Shown here piece by piece: positions 1-33,198 of a stretch of 33,198 nucleotides of DNA. A program made the translations under genes and the position numbers. The notes under the pieces were generated by a model. That model was given only the letters and a program-made list of their open reading frames with translations, searched no databases and was not told the DNA's origin. The stretch lies in contig JBOHQB010000074.1 of NCBI GenBank assembly GCA_050731995.1, forward strand, positions 1-33,198, written 5' to 3'. Numbering within the stretch: position 1 is the first letter of the stretch; each line of letters starts with the position of its first letter. This DNA comes from Candidatus Rokuibacteriota bacterium. GTDB taxonomy: Bacteria > Methylomirabilota > Methylomirabilia > Rokubacteriales > CSP1-6.

Positions 1-1374
1 AACAACATGCTCGAGCACATCTACGACCGGCTGCTCGACCGGGATCCAAAGACGTTCAAGCCGAAGCCGATGCTGGCGGAGAGCTGGCGGATCGTCAACG
101 ACACGACGTGGGAGTTCAAGCTCCGCAAGGGCGTGAAGTTCCACAACGGCGAGGTCTTCACCGCGGCCTCGGTCAAGGCCACGCTCGACTACGCGCTCGA
201 TCCCGCCACCAAGAGCCACTTCGCGGCGGGAGCATACTGGGGCCTCGTCAAGGAGGTCCAGGTCGTCGACGACTACACGGTGCGTTTCGTCACCAAGCAG
301 CCGTGGCCGAACATGATCGACAGCGCCTCGCTGACGAACTCCCTCATGATGCCGGCCAAGGCCCTCAAGGAGCTCGGGCCGGCGAAGCTCGCGGAAAAGC
401 CGATCGGCACGGGACCGTTCCGCTTCGTCGAGTGGAAGCGCGACGAGCGCCTCGTGCTCGAGCGGAATCCGGACTACTGGCAGGGGGCGGCCGACGCGAG
501 CCGCGTGACCTTCCGCTTCATCCCCGAGTTCAGCTCGCGCATGGCCGCGCTGCTCTCGGGGGAGATCGACGTCATGAAGGACGTGCCGCCCCACGCCGCC
601 GAAGCCGTCGAGAAGAGCGGGCGCGCGCGGCTTCGCGCCACGGTGTCCTCTCGGATCAACTATCTCGCGCTCGTGAATCTGAAACCCGGCCCCATGCAGG
701 ACGTGCGCGTGCGGCGGGCGATGAACCACGCCGTGGACGTGGACGAGCTGATCAAGCAGGTGCTCAAGGGTCGCGCGACGCGCATGTGCGGTCCGCTGTC
801 GCCCGCCAACGTGGACTACGGCCCGGCGGAATGCTACAAGCACGACCCGGCGCGCGCCCAGGCGCTCTTCAAGGAAGCCGGCGTCGACCCCACGAAGCTC
901 ACGCTCACCCTCGACAGCCCTTCGGGGCGCTATCCGCTCGACAAGGACGTGTCGCTCGCGATCGCGGCGCAGCTCCAGCGGCTCGGCATCAAGGCCACCG
1001 TCGTCGTCAACGAGTGGGGAACGCACCTCGACAAGATCAAGAACCGGAATACGGGCGATATGTTCTTCCTCGGCTGGGGGCCGGCGCTGCACGGCCAGGG
1101 CACGATCCATCCGCTTTTCCTCGCGGACCAGACCTACTCGTCCTACGGCAACAACCCGGTGCTCAACGACAAGATCGCGCGCGCCGGCACGCTGCTCGAT
1201 CCCAAGGCGCGCGCGGAGGCCTACGCGGAATTGCAACGGCTGGTTCGCGACGAGGCGCCGTGGGTGTTCCTCTGGCAGCAGCACGACCTCTACGGCGTCG
1301 CGCAGACGGTCGAGTGGACGCCGCGCGCCGACGAGAAGATGTGGATGTACGAAGCCAGGATCGTGGCGCAATAG
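1..1374 (+). CDS. ABC transporter periplasmic substrate-binding protein, family 5 (peptide/nickel/opine type); 5' end cut by window edge
   Basis: The frame is open from nt 1 (NNMLEHIYDRLLDRDPKTFKPKPMLAESW...). Collinear family-5 SBP blocks are present (LAESW, KGVKFHNGE, ERNPDYW, FFLGWG). No signal peptide is present, so the true N-terminus lies upstream. Stop at 1372-1374. Confidence 0.85.
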   Translation, partial: NNMLEHIYDRLLDRDPKTFKPKPMLAESWRIVNDTTWEFKLRKGVKFHNGEVFTAASVKATLDYALDPATKSHFAAGAYWGLVKEVQVVDDYTVRFVTKQPWPNMIDSASLTNSLMMPAKALKELGPAKLAEKPIGTGPFRFVEWKRDERLVLERNPDYWQGAADASRVTFRFIPEFSSRMAALLSGEIDVMKDVPPHAAEAVEKSGRARLRATVSSRINYLALVNLKPGPMQDVRVRRAMNHAVDVDELIKQVLKGRATRMCGPLSPANVDYGPAECYKHDPARAQALFKEAGVDPTKLTLTLDSPSGRYPLDKDVSLAIAAQLQRLGIKATVVVNEWGTHLDKIKNRNTGDMFFLGWGPALHGQGTIHPLFLADQTYSSYGNNPVLNDKIARAGTLLDPKARAEAYAELQRLVRDEAPWVFLWQQHDLYGVAQTVEWTPRADEKMWMYEARIVAQ

Positions 1375-1381
1375 ACGAGCG

Positions 1382-2617
1382 ATGAGCCTCACGGTCTTCA
1401 CCGACGCGTTCCTCATCGACTGCACGGGCGCGGATCCGATCGAGGCCGCCGCGGTCGTCGTCGAGGACGACCGGATCGAGGACGTCCTGCCTAACGGGAA
1501 GGTCGGTCCGCTGCCGGGGCCGGTCACGACCGTGGACTGCAAGGGCATGACGCTCATGCCGGGACTCACCGACGCCCACGTCCACATCTGCGCCGTCACC
1601 GAGAACATCACGGACCAGCACCGGTATTTCCCGCCGTCGTACATCGCGGCGCGCGCGATGCGACGGGCCGAGGAGTGCCTGATGCAGGGGTTCACCACGG
1701 TGCGCGACGCCGGCGGCGCCGACTACGGCTTCCGACAGGTCCTCGAGGAGGGCCACTTTCCGGGGCCGCGCCTGCTCGTCTCCGGCCGCTACATCTCCCA
1801 GACCGGCGGCCACGGCGACAAGCGCCGCCGCGCCGAGTGGGTGGACCCGATCGACTGCTGCGTCGGCATGATCGGCTTCATCGCCGACGGGCCCGACGCG
1901 GTGCGTCGGGCCACCCGCGAGAACATTCGTCGCGACGTGGACCAGATCAAGATCATGGCCTCGGGCGGCGCGATGTCGCCCTCGGACGAGCTCGACACGA
2001 CGCAGTTCACGGTCGCCGAGATGCGCGCCGCCGTCGAGGAAGCCCAGGCCGTTGGCAAGTACGTACTCTCGCACGCGTACTCCGACACCGCCGTGCGCAA
2101 GGCGATCGAGGCCGGCGTGCGCTCGATCGAGCACGGCAACCTGATCCGTGAAGCGGCGGCCAAGGCGATCAAGGACGCGGACGCGTTCCTCGTGCCGACC
2201 ATGGTGACCTACGAGGCGATCTACCGCGAGGGCAAGCGCTACGGCATCGGCGACCACCAGATCGCCAAGATCGACCTGGCGCGCCAGCAGTCGGTGCAGG
2301 GACTCACCTACGCCTACAAGGCCGGCTGCAAGATCGGCTCGGGCTCCGATCTGCTGGGCGACATGGCGAGCCAGCGCGCCGTCGAGTTCGAGCTGAAGGC
2401 GCAGGTGATGAAGCCGATGGAGGTGCTGCTCTCGGCGACGAAGGTCAACGCCGAGCTGTTCAGGATGCAAGACCGGATCGGAACGGTGGAGCCCGGGAAG
2501 TACGCCGACCTGATCCTCGTCGAGGGCAACCCGCTGAAGACCCTCCGAGTCTTCCAGGCCCCCGACAATCTCAAGGTCATCATGAAGGGCGGGCGCTTCT
2601 ACAAGCGGACGGTGTGA
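1382..2617 (+). CDS. Metal-dependent amidohydrolase family protein
   Basis: 411 aa. N-terminal beta-sandwich followed by the PGLTDAHVHI (HxH metal-binding) motif. Later H and D ligand blocks are present (SHAYS, IEHGN, GSGSD). Starts 7 nt after the upstream stop. Confidence 0.85.
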   Translation: MSLTVFTDAFLIDCTGADPIEAAAVVVEDDRIEDVLPNGKVGPLPGPVTTVDCKGMTLMPGLTDAHVHICAVTENITDQHRYFPPSYIAARAMRRAEECLMQGFTTVRDAGGADYGFRQVLEEGHFPGPRLLVSGRYISQTGGHGDKRRRAEWVDPIDCCVGMIGFIADGPDAVRRATRENIRRDVDQIKIMASGGAMSPSDELDTTQFTVAEMRAAVEEAQAVGKYVLSHAYSDTAVRKAIEAGVRSIEHGNLIREAAAKAIKDADAFLVPTMVTYEAIYREGKRYGIGDHQIAKIDLARQQSVQGLTYAYKAGCKIGSGSDLLGDMASQRAVEFELKAQVMKPMEVLLSATKVNAELFRMQDRIGTVEPGKYADLILVEGNPLKTLRVFQAPDNLKVIMKGGRFYKRTV

Positions 2618-2665
2618 TCGGCGATCCTACGGCCTCCCCTCGACCCCCGCAAGACGATCCAAACG

Positions 2666-2693
2666 CAGACAGATGTTAGAGAAATGATAGACT
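2666..2693 (+). promoter_or_regulatory. Candidate sigma70-type promoter (extended -10 TGaTAGACT) for the plus-strand operon; would give a leaderless GTG start at 2701
   Basis: Sits in the only AT-enriched stretch between 2618 and 2700. tgaTAGACT lies at 2685-2693, 7 nt before the GTG at 2701. A weak -35-like cAGACA lies at 2666-2671 (16-nt spacer). No Shine-Dalgarno sequence. Confidence 0.3.
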
Positions 2694-2700
2694 CGCCGGC

Positions 2701-3483
2701 GTGACGACGAGCCATCGCGAGCAGATCCTCGACCAGTTCACGCGCCAGGCGGCGCCCTTCTCGACCGCGCCGTCGATCAAGGACGAGGCGGCGCTCCGGC
2801 TGATCGTCGAGTTCGGCGGCGCCACCGCCGACGACACCGTGCTCGACGTGGCGTGCGGCGGGGGTCTCGTCGTCTGCGCGTTTGCCCGCGTCGTCCGCCA
2901 CGCGACCGGCATCGACATCACGCCGGCGATGCTCGACCGCGCGCGCGCTCACGCCGCGGAGGCCGGGCTGACCAACGTCGCGTGGCGCCAGGGCGACGTG
3001 CTGCCGCTCCCCTGGCCGGACGCGTCGTTCTCGATCGTCACCTCACGCTTCGCCTTCCATCACCTCGAAGACCCCCGCGCGGCCCTCGCCGAGATGCGCC
3101 GTGTCTGCGTCCCGGGCGGGACGGTCATGGTCATCGACAGCGCGCCGGCGACCGACAAGGCCGACGCCTTCAACGCCGTGGAGCGGTTGCGCGACCCATC
3201 ACACGTGCGCGCCATGCCTCTCGAGGAGCTACGCGCGCTGTTCAGCGCGGTCGGTCTTCCCGACCCGCGTGTCACGTCCTATCGCCTCGAGGGAGAGCTG
3301 GACGGGCTCCTGTCGCGCTCCTTCCCGCGCCGGGAGGACGTTCCGACGCTCCGCCGCCTGTTCGAGGACTCGCTCGCCGACGACCGTCTCGGCATCGCGG
3401 CCCGGCGCGACGGCAACCGCATCCGCTACGGCTACCCCGTGGCGGTGCTCGCCGCCACGCGAACCCGCACGCGAACGGAGTGA
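2701..3483 (+). CDS. Class I SAM-dependent methyltransferase (Methyltransf_11/UbiE-like)
   Basis: 260 aa with a GTG start. SAM motif I VLDVACGGG, plus downstream motif blocks (GDVLPLPWPDASFSIV, PGGTVMVID). Confidence 0.8.
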   Translation: MTTSHREQILDQFTRQAAPFSTAPSIKDEAALRLIVEFGGATADDTVLDVACGGGLVVCAFARVVRHATGIDITPAMLDRARAHAAEAGLTNVAWRQGDVLPLPWPDASFSIVTSRFAFHHLEDPRAALAEMRRVCVPGGTVMVIDSAPATDKADAFNAVERLRDPSHVRAMPLEELRALFSAVGLPDPRVTSYRLEGELDGLLSRSFPRREDVPTLRRLFEDSLADDRLGIAARRDGNRIRYGYPVAVLAATRTRTRTE

Positions 3484-3486
3484 GCG

Positions 3487-3795
3487 ATGGGACGGATCGT
3501 GATCGCCGTCGTCTGCGTGCTGCTGATCGTCGTCGGGTGGCGTGCCCCGCGCTACCGCTCGCTCGCCGTCGGCGCGACAGGCGTGCTCATCTTCCTCACT
3601 TCGGTCCTCGCGTGGCGCTTCCTCATCCACTCGGAGACGATCTCCCTAGACCGGCTGCTCGGCCGATACTGGCTCTCCACGATCGACGTCCCAACGCACC
3701 TGCTCGTCTTCTTCGGCCCACCGGCCGTCTTCACCGCGCTGGTCTTCCTGCTCTTCGGCAAGCACATCACGCCGCCCGCGGCGGATGACGAGTAG
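3487..3795 (+). CDS. Small hypothetical integral membrane protein (about 3 predicted TM segments)
   Basis: 102 aa with GC3-rich codons. Hydrophobic runs IVIAVVCVLLIVVGW, VGATGVLIFLTSVLAW and LLVFFGPPAVFTALVFLLF. Starts 3 nt after the methyltransferase stop and overlaps dus by 11 nt. Confidence 0.55.
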   Translation: MGRIVIAVVCVLLIVVGWRAPRYRSLAVGATGVLIFLTSVLAWRFLIHSETISLDRLLGRYWLSTIDVPTHLLVFFGPPAVFTALVFLLFGKHITPPAADDE

Positions 3796-4690
3796 CCTCG
3801 ACCTCAGGCTGGCGCCGATGGCCGGCGTCACGAACGCGCCCTTCCGTCTCGTGGCGCGCGAGTGCGGCGCCGGCCTCCTGACGAGTGAAGAGATCGATGC
3901 GCGCGCCCTCGTGAGGGAGAGCGCCCACACGCGCGAGCTGGCGCGCTTCCTGCCGGGGGAGCGTCCGCTCGCGATGCAGCTGCTCGGCGCGGACCCCGAC
4001 GTCCTCGCCGATGCCGCACGCATGCTCGAGGCCGCGGGCGCCGACGCGATCGACCTCAACATGGGCTGCCCGGTGGCGAAGATCGTCGCCAAGGGTCAGG
4101 GCGCGGCGCTCATGCTCGACCCGCTTCAGGCCGCGGTGATCTTCCGCACGCTCCGCAAGGCCGTGTCCGTCGACTTCACGATCAAGATCCGGGGCGGCTG
4201 GGACGAGCGCGTCGTCAACGCCGTGGAGATCGCGCGCATCGCCGAAGGCGAGGGCGTGGACGCGATCACCGTGCACCCGCGCACGCGCTCGCAGCAGTTC
4301 ACGGGCCGGGCGCCGTGGGAGATCATCGCCGCCGTCGTGGACGCCGTCGCGATCCCCGTCGTCGGCAACGGCGACGTCCGGAGCCACGCCGACGCCGCCC
4401 TCATGGTCGCGGCGACGGGCTGCGCCGCTGTGATGATCGGGCGAGGCGCGCTCGGCGCGCCCTGGATCTTCCGGGGCGAGGACGTCCCCCGCGAGGAGCG
4501 GGCCGGGATCATCCGCCGCCACTGCGCGCTCATCGAGATCCACCTGCCTGCCCGCCTGGCGCTCGTCCAGCTCAAGAAGCACCTGGCGTGGTATTCCTCG
4601 GGACTGGCGGGCTCGGCGGCTGCGCGCGAGCGTCTCTTCCAGGCGGCGACACCCGGCGAGGTCTACGAGATCTTCTGGTCGCTCTGGTGA
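3785..4690 (+). CDS. dus: tRNA-dihydrouridine synthase (Dus family FMN oxidoreductase)
   Basis: 301 aa. LAPMAGVTNAPFRL N-terminal motif, IDLNMGCPV catalytic-Cys motif, ITVHPRT block, and a C-terminal helical domain. Confidence 0.85.
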   Translation: MTSSLDLRLAPMAGVTNAPFRLVARECGAGLLTSEEIDARALVRESAHTRELARFLPGERPLAMQLLGADPDVLADAARMLEAAGADAIDLNMGCPVAKIVAKGQGAALMLDPLQAAVIFRTLRKAVSVDFTIKIRGGWDERVVNAVEIARIAEGEGVDAITVHPRTRSQQFTGRAPWEIIAAVVDAVAIPVVGNGDVRSHADAALMVAATGCAAVMIGRGALGAPWIFRGEDVPREERAGIIRRHCALIEIHLPARLALVQLKKHLAWYSSGLAGSAAARERLFQAATPGEVYEIFWSLW

Positions 4691-5136
4691 ACGGGCAGCG
4701 GTGGTTCGAGGACTTCAAGATCGGCGAACGTTTCGCGAGCCCGTCGAAGACGCTGACCGACGCTCACTTCCTCTTCTTCGCCGGCATGACCGGCGACGCC
4801 CACCCCATCCACTATGACGACGAGTACGCGAAGAAGACGCGCTTCGGCCGGCGGCTCGCCCACGGGTTCCTACTGACGTCGCTCACCGCGGTCGGCGCGT
4901 CCACGCTGGCGCCGGTCATCGAGGACTCGATCGTCGCCTTCGTCGAGGCTACGACACGCTTCCGCGCTCCGGCCTTCATCGGCGACACGCTCAAGCCCGA
5001 GCACGAGATCGTCGGGCTCGAACGCAAGCGCTCGGCGGGCCTGCTCACGCTGCGCGTCACCCTCACCAACCAGCGCGGCGAGACGGTCCTCGGGGGCGAG
5101 CACAAGTATCTGATCGCGTATCGCTCGGGCGCATGA
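4687..5136 (+). CDS. MaoC-like (R)-specific enoyl-CoA hydratase / hotdog-fold dehydratase
   Basis: The listed ORF 4315..5136 has an Arg/Pro-rich non-coding-looking N-terminus. An in-frame GTG at 4687 overlaps the dus stop (GTGA). From there the product VNGQRWFEDFKIGERF...GDAHPIHYDDEYAKKTRFGRRLAHGF is a typical single hotdog of 149 aa. Confidence 0.75.
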   Translation: MNGQRWFEDFKIGERFASPSKTLTDAHFLFFAGMTGDAHPIHYDDEYAKKTRFGRRLAHGFLLTSLTAVGASTLAPVIEDSIVAFVEATTRFRAPAFIGDTLKPEHEIVGLERKRSAGLLTLRVTLTNQRGETVLGGEHKYLIAYRSGA

Positions 5137-6458
5137 CCTGGGCGGTCCTGGCCGCGCTCGTCCTCTTCCTCGTTGCCGCGCCGGCCGTCGCCGAGGAGCC
5201 ATCGTGGAGGCTCGCCGACTACGGGCTCAAGGGTCAGCTGATTTACAAGAACTTCACGTATTTCTCCGAGACGTCGACGGACCCGCAGAAGGTCGTCGAC
5301 GAGGGCATCTTCCAACTCGAGTGGGCGCGTCGTTGGGGCGCGTGGGGCTCCAGCAAGCTCGTTGTGGAGGCGCGCGGCGACGACATCGGCTTCACGCGCG
5401 GGCTGACCTTTCAGATTCCCGAGACGGCCCTGCGACGAAGCTACCTCGCGGTGAAGGAGTCGACCTTCGCAGTGCGCGGCGGGCCGCTCGAGGTGACGCT
5501 GGGCAAGCAGATTTTTGCGTGGGGCGCCGCCGACGCGAACAACCCCACCGACCGGATCAACCCCTACGACTATCTCGACCCGTTCGACAACGAGAAGATG
5601 GGCCTGTGGTCCGCGGCGGCCCGCCTCACCGTCGGGCCCGCCAGCCTGGTCTTCGTGACCGTGCCGTTCTTCACGCCCAGCCGGCTGCCTCTCGCGAGGA
5701 GCCGCTGGATCCCCGAGGCGCCGCCCGGCTTCAACGCGGTGGTCGACCATCCCGTGCGGCCCGACCAGGACGCCGGCGCCACCCAGTACGCCGCCCGGCT
5801 CCGGACGACCGTGGCGGGCTGGGACGTCTCGGTCAGCTACTACGACGGCTTCGCCCACACCCCCGCGTTCCGGCAGTCGGTCATCGCCGTCGCTCCGGGC
5901 GTGTTCCTGCCACGCCTCACGCCCGTGTTCACGCGCGAGAAAGACGCGGGCCTCGACTTCTCGACCACGATCGGTCGATTCGAGATCCACAGCGAGGGCG
6001 TCTTCCGCTTCGTCGTGTCCAACGGCCGCGACGACCGCTTTCAGGGGATCGCCGGCATCAACTACACGCAGGACGTCGGCCTCCGCTGGCTGGACCAGAT
6101 CGTCCTTGTGCTCGAGTACGCGCGCGAAACGGTGCTGCGTCACATCCGCCATTCCGGGATCATCGACAACCAGAACGCGCCGCTGATCGGCGCGCTCCTG
6201 GCCGACGAGGCGTTTCGCGATGCGGTCGTCGGACGGATCCAGGTCAAGCTCACGGAGGACACGGTGCTGAAGCTGAGCGGCATCGCCGATCTCAGCGGGC
6301 CCCCAAGCCACTACATCCAGTTCAAGGCCACGCACCGGATCACCGACGCCCTCCACGTCGAGGCCGGGCTGGACTTCATGACCGGAACCCGCGACACTTT
6401 CTTCGGCCGCTGGGGGGACAACGATCGGTTCTTCCTCATGCTCCGCTATCTGTTCTGA
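5133..6458 (+). CDS. Putative outer-membrane beta-barrel protein (DUF1302-like / lipid-export associated)
   Basis: 441 aa. Signal peptide MTWAVLAALVLFLVAAPAVA-EE. Alternating beta-strand pattern. LTLGKQIFAWGAADANNPTDRINPYD block. C-terminal LMLRYLF with a terminal Phe (OMP signature). ATGA overlap with the maoC-like stop. Confidence 0.6.
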   Translation: MTWAVLAALVLFLVAAPAVAEEPSWRLADYGLKGQLIYKNFTYFSETSTDPQKVVDEGIFQLEWARRWGAWGSSKLVVEARGDDIGFTRGLTFQIPETALRRSYLAVKESTFAVRGGPLEVTLGKQIFAWGAADANNPTDRINPYDYLDPFDNEKMGLWSAAARLTVGPASLVFVTVPFFTPSRLPLARSRWIPEAPPGFNAVVDHPVRPDQDAGATQYAARLRTTVAGWDVSVSYYDGFAHTPAFRQSVIAVAPGVFLPRLTPVFTREKDAGLDFSTTIGRFEIHSEGVFRFVVSNGRDDRFQGIAGINYTQDVGLRWLDQIVLVLEYARETVLRHIRHSGIIDNQNAPLIGALLADEAFRDAVVGRIQVKLTEDTVLKLSGIADLSGPPSHYIQFKATHRITDALHVEAGLDFMTGTRDTFFGRWGDNDRFFLMLRYLF

Positions 6459-6468
6459 TGGAGGGCTC

Positions 6469-7257
6469 ATGAGGCACGCTCCGAAGCGAGTCCTTCTGTG
6501 CGCCGTCGCGCTCGCCCTGTTCGTGCCGGCGCCGGCCGTGGCCCAGTCCGGCCTCGACATCATGAAGCGCCAGCGCGAGCTCCAGCGGGTCCGTGACGAG
6601 GAGGAGCGCCAGGTCCTCAAGCTCGTCAGCAAATCGGGGGCGTCCAAGGAGCGTAGGCTCGTGCGCTACACGCTGACCGGTTCCGGCGACCTCGACAAGA
6701 TCCTGGTCCGGTTCCAGGCGCCGCGTGACGTCGAGAACACCGCGCTGCTCACCTGGGAGGCCAAGGACGGCAACGACGACCAGTGGCTCTACCTGCCGTC
6801 GATCAAGAAGCCGAAGCGCATCGCGGCGAGCGGTAAGAAGAACCGCTTCATGGGCACGGATTTCGCCTTCGAGGACCTCCGGCCCGAGAACCTCACGGTC
6901 CACGCCTACGCCCTGACGGGCTCCGAGACGCTCGACGGGGTCGACTGCTTCGTCATCGACGCGACGCCATCGACGGAGCGCCAGGCGGCCGACAGCGGGT
7001 ACAGCCGACGCAAGATATGGATCCGCAAGGACACCCACGTCACTCTCAAGCGCGAGTTCTACGACAGGCAGGGCCGGCTCGAGAAGGTCGAGACCCACAG
7101 AAAGCTCGTGAACCAGAGCGGCAGCGTCTGGCGCGCCAACGAAGTCGAGATGAGCGACGTGCAGAACGGCACCCGCACGCTGGTGACCGTGGAATCGCGC
7201 GTCATCAATCAGGGGCTGAAGGACGATTTCTTCACGGAAGCTGAGCTGATTCGTTGA
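6469..7257 (+). CDS. Outer-membrane lipoprotein-sorting (LolA-like) periplasmic protein
   Basis: 262 aa. Signal peptide ending AVAQS. Characteristic DQWLYLPSIKKPKRIAASGKKNRFMGTDFAFEDL block of the LolA-like family that accompanies COG1033-type RND exporters. GGAGGG SD lies upstream. Confidence 0.8.
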   Translation: MRHAPKRVLLCAVALALFVPAPAVAQSGLDIMKRQRELQRVRDEEERQVLKLVSKSGASKERRLVRYTLTGSGDLDKILVRFQAPRDVENTALLTWEAKDGNDDQWLYLPSIKKPKRIAASGKKNRFMGTDFAFEDLRPENLTVHAYALTGSETLDGVDCFVIDATPSTERQAADSGYSRRKIWIRKDTHVTLKREFYDRQGRLEKVETHRKLVNQSGSVWRANEVEMSDVQNGTRTLVTVESRVINQGLKDDFFTEAELIR

Positions 7258-10019
7258 AGCGCATCCTGCTCTGGCTCTTCGAGCATCCGGTCGCATCCTG
7301 CGCGGCCGTGCTCGCGGTGACCGTGCTCCTCGGCTGGCAGATCCCCCGGCTCCGGATCGACGACTCGGCCGAGGGGCTGACGGTCGTGAACGACCCCGCC
7401 CGCAGCGTCTACGAGCTTGCCCGGAAGCGCTTCGGGAGCGACAACCTCACGGTCGTCCTCGTCAAGGCCGACGACGTCTTCGCGCCGGCCGTGCTGGCGG
7501 TCGTCCGGCGACTGTCCGACGGCCTCGTCCGGCTGCCGAACGTCAGCCGCGTGGAGAGCCTCACCACCGTCAAGAACATCCGGGGCGAGGGCGACTCGCT
7601 CAACACGGATCTTCTCATCGAGACCCTGCCCCGCACGCCGGAGGAGGTCGAGCGCATCCGCCGCGACGCCCTCGGAACCCGCGTGCTGGTCGGCAACCTC
7701 GTCGCCCGGGACGCCAGGGCCACCGCGATCACCGTGTACGCCGATCCGCGTGCCGACGACCCCGGCTTCAACCATCGTTTCGTCGGTCAGGTTGAGGCGC
7801 TGATCGCACGAGAGACCAAGCCGGGGCTCATCATCTATCAGGTCGGCGGGCCATTCATCAAGACCACGTACGCCGACTACATCACCCGCGATCAGAAGAC
7901 GGTCGTTCCGCTGTCGATCCTGGTGCTGCTCGGCGCCCTCCTGCTCTCGTTCCGGATGCTGCAGGGCGTGGTCATCCCGGTGATCACCGCGATCGTCAGC
8001 ATCGTCTGGGCGCTGGGCCTCATGGTGCTCTTCGACCTGCCGCTGACGATCCTCACCGGGATCATTCCGTCGCTGCTCCTGGCCATCGGCTTCACCGAAG
8101 ACGTGCACATGATCGCCGCGTACCACCATCACCTCGAGAGGGGTCAGGACAAGCTGAGCGCGATCCGGAGCATGCTCGAGGAGGCCGCGCTGCCCATCCT
8201 CGTCACCACCGGCACGACCGTGGTGGGCTTCGGCAGTCTCGTGACGACCGACATCACGATGCTGATCCAGTTCGGCTGGGCGTCGTCGCTCGGTCTCACC
8301 GCGAACTTCGTCGTCACCATGGCCCTGCTGCCGCCGATGCTGCGCTGGTGGAAGGTGCCCCGACGGTTCCGTCGCGCCGCCTTCGAGGACGAGTCCGAGC
8401 ACGGCATGATCCCCCGGCTCATGGAGCGCCTGGCGGAGTTCAACCTGCGATACCGGGTGCCGATCCTCGTCGTCAGCGGGCTCCTCACGGTCGGTTCGCT
8501 GATCGGCTGGTACACGCTGCGCGTCAACACGGACATCGTTAGCTTCTTCCCGGTGAGCTCGCCCGTCCGAACCCGCCTCGAGGACCTGCACCGCTCGATG
8601 TCTGGCGGACTGGCTTTCTACATCGTCGTCGACACGGGGCGCGAGGACGGGGTCAAGGACCCGGCGGTCCTCCGCACGATCGCCGGGCTTCAGGATTTCC
8701 TCGCGTCGACCGGCAAGGTGGACAAGAGCGTGTCGGTCGCCGACTACGTCCGCAAGATGAATCGGGAGATGCACGGTGGGGACCCGGCCTGGGAGACGAT
8801 CCCCGACACGCGCGATCAGGTGGCCCAGTACCTCCTGACCCTGGAGGGGCCGGAACTGGCGAAGTTCCTCGACTTCAACGCCGGGGCGGCGAACATCGTC
8901 GTGCGCCACGATCTCACGGGCTCCGGAGACCTGTCCGCCCTCCTAGGCCAGATCCAGGCCTGGGTGGCCCGGAGCGTCCCGGCCAACGTCAGCGTCAAGC
9001 CGACCGGCGAGGCAATCCTGTTCAACAACGCCTCCGACTTCATGGCGATCAACGAGCTGACCAGCTTCGTCTGGACCTTCATCATCATCGGCCTCATCCA
9101 CGCCGTGCTCTTCATGTCCTTCAAGGCGGGTGCGCTGTCGCTCATCCCCAACGCCGTGCCGATCCTCTTCAACTATGGTGTGATGGGGCTGCTCGGCATC
9201 CCCTTGAACACGAGCAATGCCCTGATCGCGACCATCGCCATCGGGATCGCGGTCGACGACACGGTGCACCACATGGTGACCTACAGCCGTCAGCTGAACC
9301 TCCACCACGATCAGAAGATCGCGATGCTCAACACCATGCGGGCGCAGGGGCGTCCGATCATCTATGTCTCGGTGGCACTGGCGGCCGGCTTCCTCGCGCT
9401 GGTCTTCTCGAGTTTCGTGCCCACGGTACATTTCGGCTGGCTGGCCGCGACCGTCATGCTCCTCGCGATGGTCACCGAGCTGGTGCTCACGCCGATCCTG
9501 ATGTATTCCACCCGCCTGATCACGCTGTGGGACTTGGTGCTCACGCGCATGAATCCCGACGTCGTACGCACGGCGCCGCTCCTCCATGGCCTCTCCCGGT
9601 GGGAGGCACGCAAGGTCGTTCTCCTCGGCCGCCTCGACGAGGTCACGGCCGACGCGCTGATCGTGGGCAAGGGGGAAACGGGCACCGAGATGTACATGAT
9701 CGTGAGCGGCCGCGTGCGCGTCTTCGACCGGCTCTCGAACGGCGCCGAGAAGACGCTCACCATCCTGGGTCCCGGCGAGATCTTCGGCGAGATGGCGCTC
9801 GTGAGCCAGGAGCCGCGCAGCGCCTCGGTCATTGCCGAGATGCCAACCACGGTCCTGCGTCTGGACTTCGAGGCTTTCGAACGGATCCGTCGGCGCTTCC
9901 CCTACACCGGCGCCAAGCTCTTCCGGAACCTCGCGCGCGTGCTGGCCGGTCGCCTGCGCGAGCTGACGGTCGTCGTGGTCGAGGGGGTCCCGCTGGCCGG
10001 AGGCGGCGAGTCTCGCTGA
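7254..10019 (+). CDS. RND-superfamily (MMPL/HpnN-like, COG1033-type) lipid exporter fused to a C-terminal cyclic-nucleotide-binding domain
   Basis: 921 aa. The TTG start overlaps the upstream stop (TTGA). Two internally duplicated halves, each a periplasmic domain plus a TM bundle, carry paired charged TM motifs (AIGFTEDVHMI and AIGIAVDDTVHHM). C-terminal CNB domain is described in the next feature. Confidence 0.85.
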   Translation: MKRILLWLFEHPVASCAAVLAVTVLLGWQIPRLRIDDSAEGLTVVNDPARSVYELARKRFGSDNLTVVLVKADDVFAPAVLAVVRRLSDGLVRLPNVSRVESLTTVKNIRGEGDSLNTDLLIETLPRTPEEVERIRRDALGTRVLVGNLVARDARATAITVYADPRADDPGFNHRFVGQVEALIARETKPGLIIYQVGGPFIKTTYADYITRDQKTVVPLSILVLLGALLLSFRMLQGVVIPVITAIVSIVWALGLMVLFDLPLTILTGIIPSLLLAIGFTEDVHMIAAYHHHLERGQDKLSAIRSMLEEAALPILVTTGTTVVGFGSLVTTDITMLIQFGWASSLGLTANFVVTMALLPPMLRWWKVPRRFRRAAFEDESEHGMIPRLMERLAEFNLRYRVPILVVSGLLTVGSLIGWYTLRVNTDIVSFFPVSSPVRTRLEDLHRSMSGGLAFYIVVDTGREDGVKDPAVLRTIAGLQDFLASTGKVDKSVSVADYVRKMNREMHGGDPAWETIPDTRDQVAQYLLTLEGPELAKFLDFNAGAANIVVRHDLTGSGDLSALLGQIQAWVARSVPANVSVKPTGEAILFNNASDFMAINELTSFVWTFIIIGLIHAVLFMSFKAGALSLIPNAVPILFNYGVMGLLGIPLNTSNALIATIAIGIAVDDTVHHMVTYSRQLNLHHDQKIAMLNTMRAQGRPIIYVSVALAAGFLALVFSSFVPTVHFGWLAATVMLLAMVTELVLTPILMYSTRLITLWDLVLTRMNPDVVRTAPLLHGLSRWEARKVVLLGRLDEVTADALIVGKGETGTEMYMIVSGRVRVFDRLSNGAEKTLTILGPGEIFGEMALVSQEPRSASVIAEMPTTVLRLDFEAFERIRRRFPYTGAKLFRNLARVLAGRLRELTVVVVEGVPLAGGGESR
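9570..10016 (+). other. Cyclic-nucleotide-binding (CAP/PKA-type) domain at the C-terminus of the RND exporter
   Basis: LIVGKGETGTEMYMIVSGRVRV...LGPGEIFGEMALVSQEPRSASVIA. The phosphate-binding cassette has the conserved FGE Glu and RSA Arg, and a hinge helix follows (LDFEAFERIRRRFP). Confidence 0.75.
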
Positions 10020-10020
10020 C

Positions 10021-11379
10021 ATGAACCGGCGCACCGGAGGGACGTGGGACGTGGTGATCGCCGGCGGCGGCGTGGCCGGCGTATCGGTGGCCGCCGCGCT
10101 GGGCGAGTTCGGCTATCGCGTCCTGCTCGTCGAGCCGGGCCTCAACGGCGCCAAGCGGCTCGCCGGCGAGCTGATCCATCCCCCCGGTGTCAGTGACCTC
10201 GCCGACCTCGGGCTGCTGGCGCCGCTCGAGCGGATCGGCGTGGCACCGGTCCTCGGCTTCGCGGTCTCGCCGCACGCGGACGCGGCGCCCTATCTGCTCC
10301 CCTACGGCGCGATCCCCGGCGTCCGGCGCCGTGGTTTCGCGCTGGACCACGCGGTGCTCACCGTCACGCTGTTCGCCGCCGCCAAGCAACTGCCGCACGT
10401 CACGACGTGGCAGGACGCGCGCGTGTGCGACCTGGACCTGACGCCGGACGGCGCGACCGTGCTGATCGCGCGTCCGAACGGTCCGACATCCGTGCGCGCG
10501 CGGCTCGTCGTCGCGGCGGACGGCGGCGCGTCCACCGTACGCCGCCTGGCGTCCATCGCGCACACGCGCGTCCGCCTCTCGCACATGCTCGGCGTGCAGC
10601 TCCCGGGCCCCCTGCCCGAGGCGGGCTTCGGCAACGTGTTCCTCGGCGGCCCCGCCCCGGTGCTCGCGTACGCGATCGACGACGTCACGGCGCGCGTGAT
10701 GTTCGACGTCCCCGGCAACCCCGACGGCATCGCCGCCGTCCGTCGCGATCCCGCGTACCTGGCCGCCCTGCCCCGCGAGTTCCGTGAGCGCGTGCGCGCC
10801 GCCGTCCACGCCGAGCCGGGTCTCGTGTGCGCGAACTACTGCGTCGTTCCCGAGGCGGTCGCCACCGGTTGCGTGGTGCTCGTCGGCGACGCGGCCGGCT
10901 CCTGCCACCCGCTCACGGCTACGGGGCTCAGCGCCTGCACGCGCGACGCGATCCGCCTCCGGCAGGCCCTGCGCGAGGCCGACGGCGACATTCCGCTCGC
11001 GGTCCGCCGCTACGCGCGCGCCCGCGGCGGGCCGCAGCGCACCCGGGTCGCGCTCGCCGAGGCGCTCTACCGGGCCTTCGCCGACCCGTCGGACGAGATG
11101 CGGCTCCTGCGCAACGGAATCTTGAAATTCTGGCAGCGCAGTCGCCGCGGCCGTGCGGCCTCGATGGCGCTCCTCTCCACGCACGAAGGGCGCATGTCGG
11201 TCATGGCGGTGCAATACGCGCGCGTGCTGGGTTACGCGCTCACCGGGCTTGTCCGTCTCCGCGGTGACGGGCGGGCGCGCTCGCCGCTCGCGCGCGCCCG
11301 CGCCGTGATGCGGCTTACCCGCGCGGCCCTCGGCCTGCTCGCGCAGGCGTACAGGGGCCGGCGTCTCCGGCACACCTGA
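10021..11379 (+). CDS. sqmo: Squalene monooxygenase / squalene epoxidase (ERG1/SQLE family flavoprotein)
   Basis: 452 aa. DVVIAGGGVAGVSVAAAL Rossmann motif. GELIHPPG (compare eukaryotic GELLQPGG). VVAADGGASTVRR. VLVGDAAGSCHPLTATGLS (compare GDAxNMRHPLTGGGMT). Starts 1 nt after the RND stop. Confidence 0.8.
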   Translation: MNRRTGGTWDVVIAGGGVAGVSVAAALGEFGYRVLLVEPGLNGAKRLAGELIHPPGVSDLADLGLLAPLERIGVAPVLGFAVSPHADAAPYLLPYGAIPGVRRRGFALDHAVLTVTLFAAAKQLPHVTTWQDARVCDLDLTPDGATVLIARPNGPTSVRARLVVAADGGASTVRRLASIAHTRVRLSHMLGVQLPGPLPEAGFGNVFLGGPAPVLAYAIDDVTARVMFDVPGNPDGIAAVRRDPAYLAALPREFRERVRAAVHAEPGLVCANYCVVPEAVATGCVVLVGDAAGSCHPLTATGLSACTRDAIRLRQALREADGDIPLAVRRYARARGGPQRTRVALAEALYRAFADPSDEMRLLRNGILKFWQRSRRGRAASMALLSTHEGRMSVMAVQYARVLGYALTGLVRLRGDGRARSPLARARAVMRLTRAALGLLAQAYRGRRLRHT

Positions 11380-11393
11380 GCGCCCGTCTCAGG
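11375..11393. terminator. Short hairpin at the convergent operon junction (possible bidirectional terminator)
   Basis: CCTGAG (11375-11380) and CTCAGG (11388-11393) form a 6-bp stem around the 7-nt loop cgcccgt. The stem includes both stop codons (TGA 11377-11379 on plus, TGA 11391-11389 on minus). No U-tract. Confidence 0.2.
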
Positions 11394-13356
11394 CCGCCCG
11401 CGCCGTCGCGCGGTCCGGCCCGGCTTGGCGCGCATAGCGCGCGAGCGCCCAGGCCGGGAAGTAGGCCGAGTACAGCCGATAGTCCAGCATCGCAGTGCCG
11501 AAGAAAACGCCGTTGACGGAGCCGGCGGGCCATCCTCCGTTCGCCTCCTGTCGCGCGCACAGCCAGTCGATGCCCCGCTCGACCGACGCGTGGGTGGCGC
11601 CGACGACGTCGAGCAGTGCGAGCAACGCCCACGCGGTCTGCACCGGCTGGCTGAGGGCGTGCTCGACGTAGCGGTCGTGCAGACATCCCGACCAGTGCTC
11701 CCCCCAGCCGCCGTCCGGACGCTGCCGCGCGACGAGCCACTCGGCGGCGCGAACCAGGGCGAGGTCATCGGCCGCCACGCCGGCGCCGCGCAGCCCCGCG
11801 ACGAAGTGGAAGGCGCCGTACGTGAAATTGATGCCCCACGCTCCCGTGATCGCGCCGTCGACGCGCTGGCTCGCGCGGAGGAATCGAACGCCTCGCTCGA
11901 TCGCCGGCGCGACGCCCGGCACCAAGGTCGGGTCGCGCCGTCCGAGTCGCGCGAGCGCCGACACGCACGAGGCGGTGCATTCGATGTACGAGCGCTCTGT
12001 CATGCAGCGACCGAACATCTCGGACGCGTTGAGCCGCTCGAGCCACGGGCCGCCGCGGCGCGGCTCGTAAGTCCCAAAACCGCCATCGCGGTTCTGGCGG
12101 GCGAGGATGAATCGGGCCGCGAGGGCCAGCCGTGTCGCCGGCGTCCGTTCGGACTGGGGGATGACCGGCTCCGCGCTCAGCAGCGCGCTCACCGCCTCGG
12201 CGGTGCAATCGCTCACCGGCCAGCGATGGACCCCGTCGGAGAAGCACCAGCCGCCCGCGGTCGGCTCGCGGTCCTGCTCTCGCCAACGCGGCAGCTCGCT
12301 CGTGAGCTGCGTGTCGCGCAGGAATCCGTAGCCGCGCCGGACGGCCGCGGCGTGCGCCGGCTCGTCGCCCGTCGTGAGCGCGCGGAGCGCGAAGGCGGTG
12401 TCCCAGGCGTTCGAGCGGGCCCCGGCGTAGCGGATTCCGCCCGCGTCCTCCCAGCGCCAGCCTTCGAGGCCGTCCAGGCTGGCGGCCAGCGCCGGGTCGG
12501 CCGGATCGTGCGCCCACAGCGACAGGCAGTCGAGGACCGCGTTGACCGGCGACAAGCCGAGCCACCGGCTCTCGCGCTGCTCGTAGCGGATGCGATCGAG
12601 GCACGCGTCGAGCGCGCGCCGGCGCAGCCTGACGGGAGTCACGCGGTCCACGCCGGACAGCACCGACGCCGCCACGCGCAGACCGGGGCCCGGACGCACG
12701 TACAGGTCGCTCGCCGCCACGTCGTGGCGGTGGGCCGCGAAGTCGAGGGTCGCGTACGGCTCCGCGTAGAGCTCCTCGCGCAGCGCCGCGCCGAGGGGTC
12801 CGAGGTCGGCGGTGACTCGCCGCCCGTACACATAGGCCACCGCCAGATAGATGTAGCGCGTGTGGCAGTACCAGCGGGCCGGGTGGAACGGGAGGAGCCG
12901 CGGCAACGCGTAGAGCTCGGGCAGCACCGGCGTGACGCCGGCCCAGCCGTAGAGCCCGAGCAGCGCAAGCCAGAGCTTGCCCCACGTGGGGATCGCCAGC
13001 ACGCCGCCCGCCTGTCCCCGCAGCCAGCCGCGCGCGTCGGCGACGAGCGGCTCGTCGCGCTCGAGGCCGAGCAGCCGCAGCGCGACGTACACCAGCGTGG
13101 TGACGAAGACGTACCCCGCCGACTCCGGATGAAGGCCCCACGCGCCGTCGGCCGTTCGCACTCCGCGCAGGTAGCGAACGATCCCCGCACGGGTCGCCGC
13201 GCCGACCGGACGCCCGACGACGTGGCGGACGATGACGACCTGGGCCGTGATCATCGGGCACCACACCACCTCGCCCTCCCAGTCGCCGCGCGGTGACTGC
13301 AGCGTCACGAGGCGGGCGAGGGCGCTATCGCGCGCGGCGGCGGCGGCCGCGAGCAT
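11389..13356 (-). CDS. osc: Oxidosqualene cyclase (lanosterol/cycloartenol/parkeol synthase type terpene cyclase)
   Basis: The listed ORF reaches 13476, but Met41 at 13356 overlaps the upstream stop by 1 nt (TGATG), giving 655 aa. OSC-type catalytic motif WPVSDCTAEA at 12196-12222, not the SHC-type DxDDTA. Multiple QW repeats (RFLRASQRVDGAITGAWG, EWLVARQRPDGGWGE, DWLCARQEANGGWP, FILARQNRDGGFG). Confidence 0.9.
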   Translation of the reverse strand: MLAAAAAARDSALARLVTLQSPRGDWEGEVVWCPMITAQVVIVRHVVGRPVGAATRAGIVRYLRGVRTADGAWGLHPESAGYVFVTTLVYVALRLLGLERDEPLVADARGWLRGQAGGVLAIPTWGKLWLALLGLYGWAGVTPVLPELYALPRLLPFHPARWYCHTRYIYLAVAYVYGRRVTADLGPLGAALREELYAEPYATLDFAAHRHDVAASDLYVRPGPGLRVAASVLSGVDRVTPVRLRRRALDACLDRIRYEQRESRWLGLSPVNAVLDCLSLWAHDPADPALAASLDGLEGWRWEDAGGIRYAGARSNAWDTAFALRALTTGDEPAHAAAVRRGYGFLRDTQLTSELPRWREQDREPTAGGWCFSDGVHRWPVSDCTAEAVSALLSAEPVIPQSERTPATRLALAARFILARQNRDGGFGTYEPRRGGPWLERLNASEMFGRCMTERSYIECTASCVSALARLGRRDPTLVPGVAPAIERGVRFLRASQRVDGAITGAWGINFTYGAFHFVAGLRGAGVAADDLALVRAAEWLVARQRPDGGWGEHWSGCLHDRYVEHALSQPVQTAWALLALLDVVGATHASVERGIDWLCARQEANGGWPAGSVNGVFFGTAMLDYRLYSAYFPAWALARYARQAGPDRATARAA

Positions 13357-14429
13357 CAGGAGTGCGCGGGTGCGGCGCCCGCCAAATACTCCTCCCACTT
13401 CTTCACGGTGAGCTGCTGGAAGAGGCCGACCGCCGGGTTGAGGTCGGGCACCGGCCGATCGTGGTGCGTCTCCCACCCGCGCTGCTCGGCCTCCACGGCG
13501 AAGCCGTCCTGGGCGAGCAACGGGTGGATGAGGACCCGGTTGGAGATCCGGAGCACGAGCGTCATCAGCCGACGTGGGATGCGGAGTGGCGTGAGCGGGA
13601 TCCTGAGCGATTCAAAATAGAAGAGGAAAAACGTCCGGGTCGTGCTCTCGTCGATCGGCAGGAAGAAGCACCAGTGCTTGATCTTGCCGTCCGTGTTCGA
13701 CCACTGGTACGGGTACTCGTAGCAGAGATCCATCGCGTTCGTATTCACACGACGCCGGTCCACGAACAGTCCCGAGATCCGGCCGCGCCCGACGCGCGTA
13801 TCGTAGGAGACGTGGACGGCGTCGCCGACCCGCTCGCAGCGGGTGAGCCGCGCGTCCTCGAACGGCCGGTATTTGCGGTGCAGCCACGCATGGGTGAAAT
13901 CGCTCACGTTGTCGACGACCATCGAGTGGTGCGCACGCCACGTGAAGTCGAGCGGCACGCACGCCCAGCGCCCGGGGTCCTCGAGCTCCGGGATATCGGG
14001 AATCGATCGACGGTCGGCCCGCGCGGGATCGCCCGGGTAGACCCAGACGAGGCCGTAGCGCGCCTTCACGGGGTACGTGCGCAGCGTGACCTTCGGCAAC
14101 GGGCGGCCGAACAGCTCGTGAGGCACGTGCGCGAGTCGGCCGGTCCCATCGTACGCCCAGCCATGATAGGCGCACGTCAGCCGGCAGTCCTCCACGCTGC
14201 CGAGCGTCAGCTTCAGCTGACGGTGGGCGCAGCGGTTCTCGACCGCGTGGAGCGCGCCGTCTTCGTCGCGCCACAGCGCGATCGACTGCCCCCAGAACTG
14301 AGTCTCGACGACGGCGCCGGGTTGCACCGCGCGGTCGTACTCGACCGCGTACCAATAGTCCGGATGCAGGCCGGCCGCGCGGGCCTTCTCGCGCAGGTTG
14401 CGCGCCTCGGCGAACGACGGGCCGCTCAC
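13356..14429 (-). CDS. Rieske [2Fe-2S] non-heme-iron oxygenase, SdmA-like (candidate sterol C-4 methyl oxidase), paralogue 2
   Basis: The 661-aa listed ORF is an artefactual 5' extension. The GTG at 14429 overlaps the upstream stop (GTGA) and aligns with the Met start of the paralogue, giving 357 aa. Rieske motif CAHRQLKLTLGSVEDCRLTCAYHGW. Mononuclear-iron motif DNVSDFTHAWLH. Confidence 0.8.
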   Translation of the reverse strand: MSGPSFAEARNLREKARAAGLHPDYWYAVEYDRAVQPGAVVETQFWGQSIALWRDEDGALHAVENRCAHRQLKLTLGSVEDCRLTCAYHGWAYDGTGRLAHVPHELFGRPLPKVTLRTYPVKARYGLVWVYPGDPARADRRSIPDIPELEDPGRWACVPLDFTWRAHHSMVVDNVSDFTHAWLHRKYRPFEDARLTRCERVGDAVHVSYDTRVGRGRISGLFVDRRRVNTNAMDLCYEYPYQWSNTDGKIKHWCFFLPIDESTTRTFFLFYFESLRIPLTPLRIPRRLMTLVLRISNRVLIHPLLAQDGFAVEAEQRGWETHHDRPVPDLNPAVGLFQQLTVKKWEEYLAGAAPAHS

Positions 14430-15496
14430 GCCGGAACCCCGGCGGACCCGGCCCGGGCCAGGTGCGCCTCCCACTTCCGAATGGTGAGCCGGTGGAGCAG
14501 GGCGACGGCCGGATTCAGCTCGACGAGGGGCGCGTCCCAGTGGGCCTCGTAGCCGCGCTGCTCCGCTTCCAGCGCCACGCGGTCCTGATCGAGGAGCGAG
14601 CGTACGAACGGCTGGATCGCGGCGAGGACCCACCGGAGGGCCCGGTGCGGCGGCGACACCGGCAGCCCCGGCACGCGGAGCCGGTCGTAGGCCATCACGA
14701 AGAAAACGCGCGTGGTGCGGACGTCCATCGGCAGCAGAAACGTCCAGTACCTGATCTGCCCGCGGATGCCCGACCACTCGAACGCCGCCCAATGGTACGG
14801 GTACTCGAAACATATCGTCATCGGTGACGGAGCCACGTCGTGCCGCACGCGGGGCCCCACCTTCGCCTCGTAGCGCAGGAGGACGCGGTCGTCCGTGGCG
14901 TCCCAGTCGAGCAACCGCCCCGGCTGGAACGACGCGAACCTCCGGTGCAGGTGCGCGTGCGTCAGATCGCAGAGGTTGTCCATCACCATCGAGTGATGCG
15001 CGCGCCACGTGAAGTCGATCGGCACATACGCCCACGGTTCGGAGCCCTCGAGCACCGGCACCTCCGGCAGCGGGACGCGCGCGGCCAGCGTGGGGTCGCC
15101 CGGGAAGATCCAGATCAACCCGTAGCGCTCGAGGACGGGATAGTGGCGGATGTGCACGGACGGCATCGAGTGCCCGAACCGGTCGTGGGGCACGTCCACG
15201 AGCCGTCCGGCGTCGTCGTACGTCCAGCCGTGATAGGCGCAGGCCAGGCGGCAGCCCTCCACGCTGCCGAGCGAGAGCGGCAGCTGGCGATGGGCGCAGC
15301 GGTCCTCGAGCGCGTGCACGCGGCCGTCGGTATCCCGCCACAGGACGATGGCCGCGCCCCAGAACGAGGTGGCGCGGATCGCGCGCAGCGGCAGCCTGCG
15401 CTCGTATTCGACCGCATACCAGTGATTCGGATCGAGCCCGGCCGCGCGGACCTTCTGGCGCAAGCCGACGGCGTCGGCGAACGCCGGCGGCGTCAT
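14426..15496 (-). CDS. Rieske [2Fe-2S] non-heme-iron oxygenase, SdmA-like (candidate sterol C-4 methyl oxidase), paralogue 1
   Basis: The ATG at 15496 overlaps the CYP51 stop (ATGA), giving 356 aa. CAHRQLPLSLGSVEGCRLACAYHGW and DNLCDLTHAHLH motifs. Collinear with the downstream paralogue along its whole length. Confidence 0.8.
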   Translation of the reverse strand: MTPPAFADAVGLRQKVRAAGLDPNHWYAVEYERRLPLRAIRATSFWGAAIVLWRDTDGRVHALEDRCAHRQLPLSLGSVEGCRLACAYHGWTYDDAGRLVDVPHDRFGHSMPSVHIRHYPVLERYGLIWIFPGDPTLAARVPLPEVPVLEGSEPWAYVPIDFTWRAHHSMVMDNLCDLTHAHLHRRFASFQPGRLLDWDATDDRVLLRYEAKVGPRVRHDVAPSPMTICFEYPYHWAAFEWSGIRGQIRYWTFLLPMDVRTTRVFFVMAYDRLRVPGLPVSPPHRALRWVLAAIQPFVRSLLDQDRVALEAEQRGYEAHWDAPLVELNPAVALLHRLTIRKWEAHLARAGSAGVPA

Positions 15497-16881
15497 GACG
15501 GAACCGCCGTCAGCGCAGGCGCTGTCACCGTCACACGGAGGCGCCGGCGGTAGCGCACGATGCACGGTGGCCGGGGCCCGACGACGAACGTCGAGTAGTC
15601 CGGGCGGTGGCCGGTGCGCACCGGCGTGAGGTCGAAGCGCCGGAGCAGCACCGACCAGATGACCTTGATCTGCTGCTCGGCAAAGGTCGAGCCGATGCAG
15701 CGGTGGTGTCCGCCGCCGAAGCCGATCAGCGCGTGCTTCACGGCGCGATCCTCCTGCCGCCCGGGACCGAAGCGATCGGGATCGTACCGATCGGGATCGC
15801 GAAAGACCCCGGCGATTCGGTGGCCGGCGGCCGGCGAGACCATCGCCAGATCGCCAGCGGGGACGATGTACTCGCCGTACGCGATCTCGCGGAGGACCCG
15901 TCGCATGAGCATGACGAGCGGCGGATGCATCCGCTCGGCCTCCTTGATGCACCGCTCCAGCGCGACCAGCCGCCGCAGCGCCGCCAGGTCCACGATCCGC
16001 CCGTCGGGCAGCACCTCGCGCTGCTCGGCCAGCACGGCGGGCAGGTGCTCGGGGTGCTCGAGCAGCAGCAGGCCGGTCCAGACGCTCATGATCGCGCTCG
16101 TGTGCTGGCCGGCGAAGATGGTCCCGAGCAGGAGGCCCGTGATCTCGTCGTCGGAGAGCGGCCGGCCGTCGCTGTAGCGGGCGGCCATGAGCGTCTGGAG
16201 GAAGTCCTCTCCTTCGACCCCGCGTTCGCGCCGCTCAGCGATGACGCCGGCGATCAGGGCCGCCACCTGCGCCCGGGCACGGTCGCGGCGGCGGAAGGCC
16301 GGCAGCGGCAGATGCGGGTTGAAGAACGCGATCAGGTTGATGCCGCGCTCGAGGTCATGATAGAGGTGCGCGAACTCCTGCGTCACCCGCCGCCGCATCT
16401 CGTCGCCGATGAGGCATCTCGTGGCGATGAACACCGTCAGCTCGTTCATCGCCACGGCCAGGTCGATCTCTCCGGCGTCGCCCCACGTATCGGTGTACGC
16501 CTCGGTCTCCTCCTGCATGACGCGCGCGTACGTCCGCAGGCGGTCGTCGCGCAGCGCGGGGAAGAGAAAGCCCATCTGCTCGTCGAAGACCGGCGGCGTC
16601 GCATCGTAGACCACGCCACGGCCAAAGATGGGCACGGTGAACCGATAGACCTCGCGCGCGCTCAGCTGGTCCTCGGGTGCGCCGAAGAACGCCGCGTGCG
16701 CGCGCGGTCCCAGGAAGGCCGTCACCCGCGTCCCCGGAAGGCGGAACGAGAACAGGTCGCCGAATCGCGCGTGCCCGTCCCGGAGGAGGCGGGCCGGGTC
16801 GCGCCGGAGCGCCGGCGCATGGCCGAGGAGCGGCCAGCCGCCGGACAGCATTGGGGGACGCCGATTGCGATGGGCGCTCAC
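15493..16881 (-). CDS. cyp51: Cytochrome P450 sterol 14-alpha-demethylase (CYP51 family)
   Basis: 462 aa. CYP51 signatures are present: FGRGVVYDA (B'-C region), helix I FAGQHTS, ExxR (EAER) and heme-Cys loop FGGGHHRCIG. ATGA overlap with the upstream SDR stop. Confidence 0.9.
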   Translation of the reverse strand: MSAHRNRRPPMLSGGWPLLGHAPALRRDPARLLRDGHARFGDLFSFRLPGTRVTAFLGPRAHAAFFGAPEDQLSAREVYRFTVPIFGRGVVYDATPPVFDEQMGFLFPALRDDRLRTYARVMQEETEAYTDTWGDAGEIDLAVAMNELTVFIATRCLIGDEMRRRVTQEFAHLYHDLERGINLIAFFNPHLPLPAFRRRDRARAQVAALIAGVIAERRERGVEGEDFLQTLMAARYSDGRPLSDDEITGLLLGTIFAGQHTSAIMSVWTGLLLLEHPEHLPAVLAEQREVLPDGRIVDLAALRRLVALERCIKEAERMHPPLVMLMRRVLREIAYGEYIVPAGDLAMVSPAAGHRIAGVFRDPDRYDPDRFGPGRQEDRAVKHALIGFGGGHHRCIGSTFAEQQIKVIWSVLLRRFDLTPVRTGHRPDYSTFVVGPRPPCIVRYRRRLRVTVTAPALTAVPS

Positions 16882-17876
16882 GCCCGCGGACCGATCTTGC
16901 CGCGCCTCACGAAGTCCTCGTACGCATCGCGCACGGCATCCTCGACGGAGGTCGGCTGGTACCCGAGCTCCGTGCGCGCCTTGGTGATATCGGCGCGTCG
17001 GTGCATTCGGAGGATTCGGACCGCGCCAGGCGTGAAGCGCGGCTCCACATCAGGGGCGAGTCGGCGCACGAAGAAGTCGAGCATCTCGGCCAGACCGGCC
17101 ATCAGGGGCGGCGGCACCCGCAACCGCGGCCGGGGCCGCCCGGTGACACGCTCGTACATCGCCATCAGCTCGTCGACCGTCTTGAACTCGGTCGAGAAGA
17201 TGTATTTCTGGCCGCTTCGCCCCTTGTCCATCGCCAGCAGGTGCCCCTGAACGATGTCGCGCGCGGCGACGAACTCGAAGCCGCCCGGGACATACGCGCG
17301 CAGTCGTCCGCGCGCGAAGTCGAGGAGCAGCTGGCCCATCCGCGACGGCTTGAAGTCGTGCGGGCCCAGGATGGCGCACGAGGTCGCGATGACGACGTCG
17401 AGACCGTCCACGACGGCCTTGAGGCATTCGTGCTCCACCGCCACCTTGCTGCGCTGGTAGGGCAGCAGCGGCGCGAACGGATCGACCGGCACCGTTTCGT
17501 CGCTCGGCCGGAGCGGATCGTGGCCGACCGCGCTGAAGGAGCCGGTAACGACGACGCGCTCGACCCCCGCGTCGAGCGACGCGCGGAGCAGATGACGCGT
17601 GCCGAGCACGTTGCAGGCGTAGATCTCTTTCTGCTGGCCTTCGGCGCTCGAGACCTTGGCCGCGCAGTGGTAGACGCGCTCGCAGCCGCGGACCGCAGCC
17701 CGCGTCTCACCCGCGTCGCGAAGATCGCCCCAGACGGTCTCGACGTCGAGGCCGGCCAGCGCCTCGACGGAGGCGTGAGATCGTTCGAGAACCCTGACCT
17801 CCTGGCTCTCGTCGAGAAGGCGTCGGACCAGGTTCGCGCCGAGATGCCCACTGCCGCCCGTCACGAGCACGCGCAT
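16878..17876 (-). CDS. NAD(P)-dependent epimerase/dehydratase / 3-beta-hydroxysteroid dehydrogenase family protein (SdmB-like, candidate C-4 decarboxylase/3-ketoreductase partner)
   Basis: 332 aa. VLVTGGSGHLGANLV Rossmann motif and catalytic YQRSK (YxxxK). Extended-SDR length. First gene of a five-gene overlap-coupled operon. Confidence 0.8.
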   Translation of the reverse strand: MRVLVTGGSGHLGANLVRRLLDESQEVRVLERSHASVEALAGLDVETVWGDLRDAGETRAAVRGCERVYHCAAKVSSAEGQQKEIYACNVLGTRHLLRASLDAGVERVVVTGSFSAVGHDPLRPSDETVPVDPFAPLLPYQRSKVAVEHECLKAVVDGLDVVIATSCAILGPHDFKPSRMGQLLLDFARGRLRAYVPGGFEFVAARDIVQGHLLAMDKGRSGQKYIFSTEFKTVDELMAMYERVTGRPRPRLRVPPPLMAGLAEMLDFFVRRLAPDVEPRFTPGAVRILRMHRRADITKARTELGYQPTSVEDAVRDAYEDFVRRGKIGPRA

Positions 17877-17884
17877 GGGCTCAC

Positions 17885-17913
17885 AGAATGCACCGGCGCG
17901 CGCTCGGACTCAA
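17885..17913 (-). promoter_or_regulatory. Weak candidate promoter for the SDR-CYP51-Rieske-Rieske-OSC operon
   Basis: On the minus strand, TTGAGT (17913-17908), a 17-nt spacer, CATTCT (17890-17885), then 8 nt to the ATG at 17876. No SD is visible. Both hexamers match the consensus poorly. Confidence 0.2.
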
Positions 17914-17930
17914 CGGCCGTGTCCGGCCTC

Positions 17931-17939
17931 TGCTAGAGT
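17931..17939 (+). promoter_or_regulatory. Extended -10-like element TGcTAGAGT on the plus strand inside the 371-nt gap
   Basis: Same TGnTAGAsT form as at 2685 and 22220. It is followed 8 nt later by an ATG (17948) that opens only a 13-codon ORF. It could instead drive the 18052 ORF with a leader of about 100 nt. Confidence 0.2.
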
Positions 17940-18051
17940 GGGGCTCGATGTTCGGCCGCGCTGTCCGCCGTCGCCGAGACTTCCGTTGAGGCTTCACGAG
18001 CGCTCCTCGTCGCCGGGCACGAGGACCCGGGGCGTATCGACCGGGCGAGCG

Positions 18052-18240
18052 ATGCTCCAGAAGGCCGCCGCCGAAAGCGCGCACCCGGACGTGCTGGTCG
18101 AGCTCGCGCGCGCCTGGTTTCGCACCGGCGACTTCCGGGCACGCGCGGAGGGCGAGCGACTCACCGCGTACGAGCGCGGGAGCGAGGCGGCCCGGCGCGC
18201 GATCGCGGCGGACCCACACAGCGAGGCGCTCCCCGACTGA
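18052..18240 (+). CDS. Orphan 62-aa ORF (helical, TPR-like fragment?); possible gene remnant
   Basis: MLQKAAAESAHPDVLVELARAWFRTGDF...: G/C dominates codon position 3, so it looks coding. It lies on the opposite strand to all neighbours, and its stop is 7 nt from the GGR-like stop. The upstream part of listed ORF 17875..18240 is Arg/Pro-rich junk. Confidence 0.3.
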   Translation: MLQKAAAESAHPDVLVELARAWFRTGDFRARAEGERLTAYERGSEAARRAIAADPHSEALPD

Positions 18241-18247
18241 GTCGGCG

Positions 18248-19528
18248 TCACAGGCGCTGCGGCTCGGTCACGGGGACGGGCCCGCGCCACCACAGTCGAA
18301 TCATCTCGCCCAGGATCGGGAGCGCCACGCGCGGCCTCAGGAATGTGCGCTTCGGACGCGCGCCGGTCATGGCCTCCGCCCACTCGAGCAGGAATTCGGT
18401 GCCGCGCCGGCGCATGAGCGCCGCACAGCCGTCGAGAAAGGCGGGATAGCGCGCGGAGGCCGCCGCCATCGCCCAGGACCAGCGGAAGTCCCACCCGAAC
18501 GACGCCATCCAGCGATCCTGATACCGCTGGAGAAACGCCGCGCTGAGGTCGTGGGCCTCGAGCGCCTCGTCGAGTGTCTGGGCGGCGATCTCGCCTCCAT
18601 CCATCGCGTACTGGATGCCCTCACCCGTCAGCGGGTCGATGTGACCGGCGGCGTCGCCGATGACGAGCATGTGGTCGCCGACGCTCTGCGGCACGCCGCC
18701 GAGACGGAGCGGCGCCGCGCGCATCGGTGCCAGACGCGCGCGAGGACCGAGAGCCCGGTTGACGTACGGGTCGCCTCGCACGATCTTGTCGTGGAGCCGC
18801 TTGAGGTCGCGAAGCCCCGCCTGGCCGCCGGGAATCACGTAGCAGCACAGGTTCAGCTCTCCGCCGGCCTCCCGGAACAGCACGCAGTATCCGGGCAGAA
18901 GCTCGCGTGGATAGAACATGACGCCGTCCGAAGCGAAGTCCGTCGTGCCGGCCTCGACGTACGCGCGGCTGCACACGCCGTCGGGCGCCGTCGTCACGAC
19001 ACCGAGTGAGCGCGCGAGACGCGCGAGAGCGCCGTCCGCCGTCACCAGCGCCCGGGCCTCGTACGTCGTGGCCGGCTGCGTCGCGCAGCGCACAGTCCAC
19101 ACGCCCGAGCCCGGAGCGAAGTCGGCGCCGGCGACCGGTGAATCTTCAACGAGCGTCGCACCGGCGGAGGCCGCTGCGCGCGCCAAGCGCACATCGAGCG
19201 CGACGCGCTTGATCGCGATCACGAGCGGGCGTCGCCCGTCCTCCACCGAGCTGCCGATGTAGGCGACTCCGCGCGGACTGACGAAGCCGCCGATCTCGGC
19301 CCAATGGCCTTCGCCCGCGGCGAGCACGTCGGCCAGCACCCCCATCCGCTCGAGGTGGACCTGCGCCCGTCCGGTGACGGCGTCGCCGCAGAGCTTGTCC
19401 CGCGGGAAGCGCTCACGCTCCAGGAGCAAAACGCGCCGGCCACGGCCGGCGAGATAGTACGCGCACGTGGAGCCGGCGGGGCCGGCGCCGACGATACAGA
19501 CATCCCACGGCGACGCGGGGGCGACCAT
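18248..19528 (-). CDS. FAD-dependent oxidoreductase, geranylgeranyl reductase (GGR) family
   Basis: WDVCIVGAGPAGSTCAYYLA Rossmann motif. RERFPRDKLCGDAV (GGR-type Cys). GDAAGHIDPLTGEGIQYAM. An AGGA SD lies 5 nt before the ATG at 19528. An in-frame GTG at 19531 is an alternative start. Confidence 0.8.
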   Translation of the reverse strand: MVAPASPWDVCIVGAGPAGSTCAYYLAGRGRRVLLLERERFPRDKLCGDAVTGRAQVHLERMGVLADVLAAGEGHWAEIGGFVSPRGVAYIGSSVEDGRRPLVIAIKRVALDVRLARAAASAGATLVEDSPVAGADFAPGSGVWTVRCATQPATTYEARALVTADGALARLARSLGVVTTAPDGVCSRAYVEAGTTDFASDGVMFYPRELLPGYCVLFREAGGELNLCCYVIPGGQAGLRDLKRLHDKIVRGDPYVNRALGPRARLAPMRAAPLRLGGVPQSVGDHMLVIGDAAGHIDPLTGEGIQYAMDGGEIAAQTLDEALEAHDLSAAFLQRYQDRWMASFGWDFRWSWAMAAASARYPAFLDGCAALMRRRGTEFLLEWAEAMTGARPKRTFLRPRVALPILGEMIRLWWRGPVPVTEPQRL

Positions 19529-19573
19529 CACGTTCCTGTCTAACGTATCCGGCGTGCGCTGTCCATGACGTCC

Positions 19574-20584
19574 TCAGTAGAGGAACGGAACCATCCGCCA
19601 GCGGACACGCTCACAGTACGCGGCCCACAGCGCGCCGTACTTTTGGCGGCAGCGACGGTCGTCGCGCCGGGCGCGGTGGAGGAAGAAGAAGGTCAGCCAG
19701 AGCGCGGGCAGGTACGGCACCGGTGACGCAAGCCCGCACGGCAGCGTCCACGCATAGTAGAGGATCAGCTCGCCGGTGTAGTTGAGCTTGCGGCCGATAC
19801 CCCAGAACCCCGAGACGAGCAGCCGGCCGCCGATCGTCTCCGGCGGCCGCCGCCAGACCGGCGCGGACGGGTCGAGCTTGAACTGGTGCTTCTGCGCGTT
19901 GGCGCCCCGGAAGAGCCAGAAGCCGAACACGTACATGGCGATGAGCCCGACGGCGGCCGGGAGCGACGGCGGGCTCACCCGGTCGACAAGATACCATCCG
20001 GGCAGGCTGTAGAAGAACGGTACCAGGACCCAGTCGCCCCAGACGAGGGCCCAGCCGAAGCGCTCCTCCAGGACATCCCAGGTGAAGCGCATCCCGTGCT
20101 CGAAGTGGAAGTAGTTCGCGACGTAGAGCAGCGTGAACGCCTCGAACAGCAGCATGGGAGTCGCCAGGCGGCCGTGGCGCTCCCACTGGGCGAAGGCGAA
20201 GCCGAGGTTGACGAGGCCGAGCGCGATCAGCGACGGGCGGTAGGCGAACATTTTGAGATCGACTCCGCGCCACACCGGAGCACGCTCCACGCCATAGAAG
20301 AAATCGAGGGCCGCCTCGCGAAGGCCGCCCTCGAGGAGGCCGCGTCCCTGGGCCCACCGGCCGCACGCGTAGAGGAGGCCGGCCGACGCGAGGGCAAGCA
20401 CGTTGGCGGCGACGAGCAGCGCGCCGAAGTGACGAATGATAGCCGACGGCGACCAGATCCCGACGGCGACGGTCGCGGCGACGGCGGCGGCCGCCACGCC
20501 GAGCAGTCGGAGCCCGCTCAGCCCGTAGCCCGAGGCCACGAAGAGCGCGCCGACGAATCCCACCACCGCCAGCGCGGCGATCAT
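19574..20584 (-). CDS. ERG4/ERG24-family sterol reductase (most plausibly Delta14-sterol reductase)
   Basis: The N-terminal 118 aa of the listed 454-aa ORF overlap the EBP-like gene out of frame and look non-coding. The ATG at 20584 overlaps the EBP-like stop (ATGA), giving 336 aa. Family signatures GIGRKLNYTGELILYYAW and FFLHRARRDDRRCRQKYGALWAAYCERVRWRMVPFLY are present. Multi-TM. Confidence 0.85.
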   Translation of the reverse strand: MIAALAVVGFVGALFVASGYGLSGLRLLGVAAAAVAATVAVGIWSPSAIIRHFGALLVAANVLALASAGLLYACGRWAQGRGLLEGGLREAALDFFYGVERAPVWRGVDLKMFAYRPSLIALGLVNLGFAFAQWERHGRLATPMLLFEAFTLLYVANYFHFEHGMRFTWDVLEERFGWALVWGDWVLVPFFYSLPGWYLVDRVSPPSLPAAVGLIAMYVFGFWLFRGANAQKHQFKLDPSAPVWRRPPETIGGRLLVSGFWGIGRKLNYTGELILYYAWTLPCGLASPVPYLPALWLTFFFLHRARRDDRRCRQKYGALWAAYCERVRWRMVPFLY

Positions 20585-21090
20585 GCTCGCGGACTCGCGA
20601 AGCGTCGGACGATCGCCGTGAAGGCGTCCCAGGCCAGCCAGGCGTGCGCGGCGAGCCACGGCAGCGTCAGGCCGTAGAAAAGCGTGAACCCCGTCGCGGT
20701 GCGCGCGCGCATCCCCGCGTAGCCGCTGAGATGACCGGCCAGCAGGTAGAGGATGCACGAGTACGCGACGTAGGCGCCGAGCGCCAGCTGCAGCGCGTGG
20801 CGCCAGGGCGCACCGCGCAGGATGCCAGCGATGAGGACGATGTTCACGAGCGTCGTCACGAAGACGTTGAACCCTTCTTGCGCGAGCGACCAGGGCGAGG
20901 CGATCCAGAACCGGTCCGCGTCGGCATAAAGGGCCCACAGGTCCGCGGCCCAGTCGGAGCCCACGAGTTGAGGCAGATCACGCCCACGCCGGACCAGCGC
21001 CCAGTCGAGCGTCACGTTGAAAGCGGAGAAGAACAGGAGCAGCCCGATACTGACGCGATCCCGCGTAGCGAGCGAGGCCGCGGCCGGCAT
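20581..21090 (-). CDS. EBP/EXPERA-family small membrane protein (candidate sterol Delta8-Delta7 isomerase)
   Basis: 169 aa from the ATG at 21090 (in-frame GTG at 21093). By eye it is collinear with human EBP: LWALYADADRFWIASPWSLAQEGFNVFV...APWRHALQLALGAYVAYSCILYLL against [28 protein letters not shown]...[24 protein letters not shown]. It lacks the first TM of the eukaryotic protein. Confidence 0.6.
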   Translation of the reverse strand: MPAAASLATRDRVSIGLLLFFSAFNVTLDWALVRRGRDLPQLVGSDWAADLWALYADADRFWIASPWSLAQEGFNVFVTTLVNIVLIAGILRGAPWRHALQLALGAYVAYSCILYLLAGHLSGYAGMRARTATGFTLFYGLTLPWLAAHAWLAWDAFTAIVRRFASPRA

Positions 21091-21097
21091 CACGCCG

Positions 21098-22198
21098 TCA
21101 GTCCGAGCGGCCGCGTGCGGCGATCTCCCACACGGCCTCGACCCCGTCGCCCCGGACGGCGTAGATCCGATCGTAGAGGTTGATCGTCGGATCGCAGTGG
21201 GGCGCGAAGAACTCGATCCGCTCGCCGAGCCGCGGCGCGCGCGAGGGATCGGTGATCGTGAGCCGGCCGTGCTCGTCGCCCGCAAAGGCGTACTCGATCC
21301 CCGGACGCTCGACCGACTCGGGTGGGAACGGCTTGTCGGTGGAGAACGCTTTCAGGCCCGCGTCCACCATCGCGCGGTCGCGCGTGGGGATGCTGACGAC
21401 CGTGGCGACGACGGTCAGCGCCATCTCGAAGCCGGTGAGCCACTGCCCGTCGCGTCCGCCGATACGCCGATAGTCGAGGTCCATGACGCAGTAGGACCCG
21501 CTCTGGAGCTCGGTGAGCGCGGCGAGCTCGACGTCGATGTCCCAGGTGCCCGTGGAGCCGCCGGCGACGACCTCGACGGGCAGTCCCGCCGCCTCGAAGA
21601 GGCGCCGGGTCTCCGCGAGCGGCGCCATCGCCACGCGCGACGCCTCACGACGCTGCTCCCAGCCGATGACGTGGGCGCAGTGCCCCGCGTACGCCTGCAG
21701 CCCGCGCAGCCGGAGCGCCTTGCGCGCGACGACGGCGCGGCCCAGCGCCACCGCGGGCTCGCCGGGGTCGACGCCGGTCCGCCGGTTGCCGACGTCGAGA
21801 TCCACCAGCACGTCGATCGTCACGGCGTCGCGCTCGGCGGCGGCCGCCAGCGCCGCGACGTTCTCGGCGTGGTCCACGACGACCATCGTGTCGGGCGCCT
21901 CGGCGACGAGGCGCGTGAGGCGGCGGAGCGCCTGCGGGGCCACGACCTCGGTCGTGATCAGAAGACCCCGGATCCTGGCGCGCGCCATCACCTCCGCCTC
22001 GCCGAGCTTCGCGCACGCGACGCCGAGGGCGCCGGCGGCGATCTGGCGGCGCGCGATCTCCGGGCACTTGTGGGTCTTGGCGTGCGGCCGGAGATTCTTG
22101 CCGGCGCGGCGCACGTGCGCGGCCATCGCGGCCAGATTCCGCTCGAAGCGGTCGAGATCGAGCAGCAGCGCCGGGGTCGGAATCTCGTCGCGGGTCAT
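21098..22198 (-). CDS. DSD1-family PLP-dependent enzyme (D-threonine aldolase / D-serine dehydratase-like, alanine-racemase-fold)
   Basis: 366 aa. PTPALLLDLDRFERNL start block. PLP-lysine motif RPHAKTHK. C-terminal GDEHGRL...PHCDPTINLYD block. Its stop is 7 nt before the EBP-like start. Confidence 0.8.
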   Translation of the reverse strand: MTRDEIPTPALLLDLDRFERNLAAMAAHVRRAGKNLRPHAKTHKCPEIARRQIAAGALGVACAKLGEAEVMARARIRGLLITTEVVAPQALRRLTRLVAEAPDTMVVVDHAENVAALAAAAERDAVTIDVLVDLDVGNRRTGVDPGEPAVALGRAVVARKALRLRGLQAYAGHCAHVIGWEQRREASRVAMAPLAETRRLFEAAGLPVEVVAGGSTGTWDIDVELAALTELQSGSYCVMDLDYRRIGGRDGQWLTGFEMALTVVATVVSIPTRDRAMVDAGLKAFSTDKPFPPESVERPGIEYAFAGDEHGRLTITDPSRAPRLGERIEFFAPHCDPTINLYDRIYAVRGDGVEAVWEIAARGRSD

Positions 22199-22210
22199 CG
22201 GAGCGCGCCC

Positions 22211-22219
22211 ACTCTACCA
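22211..22219 (-). promoter_or_regulatory. Extended -10-like element TGgTAGAGT for the minus-strand PLP/EBP/ERG24 operon
   Basis: The minus strand reads TGGTAGAGT, then 12 nt, then the ATG at 22198. No SD, so the leader would be very short. Confidence 0.3.
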
Positions 22220-22228
22220 TGCTAGACT
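22220..22228 (+). promoter_or_regulatory. Extended -10-like element TGcTAGACT for the aminotransferase gene (leaderless-type spacing)
   Basis: tgcTAGACT directly abuts the minus-strand element and lies 9 nt before the ATG at 22238. No SD. Confidence 0.3.
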
Positions 22229-22237
22229 CTCGCCACC

Positions 22238-23398
22238 ATGCCGGGGCGGTCGTTCCTTCAGATCCCGGGCCCCACGCTGGTCCCCGAGCGCATCGTGCGC
22301 GCGATGTCGCAGCCGGTGATCGACCACCGGGGACCGAAGTTCGCCGCGCTCGTGGGTGACTGCCTCGACGGTCTCAAGCGGATCTTCAAGACGGAGCGCG
22401 GCCACGTCGTGCTCTACCCGGGCTCGGGCACCGGCGCGTGGGAGGCGGCGATCGTCAACACCCTCTCCCCCGGCGACCGCGTGCTGGCGTGCGTCAACGG
22501 CCACTTCTCGACGGGGTTCGCGAAGACGGCCGCGGCGTACGGCCTCGAGGTGGACCGTCTCGAGGTGGACTACGGCGATGGCGTTCCGGCCGACGCGCTC
22601 GCGACGCGCCTCGCCGCCGACACCGCGCACGAGATCCGTGCCGTGCTCGTCGTCCACAACGAGACCTCGACCGGGGTGACGTCGGATATTGCCGCCGTGC
22701 GCGCCGCGCTCGACCGCGCGCAGCACCCCGCGCTGCTGCTCGTGGACACCGTGTCGTCGCTTGCGTCCATCGACGTCCGTCACGACGAGTGGGGCGCCGA
22801 CGTCACGCTGACCGGCCCGCAGAAGGGGCTGATGCTCCCGCCCGGCATGGCGATCCTCGCCGTGAGCGAGCGCGCCGTGAGCGCCGGCGAGAAAGCGCGG
22901 TGCCCCCGCGCCTATTGGGACTGGCGGCCCGTGCTGGAGCGGAACCGGCGCGGCGAGTACCCCTACACGCCCGCGACGACGCTCCTCTTCGGACTGCGCG
23001 AGGCGATCGCCATGCTCGAGGAGGAAGGGCTCGCGAACGTCTTTGCGCGCCACGCGCGTCTCGGCGAGGCGTGCCGGCGCGCGGTCGTCGCGTGGGGTCT
23101 CGGCATCCTCTGCCGCAACCCCGCGGAGCGCTCGAACACGCTCACGGCGGTCGTGATGCCGCCGGGGATGGACTCCGACGCGCTCATCCAGCACGCGCAC
23201 CGCCGGCTCGACATGTCGCTCGGCATCGGGCTCGGCGCCGTGCGGGGCAAGGTCTTCCGCATCGGCCACCTCGGCAGCCTCAACGAGCTCGAGCTCCTCG
23301 GCGGACTCGCGGGCCTCGAGATGATGCTGAAGGAGTTCGGGATCCCGGTGCGTCTCGGCGCGGGTGTCGCCGCGGCCGAGGGCTCGCTGCTCGGCTGA
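22238..23398 (+). CDS. Class-V aminotransferase (serine-glyoxylate / alanine-glyoxylate / serine-pyruvate type)
   Basis: 386 aa. FLQIPGPTLVPERI start, HNETSTGV block, and PLP-lysine block LTGPQKGLMLPPGMAIL. Confidence 0.85.
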   Translation: MPGRSFLQIPGPTLVPERIVRAMSQPVIDHRGPKFAALVGDCLDGLKRIFKTERGHVVLYPGSGTGAWEAAIVNTLSPGDRVLACVNGHFSTGFAKTAAAYGLEVDRLEVDYGDGVPADALATRLAADTAHEIRAVLVVHNETSTGVTSDIAAVRAALDRAQHPALLLVDTVSSLASIDVRHDEWGADVTLTGPQKGLMLPPGMAILAVSERAVSAGEKARCPRAYWDWRPVLERNRRGEYPYTPATTLLFGLREAIAMLEEEGLANVFARHARLGEACRRAVVAWGLGILCRNPAERSNTLTAVVMPPGMDSDALIQHAHRRLDMSLGIGLGAVRGKVFRIGHLGSLNELELLGGLAGLEMMLKEFGIPVRLGAGVAAAEGSLLG

Positions 23399-23402
23399 GC
23401 GT

Positions 23403-23732
23403 CTAGCGGCGCGGCAGCGACTTCAGGATGTTCTGGCTCTGGATGCCGCCGCGGACATCGGCGTCGGCGTACGGCGGCTTGATCTGCGGCAGACTCTGCC
23501 GGATGAGCTCGTCGCGCCGTCGCTCCGCCCGCTGCTCTTCGATCGCCTGATCAGCGTCCTGCTCGATCTCGGCGGCCGGCGGCAGCGGGCGGATGACCTG
23601 GGTCTTGCGCCGCTGCTCCATGCCGAGCGTCTCGCTCTCCTGTCGCCCCTGGGCCGGCGCTTCGCACGGCCAGACCGCGAGCGCCGCCAGGAGTGCGACC
23701 CACGGTCGAAGGCGCGGCGAGCTTGCGGTCAT
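23403..23732 (-). CDS. Small secreted hypothetical protein (signal peptide plus highly charged region)
   Basis: 109 aa with GC3-rich codons. Signal peptide RLRPWVALLAALAVWPCEAPAQG. Last gene of the LemA/TPM operon. Confidence 0.5.
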   Translation of the reverse strand: MTASSPRLRPWVALLAALAVWPCEAPAQGRQESETLGMEQRRKTQVIRPLPPAAEIEQDADQAIEEQRAERRRDELIRQSLPQIKPPYADADVRGGIQSQNILKSLPRR

Positions 23733-23748
23733 GAGCCTATCCTACACC

Positions 23749-24468
23749 TCACCAGTCACCGCTCGCGCCGCCGCCGCCGAAGGAGCCGCCCCCGCCGGAG
23801 AAGCTGCTGTCGGACGAGCCGCCGCTCGACCCGCCGCCACCGCTCCGGCCCGAGCCCGACGAGGCCCAGCCGCGCCCGCGCGCCGCATAGCCACCGCGCT
23901 GGCGCATGACCTCGCGTGCCAGCCCAAGGACGATCGCGCCGCCGATGAGGATGAAGGCGACGGTGTGGAAGAGCGCGGTCTGCTCGGCGTCTTTCTGCCG
24001 CTGCCGCCAGATTCCTACATCGCGCTCGAGCGCGATGCGGGCGAAGACGGCGTCCACGGCGGCCTCGAGCCCGGCGGCGTAGCGCTGCTCGCGGAACCGC
24101 GGACCCAGCGCCTCGCGGATGATCTGCGCCGCCACCGAGTCGGGGACTAGCCCCTCCAGGCCGTAACCGACTTCCATCCGGACCTTCCGGTCGCGGACGA
24201 AGACGACCAGGATCACGCCGTTGTCGAGGCCCTTCCGTCCGATGCGCCACCGCTGCGCCAGCCGGATCGAGAAGTCCTCGAGGCTCTCGCCCTCGAGCCC
24301 AGGGAAGATCGCGATCGCCATCTGGGCGCCGGTCGCCCGCTCGCGCTCGGCCAGCCGCTGCTCGAGCCGGGCCCGCGCGTCGGCCGCGAGCAGCCCCGCG
24401 TAGTCGCTGACGCGCGCGTCGGGCGCGGGCGGAACGACGAGCGTCAGGACGAGGAAAGGCAGCAGCAT
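23749..24468 (-). CDS. TPM-domain protein (YgcG-like) with TM segment and Gly/Ser-rich C-terminal tail
   Basis: VSDYAGLLAADARARLEQRL...QMAIAIFP...GVILVVFVRDRKVRMEVGYGLEG is the TPM/DUF477 pattern. A TM segment follows (TVAFILIGGAIVLGL), then a GGGSSGGSS...GGGGASGDW tail. Confidence 0.8.
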   Translation of the reverse strand: MLLPFLVLTLVVPPAPDARVSDYAGLLAADARARLEQRLAERERATGAQMAIAIFPGLEGESLEDFSIRLAQRWRIGRKGLDNGVILVVFVRDRKVRMEVGYGLEGLVPDSVAAQIIREALGPRFREQRYAAGLEAAVDAVFARIALERDVGIWRQRQKDAEQTALFHTVAFILIGGAIVLGLAREVMRQRGGYAARGRGWASSGSGRSGGGGSSGGSSDSSFSGGGGSFGGGGASGDW

Positions 24469-24487
24469 TGCGCCGGCCGCGGCGGGG

Positions 24488-24946
24488 TCATCGGACGCTC
24501 ACGTCGTCGGAGAGCTCGTTCCGGTCGTCGGGGTGGCGCGGGAAGTGCCGGGCAAGCTCGCGCCCGACCTCGTCGACGGCGCCGACCAGGGCGTCGCGCG
24601 TCGCGTCGGCGCGCAGCCGTTCGACCATGAGATCGCGCACGCCCGCCCAGTGCTCGTCGCCGACGCGCGCGTGGATACCCGTGTCGCCGACGACGGCGAG
24701 CCTCCGGCTTCGGATCGCGACGTAGATCAGGACGCCGTGGCGGTCGTGGGTCCGATGCATGCCGAGCCGATGGAAGAGCCTCTGGGCGCGCGCGAGCGGA
24801 TCGCGCGTCCGCCACGGCAGCCGCCGCTCGAGGTGGACGCGGATCTCGCCCGAGGTCCGCGACTCGGAGTGGCGGATGGCTTCGGCGACCGCCTCGAGGT
24901 CGGCGTCCGAAAGGAAGCGGCGGACCCACCGCGGAGGACGCGCCAT
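24488..24946 (-). CDS. TPM-domain protein (TLP18.3/DUF477-like)
   Basis: FLSDADLEAVAEAIRHSESRTSGEIRVHL...HGVLIYVAIRSRRLAVVGDTGI. The ATG at 24946 is preferred (weak GGCGAG upstream). The listed ORF start at 24970 is a TTG. Confidence 0.75.
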   Translation of the reverse strand: MARPPRWVRRFLSDADLEAVAEAIRHSESRTSGEIRVHLERRLPWRTRDPLARAQRLFHRLGMHRTHDRHGVLIYVAIRSRRLAVVGDTGIHARVGDEHWAGVRDLMVERLRADATRDALVGAVDEVGRELARHFPRHPDDRNELSDDVSVR

Positions 24947-24989
24947 CACCAGCTCGCCTGCTCGCGCCAAGAACGGGGCGAGCAGCAGC

Positions 24990-25583
24990 CTAGAACTTCA
25001 CCTTCGGGGCTGTTTGCGCGTCCGGGGCGGCCTCGAAGTACGCCTTCGGGGTGTAACCGGCGAAGCGGGCGACGAAGCTGCCGGGAAAGAGGGCGATGCG
25101 GGTGTCGTAGTCGCGCACCGCCTGGTTGAAGCGCATCCGCTCGACGGTGATGCGATTCTCGGTCCCGGCCAGCTCGGCCTGGAGCGCGAGGAAGTTCTGG
25201 TTGGACTTCAGATCCGGATAGCGCTCGACCGTGACGAGCAGCCGGCTCAGCGCGCCCGACAGCTGGTTCTGCGCCGCCTGGAATCGCTCGATCGCCTTCG
25301 GATCGTTGAGCGCCTGCGGCGTCAGCTGGATGGACGTGGCGCTCGCCCGGGCCTTCGTCACCTCTTCGAGGACGGTCCGCTCCTGGGAGGCGAAGCCCTT
25401 CACGGTCTCGACGAGGTTCGGGATGAGGTCGGCACGACGCTGGTAGACATTCTGGACCTGCGCCGTCTTCTCGGCCACCGTCTGGTCGAGGACGACCAGC
25501 TGGTTGTTGACGGACACGGCCCAGAGGATCACGCCCCCCACGACCACGGCGATCACGACGAGGGCGATGATGAGGCCGCGCAT
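24990..25583 (-). CDS. lemA: LemA family membrane protein
   Basis: The ATG at 25583 gives 197 aa. N-terminal TM segment (LIIALVVIAVVVGGVILWAV), then LemA blocks (VQNVYQRRADLIPNLVETVKG, ERYPDLKSNQNFLALQAELAGTENRITVER). The upstream 36 aa of the listed ORF look non-coding. Confidence 0.9.
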   Translation of the reverse strand: MRGLIIALVVIAVVVGGVILWAVSVNNQLVVLDQTVAEKTAQVQNVYQRRADLIPNLVETVKGFASQERTVLEEVTKARASATSIQLTPQALNDPKAIERFQAAQNQLSGALSRLLVTVERYPDLKSNQNFLALQAELAGTENRITVERMRFNQAVRDYDTRIALFPGSFVARFAGYTPKAYFEAAPDAQTAPKVKF

Positions 25584-25592
25584 GACGCGCCG

Positions 25593-25598
25593 ATTATA
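25593..25598 (-). promoter_or_regulatory. Perfect TATAAT -10 hexamer for the lemA operon
   Basis: The minus strand reads TATAAT (25598-25593), 9 nt before the ATG at 25583. No SD. No convincing -35. Confidence 0.35.
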
Positions 25599-25607
25599 CC
25601 CGCCCGG

Positions 25608-25636
25608 TTGACCCTCCGCGAGGGCGCCGCTAGACT
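25608..25636 (+). promoter_or_regulatory. Sigma70-type promoter TTGACC-17nt-TAGACT; predicts a leaderless GTG start at 25643
   Basis: TTGACC (25608-25613), an exact 17-nt spacer, TAGACT (25631-25636), then 6 nt to the GTG at 25643. Confidence 0.45.
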
Positions 25637-25642
25637 TCGCGC

Positions 25643-26482
25643 GTGACCCAGGAACGTCTGCCCGACTATCGCGTGAAGGCGCGGAACACATCCGCGAGCT
25701 CGGAGAACAAGATCCACGACGACGAGGTCGCCCGCCGCTACGGCTTCCGCGGCGGTCTCGTGCCCGGCGTCACCGTCTACGCCTACATGACGCATCCGCT
25801 CGCCGAGGCGTTCGGAGCGGCGTGGCTCGAGCGCGGCACCGCCAGCGTGCGCTTCGTCAAACCGGTCCTCGACGGCGAGGAGGTCACGATCGCCGGGACG
25901 GTGACCGCACGCGACCCCCGGGGCGTGAGCGCCTCGGTCACCCTGTCGACGGCGTCTACGGGCGAGTGCGCGGTGCTGACGGCGACCCTGCCCGCCGGCA
26001 CGCCGACGCCGGTGAATGCGGCGCTCTACCGCGCGGCGCCGCTCCCGGCGGAGCGCCCGGCGGCGTCGCGCGAGCACCTCGCGTCGCTCGAGGTGCTCGG
26101 GACGCCCGTGGCCACGTACGACGAGGCGGAGGCGACCGAGTACACGCGGAAGGTGAGCGACTCGCTGCCGCTCTACCTCGGCACGGCCGGGCGCGTCCAC
26201 CCGGCGTTCCTCCTCCACCAGTCCAACGCCGCGCTGTCCAAGAACGTCCGTCTGGGGCCGTGGATCCACGCCGGCAGCGTCGTGCGTCACCTGGGCGGGG
26301 CGCGTATCGGCGAGACCCTCGCCACGCGCGGCCGCGTGCGCTCGCTCTTCGAGAAGAAGGGCCGCGAGTTCGTCGAGGCGGACCTCGTGGTCTTCGCGAT
26401 CGGGGCCGGTGAGCGCGCGCGGCCCGTCGCCCACGTGCTGCACACCGCCATCTACCGGCTGCCGGCGCCCACGGACGCCTGA
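25643..26482 (+). CDS. Double hotdog-fold MaoC-like (enoyl-CoA) hydratase/dehydratase
   Basis: 279 aa with a GTG start. N-terminal hotdog with SENKIHDDEVARRYGFRGGLVPGV. Second hotdog domain VHPAFLLHQSNAAL...GRVRSLFEKKGREFVEADLVVF. Confidence 0.7.
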   Translation: MTQERLPDYRVKARNTSASSENKIHDDEVARRYGFRGGLVPGVTVYAYMTHPLAEAFGAAWLERGTASVRFVKPVLDGEEVTIAGTVTARDPRGVSASVTLSTASTGECAVLTATLPAGTPTPVNAALYRAAPLPAERPAASREHLASLEVLGTPVATYDEAEATEYTRKVSDSLPLYLGTAGRVHPAFLLHQSNAALSKNVRLGPWIHAGSVVRHLGGARIGETLATRGRVRSLFEKKGREFVEADLVVFAIGAGERARPVAHVLHTAIYRLPAPTDA

Positions 26483-26542
26483 CCGGTTGCCGGGGCGAGG
26501 ACCCCGTGCTAGAAACGCTCATTCCCCGCGAGGAGGCGGACG

Positions 26543-27748
26543 ATGGACCTGAATCCCACCCCTGAGGAGCGCGCCTTCCGGAGCGAAGTCCGGCGCTGGC
26601 TCGAGGCGAACATTCCCCGAGACGAGCTGAAGACCCTCGACGAGCGCAAGGCGTGGCACCGGAAGCTCTACGAGGCGGGATACGTCGGCATGCTGTGGCC
26701 CAAGGACTACGGCGGCTGGGGCCGCACGCCGATGCAGCAGGCGATCGTGCAGGACGAGATGGCCCGGCTCAGCGCGCCGCCGGCGATCAACGGCCTCGGG
26801 ATCGGCTTCATCGGGCCGACGATCATCGTGCACGGCACCGACGCGCAGAAGCAGCGCTACCTCAAGAAGATGCTCACGGCTGAGGAGATCTGGTGCCAGC
26901 TCTACTCCGAGCCGAACTCGGGCTCGGACCTCGCCTCGCTGCGGACGCGCGCCGACGACCAGGGCGACCACTACCTCGTCAACGGCCAGAAGATCTGGAC
27001 GTCGAGCGGGCCGATCGCGGACTGGGGCATCCTGCTCGCGCGCACGGACTCGACGGTCAGCAAGCACAAGGGCATCTCCTGCTTCCTCTTCAGCATGCGC
27101 CAACCGGGCGTCGAGGTGCGCCCCCTCAAGCAGATCACCGGCTCCTCGCTCTTCAGCGAGGTCTTCATGACCAACGCGCGGGCCGAGAAGCACGACCTCG
27201 TCGGCAGGCTCAACCAGGGCTGGGAGATCGCGCAGACGACGCTGGGCTACGAGCGCGGCGGCAACTCGCTCGGCCGCGTCACGCGGTACGCGATCGCCTT
27301 CGGCCAGCTCGTGAGGGCGACGAAGGAGCTGCGGCGCAACGGCAAGCCGCTCATCGAGGACCCGGTCATCCGACACAAGCTCGGCAAGATCTACGCCGAC
27401 CTCGAGGTCCAGCGTTACGCGGGGCTGCGCGTGCTGTCGGCGCTGAACACGAGCGACTCCCCCGGCGCCGCGTCGTCGGTCACGAAGCTCTCGTACACGG
27501 AGTTCGAGAAGCGCTACTACGAGCTCGCGCTCGAGATCCTCGGGCCCTACGGCCAGCTGACCTCGGCGCGCGAGGAGTTCGAGGAGATCGACACCTCCTC
27601 CGGCGAGCCCGGCACGTGGGCGACCGCGTTCCTCTGGTCGCGCGCCGGCACGATCTACTCCGGCTCCTCCGAGATCCAGAAGAACATCATCGGCGAGCGC
27701 GTGCTCGGCCTGCCCAAGGAAGTGCGCGCCGACCGGATCAAGGCCTGA
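26543..27748 (+). CDS. Acyl-CoA dehydrogenase family protein (first of an adjacent pair)
   Basis: 401 aa. Strong AGGAGG SD 6 nt upstream. WCQLYSEPNSGSDLASLRTRA, VNGQKIWTSSG and GSSEIQKNIIGERVLGLP blocks. Confidence 0.85.
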   Translation: MDLNPTPEERAFRSEVRRWLEANIPRDELKTLDERKAWHRKLYEAGYVGMLWPKDYGGWGRTPMQQAIVQDEMARLSAPPAINGLGIGFIGPTIIVHGTDAQKQRYLKKMLTAEEIWCQLYSEPNSGSDLASLRTRADDQGDHYLVNGQKIWTSSGPIADWGILLARTDSTVSKHKGISCFLFSMRQPGVEVRPLKQITGSSLFSEVFMTNARAEKHDLVGRLNQGWEIAQTTLGYERGGNSLGRVTRYAIAFGQLVRATKELRRNGKPLIEDPVIRHKLGKIYADLEVQRYAGLRVLSALNTSDSPGAASSVTKLSYTEFEKRYYELALEILGPYGQLTSAREEFEEIDTSSGEPGTWATAFLWSRAGTIYSGSSEIQKNIIGERVLGLPKEVRADRIKA

Positions 27749-27749
27749 C

Positions 27750-28868
27750 ATGGACTTCGCGCTCACCTCCGACCAGACTCTCTTGAAGAACTCGGCGCGC
27801 GCGTTCCTCGACGAGCACGTGAAGCCCGCGACCGTGCGCCTGCTCTGGGACGACCCGCGCGGCGAGAGCGAGACCCTGTGGAAGGAGATGGCCCAGCTCG
27901 GCTGGCTCGGCCTGTCCTTGCCCGAGGAGCACGGTGGGAGCGCCCTCGGGATGGTCGAGACGGCGGTCCTCCAGGAACAGCTCGGCCACGCCGCGTGCCC
28001 GGGTCCGTATCTCCCGACGCTGCTCGCCGCCCATGCGATCCTGGAAGCCGGCACCGACGCGCAGAAAAAGCGCTGGCTTCCCGCGGTCGCCACGGGCGCT
28101 GCGCGCGCGACGGTCGCGTTCCTCGACGCCGACACGGACTGGAGCCCCGACGCGGCGCAGACGCGCGCGGAGAAGACCTCCAGGGGCTGGCAGCTGACGG
28201 GCACCAAGCGCTTCGTACCGTGGGCCCACGTCGCCGATCTTATATTGGCGCCGGCACACACGCCCGAGGGGCTCACGCTCTTCCTCCTGGACCCGTCGGC
28301 GTCGGGGATCTCGCTCGAGCCGGCGCCCGTGATGGACGGCGCCATGCGCCTGACGACAGTCGCGCTCGACAAGACGCCGGTCGCGGGCGACGCGGTGCTG
28401 GGATCTCCCGGCCGCGCCGCTCCCGCGCTCGCCGCGCTCCTCCGTCGCGGCGCGGTCGCCGCCGCCGCCGAGCAGCTCGGCGCCGCCCGGCGCTGCCTCG
28501 ACATGGCCGTCGGCTACGCGAAGGTGCGCGAGCAGTTCGGTCAGCCGATCGGCTCGTTCCAGGCGATCCGCCACAAGTGCGCCGACATGCTGCTCGAGAT
28601 CGAGAACTCGCACTCGGCGGTCTACTACGCCGCGTGGGCGCTCGACGCCGGGGCCGACGACGCTCCGCTCGCCGCGTCCGTCGCCAAGGCCTACGTCGGC
28701 GACGCGACCCGGAAGGTCTGCGGCGAGGCGATCCAGGTGCACGGCGGGATCGGCTTCACCTGGGAGTACGACCTGCACCTCTACTTCAAACGCGCCAAGG
28801 CGCTCGAGGCCATGTACGGCGACGCGGAGTACCACCGCGAGCTGATCGTCCGCCACGTGGCGCGCTGA
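27750..28868 (+). CDS. Acyl-CoA dehydrogenase family protein (second of the pair)
   Basis: 372 aa. Starts 1 nt after the upstream stop. GWLGLSLPEEHGG, REQFGQPIGSFQAIRHKCADM and IQVHGGIGFTWEYDLHLYFKRAK blocks. Confidence 0.85.
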   Translation: MDFALTSDQTLLKNSARAFLDEHVKPATVRLLWDDPRGESETLWKEMAQLGWLGLSLPEEHGGSALGMVETAVLQEQLGHAACPGPYLPTLLAAHAILEAGTDAQKKRWLPAVATGAARATVAFLDADTDWSPDAAQTRAEKTSRGWQLTGTKRFVPWAHVADLILAPAHTPEGLTLFLLDPSASGISLEPAPVMDGAMRLTTVALDKTPVAGDAVLGSPGRAAPALAALLRRGAVAAAAEQLGAARRCLDMAVGYAKVREQFGQPIGSFQAIRHKCADMLLEIENSHSAVYYAAWALDAGADDAPLAASVAKAYVGDATRKVCGEAIQVHGGIGFTWEYDLHLYFKRAKALEAMYGDAEYHRELIVRHVAR

Positions 28869-28878
28869 GCCCCGCCCC

Positions 28879-30027
28879 GTGGGCCAGGCTCCCCCGCCGC
28901 TCGACGGCATCTGCGTCGTCGACCTGACGAGCTACATCGCCGGCTCCTACGCCGCGATGCAGCTCGCCGACATGGGCGCCGACGTGGTCAAGGTCGAAGC
29001 GCTCGAGGGCGACTCGTTCCGCGAGCTGCCCGGGTTCTTCGGCTGGAACCGTGGCAAGCGCTCGATCGCGGTGAATCTGAAGACGCCCGAGGGCGTCGAG
29101 GTCGTCGAGCGGCTCGTGGCCGGCGCCGACGTCTTCATGGAGAACATGCGCCCCGGCGTCGCCGAGCGCCTCGGTGTCGGCTGGGAGCGGCTCTCGGCGA
29201 TCAACCCCCGGCTCGTCTACTGCTCGGTGACCGCCTTCGGCTCGACCGGCCCCGGCGTCGAGCGCCCGGGCTTCGATCCGGTCTTCCAGGCGATGGGCGG
29301 CGTGATGACGCTCCAGGGCTTCGGCGGGCCGCCCCAGTATCTGCGGACCGCGCCGACCGACTACTACACGGCCGCGCTCGCGGCCCAGGCGGTCGTCGCC
29401 GCGCTCTTCGCGCGCGAGCGCACGGGCCGCGGCCAGCGCGTCGAGACGTCGCTGCTCCGCGGCGTGATGGCGCTCCAGTCGGGCATTGCCGTCGACTATC
29501 CGGCGAAGCCGACGCTGCTCCGCGACAACCCGACGTACCGTCTCTACCAGGCGGGCGACGGCCGGTGGTTCTTCCTGGCGTGCGGCAACCAATCCTTCTG
29601 GGTCAAGCTCTGCAAGGCGCTCGGCCTCGAGGAGCTGGCCGACGACCCGCGCTTCGCGTCGTGGCTCCTGCGCCTCGAGAACAACCAGGCGCTCCTGCCG
29701 CGCCTGCAAGAGACGTTCGCCTCAAAGCCCCGGGGCCACTGGCTCGAGGTCCTCGCGTCGAACGACATTCCCGCCGCGCCGGTGCAAACGATCGCCGAGT
29801 TCATGGACGACCCGGCGGTCCGCCACCACGACATGGTCCGCGAGTACGACCACCCGGAGGTCGGGCGGCTGCGCCTGATGGGCCAGCCGCTGGTCTTCGG
29901 TGACACGCCGACACGCGATCCGGGGCCGCCGCCGACGCTCGGACAGCACACCGACGAGATCATGAAGGCGCTGGGCTACGGCGACGCGGCGATCGCCGAG
30001 CTGCGCGCGAAGAGGGCCATCCGGTGA
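28879..30027 (+). CDS. Family III CoA-transferase (CaiB/BaiF/Frc type)
   Basis: 382 aa with a GTG start. PLDGICVVDLTSYIAGSYAAMQLADMGADVVKVE and ADVFMENMRPGVAERLG blocks. Confidence 0.85.
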   Translation: MGQAPPPLDGICVVDLTSYIAGSYAAMQLADMGADVVKVEALEGDSFRELPGFFGWNRGKRSIAVNLKTPEGVEVVERLVAGADVFMENMRPGVAERLGVGWERLSAINPRLVYCSVTAFGSTGPGVERPGFDPVFQAMGGVMTLQGFGGPPQYLRTAPTDYYTAALAAQAVVAALFARERTGRGQRVETSLLRGVMALQSGIAVDYPAKPTLLRDNPTYRLYQAGDGRWFFLACGNQSFWVKLCKALGLEELADDPRFASWLLRLENNQALLPRLQETFASKPRGHWLEVLASNDIPAAPVQTIAEFMDDPAVRHHDMVREYDHPEVGRLRLMGQPLVFGDTPTRDPGPPPTLGQHTDEIMKALGYGDAAIAELRAKRAIR

Positions 30028-30806
30028 CCTACGAGGCGATCCGGTATGAGCTCGGCGACGGCGTCGCGACGATCACGCTGAACCGCCCCGAAGTCCACAA
30101 CGCAATGAACGATCTCATGCGGCGCGAGCTCAGGCGCTGCTTCGAGTCCGTCGCGGAGGCCGACGACGTCCGGGTCGTCGTCGTCACGGGCGCGGGCGCC
30201 AAGGCCTTCTCCGCCGGCGCCGACATCCGCGAGTTCGTCGAGCCGCAGGCCCCCACGCGCTTCCGCGACTCCCGCCGGCGCGTCGACTTCCGCGCGGTGA
30301 TGGACCGCTGCCCCCAGCCGATCCTCGCGGCCATCGGCGGCTACGCCTTCGGCGGGGGCCTCGAGCTCGCGCTCGCCTGCGACATCCGCATCGCGGCGGC
30401 GAACGCGACGCTCGGCCTCACCGAGGTCAACCTCGCGATCATCCCGGGCGGCGGCGGCACCCAGCGGCTGCCCCGCATCGTGGGACGCGGCAAGGCGCTC
30501 GAGCTGATTCTCACCGGTGCCCGGATCCCGGCCGACGAGGCGCTCCGGATCGGGCTCGTCGAGCGGGTCGTCCCCGAGGGGCAGGCGCTCTCGGCAGCGA
30601 CCGAGCTGGCGCGGACGCTGGCCGCCCGCGCGCCAGTCGCCCTCCGCTACGCGAAAGAGGCCGTCGTGAAGGGGCTCGAGCTGCCCCTCGCGGACGGTCT
30701 CCGTCTCGAGAACGACCTCTCGACGCTCCTCCGCACGACGGAGGACCGTGTCGAGGGCGCCAAGGCCTTTCTCGAGAAGCGTCCGCCGCGCTGGACCGGG
30801 CGCTAG
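30024..30806 (+). CDS. Enoyl-CoA hydratase/isomerase (crotonase family)
   Basis: 260 aa. The GTG overlaps the upstream stop (GTGA). ITLNRPEVHNAM, GAGAKAFSAGADI and GGYAFGGGLELALACDIRIA blocks. Confidence 0.9.
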   Translation: MTYEAIRYELGDGVATITLNRPEVHNAMNDLMRRELRRCFESVAEADDVRVVVVTGAGAKAFSAGADIREFVEPQAPTRFRDSRRRVDFRAVMDRCPQPILAAIGGYAFGGGLELALACDIRIAAANATLGLTEVNLAIIPGGGGTQRLPRIVGRGKALELILTGARIPADEALRIGLVERVVPEGQALSAATELARTLAARAPVALRYAKEAVVKGLELPLADGLRLENDLSTLLRTTEDRVEGAKAFLEKRPPRWTGR

Positions 30807-31814
30807 GTGCCGTTCGCCTACTACGCGCGGCTGACGCGCCGGCAGCGGGCGATCTACGACAAGAGCGACGCGATCACCGAAATCCGTCTCGCGCGCCCCG
30901 AGGCGCTGCGGCCGTCGGTGGACGCGCTCGCGTCGGCGCTCGACGCGGAGGACCGGATGGCGACGCAACAGGCGACCCACGCACTGATCCGCGGACTCTG
31001 CGAGGCGATGGGCCTGCCCCCGGTGCGCGTGGAGGTGCTCGCGGCGCGGCCGCACGCGCGCTGGGGCGAATTGCACGGCCTCTACACGAACGAGCGGGGT
31101 CGGCCGCCGAAGATCCAGCTCTGGATGCGCACGGCCAAGCAGAAGCGCGTCGTGGCGTTCCGGACGTATCTCCGGACGCTCCTGCACGAGGTCGGGCACC
31201 ACACGGACTACACGGTGCTGCGGCTCGCGGATTCGTATCACACCGAGGGCTTCTACAAGCGGGAGTCGAGCCTGTTCCACCAGCTGGTTCCGGGCTCGCC
31301 CGAGAGGAGGGGCACGATGCCGACGCTGGAGGAGTACGCGAAGCTGCCGGTCGCCGACCGGCTCGAGCGGATGACCCGCACGGCGGATGAGCTCGCCGCC
31401 GCCGTCAAGGGACGCGACGATGCCGCGCTCTCACGCCGGCCCGATCCGAAGAACTTCGCGGCGAAGGAGTGCGTCTGCCATCTCCGCGACATCGAGGAGC
31501 TGTTCCTGAGCCGATTCCAGCTGATGACGGCCGTGGACGATCCGAAGCTGTTCTTCGATCCGGCCACGCCCGACCGCTGGGCGGAGGAGCGTCAGTATCT
31601 CCGACACGACGCCCAGCAGGCGGTCGCCGCCTTCCGGCGACGGCGCGAGGAGACGCTCGCCTTCCTCAACGGCCTGGCGCCGGAGCAGTGGAGGCGCGGT
31701 GGGATGCACGCCACGCGCGGTCGCGTGACGGTCGACGACTTCGTCACGCTGATGGCGTGGCACGACGACAACCACCTCGACCAGCTCGCGCGCGCGCTTG
31801 AGGGACGGGCCTAG
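30807..31814 (+). CDS. Hypothetical fusion protein: N-terminal HExxH (zinc-metallopeptidase-like) domain plus C-terminal DinB-like four-helix-bundle domain
   Basis: 335 aa. The GTG follows the upstream TAG directly. LLHEVGHH motif in the N-terminal half. The C-terminal half has DinB-type His spacing (CVCHLRDIEE ... MAWHDDNHLDQL). Confidence 0.55.
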   Translation: MPFAYYARLTRRQRAIYDKSDAITEIRLARPEALRPSVDALASALDAEDRMATQQATHALIRGLCEAMGLPPVRVEVLAARPHARWGELHGLYTNERGRPPKIQLWMRTAKQKRVVAFRTYLRTLLHEVGHHTDYTVLRLADSYHTEGFYKRESSLFHQLVPGSPERRGTMPTLEEYAKLPVADRLERMTRTADELAAAVKGRDDAALSRRPDPKNFAAKECVCHLRDIEELFLSRFQLMTAVDDPKLFFDPATPDRWAEERQYLRHDAQQAVAAFRRRREETLAFLNGLAPEQWRRGGMHATRGRVTVDDFVTLMAWHDDNHLDQLARALEGRA

Positions 31815-31817
31815 CGA

Positions 31818-33198
31818 CTACCGGCAGGTCTCGTCGGGGCTCCGCGCGTCCCGCACGGCACGGAACCGGTACCCATGGATCGTGTCCGGGACCGGCCGGC
31901 CCTCGGCCGGCCCCTGACCGACCGCCCGGGCCATCTCCTCCAGGAAGAACGGGTTACCGTCGTCCTTGGCGACGATTGCCTCGAGCATGTCGCCGCCGAT
32001 CCCGGCGCGGGGCCAGGCGCCCTGGAGCACGCTGAGGCTCTCGTCCCGCGAGAGCGGCGGCAGCGCGACCTGCGTGACGTCGGCGCGCGCGAGCCAGGCC
32101 GGACGCCGGCCCGGGCGATACGTGAGGAGGAGGAGGATCGACGCCCCGGGCACGCGCTCGCCGAGCGCGGCGAGGTGCTCGGCCGACAGCGGATCGATCC
32201 AGTGCAGGTCCTCGACCACCACGACGAGCGGCCGGCGGCGCGCGGCGGCGAGGGCGAGGCTCGTGAGCAGCTCGAGCGTGCGGACGTTGATCGCCTCCGG
32301 GCTCAGCGCGGCCAGCCGCTCGGCGCCTTCCTTCACCCCGAGCAGGTGCAGGAGGTAAGGGGCCGTGCCGTCGACAGCCAGGCCGGTATCGGCGAGAGTC
32401 TGCCGGACTTTGACCGCGATCGTGCCGGGGGTATCGGACTCGGTAACTCCGGCGGCGCGCCGGACGATCTCGATCACCGGCAGGAACGCGACATGCTCGC
32501 CGAAGGAGACGCACTGCCCGTCGAGCCACGTCGCGACGTCGGCCGGCAGCCCGCGCCGAAACTCGGCGACGAGGCGTGATTTGCCGATCCCCGCCTCGCC
32601 GGCGATCGCGACGACACGCCCACGCCCGCGACACGCGGCGTCGAAGCAGTCGCGCAGGAGCAGGAGCTCCTGACCGCGCCCGACGAAGCCCGTTCCCACC
32701 CGGCTGCTCCCGCCCGATCGCTCGGCCAGTCGGTAGGCGCCGGCATCGCCCGCGGCCGCCACCAGCTCGCAGCGTCGGTCCAGGAAGGGCGCGGCCGCGG
32801 CGTTGATCAGGATGCTACCGGGCTCGGCGTCATCGAGCAGCCGGTCGAGCCCGACGAGCGCGTCGCGCTTGGCGTCCTGGTCGATCTCGACGGTGCGTCC
32901 GCTGCGACCCACCATCAGCGTGCCCGCGTGGATGCCGAAGCGGAGCTCGACGCGCGAGCGGCCCGCGGCGTTCTGGATGGCGAGCGCCGAGTTCGCCGCG
33001 CGCCACGCCGCGTCATCCGCGCGGTCGATACCAAACGCGCCGACGAGCCCGCTCGCGGAGAGCCCGTCCACGCGCCCGCCGAAGGCGCGCACCTTCTCGA
33101 TGGCGGTCTCGAGCGCGCGCGCCGTTTCTGAGGCGGCGACGCCGTCGCGCCGAAAGGCGCGGATCCGGAGCAGCGCGATCGGACGCCGGTCCCAGCGC
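31818..33198 (-). CDS. Degenerate class III cyclase-homology domain plus AAA/P-loop (STAND-like) ATPase; 5' end outside window, C-terminally short
   Basis: The frame stays open upstream of the listed start (a GTG at 33092) to the window edge (..WDRRPIALLRIRAFRRDGVAASETARALETAIEKV..). Cyclase-like blocks GGRVDGLSASGLVGAFG and RFGIHAGTLMVG. Walker A GEAGIGKSRL. Walker B LVVVVEDLHWID. Ends soon after FFLEEMARAV. Confidence 0.7.
   Translation of the reverse strand, partial: RWDRRPIALLRIRAFRRDGVAASETARALETAIEKVRAFGGRVDGLSASGLVGAFGIDRADDAAWRAANSALAIQNAAGRSRVELRFGIHAGTLMVGRSGRTVEIDQDAKRDALVGLDRLLDDAEPGSILINAAAAPFLDRRCELVAAAGDAGAYRLAERSGGSSRVGTGFVGRGQELLLLRDCFDAACRGRGRVVAIAGEAGIGKSRLVAEFRRGLPADVATWLDGQCVSFGEHVAFLPVIEIVRRAAGVTESDTPGTIAVKVRQTLADTGLAVDGTAPYLLHLLGVKEGAERLAALSPEAINVRTLELLTSLALAAARRRPLVVVVEDLHWIDPLSAEHLAALGERVPGASILLLLTYRPGRRPAWLARADVTQVALPPLSRDESLSVLQGAWPRAGIGGDMLEAIVAKDDGNPFFLEEMARAVGQGPAEGRPVPDTIHGYRFRAVRDARSPDETCR

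Follow-up and report, generated by a model that had tools for sequence, protein, structure and literature searches.

It is not settled how the bacteria that make sterols move them, or for what purpose they make them; experimental support for a transport route is available only for the BstABC proteins of methanotrophs. Here, the question is raised by a stretch of 33,198 nucleotides (the "window") from a genome of the Rokubacteria (Methylomirabilota), an uncultured phylum from soil. Within it, genes for an outer-membrane barrel, a periplasmic carrier and an inner-membrane pump stand directly before a squalene epoxidase gene. A sequence-only reading of the window proposed that these three genes, the triad, provide a self-contained and possibly undescribed route that delivers sterols to the outer membrane. 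Do they? If another phylum had a non-homologous module tied to sterol genes, outer-membrane sterol delivery would have to have evolved repeatedly. The LolA3/PF17131 and DUF1302 proteins, orphans that number in the thousands and include those of the pathogens Porphyromonas and Treponema, would moreover gain a cargo open to testing.

The locus

The genes concerned are as follows, with coordinates counted from the first nucleotide of the window.

3785..4690, + strand: DusB-like tRNA dihydrouridine synthase (Pfam Dus, E 3e-77; TIGR00737, 301 bits)
4687..5136, + strand: MaoC-like (R)-hydratase/dehydratase, ~149 aa, GTG start at 4687 (Pfam MaoC_dehydratas, E 5.6e-18)
5133..6458, + strand: outer-membrane beta-barrel, divergent DUF1302 member, 441 aa (translation, Pfam, AlphaFold2)
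6469..7257, + strand: soluble periplasmic carrier of the LolA3 type (PF17131, LolA_like / TP_0789-like), 262 aa (Pfam, AlphaFold2)
7254..10019, + strand: inner-membrane RND pump of the MMPL, probably HAE3, type, 921 aa, TTG start (Pfam, NCBIfam, hydropathy)
9642..9893, + strand: cytoplasmic cyclic-nucleotide-binding (cNMP-binding, CNB) domain at the pump C-terminus, aa 797-880 (PF00027, E 3.8e-23)
10021..11379, + strand: squalene epoxidase (SQMO, SE) (Pfam SE, E 7e-21; FAD_binding_3)
11389..13476, - strand: oxidosqualene cyclase (OSC), given as the maximal ORF, its true start probably ~150 nt inside (TIGR03463 osq_cycl, 869.8 bits against a cut-off of 851)
13365..15496, - strand: two tandem SdmA-like Rieske/VanA_C oxygenases, ~13365-14429 and ~14441-15496 (Pfam Rieske, VanA_C)
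15493-16881, - strand: cytochrome P450 (Pfam)
16878-17876, - strand: SDR/3beta-HSD-like protein (Pfam)
18248-19531, - strand: FAD oxidoreductase (Pfam)
19574-20938, - strand: ERG4/ERG24 sterol reductase (Pfam)

Translation and Pfam find the three open reading frames of the triad where the sequence-only reading had placed them, encoding proteins of the types that it had predicted. They sit in a full sterol cluster, with the epoxidase, the cyclase, two SdmA-like genes, a P450, an SDR and an ERG4/24 reductase in the same window. The SdmA-like pair, located also by tblastn with the paralogue from locus L001, scores 400 bits against the SdmA model NF052579, under its cut-off of 600; the two genes are candidates for C-4 sterol demethylation. 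The window has one cyclase, and it scores above the cut-off of the oxidosqualene-cyclase model. No hopanoid genes (shc or hpn) are found near the module, nor any SHC-like matches outside the sterol clusters of the fetched loci.

The genes of the plus strand are packed in the order Dus-GTGA-MaoC-ATGA-barrel-10 nt-carrier-TTGA-pump-1 nt-SE, and no terminator-like sites were found on that strand from 2700 to 13600. The triad had been described as joined by ATGA and TTGA overlaps. The TTGA overlap does join carrier to pump; the ATGA (5133-5136), however, joins the MaoC stop to the barrel ATG, while 10 nt, which hold a GGAGGG Shine-Dalgarno sequence, separate the barrel stop (6458) from the carrier start (6469). 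The pump does end 1 nt before the epoxidase gene (stop at 10017-10019, a C at 10020, ATG at 10021). The triad is in translational coupling with squalene epoxidase.

Coupling begins further upstream than had been noted. The first gene of the chain is the DusB-like one, whose stop overlaps the MaoC GTG start as GTGA. A Dus gene upstream of the module is conserved in one arrangement type only, and this gene probably lies outside the transport module functionally, as context only. MaoC homologues of 148-150 aa occupy the equivalent position in L001, L003 and L107.

The three proteins

The first gene was expected to encode a beta-barrel with a signal peptide and a C-terminal Phe, and it does. The signal peptide, MTWAVLAALVLFLVAAPAVA, is followed by EE, the chain ends ...RYLF, and the AlphaFold2 model (pLDDT 92) has 18 beta-strands; its closest solved folds are the AlgE, Wzi and Occ barrels, at a TM of ~0.53. 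The barrel belongs to the DUF1302 family (PF06980) as a divergent, marginal member: it scores 21.7 bits, just under the cut-off of 23.2, and 54 of the 61 aligned members of its own family match the model (best E 5e-12). A word-indexed search returned only 111 homologues, of which the named ones are from Rokubacteria/Methylomirabilota.

The second protein is, by type, the periplasmic LolA-like carrier of hydrophobic cargo that had been suggested. It matches PF17131 (LolA_like, E 1.6e-55), DUF1329 (PF07044, E 5.9e-10) and, with an E of 2.5e-40, the LolA3 of Porphyromonas gingivalis (PDB 9TP6). Its signal peptide is of type I (SPI), with no lipobox, and its predicted structure (pLDDT 95) superimposes on 9TP6, 3BK5 and 4Z48 with TM 0.84-0.95. 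It is not a canonical LolA, a candidate rejected on a TM of only 0.3-0.4 to proteobacterial LolA; its family match, too, is to PF17131 and not to LolA itself. Its surroundings contain neither lolCDE nor lolB, and LolA3 does not bind LolB (PMC13103446). With LolA3 from P. gingivalis and Flavobacterium johnsoniae, the carrier shares PF17131, 33% identity, a TM of 0.84-0.91, a 13-strand half-barrel, a hydrophobic groove and the SPI signal peptide; LolA3 itself has no assigned function and no deletion phenotype, and has not been reported with sterol genes (PMC13103446, PMC11885536). Natural fusions of pump and carrier exist (P0261, P0346), which suggests that the two are physical partners.

The third protein had been called a 12-TM RND exporter of the HpnN/MMPL type. 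Twelve hydrophobic segments, in a 1+5/1+5 layout with two periplasmic loops of ~185 aa each, are indeed seen, with acidic residues in TM4 and TM10, and the MMPL assignment stands, with HAE3 as the probable family. Pfam matches are to MMPL (which passes), Patched, Sterol-sensing (SSD) and cNMP_binding; the best NCBIfam model is TIGR00921 HAE3, at 210 bits over aa 19-750, below its cut-off of 351.9. The HpnN part of the name does not survive. The pump fails both HpnN models (TIGR03480, 95.8 bits against 751.85; NF052374, 34.1 bits against 1100), and was rejected as an HpnN orthologue; the PDB entry for HpnN, 6WU0, matches it over aa 581-750 only, at 38 bits.

The pump also carries a CNB domain that the sequence-only reading overlooked. 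PF00027 is matched at 81.7 bits, against a cut-off of 27.5, the phosphate-binding cassette (PBC) motif is FGEMALVSQEPRSAS, with both its Glu and its Arg present, and PDB matches to this C-terminus are to the CNB domains of PKA-R, CRP and SthK.

A widespread module

Triads of this kind are not, of course, confined to sterol producers. All three genes occur in 55 of 80 species-representative loci, spread over many phyla, and sterol genes are absent from the fetched flanks (up to 10 kb) of 79 of the 80, the sole exception being from Rokubacteria. The sequence-only reading had allowed that a triad equally common beside unrelated genes, in genomes without OSC or SQMO, would refute it; for the triad as an architecture, this is largely what is found. 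Because the triad is common without sterol genes, the architecture alone says nothing about sterols. It is a widespread generic module, poorly understood, and by itself not diagnostic of sterols.

Nor is the architecture new. Systems of three or four parts built from DUF1302, LolA-like and HAE3 proteins have been described, as AmeABCD of Castellaniella defragrans (PMC6394551) and as cofit clusters of DUF1302, DUF1329, BNR and COG1033-RND genes in Shewanella and Pseudomonas (bioRxiv 10.1101/072470). What was not found in the literature searched is a published description of the sterol-linked triad of Rokubacteria. The window and AmeABCD-type systems share a DUF1302 barrel, a periplasmic protein of the LolA superfamily and an RND pump, the latter probably of the HAE3 family in the window; in both, the genes stand side by side, within an island devoted to a hydrophobic compound of isoprenoid type. 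They differ in that AmeABCD has a fourth, COG4447/BNR gene (AmeC), while no BNR or Ycf48-like domain was found by Pfam between or beside the triad among the window ORFs judged coding. The window carrier is a short PF17131/LolA3 protein of 262 aa, where the AmeABCD type has a DUF1329 protein of 451 aa; the window barrel, a marginal DUF1302 member, has 441 aa against 605; the window pump, unlike the AmeABCD pump, bears a CNB domain; and the neighbours are biosynthetic sterol genes in the one case and catabolic genes in the other.

These relatives suggest an alternative, somewhat unlikely in our view but the best of the rivals: that the module, like its presumed counterparts in other phyla, is a generic exporter of envelope lipids or hydrophobes, kept in the cluster for co-regulation or protection, whose cargo is not sterol. 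It might, for example, remove toxic squalene or oxidosqualene, or export another outer-membrane lipid that is adjusted when sterols are made. The prevalence of sterol-free triads favors this, as does AmeABCD, the only relative that has been studied, which performs detoxifying efflux of monoterpenes and Nile Red (PMC6394551); the DUF1302/DUF1329/BNR/RND clusters, for their part, show pleiotropic fitness phenotypes. The question then becomes whether anything sets the sterol-linked members apart.

A sterol-linked clade in Rokubacteria

Phylogeny does set them apart. The 13 sterol-linked carriers form one clade (NJ bootstrap 0.997), the sterol-linked pumps are monophyletic (0.94), and sterol neighbors are present in all 13 sampled loci of the carrier clade (the window and 12 further loci). 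None was found in the sampled members of the sister clade (L010-L013, L015, L109, L110). Within the linked clade, carriers occur in at least 7 gene orders and adjoin SE, EBP, ERG24 or P450 genes. The arrangements are these.

Barrel-carrier-pump-SE: window, L001, L092, L095, L105
Carrier-pump-SE, without barrel: L003, L089
Triad, then ERG24-SE-OSC: L009
Triad, P450-cNMP fusion, ERG2-ERG24-SE: L002, L107
Triad, P450-cNMP, second pump-SE: L006
Barrel-carrier-SE, without pump: L106
Barrel-carrier-EBP-ERG24, with 4-nt overlaps, without pump: L108
ERG24 divergent from carrier-pump-sulfotransferase: L008

A search that starts from the epoxidase agrees: the CNB end of the pump, or its remnant, lies directly upstream of SE in 10 of 10 metagenome loci that have upstream DNA. 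The adjacency of triad and sterol genes exceeds chance and recurs in many independent contigs, and the tie that the sequence-only reading saw in one locus has persisted among diverged Rokubacteria although their gene orders differ. The linked loci are, of course, all from one phylum, so that the 13 cases are not independent events.

A generic exporter leaves this pattern unexplained: one clade only stands beside sterol genes, without exception in the sampled loci, through many rearrangements. Nor does it explain the intimacy of the junctions, with 4-nt overlaps of the carrier gene with EBP and ERG24 (L108) and 1-nt spacing between pump and SE. Further, Rokubacteria have separate, paralogous triads away from sterol genes (L011, L013, L087, L109), and these could fill a generic role.

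Other observations lean the opposite way. Sister-clade carriers are 63-68% identical to the window carrier, much as distant members of the linked clade are, and a single alignment position (Q201) separates the linked clade from its sisters; there is no sign of a re-tooled, sterol-specific pocket, and this near-absence of clade-specific residues fits a generic exporter. So does the loss of the module where SE remains intact, as in L093, L094 and L097, where most of it is deleted. With such losses, the module cannot be called self-contained throughout: a barrel gene is missing from the closest relative (L003, L089), and a pump from two loci (L106, L108). Taken together, the sequence-only reading is partly supported, and the triad is best read as a lineage-specific recruitment of a known, AmeABCD-like module to sterol synthesis.

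Known and proposed routes for polycyclic lipids

That an RND pump, a periplasmic carrier and an outer-membrane part might together move polycyclic or isoprenoid lipids has precedents in BstABC (PMC10942540), in the proposal for HpnN with HpnM, HpnS or HpnT (PMC12324291) and in AmeABCD (PMC6394551). In BstABC of Methylococcus capsulatus the logic is the same: an MMPL/RND inner-membrane protein, a periplasmic binder and a protein associated with the outer membrane, their genes lying among those for sterol synthesis (SdmA/B, OSC, SQMO). BstABC, too, was found by genomic colocalization, the argument used here (PMC10942540, PMC11713862). Homology is lacking, however, between the periplasmic and outer-membrane parts: BstB, a PF12974 substrate-binding protein, and BstC, a TatT-type lipoprotein, stand where the window has the LolA3-type carrier and the beta-barrel, and the window ORFs scanned include neither a PF12974 nor a TatT/TPR-type gene. 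The pump was rejected as a BstA orthologue, with 24.3 bits against a cut-off of 1400 for NF045600, and the window system is, as had been claimed, distinct from BstABC. Sterol binding has been measured for BstABC; for the window system, sterol is a putative cargo.

HpnN, too, is an RND pump of the HAE3/MMPL type; its presumed cargo is a polycyclic triterpenoid, carried in the direction of the outer membrane, with partners (HpnM/HpnS or HpnT) proposed from microsynteny (PMC12324291). Its partners have MlaC/MlaA-like or lipocalin folds; those of the window pump are a LolA3-like carrier and a barrel. The flexirubin loci of Bacteroidota offer another parallel, a LolA-superfamily paralogue dedicated to one lipid or pigment locus; the proposal there, as yet unproven, is that LolA2/LolB2 carry the product to the outer membrane (PMC11885536). 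LolA2 belongs to another LolA subfamily and is paired with a LolB-like lipoprotein, where the window carrier is paired with a barrel.

What the module may do

The reading preferred here, held tentatively at a little under even chances, is that one branch of a widespread envelope-spanning export module for lipids or hydrophobes was recruited into a sterol cluster, and that it exports sterol. In a first step, the HAE3/MMPL-type pump, driven by the proton gradient, would lift new sterol or a derivative from the inner membrane, its activity perhaps gated by cAMP or cGMP through the cytoplasmic CNB domain. The soluble LolA3-type carrier would then take over the lipid from the pump and shield it across the periplasm. 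Last, the 18-strand DUF1302-type barrel would take the lipid and insert or release it at the outer membrane. Gene context is what suggests sterol as the cargo; direction, order of hand-off and cyclic-nucleotide gating are likewise inferred. The gene types, the folds, the coupling to SE and the clade-specific sterol linkage are what the analysis shows.

The pump might instead be mainly a sensor or regulator, its SSD-type domain reporting membrane sterol and its CNB domain coupling this to cyclic-nucleotide signaling that controls the sterol enzymes. The Sterol-sensing and Patched matches fall on TM2-6, the CNB domain is intact, a sterol P450 is fused to a CNB domain in L002, L006 and L107, and a CHASE2 adenylate/guanylate cyclase adjoins the orthologous pump of a Nitrospirales locus (L010). 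However, SSD/Patched matches are general to HAE3/MMPL RND pumps, and acidic residues in TM4 and TM10 are typical of proton coupling. Constant pairing with carrier and barrel, together with the pump-carrier fusions, favors transport, and carrier and barrel are kept without a pump in L106 and L108. A mainly sensory pump is improbable.

Least probable, and very doubtful, is an inward module in which barrel and carrier capture exogenous soil sterols or hydrophobes and deliver them to the inner membrane, as a supplement or as feed for modifying enzymes: DUF1329 and DUF1302 genes do occur in catabolic islands for hydrophobic substrates (for phenanthrene, p-cresol and monoterpenes, and for steroid degradation in Comamonas), and L106 and L108 do have barrel and carrier with no pump, but known bacterial RND transporters carry their substrates from the inner membrane outward, AmeABCD exports, and the cluster has the enzymes (SE, OSC) for making sterol de novo from squalene, which leaves no need for uptake.

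Returning to sterol export, the triad is a plausible candidate for a second bacterial route of sterol transport. The fuller version of this proposal is offered with less confidence, as a possibility on the doubtful side: a second and evolutionarily independent route in Rokubacteria, in which cyclic nucleotides gate the HAE3 RND pump, the LolA3-type protein serves as periplasmic sterol chaperone and the DUF1302 barrel completes the path. [quoted passage not shown] Cyclic-nucleotide control of membrane sterol content, of which no description was found in the literature searched, is what the CNB domains on the pump and, in sister lineages, on the sterol P450 point to; the same signal would then, in some lineages, control the CNB-fused P450 as well.

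A gene chain ending in squalene epoxidase

The closest named relatives of the proteins encoded in the window (G+C about 70%) come from MAGs of Candidatus Rokubacteria, Rokuibacteriota or Methylomirabilota. Here, six genes on the forward strand form a tightly packed chain.

Genes of the chain and of the converging sterol cluster
3785-4690, + strand: DusB (tRNA dihydrouridine synthase), first gene of the chain
4687-5136, + strand: MaoC-like hydratase, second gene
5133-6458, + strand: 441-aa secreted protein (the barrel), third gene
6469-7257, + strand: 262-aa secreted protein (the carrier), fourth gene
7254-10019, + strand: 921-aa membrane protein (the pump), fifth gene
10021-11379, + strand: squalene epoxidase (SE), sixth gene
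Minus strand, converging on the chain: oxidosqualene cyclase (OSC; TIGR03463, 870 bits against a cut-off of 851)
13365-14429 and 14441-15496, minus strand: two tandem SdmA-like Rieske/VanA_C oxygenases, which a mechanical ORF list merges or over-extends into one 661-aa ORF (13356-15341)
Minus strand, converging on the chain: P450, SDR/3beta-HSD-like enzyme, FAD oxidoreductase, ERG4/ERG24 reductase

Because the OSC, SdmA-like, P450, SDR and ERG4/ERG24 genes converge on the chain, the triad of barrel, carrier and pump is embedded in a genuine bacterial sterol-synthesis cluster. Sterol clusters in Rokubacteria have already been noted, with transporters unmentioned (PMC7306690).

From DusB to SE, the successive junctions are GTGA, ATGA, a 10-nt spacer with GGAGGG, TTGA and a 1-nt spacer. 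An earlier sequence-only reading gave the 1-nt spacing between pump and SE correctly, as it did the TTGA overlap of carrier and pump; the ATGA that it placed inside the triad, however, joins the MaoC-like gene to the barrel gene, and there is no overlap between the barrel gene and the carrier gene. Translational coupling (GTGA, ATGA) links the DusB and MaoC-like genes (3785-5136) to the head of barrel-carrier-pump-SE, and their position ahead of the module is kept in the homologous loci L001, L003, L009 and L107. A promoter/terminator scan of 2500-13600 returned no promoter-like site in that region and no terminator-like site on the + strand in 2700-13600; its sole terminator-like site sits on the minus strand. 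This is compatible with a single transcript, but does not evidence one.

The G+C content is 65-67% over the triad (5000-10000) versus 74-75% over SE and OSC (10000-13000). A foreign origin of the triad was rejected because third-position G+C is similar across both (0.83-0.92); the gap stems from the amino-acid composition of envelope proteins, not from foreign DNA.

Three envelope proteins

Signal peptides, structural models, family matches and hydropathy layout bear out the three protein types first proposed: a barrel, a LolA-like carrier and an RND pump. The barrel protein has a signal peptide and a terminal Phe, and its model (pLDDT 92) is an 18-strand beta-barrel. Within DUF1302 it is divergent: the protein itself scores slightly under the threshold, while 54 of 61 aligned relatives match the family. 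In a fold search, the solved folds nearest to the model were AlgE, Wzi and Occ channels; all hits, porins included, were generic barrels of 16-18 strands (TM about 0.5), which gave no functional lead. The carrier belongs to PF17131 ("LolA_like / TP_0789-like"), with a type-I signal peptide and without a lipobox; its model (pLDDT 95) matches P. gingivalis LolA3 (9TP6), 3BK5 and 4Z48 with TM 0.84-0.95. LolA3, a solved structural relative, does not pair with LolB (PMC13103446).

The pump shows the 1+5/1+5 arrangement of RND proteins across its 12 hydrophobic segments; TM4 and TM10 contain acidic residues, and the two periplasmic loops span about aa 30-215 and 420-600. It matches the MMPL, Patched and SSD models, and among NCBIfam models the generic HAE3 fits best (210 bits). 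The pump had been likened to HpnN, which does not hold in the sense of orthology (96 and 34 bits against NCBIfam cut-offs of 752 and 1100); nor is it a BstA orthologue (24 bits against 1400). When the full-length pump is compared with PDB sequences, cyclic-nucleotide-binding (CNB) matches dominate and HpnN reaches only 38 bits, making that comparison uninformative on the membrane part. The C-terminus (aa 797-880; 9642-9893 in the window) is a cytoplasmic CNB domain with an intact phosphate-binding cassette, which the sequence-only reading had overlooked.

The triad across bacteria

With 4983 representative clusters at E<=1e-3, the family of the carrier is a very large one. A scan with the carrier profile, taking one genome per species, gave 80 loci from Desulfobacterota, Nitrospirota, Planctomycetota, Verrucomicrobiota, Omnitrophota, Gemmatimonadota, Zetaproteobacteria, Burkholderiales, Spirochaetota, Bacteroidota and others. 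The window's proteins were then searched against these loci, each fetched with flanking DNA of at most 10 kb. A related pump lies within 6 kb in 73 of the 80, a related barrel is present in 59, and both occur in 55, in four gene orders. The pumps of 29 of the 80 loci (L009-L088) bear a CNB domain; the CNB-pump fusion recurs in several other phyla.

Sterol genes (SE, OSC, SdmA or ERG24) appear within the fetched flanks (<=10 kb) of only one of the 80 loci, which is itself Rokubacterial. In MAG loci from Nitrospirales or bearing a Desulfomonile label, whose carriers are 63-64% identical to the window's, the neighbours are a GAF histidine kinase, a metallophosphoesterase and a CHASE2 adenylate/guanylate cyclase, and sterol genes are absent. 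The triad architecture as such is not specific to sterol producers, and the proposed tie between that architecture and sterol genes largely falls. This agrees with the literature on DUF1302/DUF1329/BNR/COG1033-RND clusters, which are cofit in several proteobacteria with pleiotropic phenotypes (bioRxiv 072470) and of which one, AmeABCD, exports monoterpenes (PMC6394551).

A sterol-linked branch in Rokubacteria

Rokubacterial loci were gathered, as far as they could be retrieved, from single homologues of the carrier or barrel that lie on long contigs. All those whose carrier falls inside one clade carry sterol genes, in varying order.

Gene orders at Rokubacterial loci
Barrel-carrier-pump-SE, then OSC on the opposite strand: window, L001, L092, L095, L105
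Carrier-pump-SE without barrel, OSC on the opposite strand: L003, L089
Triad-ERG24-SE-FAD-OSC: L009
Triad / P450-CNB fusion / ERG2-ERG24-SE: L002, L107
Triad / P450-CNB / second pump-SE: L006
Barrel-carrier-SE, without pump: L106 (8635-12182)
Barrel-carrier-EBP-ERG24, without pump: L108 (8656-12422; carrier/EBP and EBP/ERG24 overlaps of 4 nt each)
ERG24 divergent from carrier-pump-sulfotransferase, barrel 6 kb off: L008
Fetched flank stopping within the pump gene: L005

Neighbour joining places the 13 sterol-linked carriers, which share ancestry and one phylum and are not 13 independent events, in a single clade in 99.7% of bootstrap replicates; the linked pumps are monophyletic in 94%. Sterol neighbours are absent at the nearest outgroups, which are Rokubacterial paralogues (L011, L013, L109), a metagenome locus (L110) and Nitrospirales-type loci. 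Looking in reverse, from SE, the CNB end of the pump or a remnant of it lies directly upstream in all 10 metagenome loci that have upstream sequence. By gene context, then, one branch of the triad is sterol-specific in Rokubacteria.

The linkage has survived many rearrangements, and different sterol genes are coupled translationally to carrier or pump in different lineages. The pattern is one that selection for co-expression would produce.

Two loci hold further peculiarities. L006 has two paralogous CNB-bearing pumps, 58% identical, one in the triad (12146-14938) and one directly upstream of SE (17536-20325). In L105 (13593-16845), an intact triad stands beside SE and OSC genes that are split into several short calls, reflecting either pseudogenisation or frameshift errors in the assembly.

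Missing parts

The module is not complete everywhere. In the closest relative (L003/L089; 86-89% identical) the barrel gene is cleanly absent and the MaoC gene overlaps the carrier gene directly; in L106 and L108 the pump is absent at the locus. Elsewhere the module is mostly deleted: L093/L094 (630-1320 in L094) keep only a 118-aa piece of the pump and a decayed remnant of its CNB domain, set between MaoC and an undamaged SE, and in L097 (1-500) barrel residue 316 runs straight into pump residue 625. Parts are thus individually dispensable at the locus, and self-containment of the module does not hold across all lineages. Since Rokubacteria carry paralogous triads, the absent parts may be encoded elsewhere in the genome. 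The view of carrier and pump as a conserved core with an optional barrel was dropped, as L106 and L108 hold barrel and carrier without pump.

Clade-specific carrier residues were sought as a sign of a sterol pocket. Only one alignment column, Q201 (K/R/T in the sister clades), sets the clade apart, leaving a re-tooled, sterol-adapted pocket unsupported. Either the carrier would be cargo-agnostic, with specificity residing elsewhere, or the sister clades would carry a similar lipid.

A possible route for sterols

With RND lipid exporters and LolA-fold carriers as models, the proposal is that the proton-driven pump would pull a sterol or derivative out of the inner membrane, the soluble LolA3-type carrier would shield the lipid in the periplasm, and the DUF1302 barrel would accept it at the outer membrane. 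Sterol trafficking is the likeliest of the readings, though it falls somewhat short of probable. A generic exporter merely co-regulated with the sterol genes is rather unlikely, a sensor or regulator decidedly improbable, and a role in uptake the least plausible of all.

A direct hand-off from pump to carrier is supported by natural fusions (P0261, 1038 aa; P0346, 1036 aa), in which an MMPL/SSD pump is followed by a LolA_like domain in one polypeptide, the carrier's signal peptide presumably acting as a 13th TM segment; these may be gene-calling artefacts. Another homologous protein, P0232 (433 aa), joins a C-terminal fragment of the fatty-acid-desaturase family to a LolA_like domain 62% identical to the window's carrier, which may reflect an error of gene calling or a genuine link between neighbours.

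Relation to known systems

In architecture, the closest systems are AmeABCD and the DUF1302/DUF1329/BNR/RND clusters, from which the window's module differs in lacking a BNR component, in its short PF17131 carrier and in its added CNB domain. In function, BstABC is the nearest analogue. Only the class of pump (MMPL superfamily) and the genomic logic are common to both; the periplasmic and outer-membrane parts of BstABC are not homologous to the carrier and barrel. The literature searched, which leaves most subscription journals out of reach and in which absence is not proof, yielded no LolA-type or HAE3 sterol route, no transporters in Rokubacterial sterol clusters or sterol transport in Rokubacteria, and no CNB-fused or cNMP-regulated RND pumps.

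The module had been proposed as a self-contained, undescribed three-component route. No prior description of such a sterol route was found in the literature searched, but parts are missing in some loci and the AmeABCD-type architecture is known. What remains is a known, poorly understood envelope module specifically recruited to sterol synthesis in one phylum, which, though short of that proposal, merits experimental follow-up.

Cyclic nucleotides and sulfotransferases

The CNB domain of the pump has counterparts nearby. In sister Rokubacteria the sterol-cluster P450 is fused to a cNMP-binding domain (L002 13579-17439, L006 15057-17246, L107 13503-17360); the L002 and L107 fusions add Fer2_BFD and FAD_binding_6, which makes them self-sufficient P450s of about 1285 aa. 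In a Nitrospirales MAG (L010, 8917-11058), the gene right after the orthologous CNB-bearing pump encodes a CHASE2-adenylate/guanylate cyclase, a possible local source of the CNB ligand. Together, the domain on the pump, that on the P450 and the cyclase beside the L010 pump suggest cyclic-nucleotide control of the pump; the P450 fusions suggest an input common to it and to sterol synthesis.

A Sulfotransfer_3 gene lies directly downstream of the pump in L005 (18317-18718) and L008 (13192-14259). As this adjacency hints, what the module carries in some lineages could be a sulfated lipid or sterol derivative.

Follow-up and report, generated by a model that had tools for sequence, protein, structure and literature searches.

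The 33,198-nucleotide window analysed here, a stretch of DNA from a Candidatus Rokuibacteriota bacterium, encodes an RND transporter that carries a cyclic-nucleotide-binding (CNB) domain at its C-terminus and lies in one operon with genes for envelope partners and for squalene epoxidase. The reading we favour, at a probability of roughly 0.55, is that this protein is a cAMP- or cGMP-gated, PMF-driven sterol exporter of the MMPL/HAE3 type, which would span the cell envelope together with a LolA-like and a DUF1302-like partner.

Operon structure and sterol gene neighbourhood

The genes for a DUF1302-like outer-membrane protein, a LolA-like periplasmic protein, RND-CNB and squalene epoxidase follow one another in this order (Table 1). 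The TGA stop of the LolA-like gene (7255-7257) overlaps the RND-CNB start by 4 nt, and the squalene epoxidase gene begins 1 nt past the RND-CNB stop. At the upstream end, the start of the outer-membrane partner overlaps the stop of a MaoC-like ORF. This partner has a signal-peptide-like N-terminus and a C-terminal ...LRYLF, and its match to Pfam DUF1302 is weak (21.7 bits vs a cut-off of 23.2, over a 37-residue stretch), as is the faint match of its orthologue in L019. Upstream of the genes for the LolA-like protein and the RND, it is kept in L002-L005, L009 and L019, and a more distant form of it occurs there in L006 and L007. The periplasmic protein is better defined, with Pfam matches to LolA_like (1.6e-55) and DUF1329 (5.9e-10) and PDB matches to 9tp6, 3bk5 and 4z48 (‘outer membrane lipoprotein-sorting protein’). 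Its gene lies immediately 5' of RND-CNB in most of the related loci examined, the exception being L016, where a P450-CNB gene occupies this position.

Table 1. Positions of the features discussed, counted from the first nucleotide of the window.
Feature	Position (nt)	Strand	Description
Putative outer-membrane partner, DUF1302-like	5133..6458	+	441 aa
LolA-like (TP_0789-like) periplasmic protein, putative lipid carrier	6469..7257	+	262 aa
RND-CNB fusion gene	7254..10019	+	921 aa plus stop; start TTG at 7254
RND body	7254..9506	+	aa 1-751: 12 transmembrane helices, two periplasmic domains
Linker TM12-CNB	9507..9596	+	30 residues, STRLITLWDLVLTRMNPDVVRTAPLLHGLS; conserved
CNB domain	9597..9983	+	aa 782-910: αA, β-barrel, αB, long αC (aa 883-910)
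Phosphate-binding cassette	9774..9836	+	GEIFGEMALVSQEPRSASVIA; exact translation of these nt
Squalene epoxidase	10021..11379	+	452 aa; Pfam SE 7.2e-21, FAD_binding_3
2,3-Oxidosqualene cyclase	11389..13476	-	TIGR03463 osq_cycl 869.8 vs cut-off 851; SQHop_cyclase N + C
Two tandem SdmA-like Rieske oxygenases	13356..15480 (~13356-14440, ~14426-15480)	-	Starts approximate
CYP51 sterol 14α-demethylase	15493..16881	-	PDB 6q2c 372.6 bits; Methylococcus CYP51 6mcw 362 bits
3β-HSD/epimerase-family dehydrogenase (SdmB-like position)	16878..17876	-	Epimerase 4.3e-35, 3Beta_HSD 6.1e-21
Geranylgeranyl-reductase-family flavoprotein	18248..19531	-	TIGR02032 164.8 bits vs cut-off 158.8
ERG4/ERG24-family sterol reductase	19574..20938	-	Pfam ERG4_ERG24 6.6e-63

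Downstream of the transporter lies a bacterial sterol biosynthesis cluster, in which squalene epoxidase and oxidosqualene cyclase are accompanied by modifying enzymes. Both Rieske oxygenases carry the Pfam domains Rieske and VanA_C, and the match to the model of the 4β-methylsterol monooxygenase SdmA (NF052579) reaches 321.7 bits, below its cut-off of 600. The sterol synteny of the window is repeated on Rokubacteria/Methylomirabilota contigs; it occurs in L001-L005, L009, L019, L020 and L021, with squalene epoxidase itself syntenic in L001-L005, L019 and L020, while L010, L016 and L017 have other sterol-modifying neighbours. P450s fused to two CNB domains adjoin RND-CNB in L016 and L021, and one contig of Vicinamibacteria likewise has a P450-CNB within a cluster of sterol type; the architectures are P450-2×CNB and 2×CNB-ferredoxin-reductase-P450. 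These CNB-fused P450s lend independent support to cNMP control of the sterol pathway.

Pfam scans of the window ORFs revealed no nucleotide cyclase or phosphodiesterase near the RND-CNB gene. The ‘Cyclase’ matches in L018 and L020 are to PF04199, a family of kynurenine-formamidase type that is distinct from the nucleotide cyclases. In the Nitrospira-type loci (L014, from Nitrospira sp. Kam-Ns4a, and L018), which are flanked by two-component genes, a protein of ~500 aa is encoded after RND-CNB. Its matches to Metallophos are weak and it matched nothing in the PDB or NCBIfam; that it might be a cNMP phosphodiesterase is speculation.

A rather unlikely competitor to the favoured reading is that the pump is cNMP-regulated and moves something other than a sterol (a hopanoid or other isoprenoid, an outer-membrane lipid or hydrophobes in general), the sterol adjacency in Rokubacteria being secondary. 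The LolA-like/RND-CNB module is indeed present in L014, L018 and the Desulfomonile locus L007, which have no sterol genes in their 2-10 kb flanks; the fusion is thus older and broader than the sterol link and not sterol-specific, and the substrate across the family is not generally a sterol. The family also extends to Desulfobacterales and Campylobacterota, and the only characterised relative with the same types of partner exports monoterpenes (PMC6394551). Against this stand the translationally coupled operon with squalene epoxidase, the sterol neighbourhoods of 13 loci (the window, L001-L005, L009, L010, L016, L017 and L019-L021) at 57-80% identity, and the CNB fusions on sterol-cluster P450s. 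The initial annotation had guessed at a sterol or hopanoid-type exporter; the sterol part of this guess gains from the sterol genes and from their recurrent synteny in related genomes.

The CNB domain and its phosphate-binding cassette

The C-terminal tail is a genuine CNB domain of the CAP/PKA type; its phosphate-binding cassette is intact, and ligand binding is predicted. PF00027 (cNMP_binding) matches aa 797-880 (nt 9642-9893) with E=3.8e-23 and 81.7 bits, above the gathering score of 27.5, and the isolated tail matches PDB chains of PKG, PKA-R, CRP, SthK and MloK1 by sequence (E=6e-24 to 1e-10). AlphaFold2 predicts αA, a β-barrel of eight strands that contains the cassette helix, and then αB and a long αC, at a pLDDT of 89.4 for the tail alone and 85.6 for the full-length protein. 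In Foldseek, the predicted tail superposes on 4ev0, 3r6s, 3h3u, 5kjx and SthK with a probability of 1.00, a query TM-score of 0.61-0.78 and an rmsd of 1.7-3.5 Å. The match to Thermus thermophilus CAP (4ev0) has 38% identity and an rmsd of 1.7 Å; cAMP-bound structures of GlxR and Mtb CRP also superpose, the cAMP receptors falling at 1.7-2.3 Å, and PKA-R is among the matches. The initial annotation had placed a CAP/PKA-type CNB domain at 9570-10016 (aa 773-921), with both cassette Glu and Arg present; the assignment holds, the interval is correct (it begins in the linker and ends at the last codon), and the cassette string that it quoted is the translation given in Table 1.

Within the cassette, G845-E846 would contact the ribose 2'-OH and R855-S856-A857 the cyclic phosphate (Glu846, nt 9789-9791; Arg855, nt 9816-9818). 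All five positions (with Ser or Thr at 856) are invariant in 36 closer homologues; across 134 family tails, G845 is kept in 130, E846 in 118, R855 in 118, S/T856 in 101 and A857 in 112. Thr stands at position 856 in 56 of the 134 tails and Ser in 45. In the register transferred from E. coli CRP, R900 and L901 occupy the positions of T127 and S128, which contact adenine N6 in that protein. Neither position 856, which is mixed, nor R900/L901, which are uninformative, points to a preference for cAMP or cGMP.

Within the CRP/FNR superfamily, domains of the CNB fold can have different ligands or no ligand at all, and the tail might bind another small molecule or serve only for dimerisation or scaffolding through its long C-helix. 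We consider it unlikely that the tail is not a cAMP/cGMP receptor, although its nearest structural neighbours are CRP-family sensor domains whose dimer interface is αC, the CRP adenine positions are held by R900/L901 (in the transferred register), and the Glu or the Arg of the cassette is lost in ~12% of the 134 tails. In trypanosomatid PKA, purine nucleosides are reported to take the place of cAMP (PMC10959531). What weighs against such a tail is that the G-E ... R-[ST]-A contacts are kept in ~88% of tails despite divergence to ~30% identity and without exception in the closer homologues, a pattern expected for cyclic-nucleotide binding and not for a structural role or non-nucleotide ligands.

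The RND body and the linker

On its predicted structure, the transporter is an MMPL/HAE3-type lipid RND closest to MmpL4/5, NPC1L1, HpnN and MmpL3. The AlphaFold2 model shows 12 transmembrane helices and two large periplasmic α/β domains, one (aa 28-198) between TM1 and TM2 and the other (aa 421-585) between TM7 and TM8, and the Foldseek matches of the body comprise MmpL4/MmpL5 (target TM-score 0.77-0.80) as well as NPC1L1, HpnN, MmpL3, NPC1 and Patched; the RND lipid exporter with 12 transmembrane segments proposed from sequence alone is borne out by these helices and by the MmpL/HpnN/NPC1-like fold. In Pfam, the body matches MMPL (2.9e-27, 95.9 bits vs 20.5) and also Patched SSD and Sterol-sensing, while the best NCBIfam match is TIGR00921 HAE3, at 210 bits, below its cut-off of 351.9. 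Orthology with HpnN was rejected (TIGR03480, 95.8 vs 751.85; NF052374, 34.1 vs 1100), as was orthology with BstA (NF045600, 24.3 bits vs a cut-off of 1400). Two acidic pairs, E282-D283 in TM4 (nt 8097-8102; helix 268-295) and D668-D669 in TM10 (nt 9255-9260; helix 653-684), are invariant in the 36 homologues and are presumably the proton-relay residues; with these pairs, its helices and its fold, the body appears capable of transport.

The last transmembrane helix spans aa 722-751 and is joined to the CNB domain by the 30-residue linker, in which AlphaFold2 places two short helices (758-763 and 768-773). Of its residues, L755, W759 and D760 are invariant and those beside them nearly so.

The Patched SSD and Sterol-sensing matches, together with the structural matches to NPC1, NPC1L1 and Patched, could also describe a protein that is mainly a lipid sensor or receptor of the Patched/SCAP kind, with the CNB domain in a signalling output or integration module, and not a bulk exporter. 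Some family variants append output or signalling domains (GGDEF in P0156 and P0164, REC in P0041, FHA in P0174), and the two-component genes beside the Nitrospira-type loci fit the same picture. A predominantly sensory protein nevertheless seems very unlikely to us: in its usual form the protein has nothing that would serve as an output domain other than the transporter itself, and active, proton-coupled transport is indicated both by the invariant acidic pairs of TM4 and TM10 and by the close operon linkage to genes for a LolA-like carrier and an outer-membrane protein, an arrangement like that of AmeABCD efflux.

Reality and spread of the fusion

The RND-CNB fusion is genuine, conserved and under selection, and the architecture is not rare. 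PF00027 is present in all of the 120 best homologues (58-88% identity), and the tail occurs in 133 of the 150 best cluster representatives at 50% identity, reaching down to ~28-30% identity and across several phyla; the spread is thus at least 133 clusters at 50% identity. The possibility that an assembly or frameshift artefact, as raised in the initial annotation, or an error of gene calling had joined two genes is negligible and was rejected, given an unbroken ORF with uniform third-position GC (0.92), the recurrence of the architecture in over 120 homologues that were assembled independently and drawn from four sources (JGI, ENA, NCBI and Logan), and its presence on a 3.9-Mb complete Nitrospira chromosome and in 11 of 13 genome loci. 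The two remaining loci are L011, truncated at a contig end, and L012, a distant relative without the tail; L013, a CNB-only match, was left out of the fusion count. Automatic annotation at JGI already labels some members ‘RND exporter/CRP-like cAMP-binding protein’.

The tail is missing in 15 of 143 near-full-length representatives, and the pump can therefore work without it. In a rough NJ tree, which is crude and built from a match list biased towards tailed proteins, these 15 are dispersed among the 128 tailed ones, a scatter that would be compatible with an old fusion followed by losses. Variants with added domains take the forms RND-CNB-GGDEF, RND-CNB-REC and FHA-RND-CNB.

Proposed mechanism and significance

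In the favoured reading, the inner-membrane, PMF-driven RND pump would take up a sterol made by the enzymes of the same locus (squalene epoxidase, oxidosqualene cyclase, CYP51, the SdmA/SdmB-like enzymes and ERG24) and hand it to the LolA-like periplasmic carrier, from which it would pass to the DUF1302-like outer-membrane protein. A cyclic nucleotide, either cAMP or cGMP, would bind the cassette at Glu846 and Arg855-Ser856-Ala857 and shift the αB/αC lid; this motion would be relayed through the conserved linker to TM12 and the proton-relay helices (TM10, D668/D669; TM4, E282/D283), where it would either start or stop transport. Two protomers may also be paired by the long CRP-like αC helix. 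More tentatively, and in our view less likely than not, a cyclic nucleotide might regulate sterol homeostasis directly and post-translationally in Rokubacteria/Methylomirabilota and other uncultured lineages, through CNB domains on both the RND transporter and sterol-modifying P450s, and so co-ordinate synthesis, modification and outer-membrane trafficking.

RND transporters such as AcrB, MmpL3, HpnN, NPC1 and Patched are central to drug efflux, envelope biogenesis and sterol handling; the regulation known for them acts at transcription or, in certain MmpLs, through phosphorylation. The premise of the initial annotation that RND/MMPL proteins are normally not gated by second messengers agrees with our literature search, which found no paper describing one that is. 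To our knowledge, BstABC is the only system described for bacterial sterol transport, and it is unrelated to the one presented here. The wider control of sterol homeostasis suggested above would, if real, give bacterial sterols their first known regulatory circuit and, in RND-CNB, the first RND transporter gated by a second messenger. A conserved family with a sensor wired to TM12 would be a natural system for studying the allosteric control of RND proteins. Since an exporter that carries a sensor is coupled in translation to squalene epoxidase, and P450s of sister clusters have the same sensor, the hypothesis is concrete and testable; that it can be approached with the expressed tail and a heterologous operon matters, as the source organisms are uncultured.

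Comparison with known systems

A full-text literature search found no paper on the RND-CNB architecture, an absence that is not proof, and a 2007 census of CNB domains gives no RND class among those it lists (PMC2246266). A cytoplasmic CNB domain tied by a short linker to a transmembrane module is the arrangement of the K+ channels MloK1 and SthK and of HCN/CNG channels, the first two of which the tail matches by both sequence and fold; tethered cytoplasmic CNB domains are likewise found in the Na+/H+ exchanger SLC9C1 (PMC6052114) and in CNB-bearing ABC exporters such as HetC (PMC10986499). The CNB domain is C- or N-terminal in these proteins, none of which is an RND or lipid transporter, and we found no precedent for coupling to TM12 of an RND in place of a pore-lining helix. 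The CRP/CAP family (4ev0, GlxR, Mtb CRP) provides the best structural match to the tail and shares with it the cassette residues and the long αC, but its helix-turn-helix DNA-binding domain has no counterpart in the tail.

Among RND systems, BstABC of Methylococcus capsulatus likewise combines an MMPL-family RND with periplasmic binding and outer-membrane-associated proteins beside osc, sdmA and sdmB; in contrast to the present system, BstA has no CNB domain, and neither BstB (PhnD-like) nor BstC (TRAP T-component-like) is related to the partners described here, one LolA-like and the other DUF1302-like (PMC10942540). HpnN of Rhodopseudomonas palustris and Burkholderia multivorans (PDB 5khn/5khs) belongs to the same MMPL/HAE3 branch (Foldseek E=3e-20). 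Its gene accompanies those for triterpenoid biosynthesis, and the protein transports a polycyclic triterpenoid in the direction of the outer membrane, but it has neither a cytoplasmic sensor domain nor dedicated periplasmic and outer-membrane partners.

AmeABCD of Castellaniella defragrans, which is assigned to the efflux of apolar monoterpenes, comprises the HAE3 RND AmeD, the DUF1302 protein AmeA and the LolA-like/DUF1329 protein AmeB (PMC6394551). AmeD, at 787 aa, has no CNB tail; Ame sits among catabolic genes, whereas RND-CNB sits among those of sterol biosynthesis (PMC6394551). Pfam scans of the window ORFs showed no AmeC-type (COG4447) fourth protein between or beside the three genes, and the DUF1302 assignment of the partner in the window falls short of the Pfam cut-off. 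In both systems an HAE3/MMPL-type RND is encoded with a LolA-superfamily periplasmic partner, directly adjoining the RND gene here, and with an outer-membrane partner, of DUF1302 type in AmeABCD and putatively so here, within an island of isoprenoid metabolism, and the substrate of AmeABCD is itself a hydrophobic isoprenoid (PMC6394551).

The RND-CNB Protein

The window's RND-CNB gene, with a uniform third-position GC of 0.92, encodes an MMPL/HAE3-type RND body followed by a C-terminal cyclic-nucleotide-binding (CNB) tail. In Pfam, the body matches the MMPL (2.9e-27), Patched-SSD and Sterol-sensing domains; by Foldseek, its closest structural neighbours are MmpL4 and MmpL5 (TM-score 0.77-0.80 on the target), followed by NPC1L1, the hopanoid transporter HpnN, MmpL3, NPC1 and Patched. 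As judged from its modelled structure, the body thus belongs to the lipid-handling branch of the RND superfamily, in agreement with the lipid-type transporter proposed in the initial annotation. Two acidic pairs, E282-D283 (helix 268-295, TM4) and D668-D669 (helix 653-684, TM10), are invariant and would fit a pump driven through a proton relay. Among the NCBIfam models, HAE3 (TIGR00921) scores highest, with 210 bits against a cut-off of 351.9 that is not reached; an orthologue of HpnN or of the bacterial sterol transporter BstA was rejected, as both equivalog scores fall far under their cut-offs. The protein is thus assigned to a distinct HAE3-like lineage and is no orthologue of the known triterpenoid transporters.

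The CNB domain that the initial annotation had placed in the tail, with an intact phosphate-binding cassette, is borne out by profile, sequence and structure comparisons. The PF00027 (cNMP_binding) profile covers residues 797-880 (E=3.8e-23) and scores 81.7 bits, far over the gathering score of 27.5; nucleotides 9774-9836 translate exactly to the string originally quoted, GEIFGEMALVSQEPRSASVIA, in which the cassette Glu and Arg are E846 and R855. Against the PDB, the isolated tail retrieves PKG, PKA regulatory subunits, CRP-family regulators, SthK and MloK1 (E 6e-24 to 1e-10). A full-length AlphaFold2 model, built on a 36-sequence alignment, is confident (pLDDT 85.6, pTM 0.76) and predicts a last transmembrane helix (722-751), two short linker helices and a canonical CNB fold, whose β-barrel, holding the cassette helix (846-851), stands between αA (782-791) and the pair of αB (872-881) and αC (883-910, 28 residues long). 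The tail modelled by itself (pLDDT 89.4) superposes on Thermus thermophilus CAP with an rmsd of 1.7 Å at 38% identity and also fits cAMP-bound GlxR and Mtb CRP, PKA RIα CNB-B, SthK and MloK1.

Genomic Context and Candidate Substrate

RND-CNB lies within a tightly packed operon: the stop of the LolA-like gene overlaps the RND start by 4 nt, and the squalene epoxidase ATG begins 1 nt past the RND stop. Further upstream, the stop of the MaoC-like dehydratase gene overlaps the start of the DUF1302-like gene. A block of sterol genes occupies the opposite strand (see table). Sterol genes have already been reported in Ca. Rokubacteria, with no transporter mentioned (PMC7306690). The first of the tandem Rieske genes scores 321.7 bits against SdmA, the 4β-methylsterol monooxygenase, under the cut-off of 600; two Rieske oxygenases stand at this site in the window and one in the syntenic locus L020.

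Features of the window and of related loci (L-numbers)
Feature	Position	Strand	Description
Upstream flank genes	1-5136	+	SBP_bac_5 solute-binding protein, amidohydrolase, methyltransferase, Dus dihydrouridine synthase, MaoC-like dehydratase
Signal-peptide protein	upstream of LolA-like gene		441 aa; weak DUF1302 match (Pfam)
LolA-like periplasmic protein	6469-7257	+	LolA_like 1.6e-55; PDB "outer membrane lipoprotein-sorting" matches
RND-CNB ORF	7254-10019	+	uninterrupted, 921 aa, TTG start
Linker between TM12 and CNB	9507-9596	+	30 residues, STRLITLWDLVLTRMNPDVVRTAPLLHGLS
2,3-Oxidosqualene cyclase		opposite	TIGR03463, 869.8 bits vs 851
Two tandem Rieske/VanA_C oxygenases	13356-15480	-	SdmA-like; between oxidosqualene cyclase and CYP51
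CYP51		opposite	372 bits to 6q2c; 362 bits to Methylococcus CYP51
3β-HSD-family dehydrogenase		opposite	
Geranylgeranyl-reductase-family flavoprotein		opposite	
ERG4/ERG24 reductase		opposite	
Ala_racemase_N/D-Ser-dehydratase-like gene	21098-22198	-	beyond sterol block
P450 then two CNB domains	L016:7682-9898	-	divergent from RND-CNB
2×CNB, BFD-type ferredoxin, FAD-binding reductase, P450	L021:12718-16575	-	1285 aa; convergent neighbour of RND-CNB
P450 with two tandem CNB domains	L022:8001-10205	+	
Metallophos-like protein	L014:12757-14262	+	~500 aa
Metallophos-like protein	L007:5405-6916	+	~500 aa
Metallophos-like protein	L018:12847-14346	+	~500 aa

This synteny is repeated in the related loci L001-L005, L009, L019, L020 and L021 (57-80% identity), and as the flank genes are also syntenic with L020, L021 and L005, this lineage conserves the whole arrangement of ~22 kb. 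A further cluster, made up of one LemA gene and two genes with TPM domains (23749-25769, minus strand), lies downstream of the sterol block and has no visible relation to RND-CNB. RND-CNB adjoins ERG4/24 in L010, L016 and L017, the first two of which also carry a sterol methyltransferase and a KshA-like Rieske gene.

The pair of LolA-like and RND-CNB genes is also kept in Nitrospira sp. Kam-Ns4a (L014), L018 and Desulfomonile (L007), where sterol genes are absent from the 10 kb on each side in L014 and L018 and from ~2.4 kb downstream in L007; the fusion thus predates its link with sterols and extends beyond it. In these three loci, a conserved protein with weak matches to calcineurin-like phosphoesterases (Metallophos) stands in place of squalene epoxidase, its gene overlapping the RND-CNB stop by 4 nt in L014. 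This protein finds no match in PDB or NCBIfam and could speculatively be a phosphodiesterase; a divergent response-regulator gene comes after it in all three loci, and a GAF-histidine kinase lies upstream in L014 and L018. A cyclic-nucleotide-regulated pump that carries something other than a sterol is a plausible reading of the Nitrospira-type members, but a less likely one of the window protein. For the Rokubacteria-type members, the window protein included, we infer with moderate confidence that the substrate is a sterol.

Conservation and Probable Ligand of the Sensor

The cassette is under clear purifying selection across 134 aligned tails, in which G845 is kept 130 times, E846 and R855 118 times each, A857 112 times and S/T856 101 times; all five positions are invariant in the 36 closer homologues. 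These are the residues with which PKA, CRP and the cyclic-nucleotide-gated channels hold the cyclic phosphate and the 2'-OH of the ribose. Their conservation speaks against a tail that binds a ligand other than cAMP or cGMP, or that is purely structural, either of which is unlikely. As to the choice between the two nucleotides, position 856 is Ser in the window protein and Thr or Ser in the family, and the adenine-reading positions T127/S128 of CRP presumably align with the nearly invariant R900/L901; neither site distinguishes cAMP from cGMP. The linker is also strongly conserved, with L755, W759 and D760 invariant, as expected if it passes a conformational change to TM12.

The same sensor occurs on cytochromes P450. 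In the P450 fusion of L016, both CNB cassettes are intact (GYFGEIGLLHKVARTATVRA and EYFGEVGLVQGRPRMATVRA). Fusions of this kind, their cassettes intact, adjoin RND-CNB in sterol clusters of the Rokubacteria type. Such P450-2×CNB proteins form a family of their own, both domains being present in ~45 of the best 120 clusters (98-30% identity), with named carriers in Vicinamibacteria, Ktedonobacterales and Halofilum (Acidobacteriota, Chloroflexota and Gammaproteobacteria). On a Vicinamibacteria contig, the gene lies among KshA-like Rieske, 3β-HSD, ERG2 and steroid-5α-reductase-like (Steroid_dh) genes; the Halofilum copy adjoins an SDR gene and an FA_hydroxylase (ERG3/ERG25 family) gene; a third neighbourhood examined holds no sterol genes. 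Two different kinds of protein in sterol clusters, the RND and the P450, have thus acquired this sensor, which is evidence of the Rosetta-stone type for an input of cyclic nucleotides into the pathway. Locus L016 further encodes a stand-alone CNB protein of 139 aa (PF00027 9.2e-21; 21029-21448, plus strand), 8 kb downstream of RND-CNB.

Genuineness and Spread of the Fusion

PF00027 and the RND domains occur together in all of the 120 best database homologues (58-88% identity; JGI, ENA, NCBI and Logan assemblies); a complete 3.9-Mb Nitrospira chromosome bears one of these homologues. Among species-representative genomes, body and tail share a single frame at 11 of 13 loci; of the others, L011 runs off its contig and L012, a distant relative, lacks the tail, while L013, matching the CNB tail only, was not counted as a fusion. 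Together with the uninterrupted ORF, these observations rule out an artefactual fusion. In an exhaustive HMMER scan over 1.84 billion cluster representatives, the tail is present in 133 of the best 150 matches, down to ~28-30% identity; as the query includes the tail and the ranking thus favours tailed proteins, the scan establishes at least 133 clusters (50% identity) in several phyla, a minimum from which no share of all HAE3 proteins can be read. Named carriers belong to Rokuibacteriota/Methylomirabilota, Nitrospirota, Desulfomonile, Desulfobacterales and Campylobacterota.

Relatives of other architecture (P0156, P0164, P0174, P0177 and P0041) include RND-CNB-GGDEF, FHA-RND-CNB, RND-CNB-CNB and RND-CNB-receiver proteins; this pump lineage repeatedly gains cytoplasmic signalling domains. 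The GGDEF, receiver and FHA variants lend some colour to a Patched/SCAP-like lipid sensor, an unlikely reading; the acidic relay, like the carrier and the outer-membrane partner, favours transport.

The RND and CNB components are each of a well-known kind. The JGI pipeline already labels some members [quoted passage not shown], so that automated annotation picks up the architecture, though it has gone uninterpreted. A literature search outside subscription journals turned up neither an RND transporter bearing a sensor for cyclic nucleotides nor any regulatory input into bacterial sterol trafficking. As an architecture, RND-CNB is conserved, open to test and suggestive of a mechanism; its weight is tempered by the commonness of the fusion in metagenomes, its existing automatic annotation and the inferential nature of every functional step.

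Proposed Mechanism and Comparison with Known Systems

Beyond what is observed (the domains and their topology, their conservation, the operon and its synteny), we propose a scheme of sterol handover and cyclic-nucleotide switching of RND transport. The PMF-driven RND would pull sterol out of the inner membrane and pass it to the LolA-like carrier, which would deliver it to the DUF1302-like outer-membrane protein. Binding of a cyclic nucleotide to the cassette would move the αB/αC lid, and this movement, relayed by the conserved linker, would put TM12 and the neighbouring proton-relay helices into a different state and so switch transport on or off; the long, CRP-like αC may join two protomers.

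Channels and carriers gated by CNB domains exist, such as MloK1, SthK, HCN, SLC9C1 and CNB-bearing ABC exporters. The proposed transport logic parallels that of AmeABCD, which exports monoterpenes and combines an HAE3 RND with DUF1302 and LolA-like proteins (PMC6394551), and that of BstABC (PMC10942540).

Follow-up and report, generated by a model that had tools for sequence, protein, structure and literature searches.

The window analysed here spans an entire metagenomic contig of 33.2 kb, derived from a bacterium of the Candidatus Rokubacteria/Methylomirabilota type; Rokubacteria of this kind are an uncultured soil lineage. It contains nine intact, densely packed sterol genes between positions 10021 and 21093, with the forward-strand squalene monooxygenase gene converging on the reverse-strand genes at 11379/11389. 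The original prediction, made from the sequence alone, had described a dense, convergent sterol biosynthesis cluster at 10021-21090, and profile searches and PDB matches recovered every family it named at its expected place. The functional unit, however, extends further than proposed, ending at 21093 and starting upstream of the sterol genes, at 5133, with genes for a putative outer-membrane protein, a LolA-like protein and an RND transporter preceding the epoxidase gene. Every family assignment either passes a curated cut-off or has the expected enzyme as its best match among solved structures, and the motifs GELIHPPG, GDAAGSCHPLTATG, VSDCTAE, FGRGVVYD, AGQHTS and HRCIG were all found in the translations. 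All open reading frames of the sterol locus are intact, and all 12 genes are under purifying selection as measured against their orthologues in the related locus L001 (dN/dS 0.16-0.32). The start codon of one gene overlaps or adjoins the stop codon of the gene before it at the RND/SQMO (10019/10021), SdmB/CYP51, CYP51/Rsk2, Rsk2/SdmA, SdmA/OSC and EBP/ERG24 junctions.

The closest relatives of the locus are found in MAGs of Candidatus Rokubacteria/Methylomirabilota, not in Myxococcota. All of the top matches of the cyclase (63-76% identity) come from Rokubacteria/Methylomirabilota, and its identity to the cyclases of Sandaracinus MAGs is only 45-46%. Two loci in Rokubacteria MAGs have an identical gene order at 67-87% amino-acid identity; synteny is shared with L001, situated on a 1.84-Mb contig, and with L043/L040, and the flanking genes are likewise 72-81% identical to those of Rokubacteria MAGs. 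Gene presence and order are thus conserved far above chance expectation and, by these sequence-based measures, the locus is a real, intact bacterial cluster for the synthesis, and probably the export, of a modified sterol.

The core enzymes are readily recognizable. Squalene monooxygenase (SQMO; 10021-11379, + strand), the final gene product of the operon starting at 5133, matches PF08491 with 74.9 bits (cut-off 20.1). Among solved structures, it best matches human squalene monooxygenase (SQLE, 6C6N; 86.8 bits, E = 1.6e-23), followed by a UbiH-type enzyme with 46.8 bits, and it shares 74-75% identity with its counterparts in L001, L002 and L008. The adjacent cyclase gene (11389-13356, − strand) reaches 869.8 bits with the oxidosqualene cyclase model TIGR03463 (cut-off 851), as opposed to 283 bits with the squalene-hopene cyclase model TIGR01507, which is below its cut-off of 431; among solved structures, human lanosterol synthase (1W6K, 435 bits) outscores squalene-hopene cyclase (181 bits). 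The protein retains the catalytic Asp within VSDCTAE and has Val at the position equivalent to residue 453 of the human enzyme, which has been correlated with lanosterol (Wei et al., 2016), so that a lanosterol-type product is predicted. The third core enzyme, sterol 14α-demethylase (CYP51; 15493-16881, − strand), was identified by PDB matches together with its motifs FGRGVVYD, AGQHTS and HRCIG. Its top 57 PDB matches are all CYP51 enzymes (372-202 bits), with the next P450 scoring 159 bits, and it lacks a ferredoxin fusion. The earlier assignments of an oxidosqualene-type rather than a squalene-hopene cyclase and of a genuine CYP51 therefore both held up.

Two Rieske oxygenases and a short-chain dehydrogenase/reductase had been interpreted as the bacterial SdmA/SdmB system for C-4 demethylation. 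This pair is indeed present, but only one of the Rieske proteins is an SdmA orthologue. The SdmA gene (13356-14429, − strand) groups within the main SdmA clade, beside other Rokubacteria, and encodes both the Rieske CxH/CxxH motif and the His-His-Asp iron motif; its product is 64% identical to a Rieske protein encoded in the Calothrix sterol cluster. The SdmB-type NAD(P)-dependent C-4 decarboxylase/3-ketoreductase (16878-17876, − strand), which contains the Pfam domains Epimerase and 3Beta_HSD, is 63% identical to the dehydrogenase of the same cluster. SdmA reaches 402 bits with NF052579, and SdmB has NF052578 as its top match with 340 bits (HpnA, 263 bits), scores that lie below the methanotroph-tuned equivalog cut-offs of NCBIfam. 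The other Rieske protein, Rsk2 (14426-15496, − strand; NF052579, 314 bits), is a divergent SdmA paralogue that shares 51% identity with the SdmA orthologue of the window and branches outside all SdmA orthologues. Its own Rieske ligands are intact. In members of its clade, including the orthologues in L001 and L043, the [2Fe-2S] segment is deleted and the catalytic iron motif retained.

Three further genes depart in sequence from their experimentally tested counterparts. The GGR-family flavoprotein, here termed type A (18248-19531, − strand), passes the TIGR02032 threshold (165 bits, cut-off 158.8), in line with the original assignment to this family. It is, however, not of the characterised Bsr type: orthology to the C-24 reductase Bsr was rejected because identity to the Bsr clade is only 21-30% and the YxWxFP motif reported in Bsr homologues (Lee & Welander 2025, PMC12004948) is replaced by GYCVLFRE, with the Cys retained. 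The protein thus belongs to a second GGR clade, as defined by these sequence features. All five other type-A genes sampled, from Calothrix, a Planctomycetes MAG, a Bryobacteraceae MAG and two further contigs, lie within sterol clusters, the Calothrix protein being 58% identical to that of the window. In each of the five, the neighbouring gene encodes a methyltransferase of the CMAS or sterol type, suggesting that the side chain is the site of action and making the type-A protein a candidate sterol side-chain reductase.

The ERG4/ERG24-family reductase (19574-20584, − strand) likewise belongs to the family proposed (PF01222, E = 6e-63), but it is short, spanning only profile positions 108-432. 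Although it matches the solved Δ14 reductase MaSR1 (4QUV) with 216 bits and 37% identity, it falls into group II of a neighbour-joining tree and MaSR1 into a separate group. Since an additional, MaSR1-like paralogue is found in L043 and L005 but not in the window, Δ14 regiospecificity can only be presumed for this enzyme. Its ATG start codon overlaps the stop codon (ATGA) of the gene for an EBP/EXPERA-fold membrane protein of a bacterial 'N/D' type (20581-21093, − strand; PF05241, 30.1 bits, cut-off 25.7). The EBP fold expected for the latter is well supported: hhalign gives a probability of 96.5% for the match to human EBP, and the AF2 model (pLDDT 92) has human EBP (8W0R) as its best Foldseek match, with a TM score of 0.82 compared to 0.62 for the sigma-2 receptor. 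The equivalents of D108, E122 and W196 are retained. By contrast, the protein (169 aa) has four helices instead of five, and His76, Glu80 and Asn193 are replaced by Asn, Asp and Thr, respectively. In human EBP, the H76A and E80A exchanges each abolish activity, and His76 acts as the proton donor (PMC6549186). With this His absent and Glu80 changed to Asp, the proposed shift of the double bond from Δ8 to Δ7 is not secured, and the protein may be either a Δ8/Δ7 isomerase or a sterol-binding partner of a Rieske oxygenase. Unlike human EBP, homologues of the N/D type occur as in-frame fusions with SdmA-like Rieske oxygenases (L055, P0311), as does an A/D-type domain (P0310); L065 contains a fused EBP+Rieske gene of 548 aa. 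Other EBP-like domains are fused to ERG4/24 (P0312) or a P450 (P0323).

The genes upstream of the epoxidase, which had not been included in the earlier description of the cluster, span positions 5133-10019. The first gene of the + strand operon encodes a putative outer-membrane protein (5133-6458) with a signal-peptide-like N-terminus and a weak, below-cut-off similarity to DUF1302 (PF06980, 21.7 bits). It is conserved beside sterol genes in the Rokubacteria loci L001, L002, L047 and L056 (53-72% identity), with a dN/dS of 0.32 relative to L001. It is followed by a LolA-like/DUF1329-like periplasmic lipid-carrier candidate (6469-7257, + strand; PF17131 LolA_like, E = 1.6e-55; dN/dS 0.25 relative to L001), whose gene adjoins the RND gene in L001, L002, L004, L008 and L047. 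The RND transporter itself (7254-10019, + strand) is of the HAE3/MMPL type, with Pfam matches to MMPL, Patched SSD, Sterol-sensing and cNMP_binding, the cyclic-nucleotide-binding domain being located at the C-terminus. HpnN is its sole RND match in the structure search. Model scores of 210 bits for TIGR00921 (HAE3), 95.8 bits for HpnN and only 24 bits for BstA led us to reject orthology to either HpnN or BstA, so that a sterol substrate is only putative. With its stop at 10019 abutting the SQMO start at 10021, the transporter gene adjoins that of SQMO in five Rokubacteria loci (62-79% identity), and the complete trio lies beside SQMO in at least five. The transport genes are apparently co-transcribed with the epoxidase gene, and the RND protein is a candidate sterol exporter.

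Taken together, the data argue for a working sterol synthesis cluster with four supported steps, to which we assign a probability of roughly 80%. Squalene would be epoxidized by SQMO to 2,3-oxidosqualene and cyclized to lanosterol by the Val453-bearing oxidosqualene cyclase; CYP51 would then remove the 14α methyl group, and SdmA together with SdmB at least one of the C-4 methyl groups. Family membership and gene context suggest that, in addition, the short group-II ERG4/24 protein may reduce the Δ14 bond left by CYP51, that Rsk2 may aid the removal of the second C-4 methyl group, probably by forming a mixed oligomer with SdmA, that the type-A flavoprotein may saturate the side-chain double bond, and that the EBP-like protein may shift Δ8 to Δ7 or present the sterol to a Rieske oxygenase. 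The outer-membrane protein, LolA-like carrier and RND pump probably carry the sterol to the outer membrane, a transport that cNMP may control through the nucleotide-binding domain of the pump. Pfam scans of the other called open reading frames in the window detected no Sqs/HpnCDE, ERG3, sterol methyltransferase or second ERG4/24 gene, in agreement with the original prediction, and no ferredoxin, ferredoxin reductase or ERG2-type isomerase gene. The window encodes neither a C-5 desaturase nor DHCR7, and hence no step leading to Δ5 sterols. Our best guess for the product is a 14-desmethyl, C-4 demethylated Δ7 or Δ8 sterol, possibly with a saturated side chain, most likely of the zymostenol or lathosterol type (cholest-8- or -7-en-3β-ol) or a 4-methyl form of it. 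The exact end product and the role in export are less certain than the four-step synthesis itself.

It is tempting to assign every tailoring enzyme its canonical function, with a Δ14 reductase, a variant EBP isomerase, a C-24 reductase of the GGR family and two C-4 oxidases leading to lathosterol (cholest-7-en-3β-ol). This scheme is plausible yet tentative, and we would not wager on it at even odds. It is consistent with the EBP fold and the three conserved active-site residues, with the adjacency of the ERG4/24 and EBP-like genes, which fits consecutive steps, and with the C-24 reduction proven for a GGR-family enzyme in S. amylolyticus (PMC12004948). Moreover, because the window lacks an ERG2-type isomerase, the EBP-like protein is the sole isomerase candidate. 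However, His76 is missing in all bacterial short EBP-like proteins examined, the flavoprotein and the ERG4/24 reductase fall outside the groups of Bsr and MaSR1, and it may be a second, A/E-type EBP-like protein, found beside ERG4/24 in L055 and L065 and absent here, that acts as the isomerase.

Alternatively, the locus may combine a core (SQMO, OSC, CYP51, SdmA and SdmB), yielding a 14-desmethyl, 4-(mono)methyl or 4-desmethyl Δ8 sterol, with an accessory module made up of the EBP-like protein, Rsk2, the group-II ERG4/24 reductase and the type-A flavoprotein. The EBP-like protein would then not be an isomerase but a membrane-embedded, sterol-binding adaptor feeding a Rieske oxygenase, in a role resembling that of ERG28, which is part of the eukaryotic C-4 demethylation complex. 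Rsk2, in turn, would be the catalytic subunit of an SdmA/Rsk2 oligomer responsible for the second C-4 oxidation or for a ring oxidation or desaturation. All four accessory genes are found together in the window, L001, L043, L055 and L065, and partly in L005 and L020, and they are jointly absent from the reduced clusters L003, L004, L033, L047 and L056. The EBP-like/Rieske fusions and the missing proton donor also speak for this arrangement, as does the loss of the Rieske cluster from many Rsk2 proteins that keep their iron site, which is sensible only if a partner subunit supplies electrons. Nevertheless, we consider it less likely than not, slightly behind the canonical scheme. With D108, E122 and W196 conserved, the Asp at position 80 could still serve as a base, and the EBP-like gene of the window is translationally coupled to ERG4/24 and not to Rsk2. 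Given the fusions to ERG4/24 and P450, such fusions may simply mirror which genes are neighbours in an operon, without any specific partnership, and frameshift errors in metagenome assemblies may account for some of them. A far more remote prospect is that no sterols are made de novo, with the cluster modifying environmental sterols or triterpenoids, or the cyclase forming a non-sterol triterpenoid, for instance of the arborane type. Arborane synthases do occur among OSC-family enzymes (PMC7306690), the RND/LolA-like system could in principle import, and the window contains no squalene synthase. Yet the genes for SQMO and OSC are both there, undamaged and conserved, the Val at position 453 is in keeping with a lanosterol synthase, and CYP51, SdmAB and ERG4/24 are specific for 14-methyl and 4-methyl sterol substrates. 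Furthermore, HpnCDE or Sqs and SHC homologues have been reported in Ca. Rokubacteria (PMC7306690), making a supply of squalene plausible.

A single locus with this many steps had been regarded as unusual, but that rarity was overstated, since published multi-step clusters are on record from both Calothrix sp. NIES-4105 (Lee, Wei & Welander 2023, PMC10202945) and Sandaracinus amylolyticus (PMC12004948), and sterol genes next to osc were noted in Ca. Rokubacteria in 2020 (PMC7306690). The cluster of Calothrix sp. NIES-4105/4071 (L062) also unites SQMO, OSC, CYP51, SdmA and SdmB with an ERG4/24 fragment, an EBP-like gene, several Rieske oxygenases and a type-A flavoprotein. It additionally contains a squalene synthase, an ERG2-type isomerase, a CMAS-type methyltransferase beside the flavoprotein gene, KshA_C-type Rieske genes and an FAD_binding_4/ALO gene, all lacking in the window, whereas the window, from a different phylum, has the tandem SdmA paralogue and the adjacent RND/LolA-like/outer-membrane operon. 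SdmAB of Calothrix alone achieves full C-4 demethylation, removing both methyl groups (PMC10202945), and the same has been reported for S. amylolyticus and M. rosea (PMC10202945, PMC12004948). In S. amylolyticus, the sterol genes again lie mostly in one cluster, SdmAB replaces ERG25/26/27, and a GGR-family flavoprotein of the cluster saturates the side chain as an intermediate step. This Bsr (about 370 aa, with YxWxFP) belongs to a separate clade, however, and the flavoproteins of the Sandaracinus and Lichenifustis clusters are only 21-28% identical to that of the window. Unlike the window, S. amylolyticus also has eukaryote-like ring-desaturation genes and makes cholesterol.

Methylococcus capsulatus (PMC10942540, PMC13277303) shares the C-14/C-4 chemistry of CYP51, the Rieske protein SdmA and the dehydrogenase SdmB, as well as an RND-family inner-membrane transporter that is encoded beside the sterol genes and has partners in the periplasm and the outer membrane. 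Its CYP51 is fused to ferredoxin, and it uses an NTF2-type 8,14-Bsr where the window has an ERG4/24 reductase. The transporters differ as well: the RND protein of the window scores 24 bits against a BstA cut-off of 1400, carries a cNMP-binding domain and is accompanied by LolA-like and DUF1302-like proteins instead of a BstB-type binding protein and the T-component BstC. The loci most similar in kind, from the same lineage, are those of Santana-Molina et al. (2020), whose main text describes Rokubacteria osc/sqmo loci with ERG4/24, ERG2, ERG11, Rieske and Rossmann-fold genes in a phylogenomic survey without residue-level or subfamily analysis (PMC7306690). Neither this main text nor the literature searched describes the extended form with the type-A flavoprotein, the N/D EBP-like protein, the SdmA paralogue and the transport operon, and most of the Rokubacteria loci compared here have the reduced form. 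Similar clusters were already known, although three of the tailoring genes in this one are unlike those tested.

A further feature of the locus is the remnant of a secreted TPR protein between the SdmB and type-A flavoprotein genes (17973-18225, + strand). A protein of about 260 aa is intact at the same position in L001, L043, L003, L047, L033 and L049, and the decay of this gene, conserved in all related clusters, was counted against the reading as a functional cluster. In tblastn searches with the L001 and L043 proteins as queries, the remnant is frameshifted and truncated, matching only residues ~25-111 across two frames, and it has Pfam matches to TPR_19 and, faintly, to TAtT.

The region between positions 10021 and 21090 of the window is a real, well-conserved sterol synthesis cluster, accompanied by probable export genes. 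All of the gene families originally predicted for it were recovered at the expected places (9 of 9 genes; Pfam, TIGR/NCBIfam and PDB matches). Due to the G+C content of the window (~70%), raw ORF lists are crowded with spurious frames, and coding frames were picked by third-position GC. The plus- and minus-strand arms of the locus converge, meeting at 11379/11389, and neighboring genes in the cluster overlap or abut, with ATGA/GTGA-type overlaps at the EBP/ERG24, SdmB/CYP51, CYP51/Rsk2 and Rsk2/SdmA junctions. All cluster ORFs are intact, and twelve genes of the window show dN/dS values of 0.16-0.32 relative to L001, a closely related locus on a 1.84-Mb Rokubacteria contig.

The squalene epoxidase (SQMO; 10021-11379, plus strand) contains the SE domain PF08491 (74.9 bits; cut-off 20.1). 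Its top match among solved structures is human SQLE (6C6N, 86.8 bits), to which it lies closer than to a UbiH-type enzyme (46.8 bits). Its convergent neighbor, in an arrangement kept in L001 and two further loci (L002, L008), is the cyclase gene (11389-13356, minus strand), whose product had been proposed to be an oxidosqualene cyclase (OSC) rather than a squalene-hopene cyclase (SHC). In agreement with this proposal, it scores over the cut-off of the OSC model (TIGR03463, 869.8 vs. 851 bits) and under that of the SHC model (TIGR01507, 283 vs. 431 bits), and it is nearer to human lanosterol synthase (1W6K, 435 bits) than to SHC (1GSZ, 181 bits). Its VSDCTAE motif aligns with the same motif of the human enzyme, including the catalytic aspartate (human D455), and the residues at positions 381, 449 and 453 (human numbering) are Ala, His and Val. 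At position 453, Val is taken to indicate lanosterol and Ile cycloartenol formation, and V453 was fully correlated with lanosterol production among the bacteria tested by Wei et al. (2016). Carrying Val453 like these lanosterol-making bacteria, the cyclase is predicted from its sequence to be of the lanosterol type. The assignment of the P450 (15493-16881, minus strand) to CYP51 was likewise corroborated: the top 57 PDB matches belong without exception to CYP51 proteins (372-202 bits), with the next P450 at 159 bits, and it contains the CYP51 signatures FGRGVVYD (B'-helix), AGQHTS (I-helix) and GGHHRCIG (heme-binding).

Among the species-representative genomes scanned, the best matches of the OSC are found in Candidatus Rokubacteria/Methylomirabilota MAGs (63-76% identity), compared with ≤59% for Myxococcales and 46% for Sandaracinus. 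These identities rule out the myxobacterial origin suggested by the 70% GC content and the known Sandaracinus cluster. Moreover, both flanks of the window match Rokubacteria MAGs with 72-81% identity. The proteins of the window are all assigned in the protein database to one contig of 33198 bases, which makes the window a complete contig. In a tblastn comparison of all window proteins with 61 loci, the gene order EBP, ERG24, GGR, gap, SdmB, CYP51, Rsk2, SdmA, OSC, SQMO, RND, LolA-like and outer-membrane protein recurs in L001 and in the Rokubacteria loci L043/L040, with 67-87% identity. Most other Rokubacteria loci (L003, L004, L033, L047 and L056) show a reduced form, comprising SdmB, CYP51, one SdmA, OSC, SQMO, a different ERG4/24 protein and a different GGR protein, and these five loci lack both the EBP-like and the second Rieske gene. 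In light of this comparison, the window can be described as a core plus an accessory module that consists of the EBP-like gene, a group-II ERG4/24 gene, a type-A GGR gene and Rsk2. The accessory genes are also found together in an alphaproteobacterial MAG (L055), an Aliidongia MAG (L020) and a Bryobacteraceae contig (L065).

Sterol genes of Ca. Rokubacteria with ERG4/24, ERG2, ERG11, Rieske and Rossmann-fold neighbors have been described previously (Santana-Molina et al., PMC7306690), and a Rokubacteria CYP51 was included in the work of Lamb et al. (PMC7947880). The original prediction overstated how unusual a single locus with many tailoring steps is: such clusters have been published for Calothrix sp. 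NIES-4105 (PMC10202945) and S. amylolyticus (PMC12004948). The prediction was right in outline but overconfident with respect to this rarity and to three of the tailoring steps. In the literature searched, we found no description of the extended Rokubacteria form, of bacterial histidine-less EBP-fold proteins or of fusions containing them.

The two Rieske genes and the SDR gene had been equated with the SdmA/SdmB pair. This view holds for one of the Rieske genes (SdmA; 13356-14429, minus strand), which falls inside the main clade of cluster-encoded SdmA orthologs, together with other Rokubacteria, in a neighbor-joining tree based on BLOSUM distances without bootstraps, and whose product is 64% identical to the Rieske protein of the Calothrix cluster. 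The other gene (Rsk2; 14426-15496, minus strand) forms a clade with its counterparts in L001, L043 and L005 outside all SdmA orthologs in the same tree and is therefore classed as a paralog, although the deep position of this clade could reflect long-branch attraction. The two proteins share 51% identity, and both retain the CxH/CxxH ligands of the Rieske cluster along with the His-His-Asp iron motif. The SdmA model NF052579 is by far the top match for either of them, but neither reaches equivalog level, with 402 (SdmA) and 314 bits (Rsk2) compared to an NCBIfam cut-off of 600 bits that was set on methanotroph sequences. Similarly, the SDR gene (16878-17876, minus strand), which contains Epimerase and 3Beta_HSD Pfam domains, has the SdmB model NF052578 as its best match (340 bits vs. 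a cut-off of 600; HpnA, 263 bits) and is 55-87% identical to the SDR genes of other sterol clusters. An exact-match look-up of its protein sequence returned no entry.

In many members of the Rsk2 clade, including the L001 and L043 orthologs, the whole [2Fe-2S]-binding segment is deleted, with the catalytic iron site remaining invariant. CxH/CxxH ligands are missing in the orthologs from L001 (~7990-8904) and L043 (7906-8919) as well as in the orthologs P0180, P0186, P0204, P0207, P0216 and P0219; the window protein still has its own [2Fe-2S] cluster. In Rieske oxygenases, the cluster of one subunit passes electrons to the iron of the next subunit. Given this inter-subunit transfer, a cluster-less Rsk2 paralog would depend on a mixed oligomer, for which SdmA is the simplest partner, and the deletions thus suggest that such orthologs form obligate mixed oligomers with SdmA. 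Rsk2 could act as a second C-4 methyl oxidase, reminiscent of plants, which use two SMOs, or catalyze another sterol oxidation.

The Δ8-to-Δ7 shift had been ascribed to the EBP-like protein (20581-21093, minus strand), for which the fold, but not the catalytic residues, agreed with expectation. The protein scores over the cut-off of PF05241 (EBP/EXPERA), and its family profile matches human EBP in hhalign (96.5%), with 6OHT as the sole match among PDB profiles (E = 7e-13). In Foldseek, its AlphaFold model (pLDDT 92) gives a TM score of 0.82 to human EBP (8W0R) and of 0.62 to the sigma-2 receptor. For the human enzyme, His76 has been proposed as the proton donor, and activity is lost in both the H76A and the E80A variant (PMC6549186). 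When we checked the catalytic residues His76, Glu80, Glu122 and Trp196 (PMC6549186) in an alignment, the set proved incomplete in the window protein, with His76 replaced by Asn, a change nearly invariant in its family, and Glu80 by Asp; the equivalents of D108, E122 and W196 are kept. The fold matches and these two replacements together place it in the EBP fold family, with catalytic residues that deviate from those of the enzyme. One possibility is an isomerase that uses a variant mechanism, in which the invariant His120 or His149 might stand in for His76; another is a sterol-binding membrane partner of the oxygenases.

Homologs of this protein are rare: a search of 5.8 billion proteins gave 51 clusters, and one of 1.84 billion gave 248 representatives. 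A wider search revealed three residue types: a canonical H/E type, comprising proteins of 215-240 amino acids with all catalytic residues; a short bacterial A/E type, located beside ERG4/24 or fused with it; and the short N/D type (Asn at 76, Asp at 80) of the window. Four EBP-fold domains are fused in frame with SdmA-like Rieske oxygenases, in L055 (~15600-17250, plus strand), L065 (a 548-residue product; EBP-fold entry at 14637-15001, minus strand) and the homologs P0310 and P0311. The domains of L055, P0310 and P0311 are of the N/D (or A/D) type. Other EBP-like proteins are fused to ERG4/24 (P0312) or a P450 (P0323), one case each, or contain two EBP domains in tandem (P0293, P0294, P0307, P0320 and a protein of L020).

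The GGR-family flavoprotein (18248-19531, minus strand) scores over the cut-off of TIGR02032, and its KLCGDA motif aligns with the cysteine of TaGGR (3OZ2). The GGR homolog Bsr of the S. amylolyticus cluster reduces C-24 of zymosterol and desmosterol; a YxWxFP motif and an active-site cysteine were reported for its homologs, and the identities to Bsr given in Table S2 of that study range from 51% in Lichenifustis to only 24% in Calothrix NIES-4105 (PMC12004948). The window protein is 21-30% identical to the Bsr-clade proteins of Sandaracinus (L037, L041), Lichenifustis (L025) and Rokubacteria (L003, L004), and it has GYCVLFRE where they have Y[GA]W[LM]FPE. This low identity and the different motif rule it out as a Bsr ortholog. 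More generally, the Y[GA]W[LM]FPE group comprises the cluster GGRs of Sandaracinus, Lichenifustis, the reduced Rokubacteria loci, a Myxococcales MAG and Fibrobacterota MAGs, and the GYCxxFRE group (type A) those of the window, L001, L043, L055, L020, Calothrix and Nostoc along with Planctomycetes, Bryobacteraceae and Myxococcales homologs. The two groups are 19-30% identical to each other, which is no greater similarity than they show to an archaeal GGR. The genomic context strongly ties type-A proteins to sterols, as all five other genes sampled lie among sterol genes (the published Calothrix cluster and four homologs from the match list). In 5/5 non-Rokubacteria contexts examined, a CMAS-type or sterol methyltransferase gene lies directly beside the type-A gene (L062, the Calothrix cluster, 11326-12204; L064, 11461-12363; L065, 2631-3599; L066, 11283-12323; L067, 11281-12156); no such methyltransferase gene is present in the window or in its two nearest relatives. 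These neighbors suggest the side chain as the putative substrate. Thus, the GGR fold, the cysteine and the co-localization support the notion that the protein works like Bsr, as opposed to being a member of the Bsr clade.

Reduction of the Δ14 bond had been assigned to the ERG4/ERG24 protein (19574-20584, minus strand). Its membership in the family was confirmed (PF01222, over cut-off with 213.5 bits), and its best PDB match is MaSR1, a Δ14 reductase of known structure (4QUV, 216 bits, 37% identity), but it aligns only to MaSR1 residues 109-427, with ~100 N-terminal residues missing. In a neighbor-joining tree of homologs from all loci with MaSR1 as the reference, again based on BLOSUM distances without bootstraps, it falls into a group (II) with proteins from L001, L043, L005, L055, L065 and Polyangia MAGs, apart from MaSR1, which groups with the proteins of reduced Rokubacteria clusters and a second, full-length paralog (451 amino acids) of L043 (4227-5580, minus strand) and L005 (2133-3053, minus strand). 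This paralog is 35% identical to the window protein and 44% to MaSR1. It is placed between GGR and SdmB in both loci; the window has a 370-bp gap at this position and thus no MaSR1-like reductase. Formation of the 8(14) bond is ruled out as the role of the ERG4/24 protein, because the enzyme responsible, 8,14-Bsr, is an NTF2-fold protein (PMC13277303), and among the window ORFs scanned, none fits this description. Since CYP51 leaves a Δ14 bond and an NTF2-type 8,14-Bsr gene is missing, we infer Δ14 reduction, as originally proposed, as its most economical role. As originally stated, no squalene synthase, ERG3, DHCR7-like second reductase or sterol methyltransferase was found when the remaining ORFs called in the window were scanned with Pfam. 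A methyltransferase encoded at 2701-3483 is of the UbiE/MenG type (Methyltransf_11), without a CMAS or Sterol_MT_C domain, which excludes it as a sterol methyltransferase.

SQMO closes a run of four abutting genes, all on the plus strand. The run starts with a putative outer-membrane protein that is weakly DUF1302-like and has an apparent signal peptide (5133-6458), followed by a LolA_like/DUF1329 protein (6469-7257) and an RND protein (7254-10019), whose stop codon at 10019 directly precedes the SQMO start at 10021. At least five Rokubacteria loci have this trio beside SQMO, and a role in sterol export to the outer membrane may be inferred from its context. The RND protein is of the HAE3/MMPL type, with Patched/sterol-sensing-type domains. 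At its C-terminus, it has a cyclic-nucleotide-binding domain (residues ~765-905), kept in its Rokubacteria orthologs, which implies that the presumed lipid export responds to a second messenger. The trio resembles BstABC of M. capsulatus (PMC10942540) in its idea, but it is not orthologous: the RND protein reaches 24 bits with the BstA model (cut-off 1400) and is ruled out as an ortholog of BstA or HpnN, and its partners are LolA_like and DUF1302-like proteins instead of a BstB-type binding protein and the BstC T-component. No LolA or DUF1302 partners appear in a preprint on hopanoid transport (10.1101/2025.07.29.667474).

It is tempting to combine these observations into a model in which the histidine-less EBP-fold protein acts as an adaptor presenting sterols to Rieske oxygenases, SdmA and Rsk2 form a mixed oligomer, a second GGR clade, unrelated to Bsr, reduces the side chain, and the RND, LolA-like and outer-membrane proteins export the product under the control of a second messenger. 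We give this combined reading a chance of about one in four. If it were true, the four accessory genes would constitute an undescribed bacterial organization of sterol tailoring, with the EBP-fold protein separate here and fused in other phyla. The window alone does not change the general picture; clusters of this type have been described before, as have most of the enzymes encoded here. It supplies candidates for a second clade of GGR-type sterol reductases, for the role of histidine-less EBP-fold proteins and for sterol export by a non-BstABC system. Rokubacteria are abundant, uncultured soil bacteria, and to our knowledge, their lipids have not been measured by anyone. A well-conserved locus for a sterol demethylated at C-14 and C-4, whose side chain may be saturated, would add another phylum of potential sources of "eukaryotic-looking" steranes and thus bears on the reading of sterane biomarkers and on the debate over whether sterol synthesis arose in bacteria.

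Several other features of the window deserve mention. A secreted TPR protein of ~260 amino acids is encoded between GGR and SdmB in six Rokubacteria sterol loci: L001 (4732-5517, minus strand), L043 (3078-3857, minus strand), L003, L047, L033 and L049. Only a frameshifted remnant of ~85 codons, spread over two frames (17973-18225, plus strand; residues ~25-111), survives in the window. The conserved protein shows a faint match to TAtT, the family of the sterol-binding BstC; its PDB matches are generic TPR proteins, with no BstC match among them. At the end of the window, an ORF that extends beyond it and therefore has its N-terminal end missing encodes a large signaling-type AAA_16 ATPase (31818-33197, minus strand), in which the stretch ahead of the AAA_16 domain appears nucleotide cyclase-like by eye; this protein is possibly relevant to the cNMP-binding RND protein. 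Next to the cluster lie a D-serine-dehydratase-like/alanine-racemase-N gene and one for a class V aminotransferase (21098-23398), which are kept in this position in the reduced-type loci L047 (1340-3655) and L033 (4522-5616) with 78-81% identity, which probably reflects plain synteny. Finally, ~5 kb from the sterol genes, a beta-oxidation-type run (25643-30806, plus strand) encodes a MaoC-like hydratase, two adjacent acyl-CoA dehydrogenases, a family III CoA-transferase and an enoyl-CoA hydratase; paired acyl-CoA dehydrogenases together with MaoC hydratases are a typical feature of the pathways by which actinobacteria degrade steroid side chains.

Follow-up and report, generated by a model that had tools for sequence, protein, structure and literature searches.

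The two tandem Rieske oxygenases of this rokubacterial sterol locus are relatives of unequal kind. Gene B (positions 13356 to 14429, minus strand; 357 aa, GTG start) is, judging from sequence comparison, an orthologue of the canonical single-copy SdmA, a 4-methylsterol oxidase. Gene A (14426 to 15496, minus strand; 356 aa, ATG start) falls by the same measure in an old, Rokubacteria/Methylomirabilota-specific clade of SdmA paralogues that is co-inherited with B; the kind to which B belongs is already known, and clade A is undescribed. We propose that B and the single SdmB-like SDR of the locus would oxidise and remove the C-4 methyl group(s), as orthology suggests, from a lanosterol-type product of the adjacent cyclase, and that A would catalyse a second, different sterol oxygenation with a complete iron site and a remodelled pocket. 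This step would belong to an extended version of the pathway with an EBP-type isomerase and a GGR-type enzyme. A would probably not act alone: mixed A/B rings, in which B's cluster feeds A's iron, are the most likely arrangement, and they would become obligatory in a sister clade where A lost its cluster. We give this explanation as a whole an even chance of being correct. If true, the A/B complex would add another oxidation step to bacterial sterol synthesis.

Gene order at the sterol locus

A and B lie inside a coupled run, SDR-CYP51-A-B-OSC, on the minus strand of the window (the whole 33 kb stretch of DNA analysed). The first-pass annotation had described a head-to-tail Rieske oxygenase pair joined by a GTGA overlap, and the coordinates agree: the stop of A and the start of B share positions 14426 to 14429 (minus strand), an arrangement of translational coupling. 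The other junctions overlap as well, with GTGA between SDR and CYP51, ATGA between CYP51 and A, and TGATG between B and OSC. The cytochrome P450 (15493 to 16881, minus strand), a CYP51-type sterol 14-demethylase candidate, thus shares 4 nt with each neighbour, and the start of the oxidosqualene cyclase (OSC; 11389 to 13356, minus strand) overlaps the stop of B. The SDR (16878 to 17876, minus strand), of the 3beta-HSD/epimerase family, is the only SdmB-like gene in the 33 kb window, so that the single SDR partner claimed earlier stands. Also on the minus strand are a geranylgeranyl-reductase (GGR)-family FAD enzyme (18248 to 19531), a short ERG4/ERG24-family sterol reductase (19574 to 20560) and an EBP/EXPERA-family protein (20581 to 21285), a candidate sterol delta8-delta7 isomerase; squalene epoxidase (10021 to 11379) is on the plus strand. 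GC3 is 0.80-0.95 in the frames of the run, and dN/dS of A and B against their orthologues is 0.1-0.3, which indicates that both are real genes under purifying selection.

A and B within the SdmA family

Both proteins match the Pfam families Rieske (PF00355) and VanA_C (PF19112), and the SdmA model is the best NCBIfam match of each (402 bits for B, 314 for A), at scores below the cut-off of this Methylococcales-tuned model. Among the loci that a search for A relatives brought up, SdmA-like genes usually adjoin an SdmB-like SDR, CYP51, OSC and SQMO where the flanks suffice. Many homologues are named 'phenylpropionate dioxygenase-like' by JGI, which could suggest a catabolic role for A and B, as aromatic-ring oxygenases or as KshA-type degraders of steroids whose place in the locus would be accidental. 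We consider this next to impossible, given the best family match of both genes and the sterol genes beside most of their relatives. KshA (3-ketosteroid 9-alpha-hydroxylase) is, like Neverland/DAF-36, a steroid-acting Rieske oxygenase, but it is a distant match, far weaker than dicamba O-demethylase (DdmC): its similarity covers the Rieske and iron-motif region in the N-terminal half only (E=3.6e-13), and it ranks beyond 40 by fold. The catabolic identity is refuted for practical purposes by family match and sterol context, and the assignment to the SdmA family, rather than to KshA-type or aromatic-ring enzymes, is upheld.

With the single SdmA-like genes that adjoin SdmB-like SDRs in methanotrophs, Nannocystis, Arenicellales, cyanobacteria and Streptomyces, B shares 53-68% identity and A only 43-51%. 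Identity of B to SdmA is 64% for Calothrix, 60% for Enhygromyxa and 56% for Methylococcus (L041); the SDR of the window is 63% identical to Calothrix SdmB (L112) and about 59% to the SDR beside Methylococcus SdmA (L041). The two genes had been called tandem SdmA-like paralogues. They are indeed an SdmA-family pair but not equivalent copies, B being the SdmA orthologue and A a member of a separate, lineage-specific clade.

The considerable divergence noted between A and B amounts to 51% identity and 67% positives over the full length (BLASTP, E=6e-129). As described before, both are of about 356 aa and keep the Rieske and iron motifs; all cofactor ligands are present. The Rieske ligands are C67-x-H69...C86-x-x-H89 in each protein (in A C67-A-H69...C86-A-Y-H89, 15230 to 15298; in B 14163 to 14231; both minus strand), and the mononuclear-iron motif at residues 173-184 reads DNLCDLTHAHLH in A (14945 to 14980, minus strand) and DNVSDFTHAWLH in B (13878 to 13913, minus strand). 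H180 and H184 of A align with the DdmC Fe ligands H160 and H165, the spacing being H-x3-H in the window enzymes and H-x4-H in DdmC. D177 is the putative bridging Asp, and D305 (14582 to 14584, minus strand), invariant in the alignments, is the predicted carboxylate ligand by comparison with the DdmC family. DdmC, an alpha3 Rieske monooxygenase without beta subunit, is the closest solved structure and best fold neighbour (TM 0.73-0.79), followed by GxtA/SxtT and NdmA, which are likewise alpha3 enzymes; identity to DdmC and GxtA/SxtT is 19-26%, and their substrates differ.

Divergence is strongest in the C-terminal, substrate-binding half, as the first-pass annotation held: A and B are 58-61% identical over residues 1-160 and 43-45% over residues 161-356, and every indel falls within the C-terminal half. 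Besides DNLCDLTHAHLH, hallmarks of A are the loss of 7 aa after KVGP and an extra 5 aa (HWAAF) following YPY. The two share 108 identical conserved sites, and 15 sites, all in the catalytic domain, are fixed differently, none in residues 1-135 and 11 in residues 161-283; three of the switched sites (L175, C176 and L178) adjoin Fe ligands. The switched sites indicate that the substrate pocket of A is remodelled; its catalytic iron site is complete.

Clade A has its own signature and indels, an NJ bootstrap of 0.75-0.87 and 54 protein clusters at 90% identity; in these trees, built by NJ alone, its placement relative to clade B stays under a bootstrap of 0.6. The eight species-representative genome records that contain A all carry the label Rokubacteria, Rokuibacteriota or Methylomirabilota, and one further A-bearing NCBI record is labelled Candidatus Acidoferrum. 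Each of the 29 A-bearing loci of sufficient length also has B, directly downstream in 25; in L002, L085, L171 and L197 several kb separate the two genes, so tight coupling is not universal. Pairwise distances among A and among B proteins correlate closely across 20 loci (r=0.91, Mantel p<=2e-4), where A evolves about 1.3x faster (mean distance 0.318 versus 0.240). This faster rate, together with the erosion of the Rieske domain in part of the clade, might point to a redundant or decaying SdmA duplicate without distinct function. Such decay is very improbable: dN/dS is 0.18-0.22 among close relatives of A and near 0.2 within the Rieske-less clade too, 29 A-type sequences all have D173, N174, D177, H180, H184 and D305 unchanged, clade-specific active-site residues are fixed, and the clade is old and diversified. 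From the invariant iron site and dN/dS, A is taken to be catalytic and under selection.

Rieske-less relatives and a probable mixed A/B complex

In a monophyletic group sister to the A of the window (18 protein clusters, 10 loci), nested deletions that preserve the frame, about 33-53 aa long, have removed all four [2Fe-2S] ligands. These proteins keep the iron site, at dN/dS 0.19-0.22, and, of the Rieske domain, the basal beta-sandwich that makes the ring contacts; in all 10 loci their genes immediately precede B. Closer to the window, its nearest relative (L157) has lost 7 aa from within the cluster loop, and in the L157/window lineage omega in A is 0.25 for the N-terminal/Rieske part and 0.12 for the remainder. 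Rieske oxygenases of the DdmC/VanA type form alpha3 rings, each subunit feeding the iron of its neighbour from its own [2Fe-2S] cluster. A clade with an iron site, dN/dS of about 0.2 and a constant position upstream of B therefore argues for a mixed A/B oligomer, and the lack of fixed A/B differences in the Rieske domain is compatible with interchangeable packing. Considering gene order, co-inheritance and the Rieske-less clade, A and B probably work as one mixed complex. Both this clade and the heterocomplex that it implies go beyond what the first-pass annotation predicted.

Alternatively, A and B could form independent homotrimers, with Rieske-less A fed by another Rieske carrier. A precedent is the caffeine-degrading system of Pseudomonas putida CBB5, in which NdmC has no Rieske cluster and is served by the extra cluster of the reductase NdmD, helped by a GST-like protein (NdmCDE; PMC4408171). 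Small Rieske ferredoxin genes occur in the clusters of L001, L083, L084 and L086 (L001, L083 and L086 being one sub-lineage), so separate Rieske donors exist in some relatives, and the loci with several kb between A and B also favour this arrangement. However, no small Rieske gene turned up in either the window or the ten Rieske-less loci, and the invariable position of Rieske-less A immediately 5' of B, its retained ring-contact sandwich and the absence of fixed A/B differences from the Rieske domain speak against it; we regard independent homotrimers as unlikely, although a serious contender. Like the Ndm system, the window encodes paralogous Rieske monooxygenases together, and NdmA is a fold neighbour of A. 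Unlike there, no NdmD or GST-like partner was seen in the Rokubacteria loci, where the adjacent B is the obvious donor; sequence identity between the Ndm and rokubacterial oxygenases is only about 21-22%.

Candidate reactions of A

Methylococcus capsulatus SdmA/SdmB are a 4-beta-methylsterol monooxygenase and an SDR (Lee et al. 2018, as cited in PMC10202945). The window likewise has a Rieske/VanA_C oxygenase beside an SdmB-like SDR in a sterol cluster, but it has two oxygenases, and EBP, ERG24 and a GGR-type reductase in addition. One oxygenase per C-4 methyl had been suggested. In such a division, B would oxidise one methyl (the 4-beta, as in Methylococcus) and A the 4-alpha, and the single SDR would decarboxylate and reduce in both rounds, giving full 4,4-didemethylation. 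It would be one particular form of the explanation proposed above. Among paralogues, A stands nearest to a C-4 methyl oxidase, and far more of its sites are conserved than switched (108 versus 15); the changes cluster near the iron, which would suit a slight change of regiochemistry, and the gene is translationally coupled within the run. GxtA and SxtT, among the top fold matches of A, are a paralogous pair whose members hydroxylate one scaffold at different positions, and plants use one paralogous oxidase per C-4 methyl, SMO1 and SMO2, the second acting after later steps on the nucleus. The plant enzymes (a pair cited in PMC10202945) are of the membrane di-iron fatty-acid-hydroxylase family, unrelated to A and B. 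The co-encoded caffeine N-demethylases NdmA and NdmB are each methyl-specific and so attack different positions of one scaffold (PMC4408171). Closely related A-less clusters have neither EBP nor GGR-type reductase, as if stopping earlier in the pathway.

On the other side, a single SdmA supports removal of both methyls in Enhygromyxa salina and Calothrix, and protein swaps between E. salina and M. capsulatus show that the SDRs, not the oxygenase, set the number removed (PMC10202945). Calothrix sp. NIES-4105, whose SdmAB removes both methyls (PMC10202945), resembles the window in its clustered CYP51, OSC and GGR-type reductase (58% identical), but it has one SdmA, no A-type paralogue and otherwise only a very distant Rieske gene (23% identity). 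Given their similarity to Calothrix SdmA and SdmB, B and the SDR of the window may already remove both methyls. E. salina, with SdmA, SdmB and SdmC (PMC10202945), also varies SdmAB by duplicating one component; there it is the SDR (SdmB/SdmC, 51% identical), here the oxygenase (A/B, 51%) with one SDR. Thus the oxygenase pair with one SDR stands, but the reasoning from it to one oxygenase per methyl is weakened, since a single SdmA can oxidise both. That A attacks the 4-alpha methyl is possible but doubtful, and oxidation elsewhere (C-5/C-6 or side chain), also suggested before, is as plausible.

The distribution of neighbouring genes bears on these other positions. Uncorrected for shared ancestry, a GGR-type reductase occurs in 10 of 13 loci with A and 0 of 17 closely related loci without, and EBP in 8 of 13 and 1 of 17; in L085 and L162, A overlaps or abuts EBP. 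A might have been neofunctionalised to oxidise the nucleus away from C-4, for example by introducing the C-5(6) double bond into the delta7 sterol that EBP would yield; eukaryotes use ERG3/SC5D for this step. The window and the four A-bearing contigs with Pfam calls show no ERG3/FA-hydroxylase-type gene, and one SdmA suffices elsewhere for both methyls. Some A-bearing clusters hold a second ERG4/ERG24 gene, perhaps for a delta7 reductase, and in alphaproteobacterial MAGs an independent second SdmA-like paralogue lies between two EBP-like genes. Animals have Rieske sterol desaturases in Neverland/DAF-36, but we know of no precedent for a Rieske C-5 desaturase. Against desaturation, too, the available sequence of the window, L001, L083 and L086 has no second ERG4/ERG24 gene, and EBP occurs without an A-like gene in Streptomyces, Elusimicrobia and several proteobacterial clusters. 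A non-C-4 nucleus reaction is possible but doubtful as well. Oxidation of the side chain or another position is rather improbable; that A has no distinct reaction (a redundant copy or a non-catalytic partner), or that something not considered here applies, is unlikely but carries real weight. A reaction on the nucleus away from C-4 would, like the 4-alpha assignment, be a sub-case of the proposed second oxygenation, and a C-5(6) desaturase is its most attractive candidate.

Organization of the sterol gene cluster

Five minus-strand genes stand head to tail in the window, which has a G+C content of ~70%: the SdmB-like SDR (17876-16878), a CYP51-like P450 (16881-15493), two Rieske oxygenases that we call A (15496-14426) and B (14429-13356), and the oxidosqualene cyclase (OSC, 13356-11389). 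Their stop and start codons overlap throughout, as GTGA, ATGA, GTGA and TGATG in that order. Upstream of the SDR, the same strand carries an EBP/EXPERA protein, a short ERG4/ERG24 reductase and a geranylgeranyl-reductase-family (GGR-type) FAD enzyme (18248-19531), which scores above the cut-off of TIGR02032. The GGR-type enzyme is kept in A-bearing clusters; alphaproteobacterial sterol clusters have it too, as does Calothrix NIES-4105 (L112), at 58% identity. We infer that it is a candidate for a non-homologous sterol side-chain delta24 reductase. The nearest contig to the window, L157 (WNGH01006949.1), has an identical gene order and 85-89% amino-acid identity across the cluster. No recorded protein is an exact match to the window's A.

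Four genes lie on the opposite strand. Next to the squalene epoxidase are a weak DUF1302-like protein (5133-6458, plus strand), a LolA-like/DUF1329 protein (6469-7257, plus strand) and an RND/MMPL transporter (7254-10019, plus strand) that combines a sterol-sensing domain with a cyclic-nucleotide-binding domain at its C-terminus. This trio is probably a cNMP-controlled system for sterol export or trafficking. The transporter gene also adjoins the cluster in L083, L086, L088 and L157. Related Rokubacteria clusters add a second component with a cNMP link, a cytochrome P450 that is fused to, or followed by, cNMP-binding domains (L083, 18929-21080; L002, 11419-13953, minus strand). Elsewhere in the window, a gene set resembling fatty-acid or steroid-side-chain beta-oxidation (25643-30806, plus strand) comprises a weak MaoC-like protein, two acyl-CoA dehydrogenases, a family III CoA-transferase and an enoyl-CoA hydratase, and a class I SAM-dependent methyltransferase (UbiE/COQ5-like; 2701-3483, plus strand) lies 7 kb from the sterol genes.

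The first-pass annotation had described a tandem Rieske pair, most divergent towards the C-terminus, with a single SDR partner, and all of this was borne out. A and B align over their full length at 51% identity (E=6e-129), and one SDR is encoded across the 33 kb. Both oxygenases consist of Rieske and VanA_C domains, keep C67/H69/C86/H89 and carry the iron motif at residues 173-184. Identity falls from 58-61% in the N-terminal/Rieske part to 43-45% in the catalytic part, where every indel is located. The cofactor ligands of A are intact (C67, H69, C86, H89, D177, H180, H184 and D305): alignment to DdmC makes H180 and H184 the iron ligands and D177 the bridging aspartate, and D305, invariant in our alignments, would be the carboxylate ligand.

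The fold is that of a Rieske domain followed by a helix-grip catalytic domain (AF2 model, pLDDT 85.8). By sequence and by fold (top Foldseek matches), the nearest solved structures are DdmC, GxtA/SxtT, guaiacol O-demethylase and NdmA, with KshA far more distant. This fits a putative place among the alpha3 Rieske monooxygenases of the DdmC/VanA type, which have no beta subunit; the window holds no beta-subunit gene, and a search of it for a small Rieske ferredoxin or reductase found none. Clustering with aromatic-ring or KshA-type oxygenases, the outcome that the first-pass annotation had set against its own reading, was absent. The best family match is the SdmA model and KshA is only distantly related, so we rejected a catabolic role of either kind.

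Two clades of SdmA-like oxygenases

B resembles the oxygenase of known sterol demethylation systems. Its best NCBIfam match is the SdmA model NF052579, at 402.5 bits, below the 600-bit cut-off of a model named for and tuned to Methylococcales. Many groups, methanotrophs, Nannocystis/Enhygromyxa, Arenicellales, cyanobacteria, Streptomyces and Gemmataceae among them, encode a lone SdmA-like gene next to an SdmB-like SDR, and B is 53-68% identical to its product. Lineages with published activity occur in two of these groups. The SdmA identities are 64% for Calothrix sp. NIES-4105 (L112), 60% for an Enhygromyxa MAG (L125) and 56% for a Methylococcus MAG (L041). In neighbour-joining (NJ) trees, B falls with the characterised lineages inside the canonical SdmA clade, the monophyly of which is weakly supported against the clade of A. 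B sits in an overlap-joined run together with the SdmB-like SDR and core genes of sterol synthesis. It is a candidate sterol C-4 methyl oxidase of the SdmA type. The SDR itself best matches the SdmB model NF052578 (340.7 bits against a cut-off of 600) and is 55-63% identical to the SDRs adjoining SdmA in methanotrophs and Calothrix.

The first-pass annotation had treated the pair as two SdmA-like copies. Both do belong to the SdmA family, but they are not equivalent: B is of the canonical type and A belongs to a separate clade. A shares 43-51% identity with canonical SdmA proteins, and its best NCBIfam match is again NF052579, at 314.5 bits against the 600-bit cut-off. We do not regard A as an orthologue of characterised SdmA, since it has its own clade, indels and active-site signature and always has a B-type gene alongside. 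Species-representative genomes and metagenomes were scanned with A, and each fetched locus was searched again with both A and B. Among the best 120 database hits, 54 protein clusters are A-type, with the signature DNLCDLTHAHLH and a catalytic domain that has lost 7 aa at one site and gained 5 aa at another, and 66 are B-type, with the signature DNVSDFTHAxLH. Bootstrap support in NJ trees is 0.75-0.87 for clade A and 0.27-0.56 for a monophyletic B when the split is rooted on L057 and L058, the nearest non-SdmA relatives (30% identity), whose branch is very long (~1.2). Because of this long branch and the low support for B, the trees are compatible both with A as sister to all SdmA and with A nested within it.

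A and B hold different residues at 15 alignment columns that are conserved to at least 85% within each clade, as opposed to 108 further columns conserved identically in both. With pocket residues located by sequence landmarks and the DdmC alignment, no switched column falls in residues 1-135 and 11 of the 15 fall in the catalytic sheet (residues 161-283), three of them flanking iron ligands (L175, C176 and L178). This pattern points to an active site that has changed while the scaffold for electron transfer has stayed as it was. Purifying selection (dN/dS among close relatives 0.18-0.22 for A, 0.10-0.19 for B), retained iron ligands and clade-fixed active-site residues led us to reject the possibility that A is a redundant duplicate.

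Eight records from species-representative genomes carry A, and every one bears the label Rokubacteria, Rokuibacteriota, Methylomirabilia or Methylomirabilota. One further NCBI record, with a Rieske-less A, is labelled Candidatus Acidoferrum, and its sequence is 83-88% identical to Rokubacteria copies. B is present in all 29 A-bearing loci with enough sequence, directly downstream of A in 25 of them, and the usual order is SDR-CYP51-A-B-OSC; the eight A-bearing loci that lack B are short fragments, none longer than 4.1 kb. Pairwise A-A and B-B distances over the same 20 loci are strongly correlated (r=0.91, Mantel p<=2e-4), with A diverging ~1.3 times faster than B. Therefore, the duplication is older than the radiation of these lineages, and both genes have travelled together. 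Many closely related loci (L107, L120, L184, L190, L194, L205, L222 and L235) have the order SDR-CYP51-B-OSC, with B at 72-78% identity and no A at the CYP51/B junction, and their available sequence holds no EBP or GGR-type reductase. Such junctions imply that A was either lost there or inserted between CYP51 and B.

We also considered the second SdmA-like genes of three alphaproteobacterial or proteobacterial MAGs (L113, 16810-18866; L131, 16724-18852; L149, 9494-11559) as members of clade A, and rejected this. They form a clade of their own (bootstrap 0.96), apart from A, although its placement in the NJ tree is poorly supported. These genes carry the motif DNLSDLTH[AG]YLH, are 49-51% identical to B and are flanked by two EBP-like genes and then ERG24, with a GGR-type reductase as well in L113 and L131. 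These MAGs appear to have acquired their second gene independently.

Relatives without Rieske ligands and a possible mixed ring

Among the closest relatives of the window's A, one monophyletic group is Rieske-less. It comprises 18 protein clusters (at 90% identity), and individual clusters hold as many as 45 sequences. Nested in-frame deletions of ~33-53 residues take out all four [2Fe-2S] ligands in this group, and the basal beta-sandwich, D177, H180, H184 and D305 are retained. The genes are under purifying selection (omega 0.19-0.22). In all ten loci of the group that we examined, the Rieske-less A immediately precedes a B whose Rieske domain is intact, and no small Rieske ferredoxin was seen in these ten. 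The closest functional analogue is NdmC, a caffeine N-demethylase that is likewise missing its own cluster, and relatives such as L081, L088, L089 and P0009 (the last a Rieske-less A-type protein, encoded with its neighbour at 10001-12069 of L082) share its features: a retained catalytic domain, lost ligands and a Rieske partner alongside. However, the cluster is supplied to NdmC by the reductase NdmD (PMC4408171), while the likely donor for the Rieske-less A is a paralogous oxygenase subunit. In the literature text searched, NdmCDE is the only described case of oxygenases that have lost their cluster, and there the donor is a reductase.

The Rieske ligands are lost in these relatives, and the window's A keeps them. 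In the A copy of L157 (6001-7041), the stretch between the CxH and CxxH Rieske motifs is shortened by an in-frame deletion of 7 residues. In a single pairwise comparison within the sub-lineage of the window, omega of A is 0.25 in the N-terminal/Rieske part versus 0.12 in the rest; no such contrast appears in B or in another A lineage. In one A-bearing sub-lineage, the gene of a 100-aa Rieske ferredoxin sits beside ERG24 (L083, 3885-4187; L086, 4034-4333; L001, 5261-5560), and its product may be an electron carrier for the oxygenases.

In alpha3 Rieske oxygenases of the DdmC, NDO and KshA classes, the cluster of each subunit reduces the iron of its neighbour. The simplest reading places A and B together in mixed rings in which A could draw on B's cluster, so that the [2Fe-2S] cluster of one paralogue would power the iron centre of the other. 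The window's A could do without this supply, but the sister clade would depend on it; there we infer electron transfer from B to the Rieske-less A. That a mixed A/B ring combines two different active sites, with A a new kind of bacterial sterol enzyme, is a tentative proposal that we consider rather unlikely.

Possible reactions of A and variation of the SdmAB module

The first-pass annotation had proposed one oxygenase per C-4 methyl. In published systems, a single SdmA handles both methyls: that of E. salina with SdmB and SdmC, and that of Calothrix with SdmB alone (PMC10202945). E. salina SdmA removed only one methyl with Methylococcus SdmB, and these swap experiments showed that the number removed is set by the SDRs supplied (PMC10202945). 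A second oxygenase is therefore not needed for didemethylation. Still, oxidation of the second (4-alpha) methyl by A, analogous to NdmA/NdmB or plant SMO1/SMO2, survives as one of two nearly level readings.

The other is a different oxidation of the nucleus, for example C-5 desaturation of a delta7 sterol made by EBP. Among related clusters, those with A tend to carry a larger set of genes, by raw locus counts that ignore shared ancestry: a GGR-type reductase occurs in 10 of 13 A-bearing loci of at least 9 kb and in 0 of 17 closely related A-less loci, and EBP in 8 of the 13 and 1 of the 17. EBP is overlapped or abutted by A in L085 and L162. Moreover, no ERG3-type desaturase gene was found in the window or in the four A-bearing contigs with Pfam calls. 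Because A shares most of its conserved pocket with SdmA, we consider a reaction on the side chain less likely. Some A-bearing clusters carry a second ERG4/ERG24 paralogue. In some relatives (L081, 2408-3703; L082, 6226-7521; also L087, L089, L159 and L117), this 431-aa paralogue is transcribed divergently from the SDR; it is absent from the window. It is 34-35% identical to the window's short copy and matches the structure of the Methylomicrobium delta14-sterol reductase better than that copy does. A PDB sequence search with both paralogues returned delta14-sterol reductases only, which does not separate DHCR7-like from delta14-reductase-like enzymes.

Rieske and Rossmann-fold genes near OSC have been mentioned in passing for Rokubacteria (PMC7306690). 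In the literature searched, including the supplements of PMC10202945, we found no description of a duplicated SdmA, clade A or Rieske-less SdmA-like proteins. Bacterial sterol synthesis bears on the origin of the eukaryotic pathway and on the reading of sterane biomarkers, and bacterial C-4 demethylation has been published in three forms, each with a single oxygenase: SdmAB of methanotrophs, SdmABC of E. salina and SdmAB of Calothrix. The two-oxygenase, one-SDR module of a widespread soil lineage is a variant of SdmAB sterol demethylation; it would either count as a fourth arrangement or uncover a tailoring enzyme so far missing from bacteria, and its Rieske-less relatives matter for the enzymology of Rieske oxygenases. 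If A acted as a Rieske-type C-5 desaturase, for example, or as an oxidase dedicated to the 4-alpha methyl, soil Rokubacteria would gain a clustered route to fully tailored sterols (lathosterol-, 7-dehydrocholesterol- or cholesterol-like), with tailoring chemistry non-homologous to the eukaryotic steps. The genes are small and clustered, and directly testable in the existing lanosterol-producing E. coli system.

Finally, another and different elaboration of the SdmAB module is found in the cyanobacterial sterol clusters of Amazonocrinis and Nostoc sp. NIES-4103 (L093, L101), which encode three SdmB-like SDRs (62%, 56% and 56% identity) along with several very distant Rieske and P450 genes.

Follow-up and report, generated by a model that had tools for sequence, protein, structure and literature searches.

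A geranylgeranyl reductase-like flavoprotein from a deeply diverged subfamily is a candidate sterol side-chain reductase in a bacterial sterol operon

The window analyzed here, a 33,198-nucleotide stretch of Candidatus Rokuibacteriota DNA (contig JBOHQB010000074.1), carries a sterol biosynthesis operon. On the minus strand, genes for an EBP-family protein, ERG24, a geranylgeranyl reductase (GGR)-like flavoprotein, SdmB, CYP51, two SdmA paralogs, and oxidosqualene cyclase (OSC) follow one another in that order (Table 1). The operon is compact, with 4-nt overlaps at most junctions. We set its boundaries by combining Pfam and NCBIfam scans with synteny to the L089 contig, which encodes a homolog 88% identical to the GGR-like protein, and third-position GC content was used to pick the true reading frames across the window. 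The closest named-genome locus among the matches listed, L001 from a Candidatus Rokubacteria MAG, has the same gene order at 82% identity, and the position of the CYP51-like gene is conserved in both L001 and L089. The SdmB-like protein and the second SdmA-like paralog have as their best NCBIfam matches NF052578 (SdmB, 340.7 bits) and NF052579 (4beta-methylsterol monooxygenase SdmA, 401.9 bits), each under its cut-off of 600. Before the divergently oriented squalene monooxygenase lie an RND/MMPL transporter that carries a sterol-sensing domain, along with LolA-like and DUF1302-like proteins.

Table 1. Coordinates of the sterol genes and of the spacer preceding the GGR-like gene, numbered from the first letter of the window.
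Feature	Coordinates	Strand	Details
EBP/EXPERA-family protein, probable sterol C-8 isomerase	20581..21093	minus	~170 aa; PF05241 31.3 bits, cut-off 25.7
ERG4/ERG24-family sterol reductase, probable C-14 reductase	19574..20584	minus	336 aa; PF01222 215 bits
Spacer, ERG24 stop to GGR-like ATG	19529..19573	minus	45 nt, read directly
GGR-like FAD flavoprotein (clade W), candidate sterol side-chain (Δ24) reductase	18248..19528	minus	426 aa from ATG
SdmB-like NAD(P)-dependent reductase (C-4 demethylation)	16878..17876	minus	Pfam 3Beta_HSD/Epimerase
Cytochrome P450, CYP51-like sterol 14-demethylase	15493..16881	minus	Pfam p450 194.8 bits; start 16881 or 16851
SdmA-like Rieske oxygenase, paralog a	14426..15496	minus	Rieske and VanA_C domains
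SdmA-like Rieske oxygenase, paralog b	13356..14429	minus	NF052579 best NCBIfam match
Oxidosqualene cyclase (OSC)	11389..13356	minus	TIGR03463 869.8 bits, above the 851 cut-off
Squalene monooxygenase	10021..11379	plus (divergent)	Pfam PF08491 SE 74.9 bits

The GGR-like gene, hereafter the target, had originally been predicted as a 426-aa open reading frame downstream of an 'ERG24-like' gene. The reading frame is real and lies on the minus strand, which the prediction had left unstated; its codon-position GC content of 0.74/0.55/0.87 is that of a true coding frame in a window of ~70% GC. The family of the upstream neighbor was also borne out, but its 454-aa reading frame is over-extended, because its 5' part runs into a distinct EBP gene read in a different frame. 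The true, 336-aa gene, whose length and start we took from the syntenic L089 gene, begins with a 4-nt overlap with the EBP gene, which is 80% identical to the EBP gene of L089. The ERG24 stop codon lies at 19574-19576. The gap of 42 nt first given between the two genes holds when measured to an alternative in-frame GTG start at 19531 (ORF 18248..19531, 427 aa); measured to the ATG, it is 45 nt. The target does have an AGGA Shine-Dalgarno sequence of its own, at 19534-19537 on the minus strand and 5 nt before the ATG. No terminator-like site was found in the 45-nt spacer, and a promoter and terminator scan performed no better than shuffles.

The target is a GGR-family FAD protein. Tested against TIGR02032 ('geranylgeranyl reductase family'; InterPro IPR050407), it scores 165 bits against a curated cut-off of 158.8, in agreement with the original assignment, and the three motifs quoted in support of that assignment (GAGPAGS, RDKLCGDAV, and GDAAGHIDPLTGEGI) are all present in the translation. 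They include the Rossmann GxGxxG motif (as VGAGPAGS) and the GD..P.TGEGI motif. Cys47 of the target, within FPRDKLCGD, aligns with the Cys of the Thermoplasma acidophilum GGR (3OZ2), the closest relative with a solved structure. By Pfam, only generic FAD domains were recognized. A reading of the target as a squalene epoxidase was rejected: the protein lacks a PF08491 match, and the true SE-domain gene of the window is the one at 10021-11379.

Structure prediction points to the same family. An AlphaFold (AF2) model built from an 18-sequence alignment has a pLDDT of 89.8 and a pTM of 0.91, and its best low-rmsd solved match in Foldseek is the T. acidophilum GGR 3OZ2 (TM 0.73/0.78, rmsd 3.2), so that the predicted fold is that of a GGR. 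Pyrrole halogenases and the FixC flavoprotein were matched at similar E-values, which is usual for folds of this class. The Foldseek matches also suggested a halogenase or monooxygenase, a reading that was rejected because the WxWxIP motif is missing from the target; Pfam Trp_halogenase gives a partial C-terminal match of 25.5 bits, with no stretch passing alone. These matches bear on a broader alternative, that the enzyme acts on sterols as a flavin monooxygenase or hydroxylase, for example in C-25 hydroxylation, or that it reduces a nuclear bond (Δ7, Δ8(14), or Δ14). Group A flavin monooxygenases and halogenases share the fold and score as well as GGRs in Foldseek, and 25-hydroxycholesterol has been reported in E. 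salina and Calothrix. Against this, the GGR-specific Cys motif FPRDKxCGD is invariant and the halogenase motif is absent, a dedicated ERG24 reductase is encoded next door, and there is no C-5 desaturase to make a Δ5,7 substrate. We therefore regard an oxygenase or nuclear bond reductase as very improbable.

We compared the target with its relatives to gain more insight into its place within the family. Relatives at 57-88% identity are 412-445 aa long and include a protein from Calothrix sp. NIES-4071, 58% identical to the target, whose sequence is by exact look-up also BAZ57897 of Calothrix NIES-4105. In a neighbor-joining tree, the only type of tree built, midpoint-rooted and with an internal branching order that is not to be trusted, the clade of the target is split from canonical GGRs with bootstrap support of 100/100. 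The active-site Cys (Cys47 of the Sulfolobus acidocaldarius GGR) is invariant in 18/18 clade members. A second active-site motif, by which canonical GGRs position their substrate, is altered. Across 69 aligned sequences, Y-x-W-x-F-P was present in 18 of 19 canonical GGR outgroups; Actinocorallia alone departs from it, with GYGWVFG, where the Trp is kept and the Pro lost. Both the Trp and the Pro are missing from every member of the target's clade. The target has G-Y-C-V-L-F-R-E in place of this motif, retaining only the Tyr and Phe, and this stretch aligns to GYIWVFP of the T. acidophilum GGR. The clade thus has GYCxLFRE at this position, retains the catalytic-Cys motif FPRDKxCGD, and shares a C-terminal W[AG]xxMTGxxPK signature. 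By sequence, the target is a member of a distinct, deeply diverged GGR-like subfamily with an altered active-site motif.

Members of this clade are consistently encoded near sterol genes. Our comparison covered 12 distinct clade loci (window, L001, L002, L003=L083, L004, L008, L009, L081, L082, L084, L085, L086, and L089), with the window, L001, and L089 being closely related to one another. The loci derive from Rokubacteria-like bacteria, Gemmataceae, Alphaproteobacteria, Coxiellaceae, Myxococcota, Bryobacteraceae (Acidobacteria), and Cyanobacteria. Sterol genes occur within 10 kb of the clade gene at every locus (12/12), while among the matches listed in the same scan, the 70 loci belonging to more distant GGRs had none (Fisher's exact test, p = 1.2e-14). 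Co-occurrence with OSC, proposed as a check in the original prediction, is strongly positive for the target's own clade. In Calothrix, the clade gene lies mid-way in a sterol cluster of 21 kb, and Lee et al. 2023 validated the OSC and SdmAB encoded there. C-24-saturated sterols were present in early extracts of Calothrix, but the Calothrix sterol data were not reproducible (PMC10202945).

The canonical sterol Δ24 reductase, DHCR24, is absent from these neighborhoods as far as our search could see. Its absence from the window had been part of the original prediction, and a tblastn search of these 33 kb with an approximate human DHCR24 query agrees, a result that tells little about the genome as a whole; with the same approximate query, no DHCR24-like gene was found at any clade locus either. 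FAD_binding_4 proteins beside the clade gene in L081 and L084 were considered as DHCR24 orthologs and rejected, their match to the approximate query being local to the FAD domain (E about 1e-6).

The linkage also bears on whether the target is simply a conventional prenyl reductase, acting on GGPP, polyprenyl or menaquinone chains, squalene, or oxidosqualene, and placed in the cluster through shared isoprenoid metabolism only. The target is, after all, a GGR family member, its second-best NCBIfam match is MenJ, and its Asgard relatives, described below, lack a sterol context. Yet its MenJ score falls far under the 700-bit cut-off, and it no longer has the motif by which linear prenyl chains are positioned. 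Moreover, the clade is linked to late tailoring genes (ERG24, EBP, SMT, SdmA/B) at 12/12 loci across many phyla, a linkage absent from the 70 canonical GGR loci among the matches listed. Together, these observations make a conventional prenyl reductase improbable.

The direct neighbors of the clade genes point to the region of the molecule on which the enzymes may act. The adjacent gene encodes a sterol C-24 methyltransferase (CMAS/Sterol_MT_C) in six loci, ERG24 in four, and OSC in one, and in L004 and L084 the clade gene abuts or overlaps the methyltransferase gene. The paper on these sterol methyltransferases (SMTs), PMC10070321, makes no mention of such a neighbor. Methyltransferase adjacency is independent evidence for action on the side chain around C-24, and it suits Δ24(28) reduction equally well. 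The enzyme could thus saturate a different side-chain bond, the Δ24(28) methylene or the Δ25(27) bond left by C-24 methyltransferases, as a bacterial counterpart of ERG4/DWF1. In addition to the adjacency, found at 6/12 loci, such a role would suit the tendency of operon neighbors to be sequential rather than competing enzymes. On the other hand, the clusters of the window, L001, and L089 lack an SMT, and both GGR chemistry and the precedent of Bsr, discussed next, concern trisubstituted isoprene bonds such as Δ24(25). Since the cluster in the window has no SMT, no Δ24(28) substrate is expected there. Taken over the whole clade, Δ24(28) reduction is the strongest competing reading, and in the window it is less likely; as an account of the target, we consider it unlikely.

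A GGR homolog is already known to reduce sterol side chains. Lee & Welander (J Bacteriol 2025; PMC12004948) showed that Bsr (AKF09143), from the sterol cluster of Sandaracinus amylolyticus, reduces zymosterol and desmosterol at their C-24 double bond. Sterol reduction can therefore no longer count as new to the family, as the original prediction had suggested, and the replacement of DHCR24 by a GGR-type flavoprotein in bacterial sterol synthesis is an already published principle (PMC12004948). The underlying idea of a sterol reductase unrelated to DHCR24, at which the original prediction had arrived independently, is well supported, with both the sterol context and the Bsr precedent in its favor, though the nuclear double bond offered as an alternative target gained no support. 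We propose that the target is a candidate sterol side-chain Δ24(25) reductase with a GGR fold, a reading to which we would assign a probability of about 0.6 on the strength of sequence and gene context.

Reduction of Δ24(25) could proceed as follows. The target, transcribed together with EBP and ERG24, would be an FAD enzyme that is either soluble or peripherally bound to the membrane. Its reduced FAD would deliver a hydride to the trisubstituted Δ24(25) bond, part of an unmodified terminal isoprene unit, with assistance from the conserved Cys47. The remodeled motif, with Trp replaced by Val, Ala, or Ser and Pro by Arg, may open the pocket for a tetracyclic sterol. NADPH would probably supply the electrons, which would reach the FAD of the GGR-like protein by way of a partner of the flavodoxin or diflavin-reductase type. 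With SQMO, OSC, CYP51, ERG24, SdmA/B, and EBP also encoded in the window, the pathway would be expected to end in 24,25-dihydro sterols, namely zymostenol- or lathosterol-type 4-desmethyl sterols that carry a Δ8 or Δ7 bond and whose side chain is saturated. The analysis establishes the family and fold, the conserved Cys, the altered motif, and the clade-specific link to sterol genes; which substrate is used, which bond is reduced, and what donates the electrons we infer, the target being probably no ortholog of Bsr and a member of another subfamily in which the active-site motif has changed.

The subfamily extends beyond bacteria. Relatives 46-53% identical to the target occur in Asgard archaea, and no sterol genes were found near these homologs. 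Eukaryotic relatives, 38-53% identical to the target and with a single N-terminal transmembrane anchor, come from Clastostelium, Cavostelium, Tetraselmis, Chloroparvula, Digyalum, Apiculatamorpha, the diatom Seminavis, and the anaerobe Paratrimastix. In an exhaustive search of representative sequences, we also found relatives at 40-46% identity that are fused to a full Flavodoxin_1, FAD_binding_1, and NAD_binding_1 module, one of them from the labyrinthulomycete Mucochytrium quahogii. The transmembrane anchors and these cytochrome P450 reductase (CPR)-like fusions make contamination of the eukaryotic data unlikely, and, by Rosetta-stone reasoning, the fusions hint at the electron route proposed above. 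The wider family need not always act on sterols, since the Asgard relatives lack sterol neighbors and Paratrimastix is anaerobic.

Two of the eukaryotic relatives are annotated as 'Conditioned medium factor receptor 1' (CMFR1). These proteins fall in the same neighbor-joining subfamily as the target and share its GY..[LIM][FLM][RK][EH] motif and C-terminal signature; they differ from it in their N-terminal transmembrane anchor, in the fusion of some to a CPR-like diflavin reductase, and in their receptor name. We know of no enzymatic role assigned to CMFR1 proteins, and our data suggest that the label marks a mis-named eukaryotic enzyme family. Bsr is said to be absent from eukaryotes; for the target's clade, the eukaryotic members contradict the stated absence of GGR-type sterol reductases from eukaryotes. 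More tentatively, the target may represent a second GGR-like lineage that took up sterol side-chain reduction separately from Bsr, is unrelated to DHCR24, and is marked by the missing Trp and Pro of YxWxFP. It would span sterol-cluster bacteria of at least six phyla, Asgard archaea, and diverse protists and algae, with eukaryotic CMFR1 as an unrecognized Δ24/Δ24(28) reductase that is membrane-anchored, presumably in the ER, and in some cases fused to an NADPH-diflavin reductase of its own. We regard this broader scenario as rather doubtful at present. If true, it would bear on the identity of the side-chain reductase in the ancestral eukaryotic sterol pathway.

What is new here is that the sterol clusters of many bacterial phyla contain a deeply diverged GGR-like lineage with a remodeled active-site motif, and the main value of the observation lies in this distinct lineage, in its altered motif, and in the surprise of finding it also among eukaryotes and Asgard archaea. 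Should a sterol reductase be confirmed, a single superfamily would have given rise to side-chain saturation on two or more occasions, and the sequence signature could predict producers of 24-saturated or 24-alkyl sterols, the source of sterane biomarkers, in metagenomes. The CPR fusions would hint at the poorly resolved reductant of GGR-type enzymes. Confirmation would also move a eukaryotic family annotated as receptors into sterol metabolism, touching debates on the bacterial versus eukaryotic origin of the sterol pathway.

Similarities and differences between the target and characterized enzymes help to place it. With the archaeal digeranylgeranylglycerophospholipid reductases (3OZ2 and, from S. 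acidocaldarius, 3ATQ), it has in common the fold, the Rossmann GxGxxG, the Cys of the ..CG.. motif, and GDAAG..P.TGEGI. Identity to these enzymes is ~22%, and the target lacks the YxWxFP Trp and Pro; the archaeal enzymes act on linear C20 chains of phospholipids and are encoded without a sterol context. MenJ, the mycobacterial menaquinone-9 β-isoprene reductase (NF045655), is the characterized equivalog model with the highest score for the target, at 115.8 bits against its cut-off of 700, and the context of the target is one of sterol rather than menaquinone synthesis. Several clade members carry MenJ as a JGI automatic annotation. DHCR24/DWF1, the eukaryotic VAO-type sterol Δ24 reductase, would catalyze the same reaction as that proposed for the target, yet its fold (FAD_binding_4) is unrelated and the two are not homologous; FAD_binding_4 (PF01565) has no Pfam match in the target.

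Bsr offers the closest functional parallel, and the target is probably not its ortholog. Our estimate of the distance between them rests on a Table S2 cross-reference, a statement on motifs, gene lengths, and a C-terminus derived from primers. Table S2 of PMC12004948 lists Calothrix BAZ57897, the clade member described above, among the Bsr homologs at only 24% identity to Bsr (E 9e-17), so that function cannot be transferred to the target by orthology. Homologs in that table at 41-62% identity to Bsr are ~365-385 aa long, judged from coordinates, and Bsr homologs retain YxWxFP (PMC12004948). By this description they differ from the target's clade, with its 412-445 aa and GYCxLFRE. The primer-derived termini of Bsr are MAEKIDAN... 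and ...RLMAQM, the latter unlike the clade's C-terminal W[AG]xxMTGxxPK, and they had no match among the sequences searched. A degenerate DNA pattern for Bsr gave 11 matches in JGI metagenomes, none relevant, and a chimeric motif query returned short protein fragments only. A search seeded with an Archangium GGR led to a third, unrelated GGR type, found in the C. fuscus cluster as WP_002622101, which is not the Table S2 homolog WP_002620997. Lee & Welander placed Bsr near MenJ (PMC12004948). Bsr is said to be lacking from eukaryotes, where, as in Asgard archaea, the target's clade has members. In other respects Bsr and the target are alike. Both are GGR-family FAD proteins that keep the catalytic Cys, and both are encoded in a bacterial sterol cluster without canonical DHCR24, which for the target has the arrangement EBP-ERG24-GGR-SdmB-CYP51-SdmA-SdmA-OSC, conserved in L001 and L089. 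The role proposed for the target is that of Bsr, saturation of the sterol side chain.

The gene for the GGR-like flavoprotein directly adjoins a gene of the sterol C-24 methyltransferase (SMT) type at six loci bearing members of its clade (L003/L083, L004, L081, L082, L084 and L086). In L004 they lie end to end, and in L084 they overlap. The GGR-like neighbor of SMT goes unmentioned in the SMT paper (PMC10070321). Two of these loci, L081 and L084, also carry a VAO-type FAD_binding_4 protein within or beside the sterol cluster, one of which shows an ALO domain and a weak cholesterol-oxidase substrate-binding domain. By BLAST, neither protein is an orthologue of DHCR24, the eukaryotic VAO-type Δ24 reductase.

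We found that the clade also extends beyond bacteria. Its eukaryotic members (P0267, P0268, P0269, P0279, P0280, P0287, P0292 and P0296) stand at 38-53% identity, and a TM anchor is present at the N terminus of most of them; the clade proteins of Seminavis and Paratrimastix are annotated as ‘Conditioned medium factor receptor 1’. Judged from sequence, the published claim that eukaryotes are without GGR-type sterol reductases does not hold for the clade of the window protein. In several homologs (P0274, P0276, P0284/P0414, P0295 and P0402), one of them from Mucochytrium quahogii, the GGR-like domain of the clade is naturally fused to a complete P450-reductase-like module, Flavodoxin_1+FAD_binding_1+NAD_binding_1. 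These natural fusions suggest that a P450-reductase-like module could be the physiological electron donor for the clade. Members at 46-53% identity also occur in Asgard MAGs assigned to Promethearchaeota, Hermodarchaeota or the ‘Asgard group’ (L005-L007 and L087/L088, the latter encoding P0266). In an NJ tree these are sister to the bacterial sterol-cluster group, and no sterol genes were found within 10 kb of the Asgard clade genes. Among more distant GGR-like domains, those of P0360 and P0371 are fused to a polyprenyl synthetase domain.

Closer inspection of the window refined the genes surrounding the GGR-like gene. The 454-aa ‘ERG24’ ORF conceals, beneath its 5' portion, a sterol isomerase gene, whose stop is overlapped by the shorter, true ERG24 by 4 nt. 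On the other side, 371 nt separate the GGR-like gene from SdmB, and this gap holds a small ORF with a faint TPR match. About 280 nt of this ORF are also conserved in a longer insert found at the equivalent position of L001, a close syntenic relative from a Rokubacteria MAG; a counterpart is missing from L089, the other close relative, and a full TPR protein lies within the L084 sterol cluster. The ORF has the look of an accessory gene that is decaying or variable. The tandem SdmA-like paralogues share ~49-53% identity and are kept in both L001 and L089; each may be specialized for one of the two C-4 methyl groups.

Coordinates of features in the window and in loci L081 and L084
Feature	Location	Strand	Remark
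DUF1302-like protein, LolA-like protein, RND/MMPL transporter	5133-10019	+	immediately 5' of squalene monooxygenase
Two SdmA-like Rieske oxygenase paralogues	13356-15496	-	in tandem
ORF in GGR-like/SdmB gap	17875-18240	+	121 aa; opposite strand
ERG24, true extent	19574-20584	-	336 aa
EBP/EXPERA sterol isomerase	20581-21093	-
MaoC-like protein, two adjacent acyl-CoA dehydrogenases, family III CoA-transferase, enoyl-CoA hydratase	25643-30806	+	gene cluster
VAO-type FAD_binding_4 protein	L081 16398-17864
VAO-type FAD_binding_4 protein	L084 8640-10001

The RND/MMPL transporter, likewise kept in L001 and L089, combines a sterol-sensing domain with a C-terminal cyclic-nucleotide-binding domain. Its match to BstA is weak (24 bits, where the cut-off is 1400), and HpnN/HAE3 is nearer to it than BstA is. 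Together with its DUF1302-like and LolA-like neighbors, it may constitute a cNMP-regulated sterol export system. Part of the window's acyl-CoA gene cluster (25643-30806) is also found beside the sterol cluster in L089; in gene content, the set is reminiscent of those for the beta-oxidation of steroid or branched side chains.
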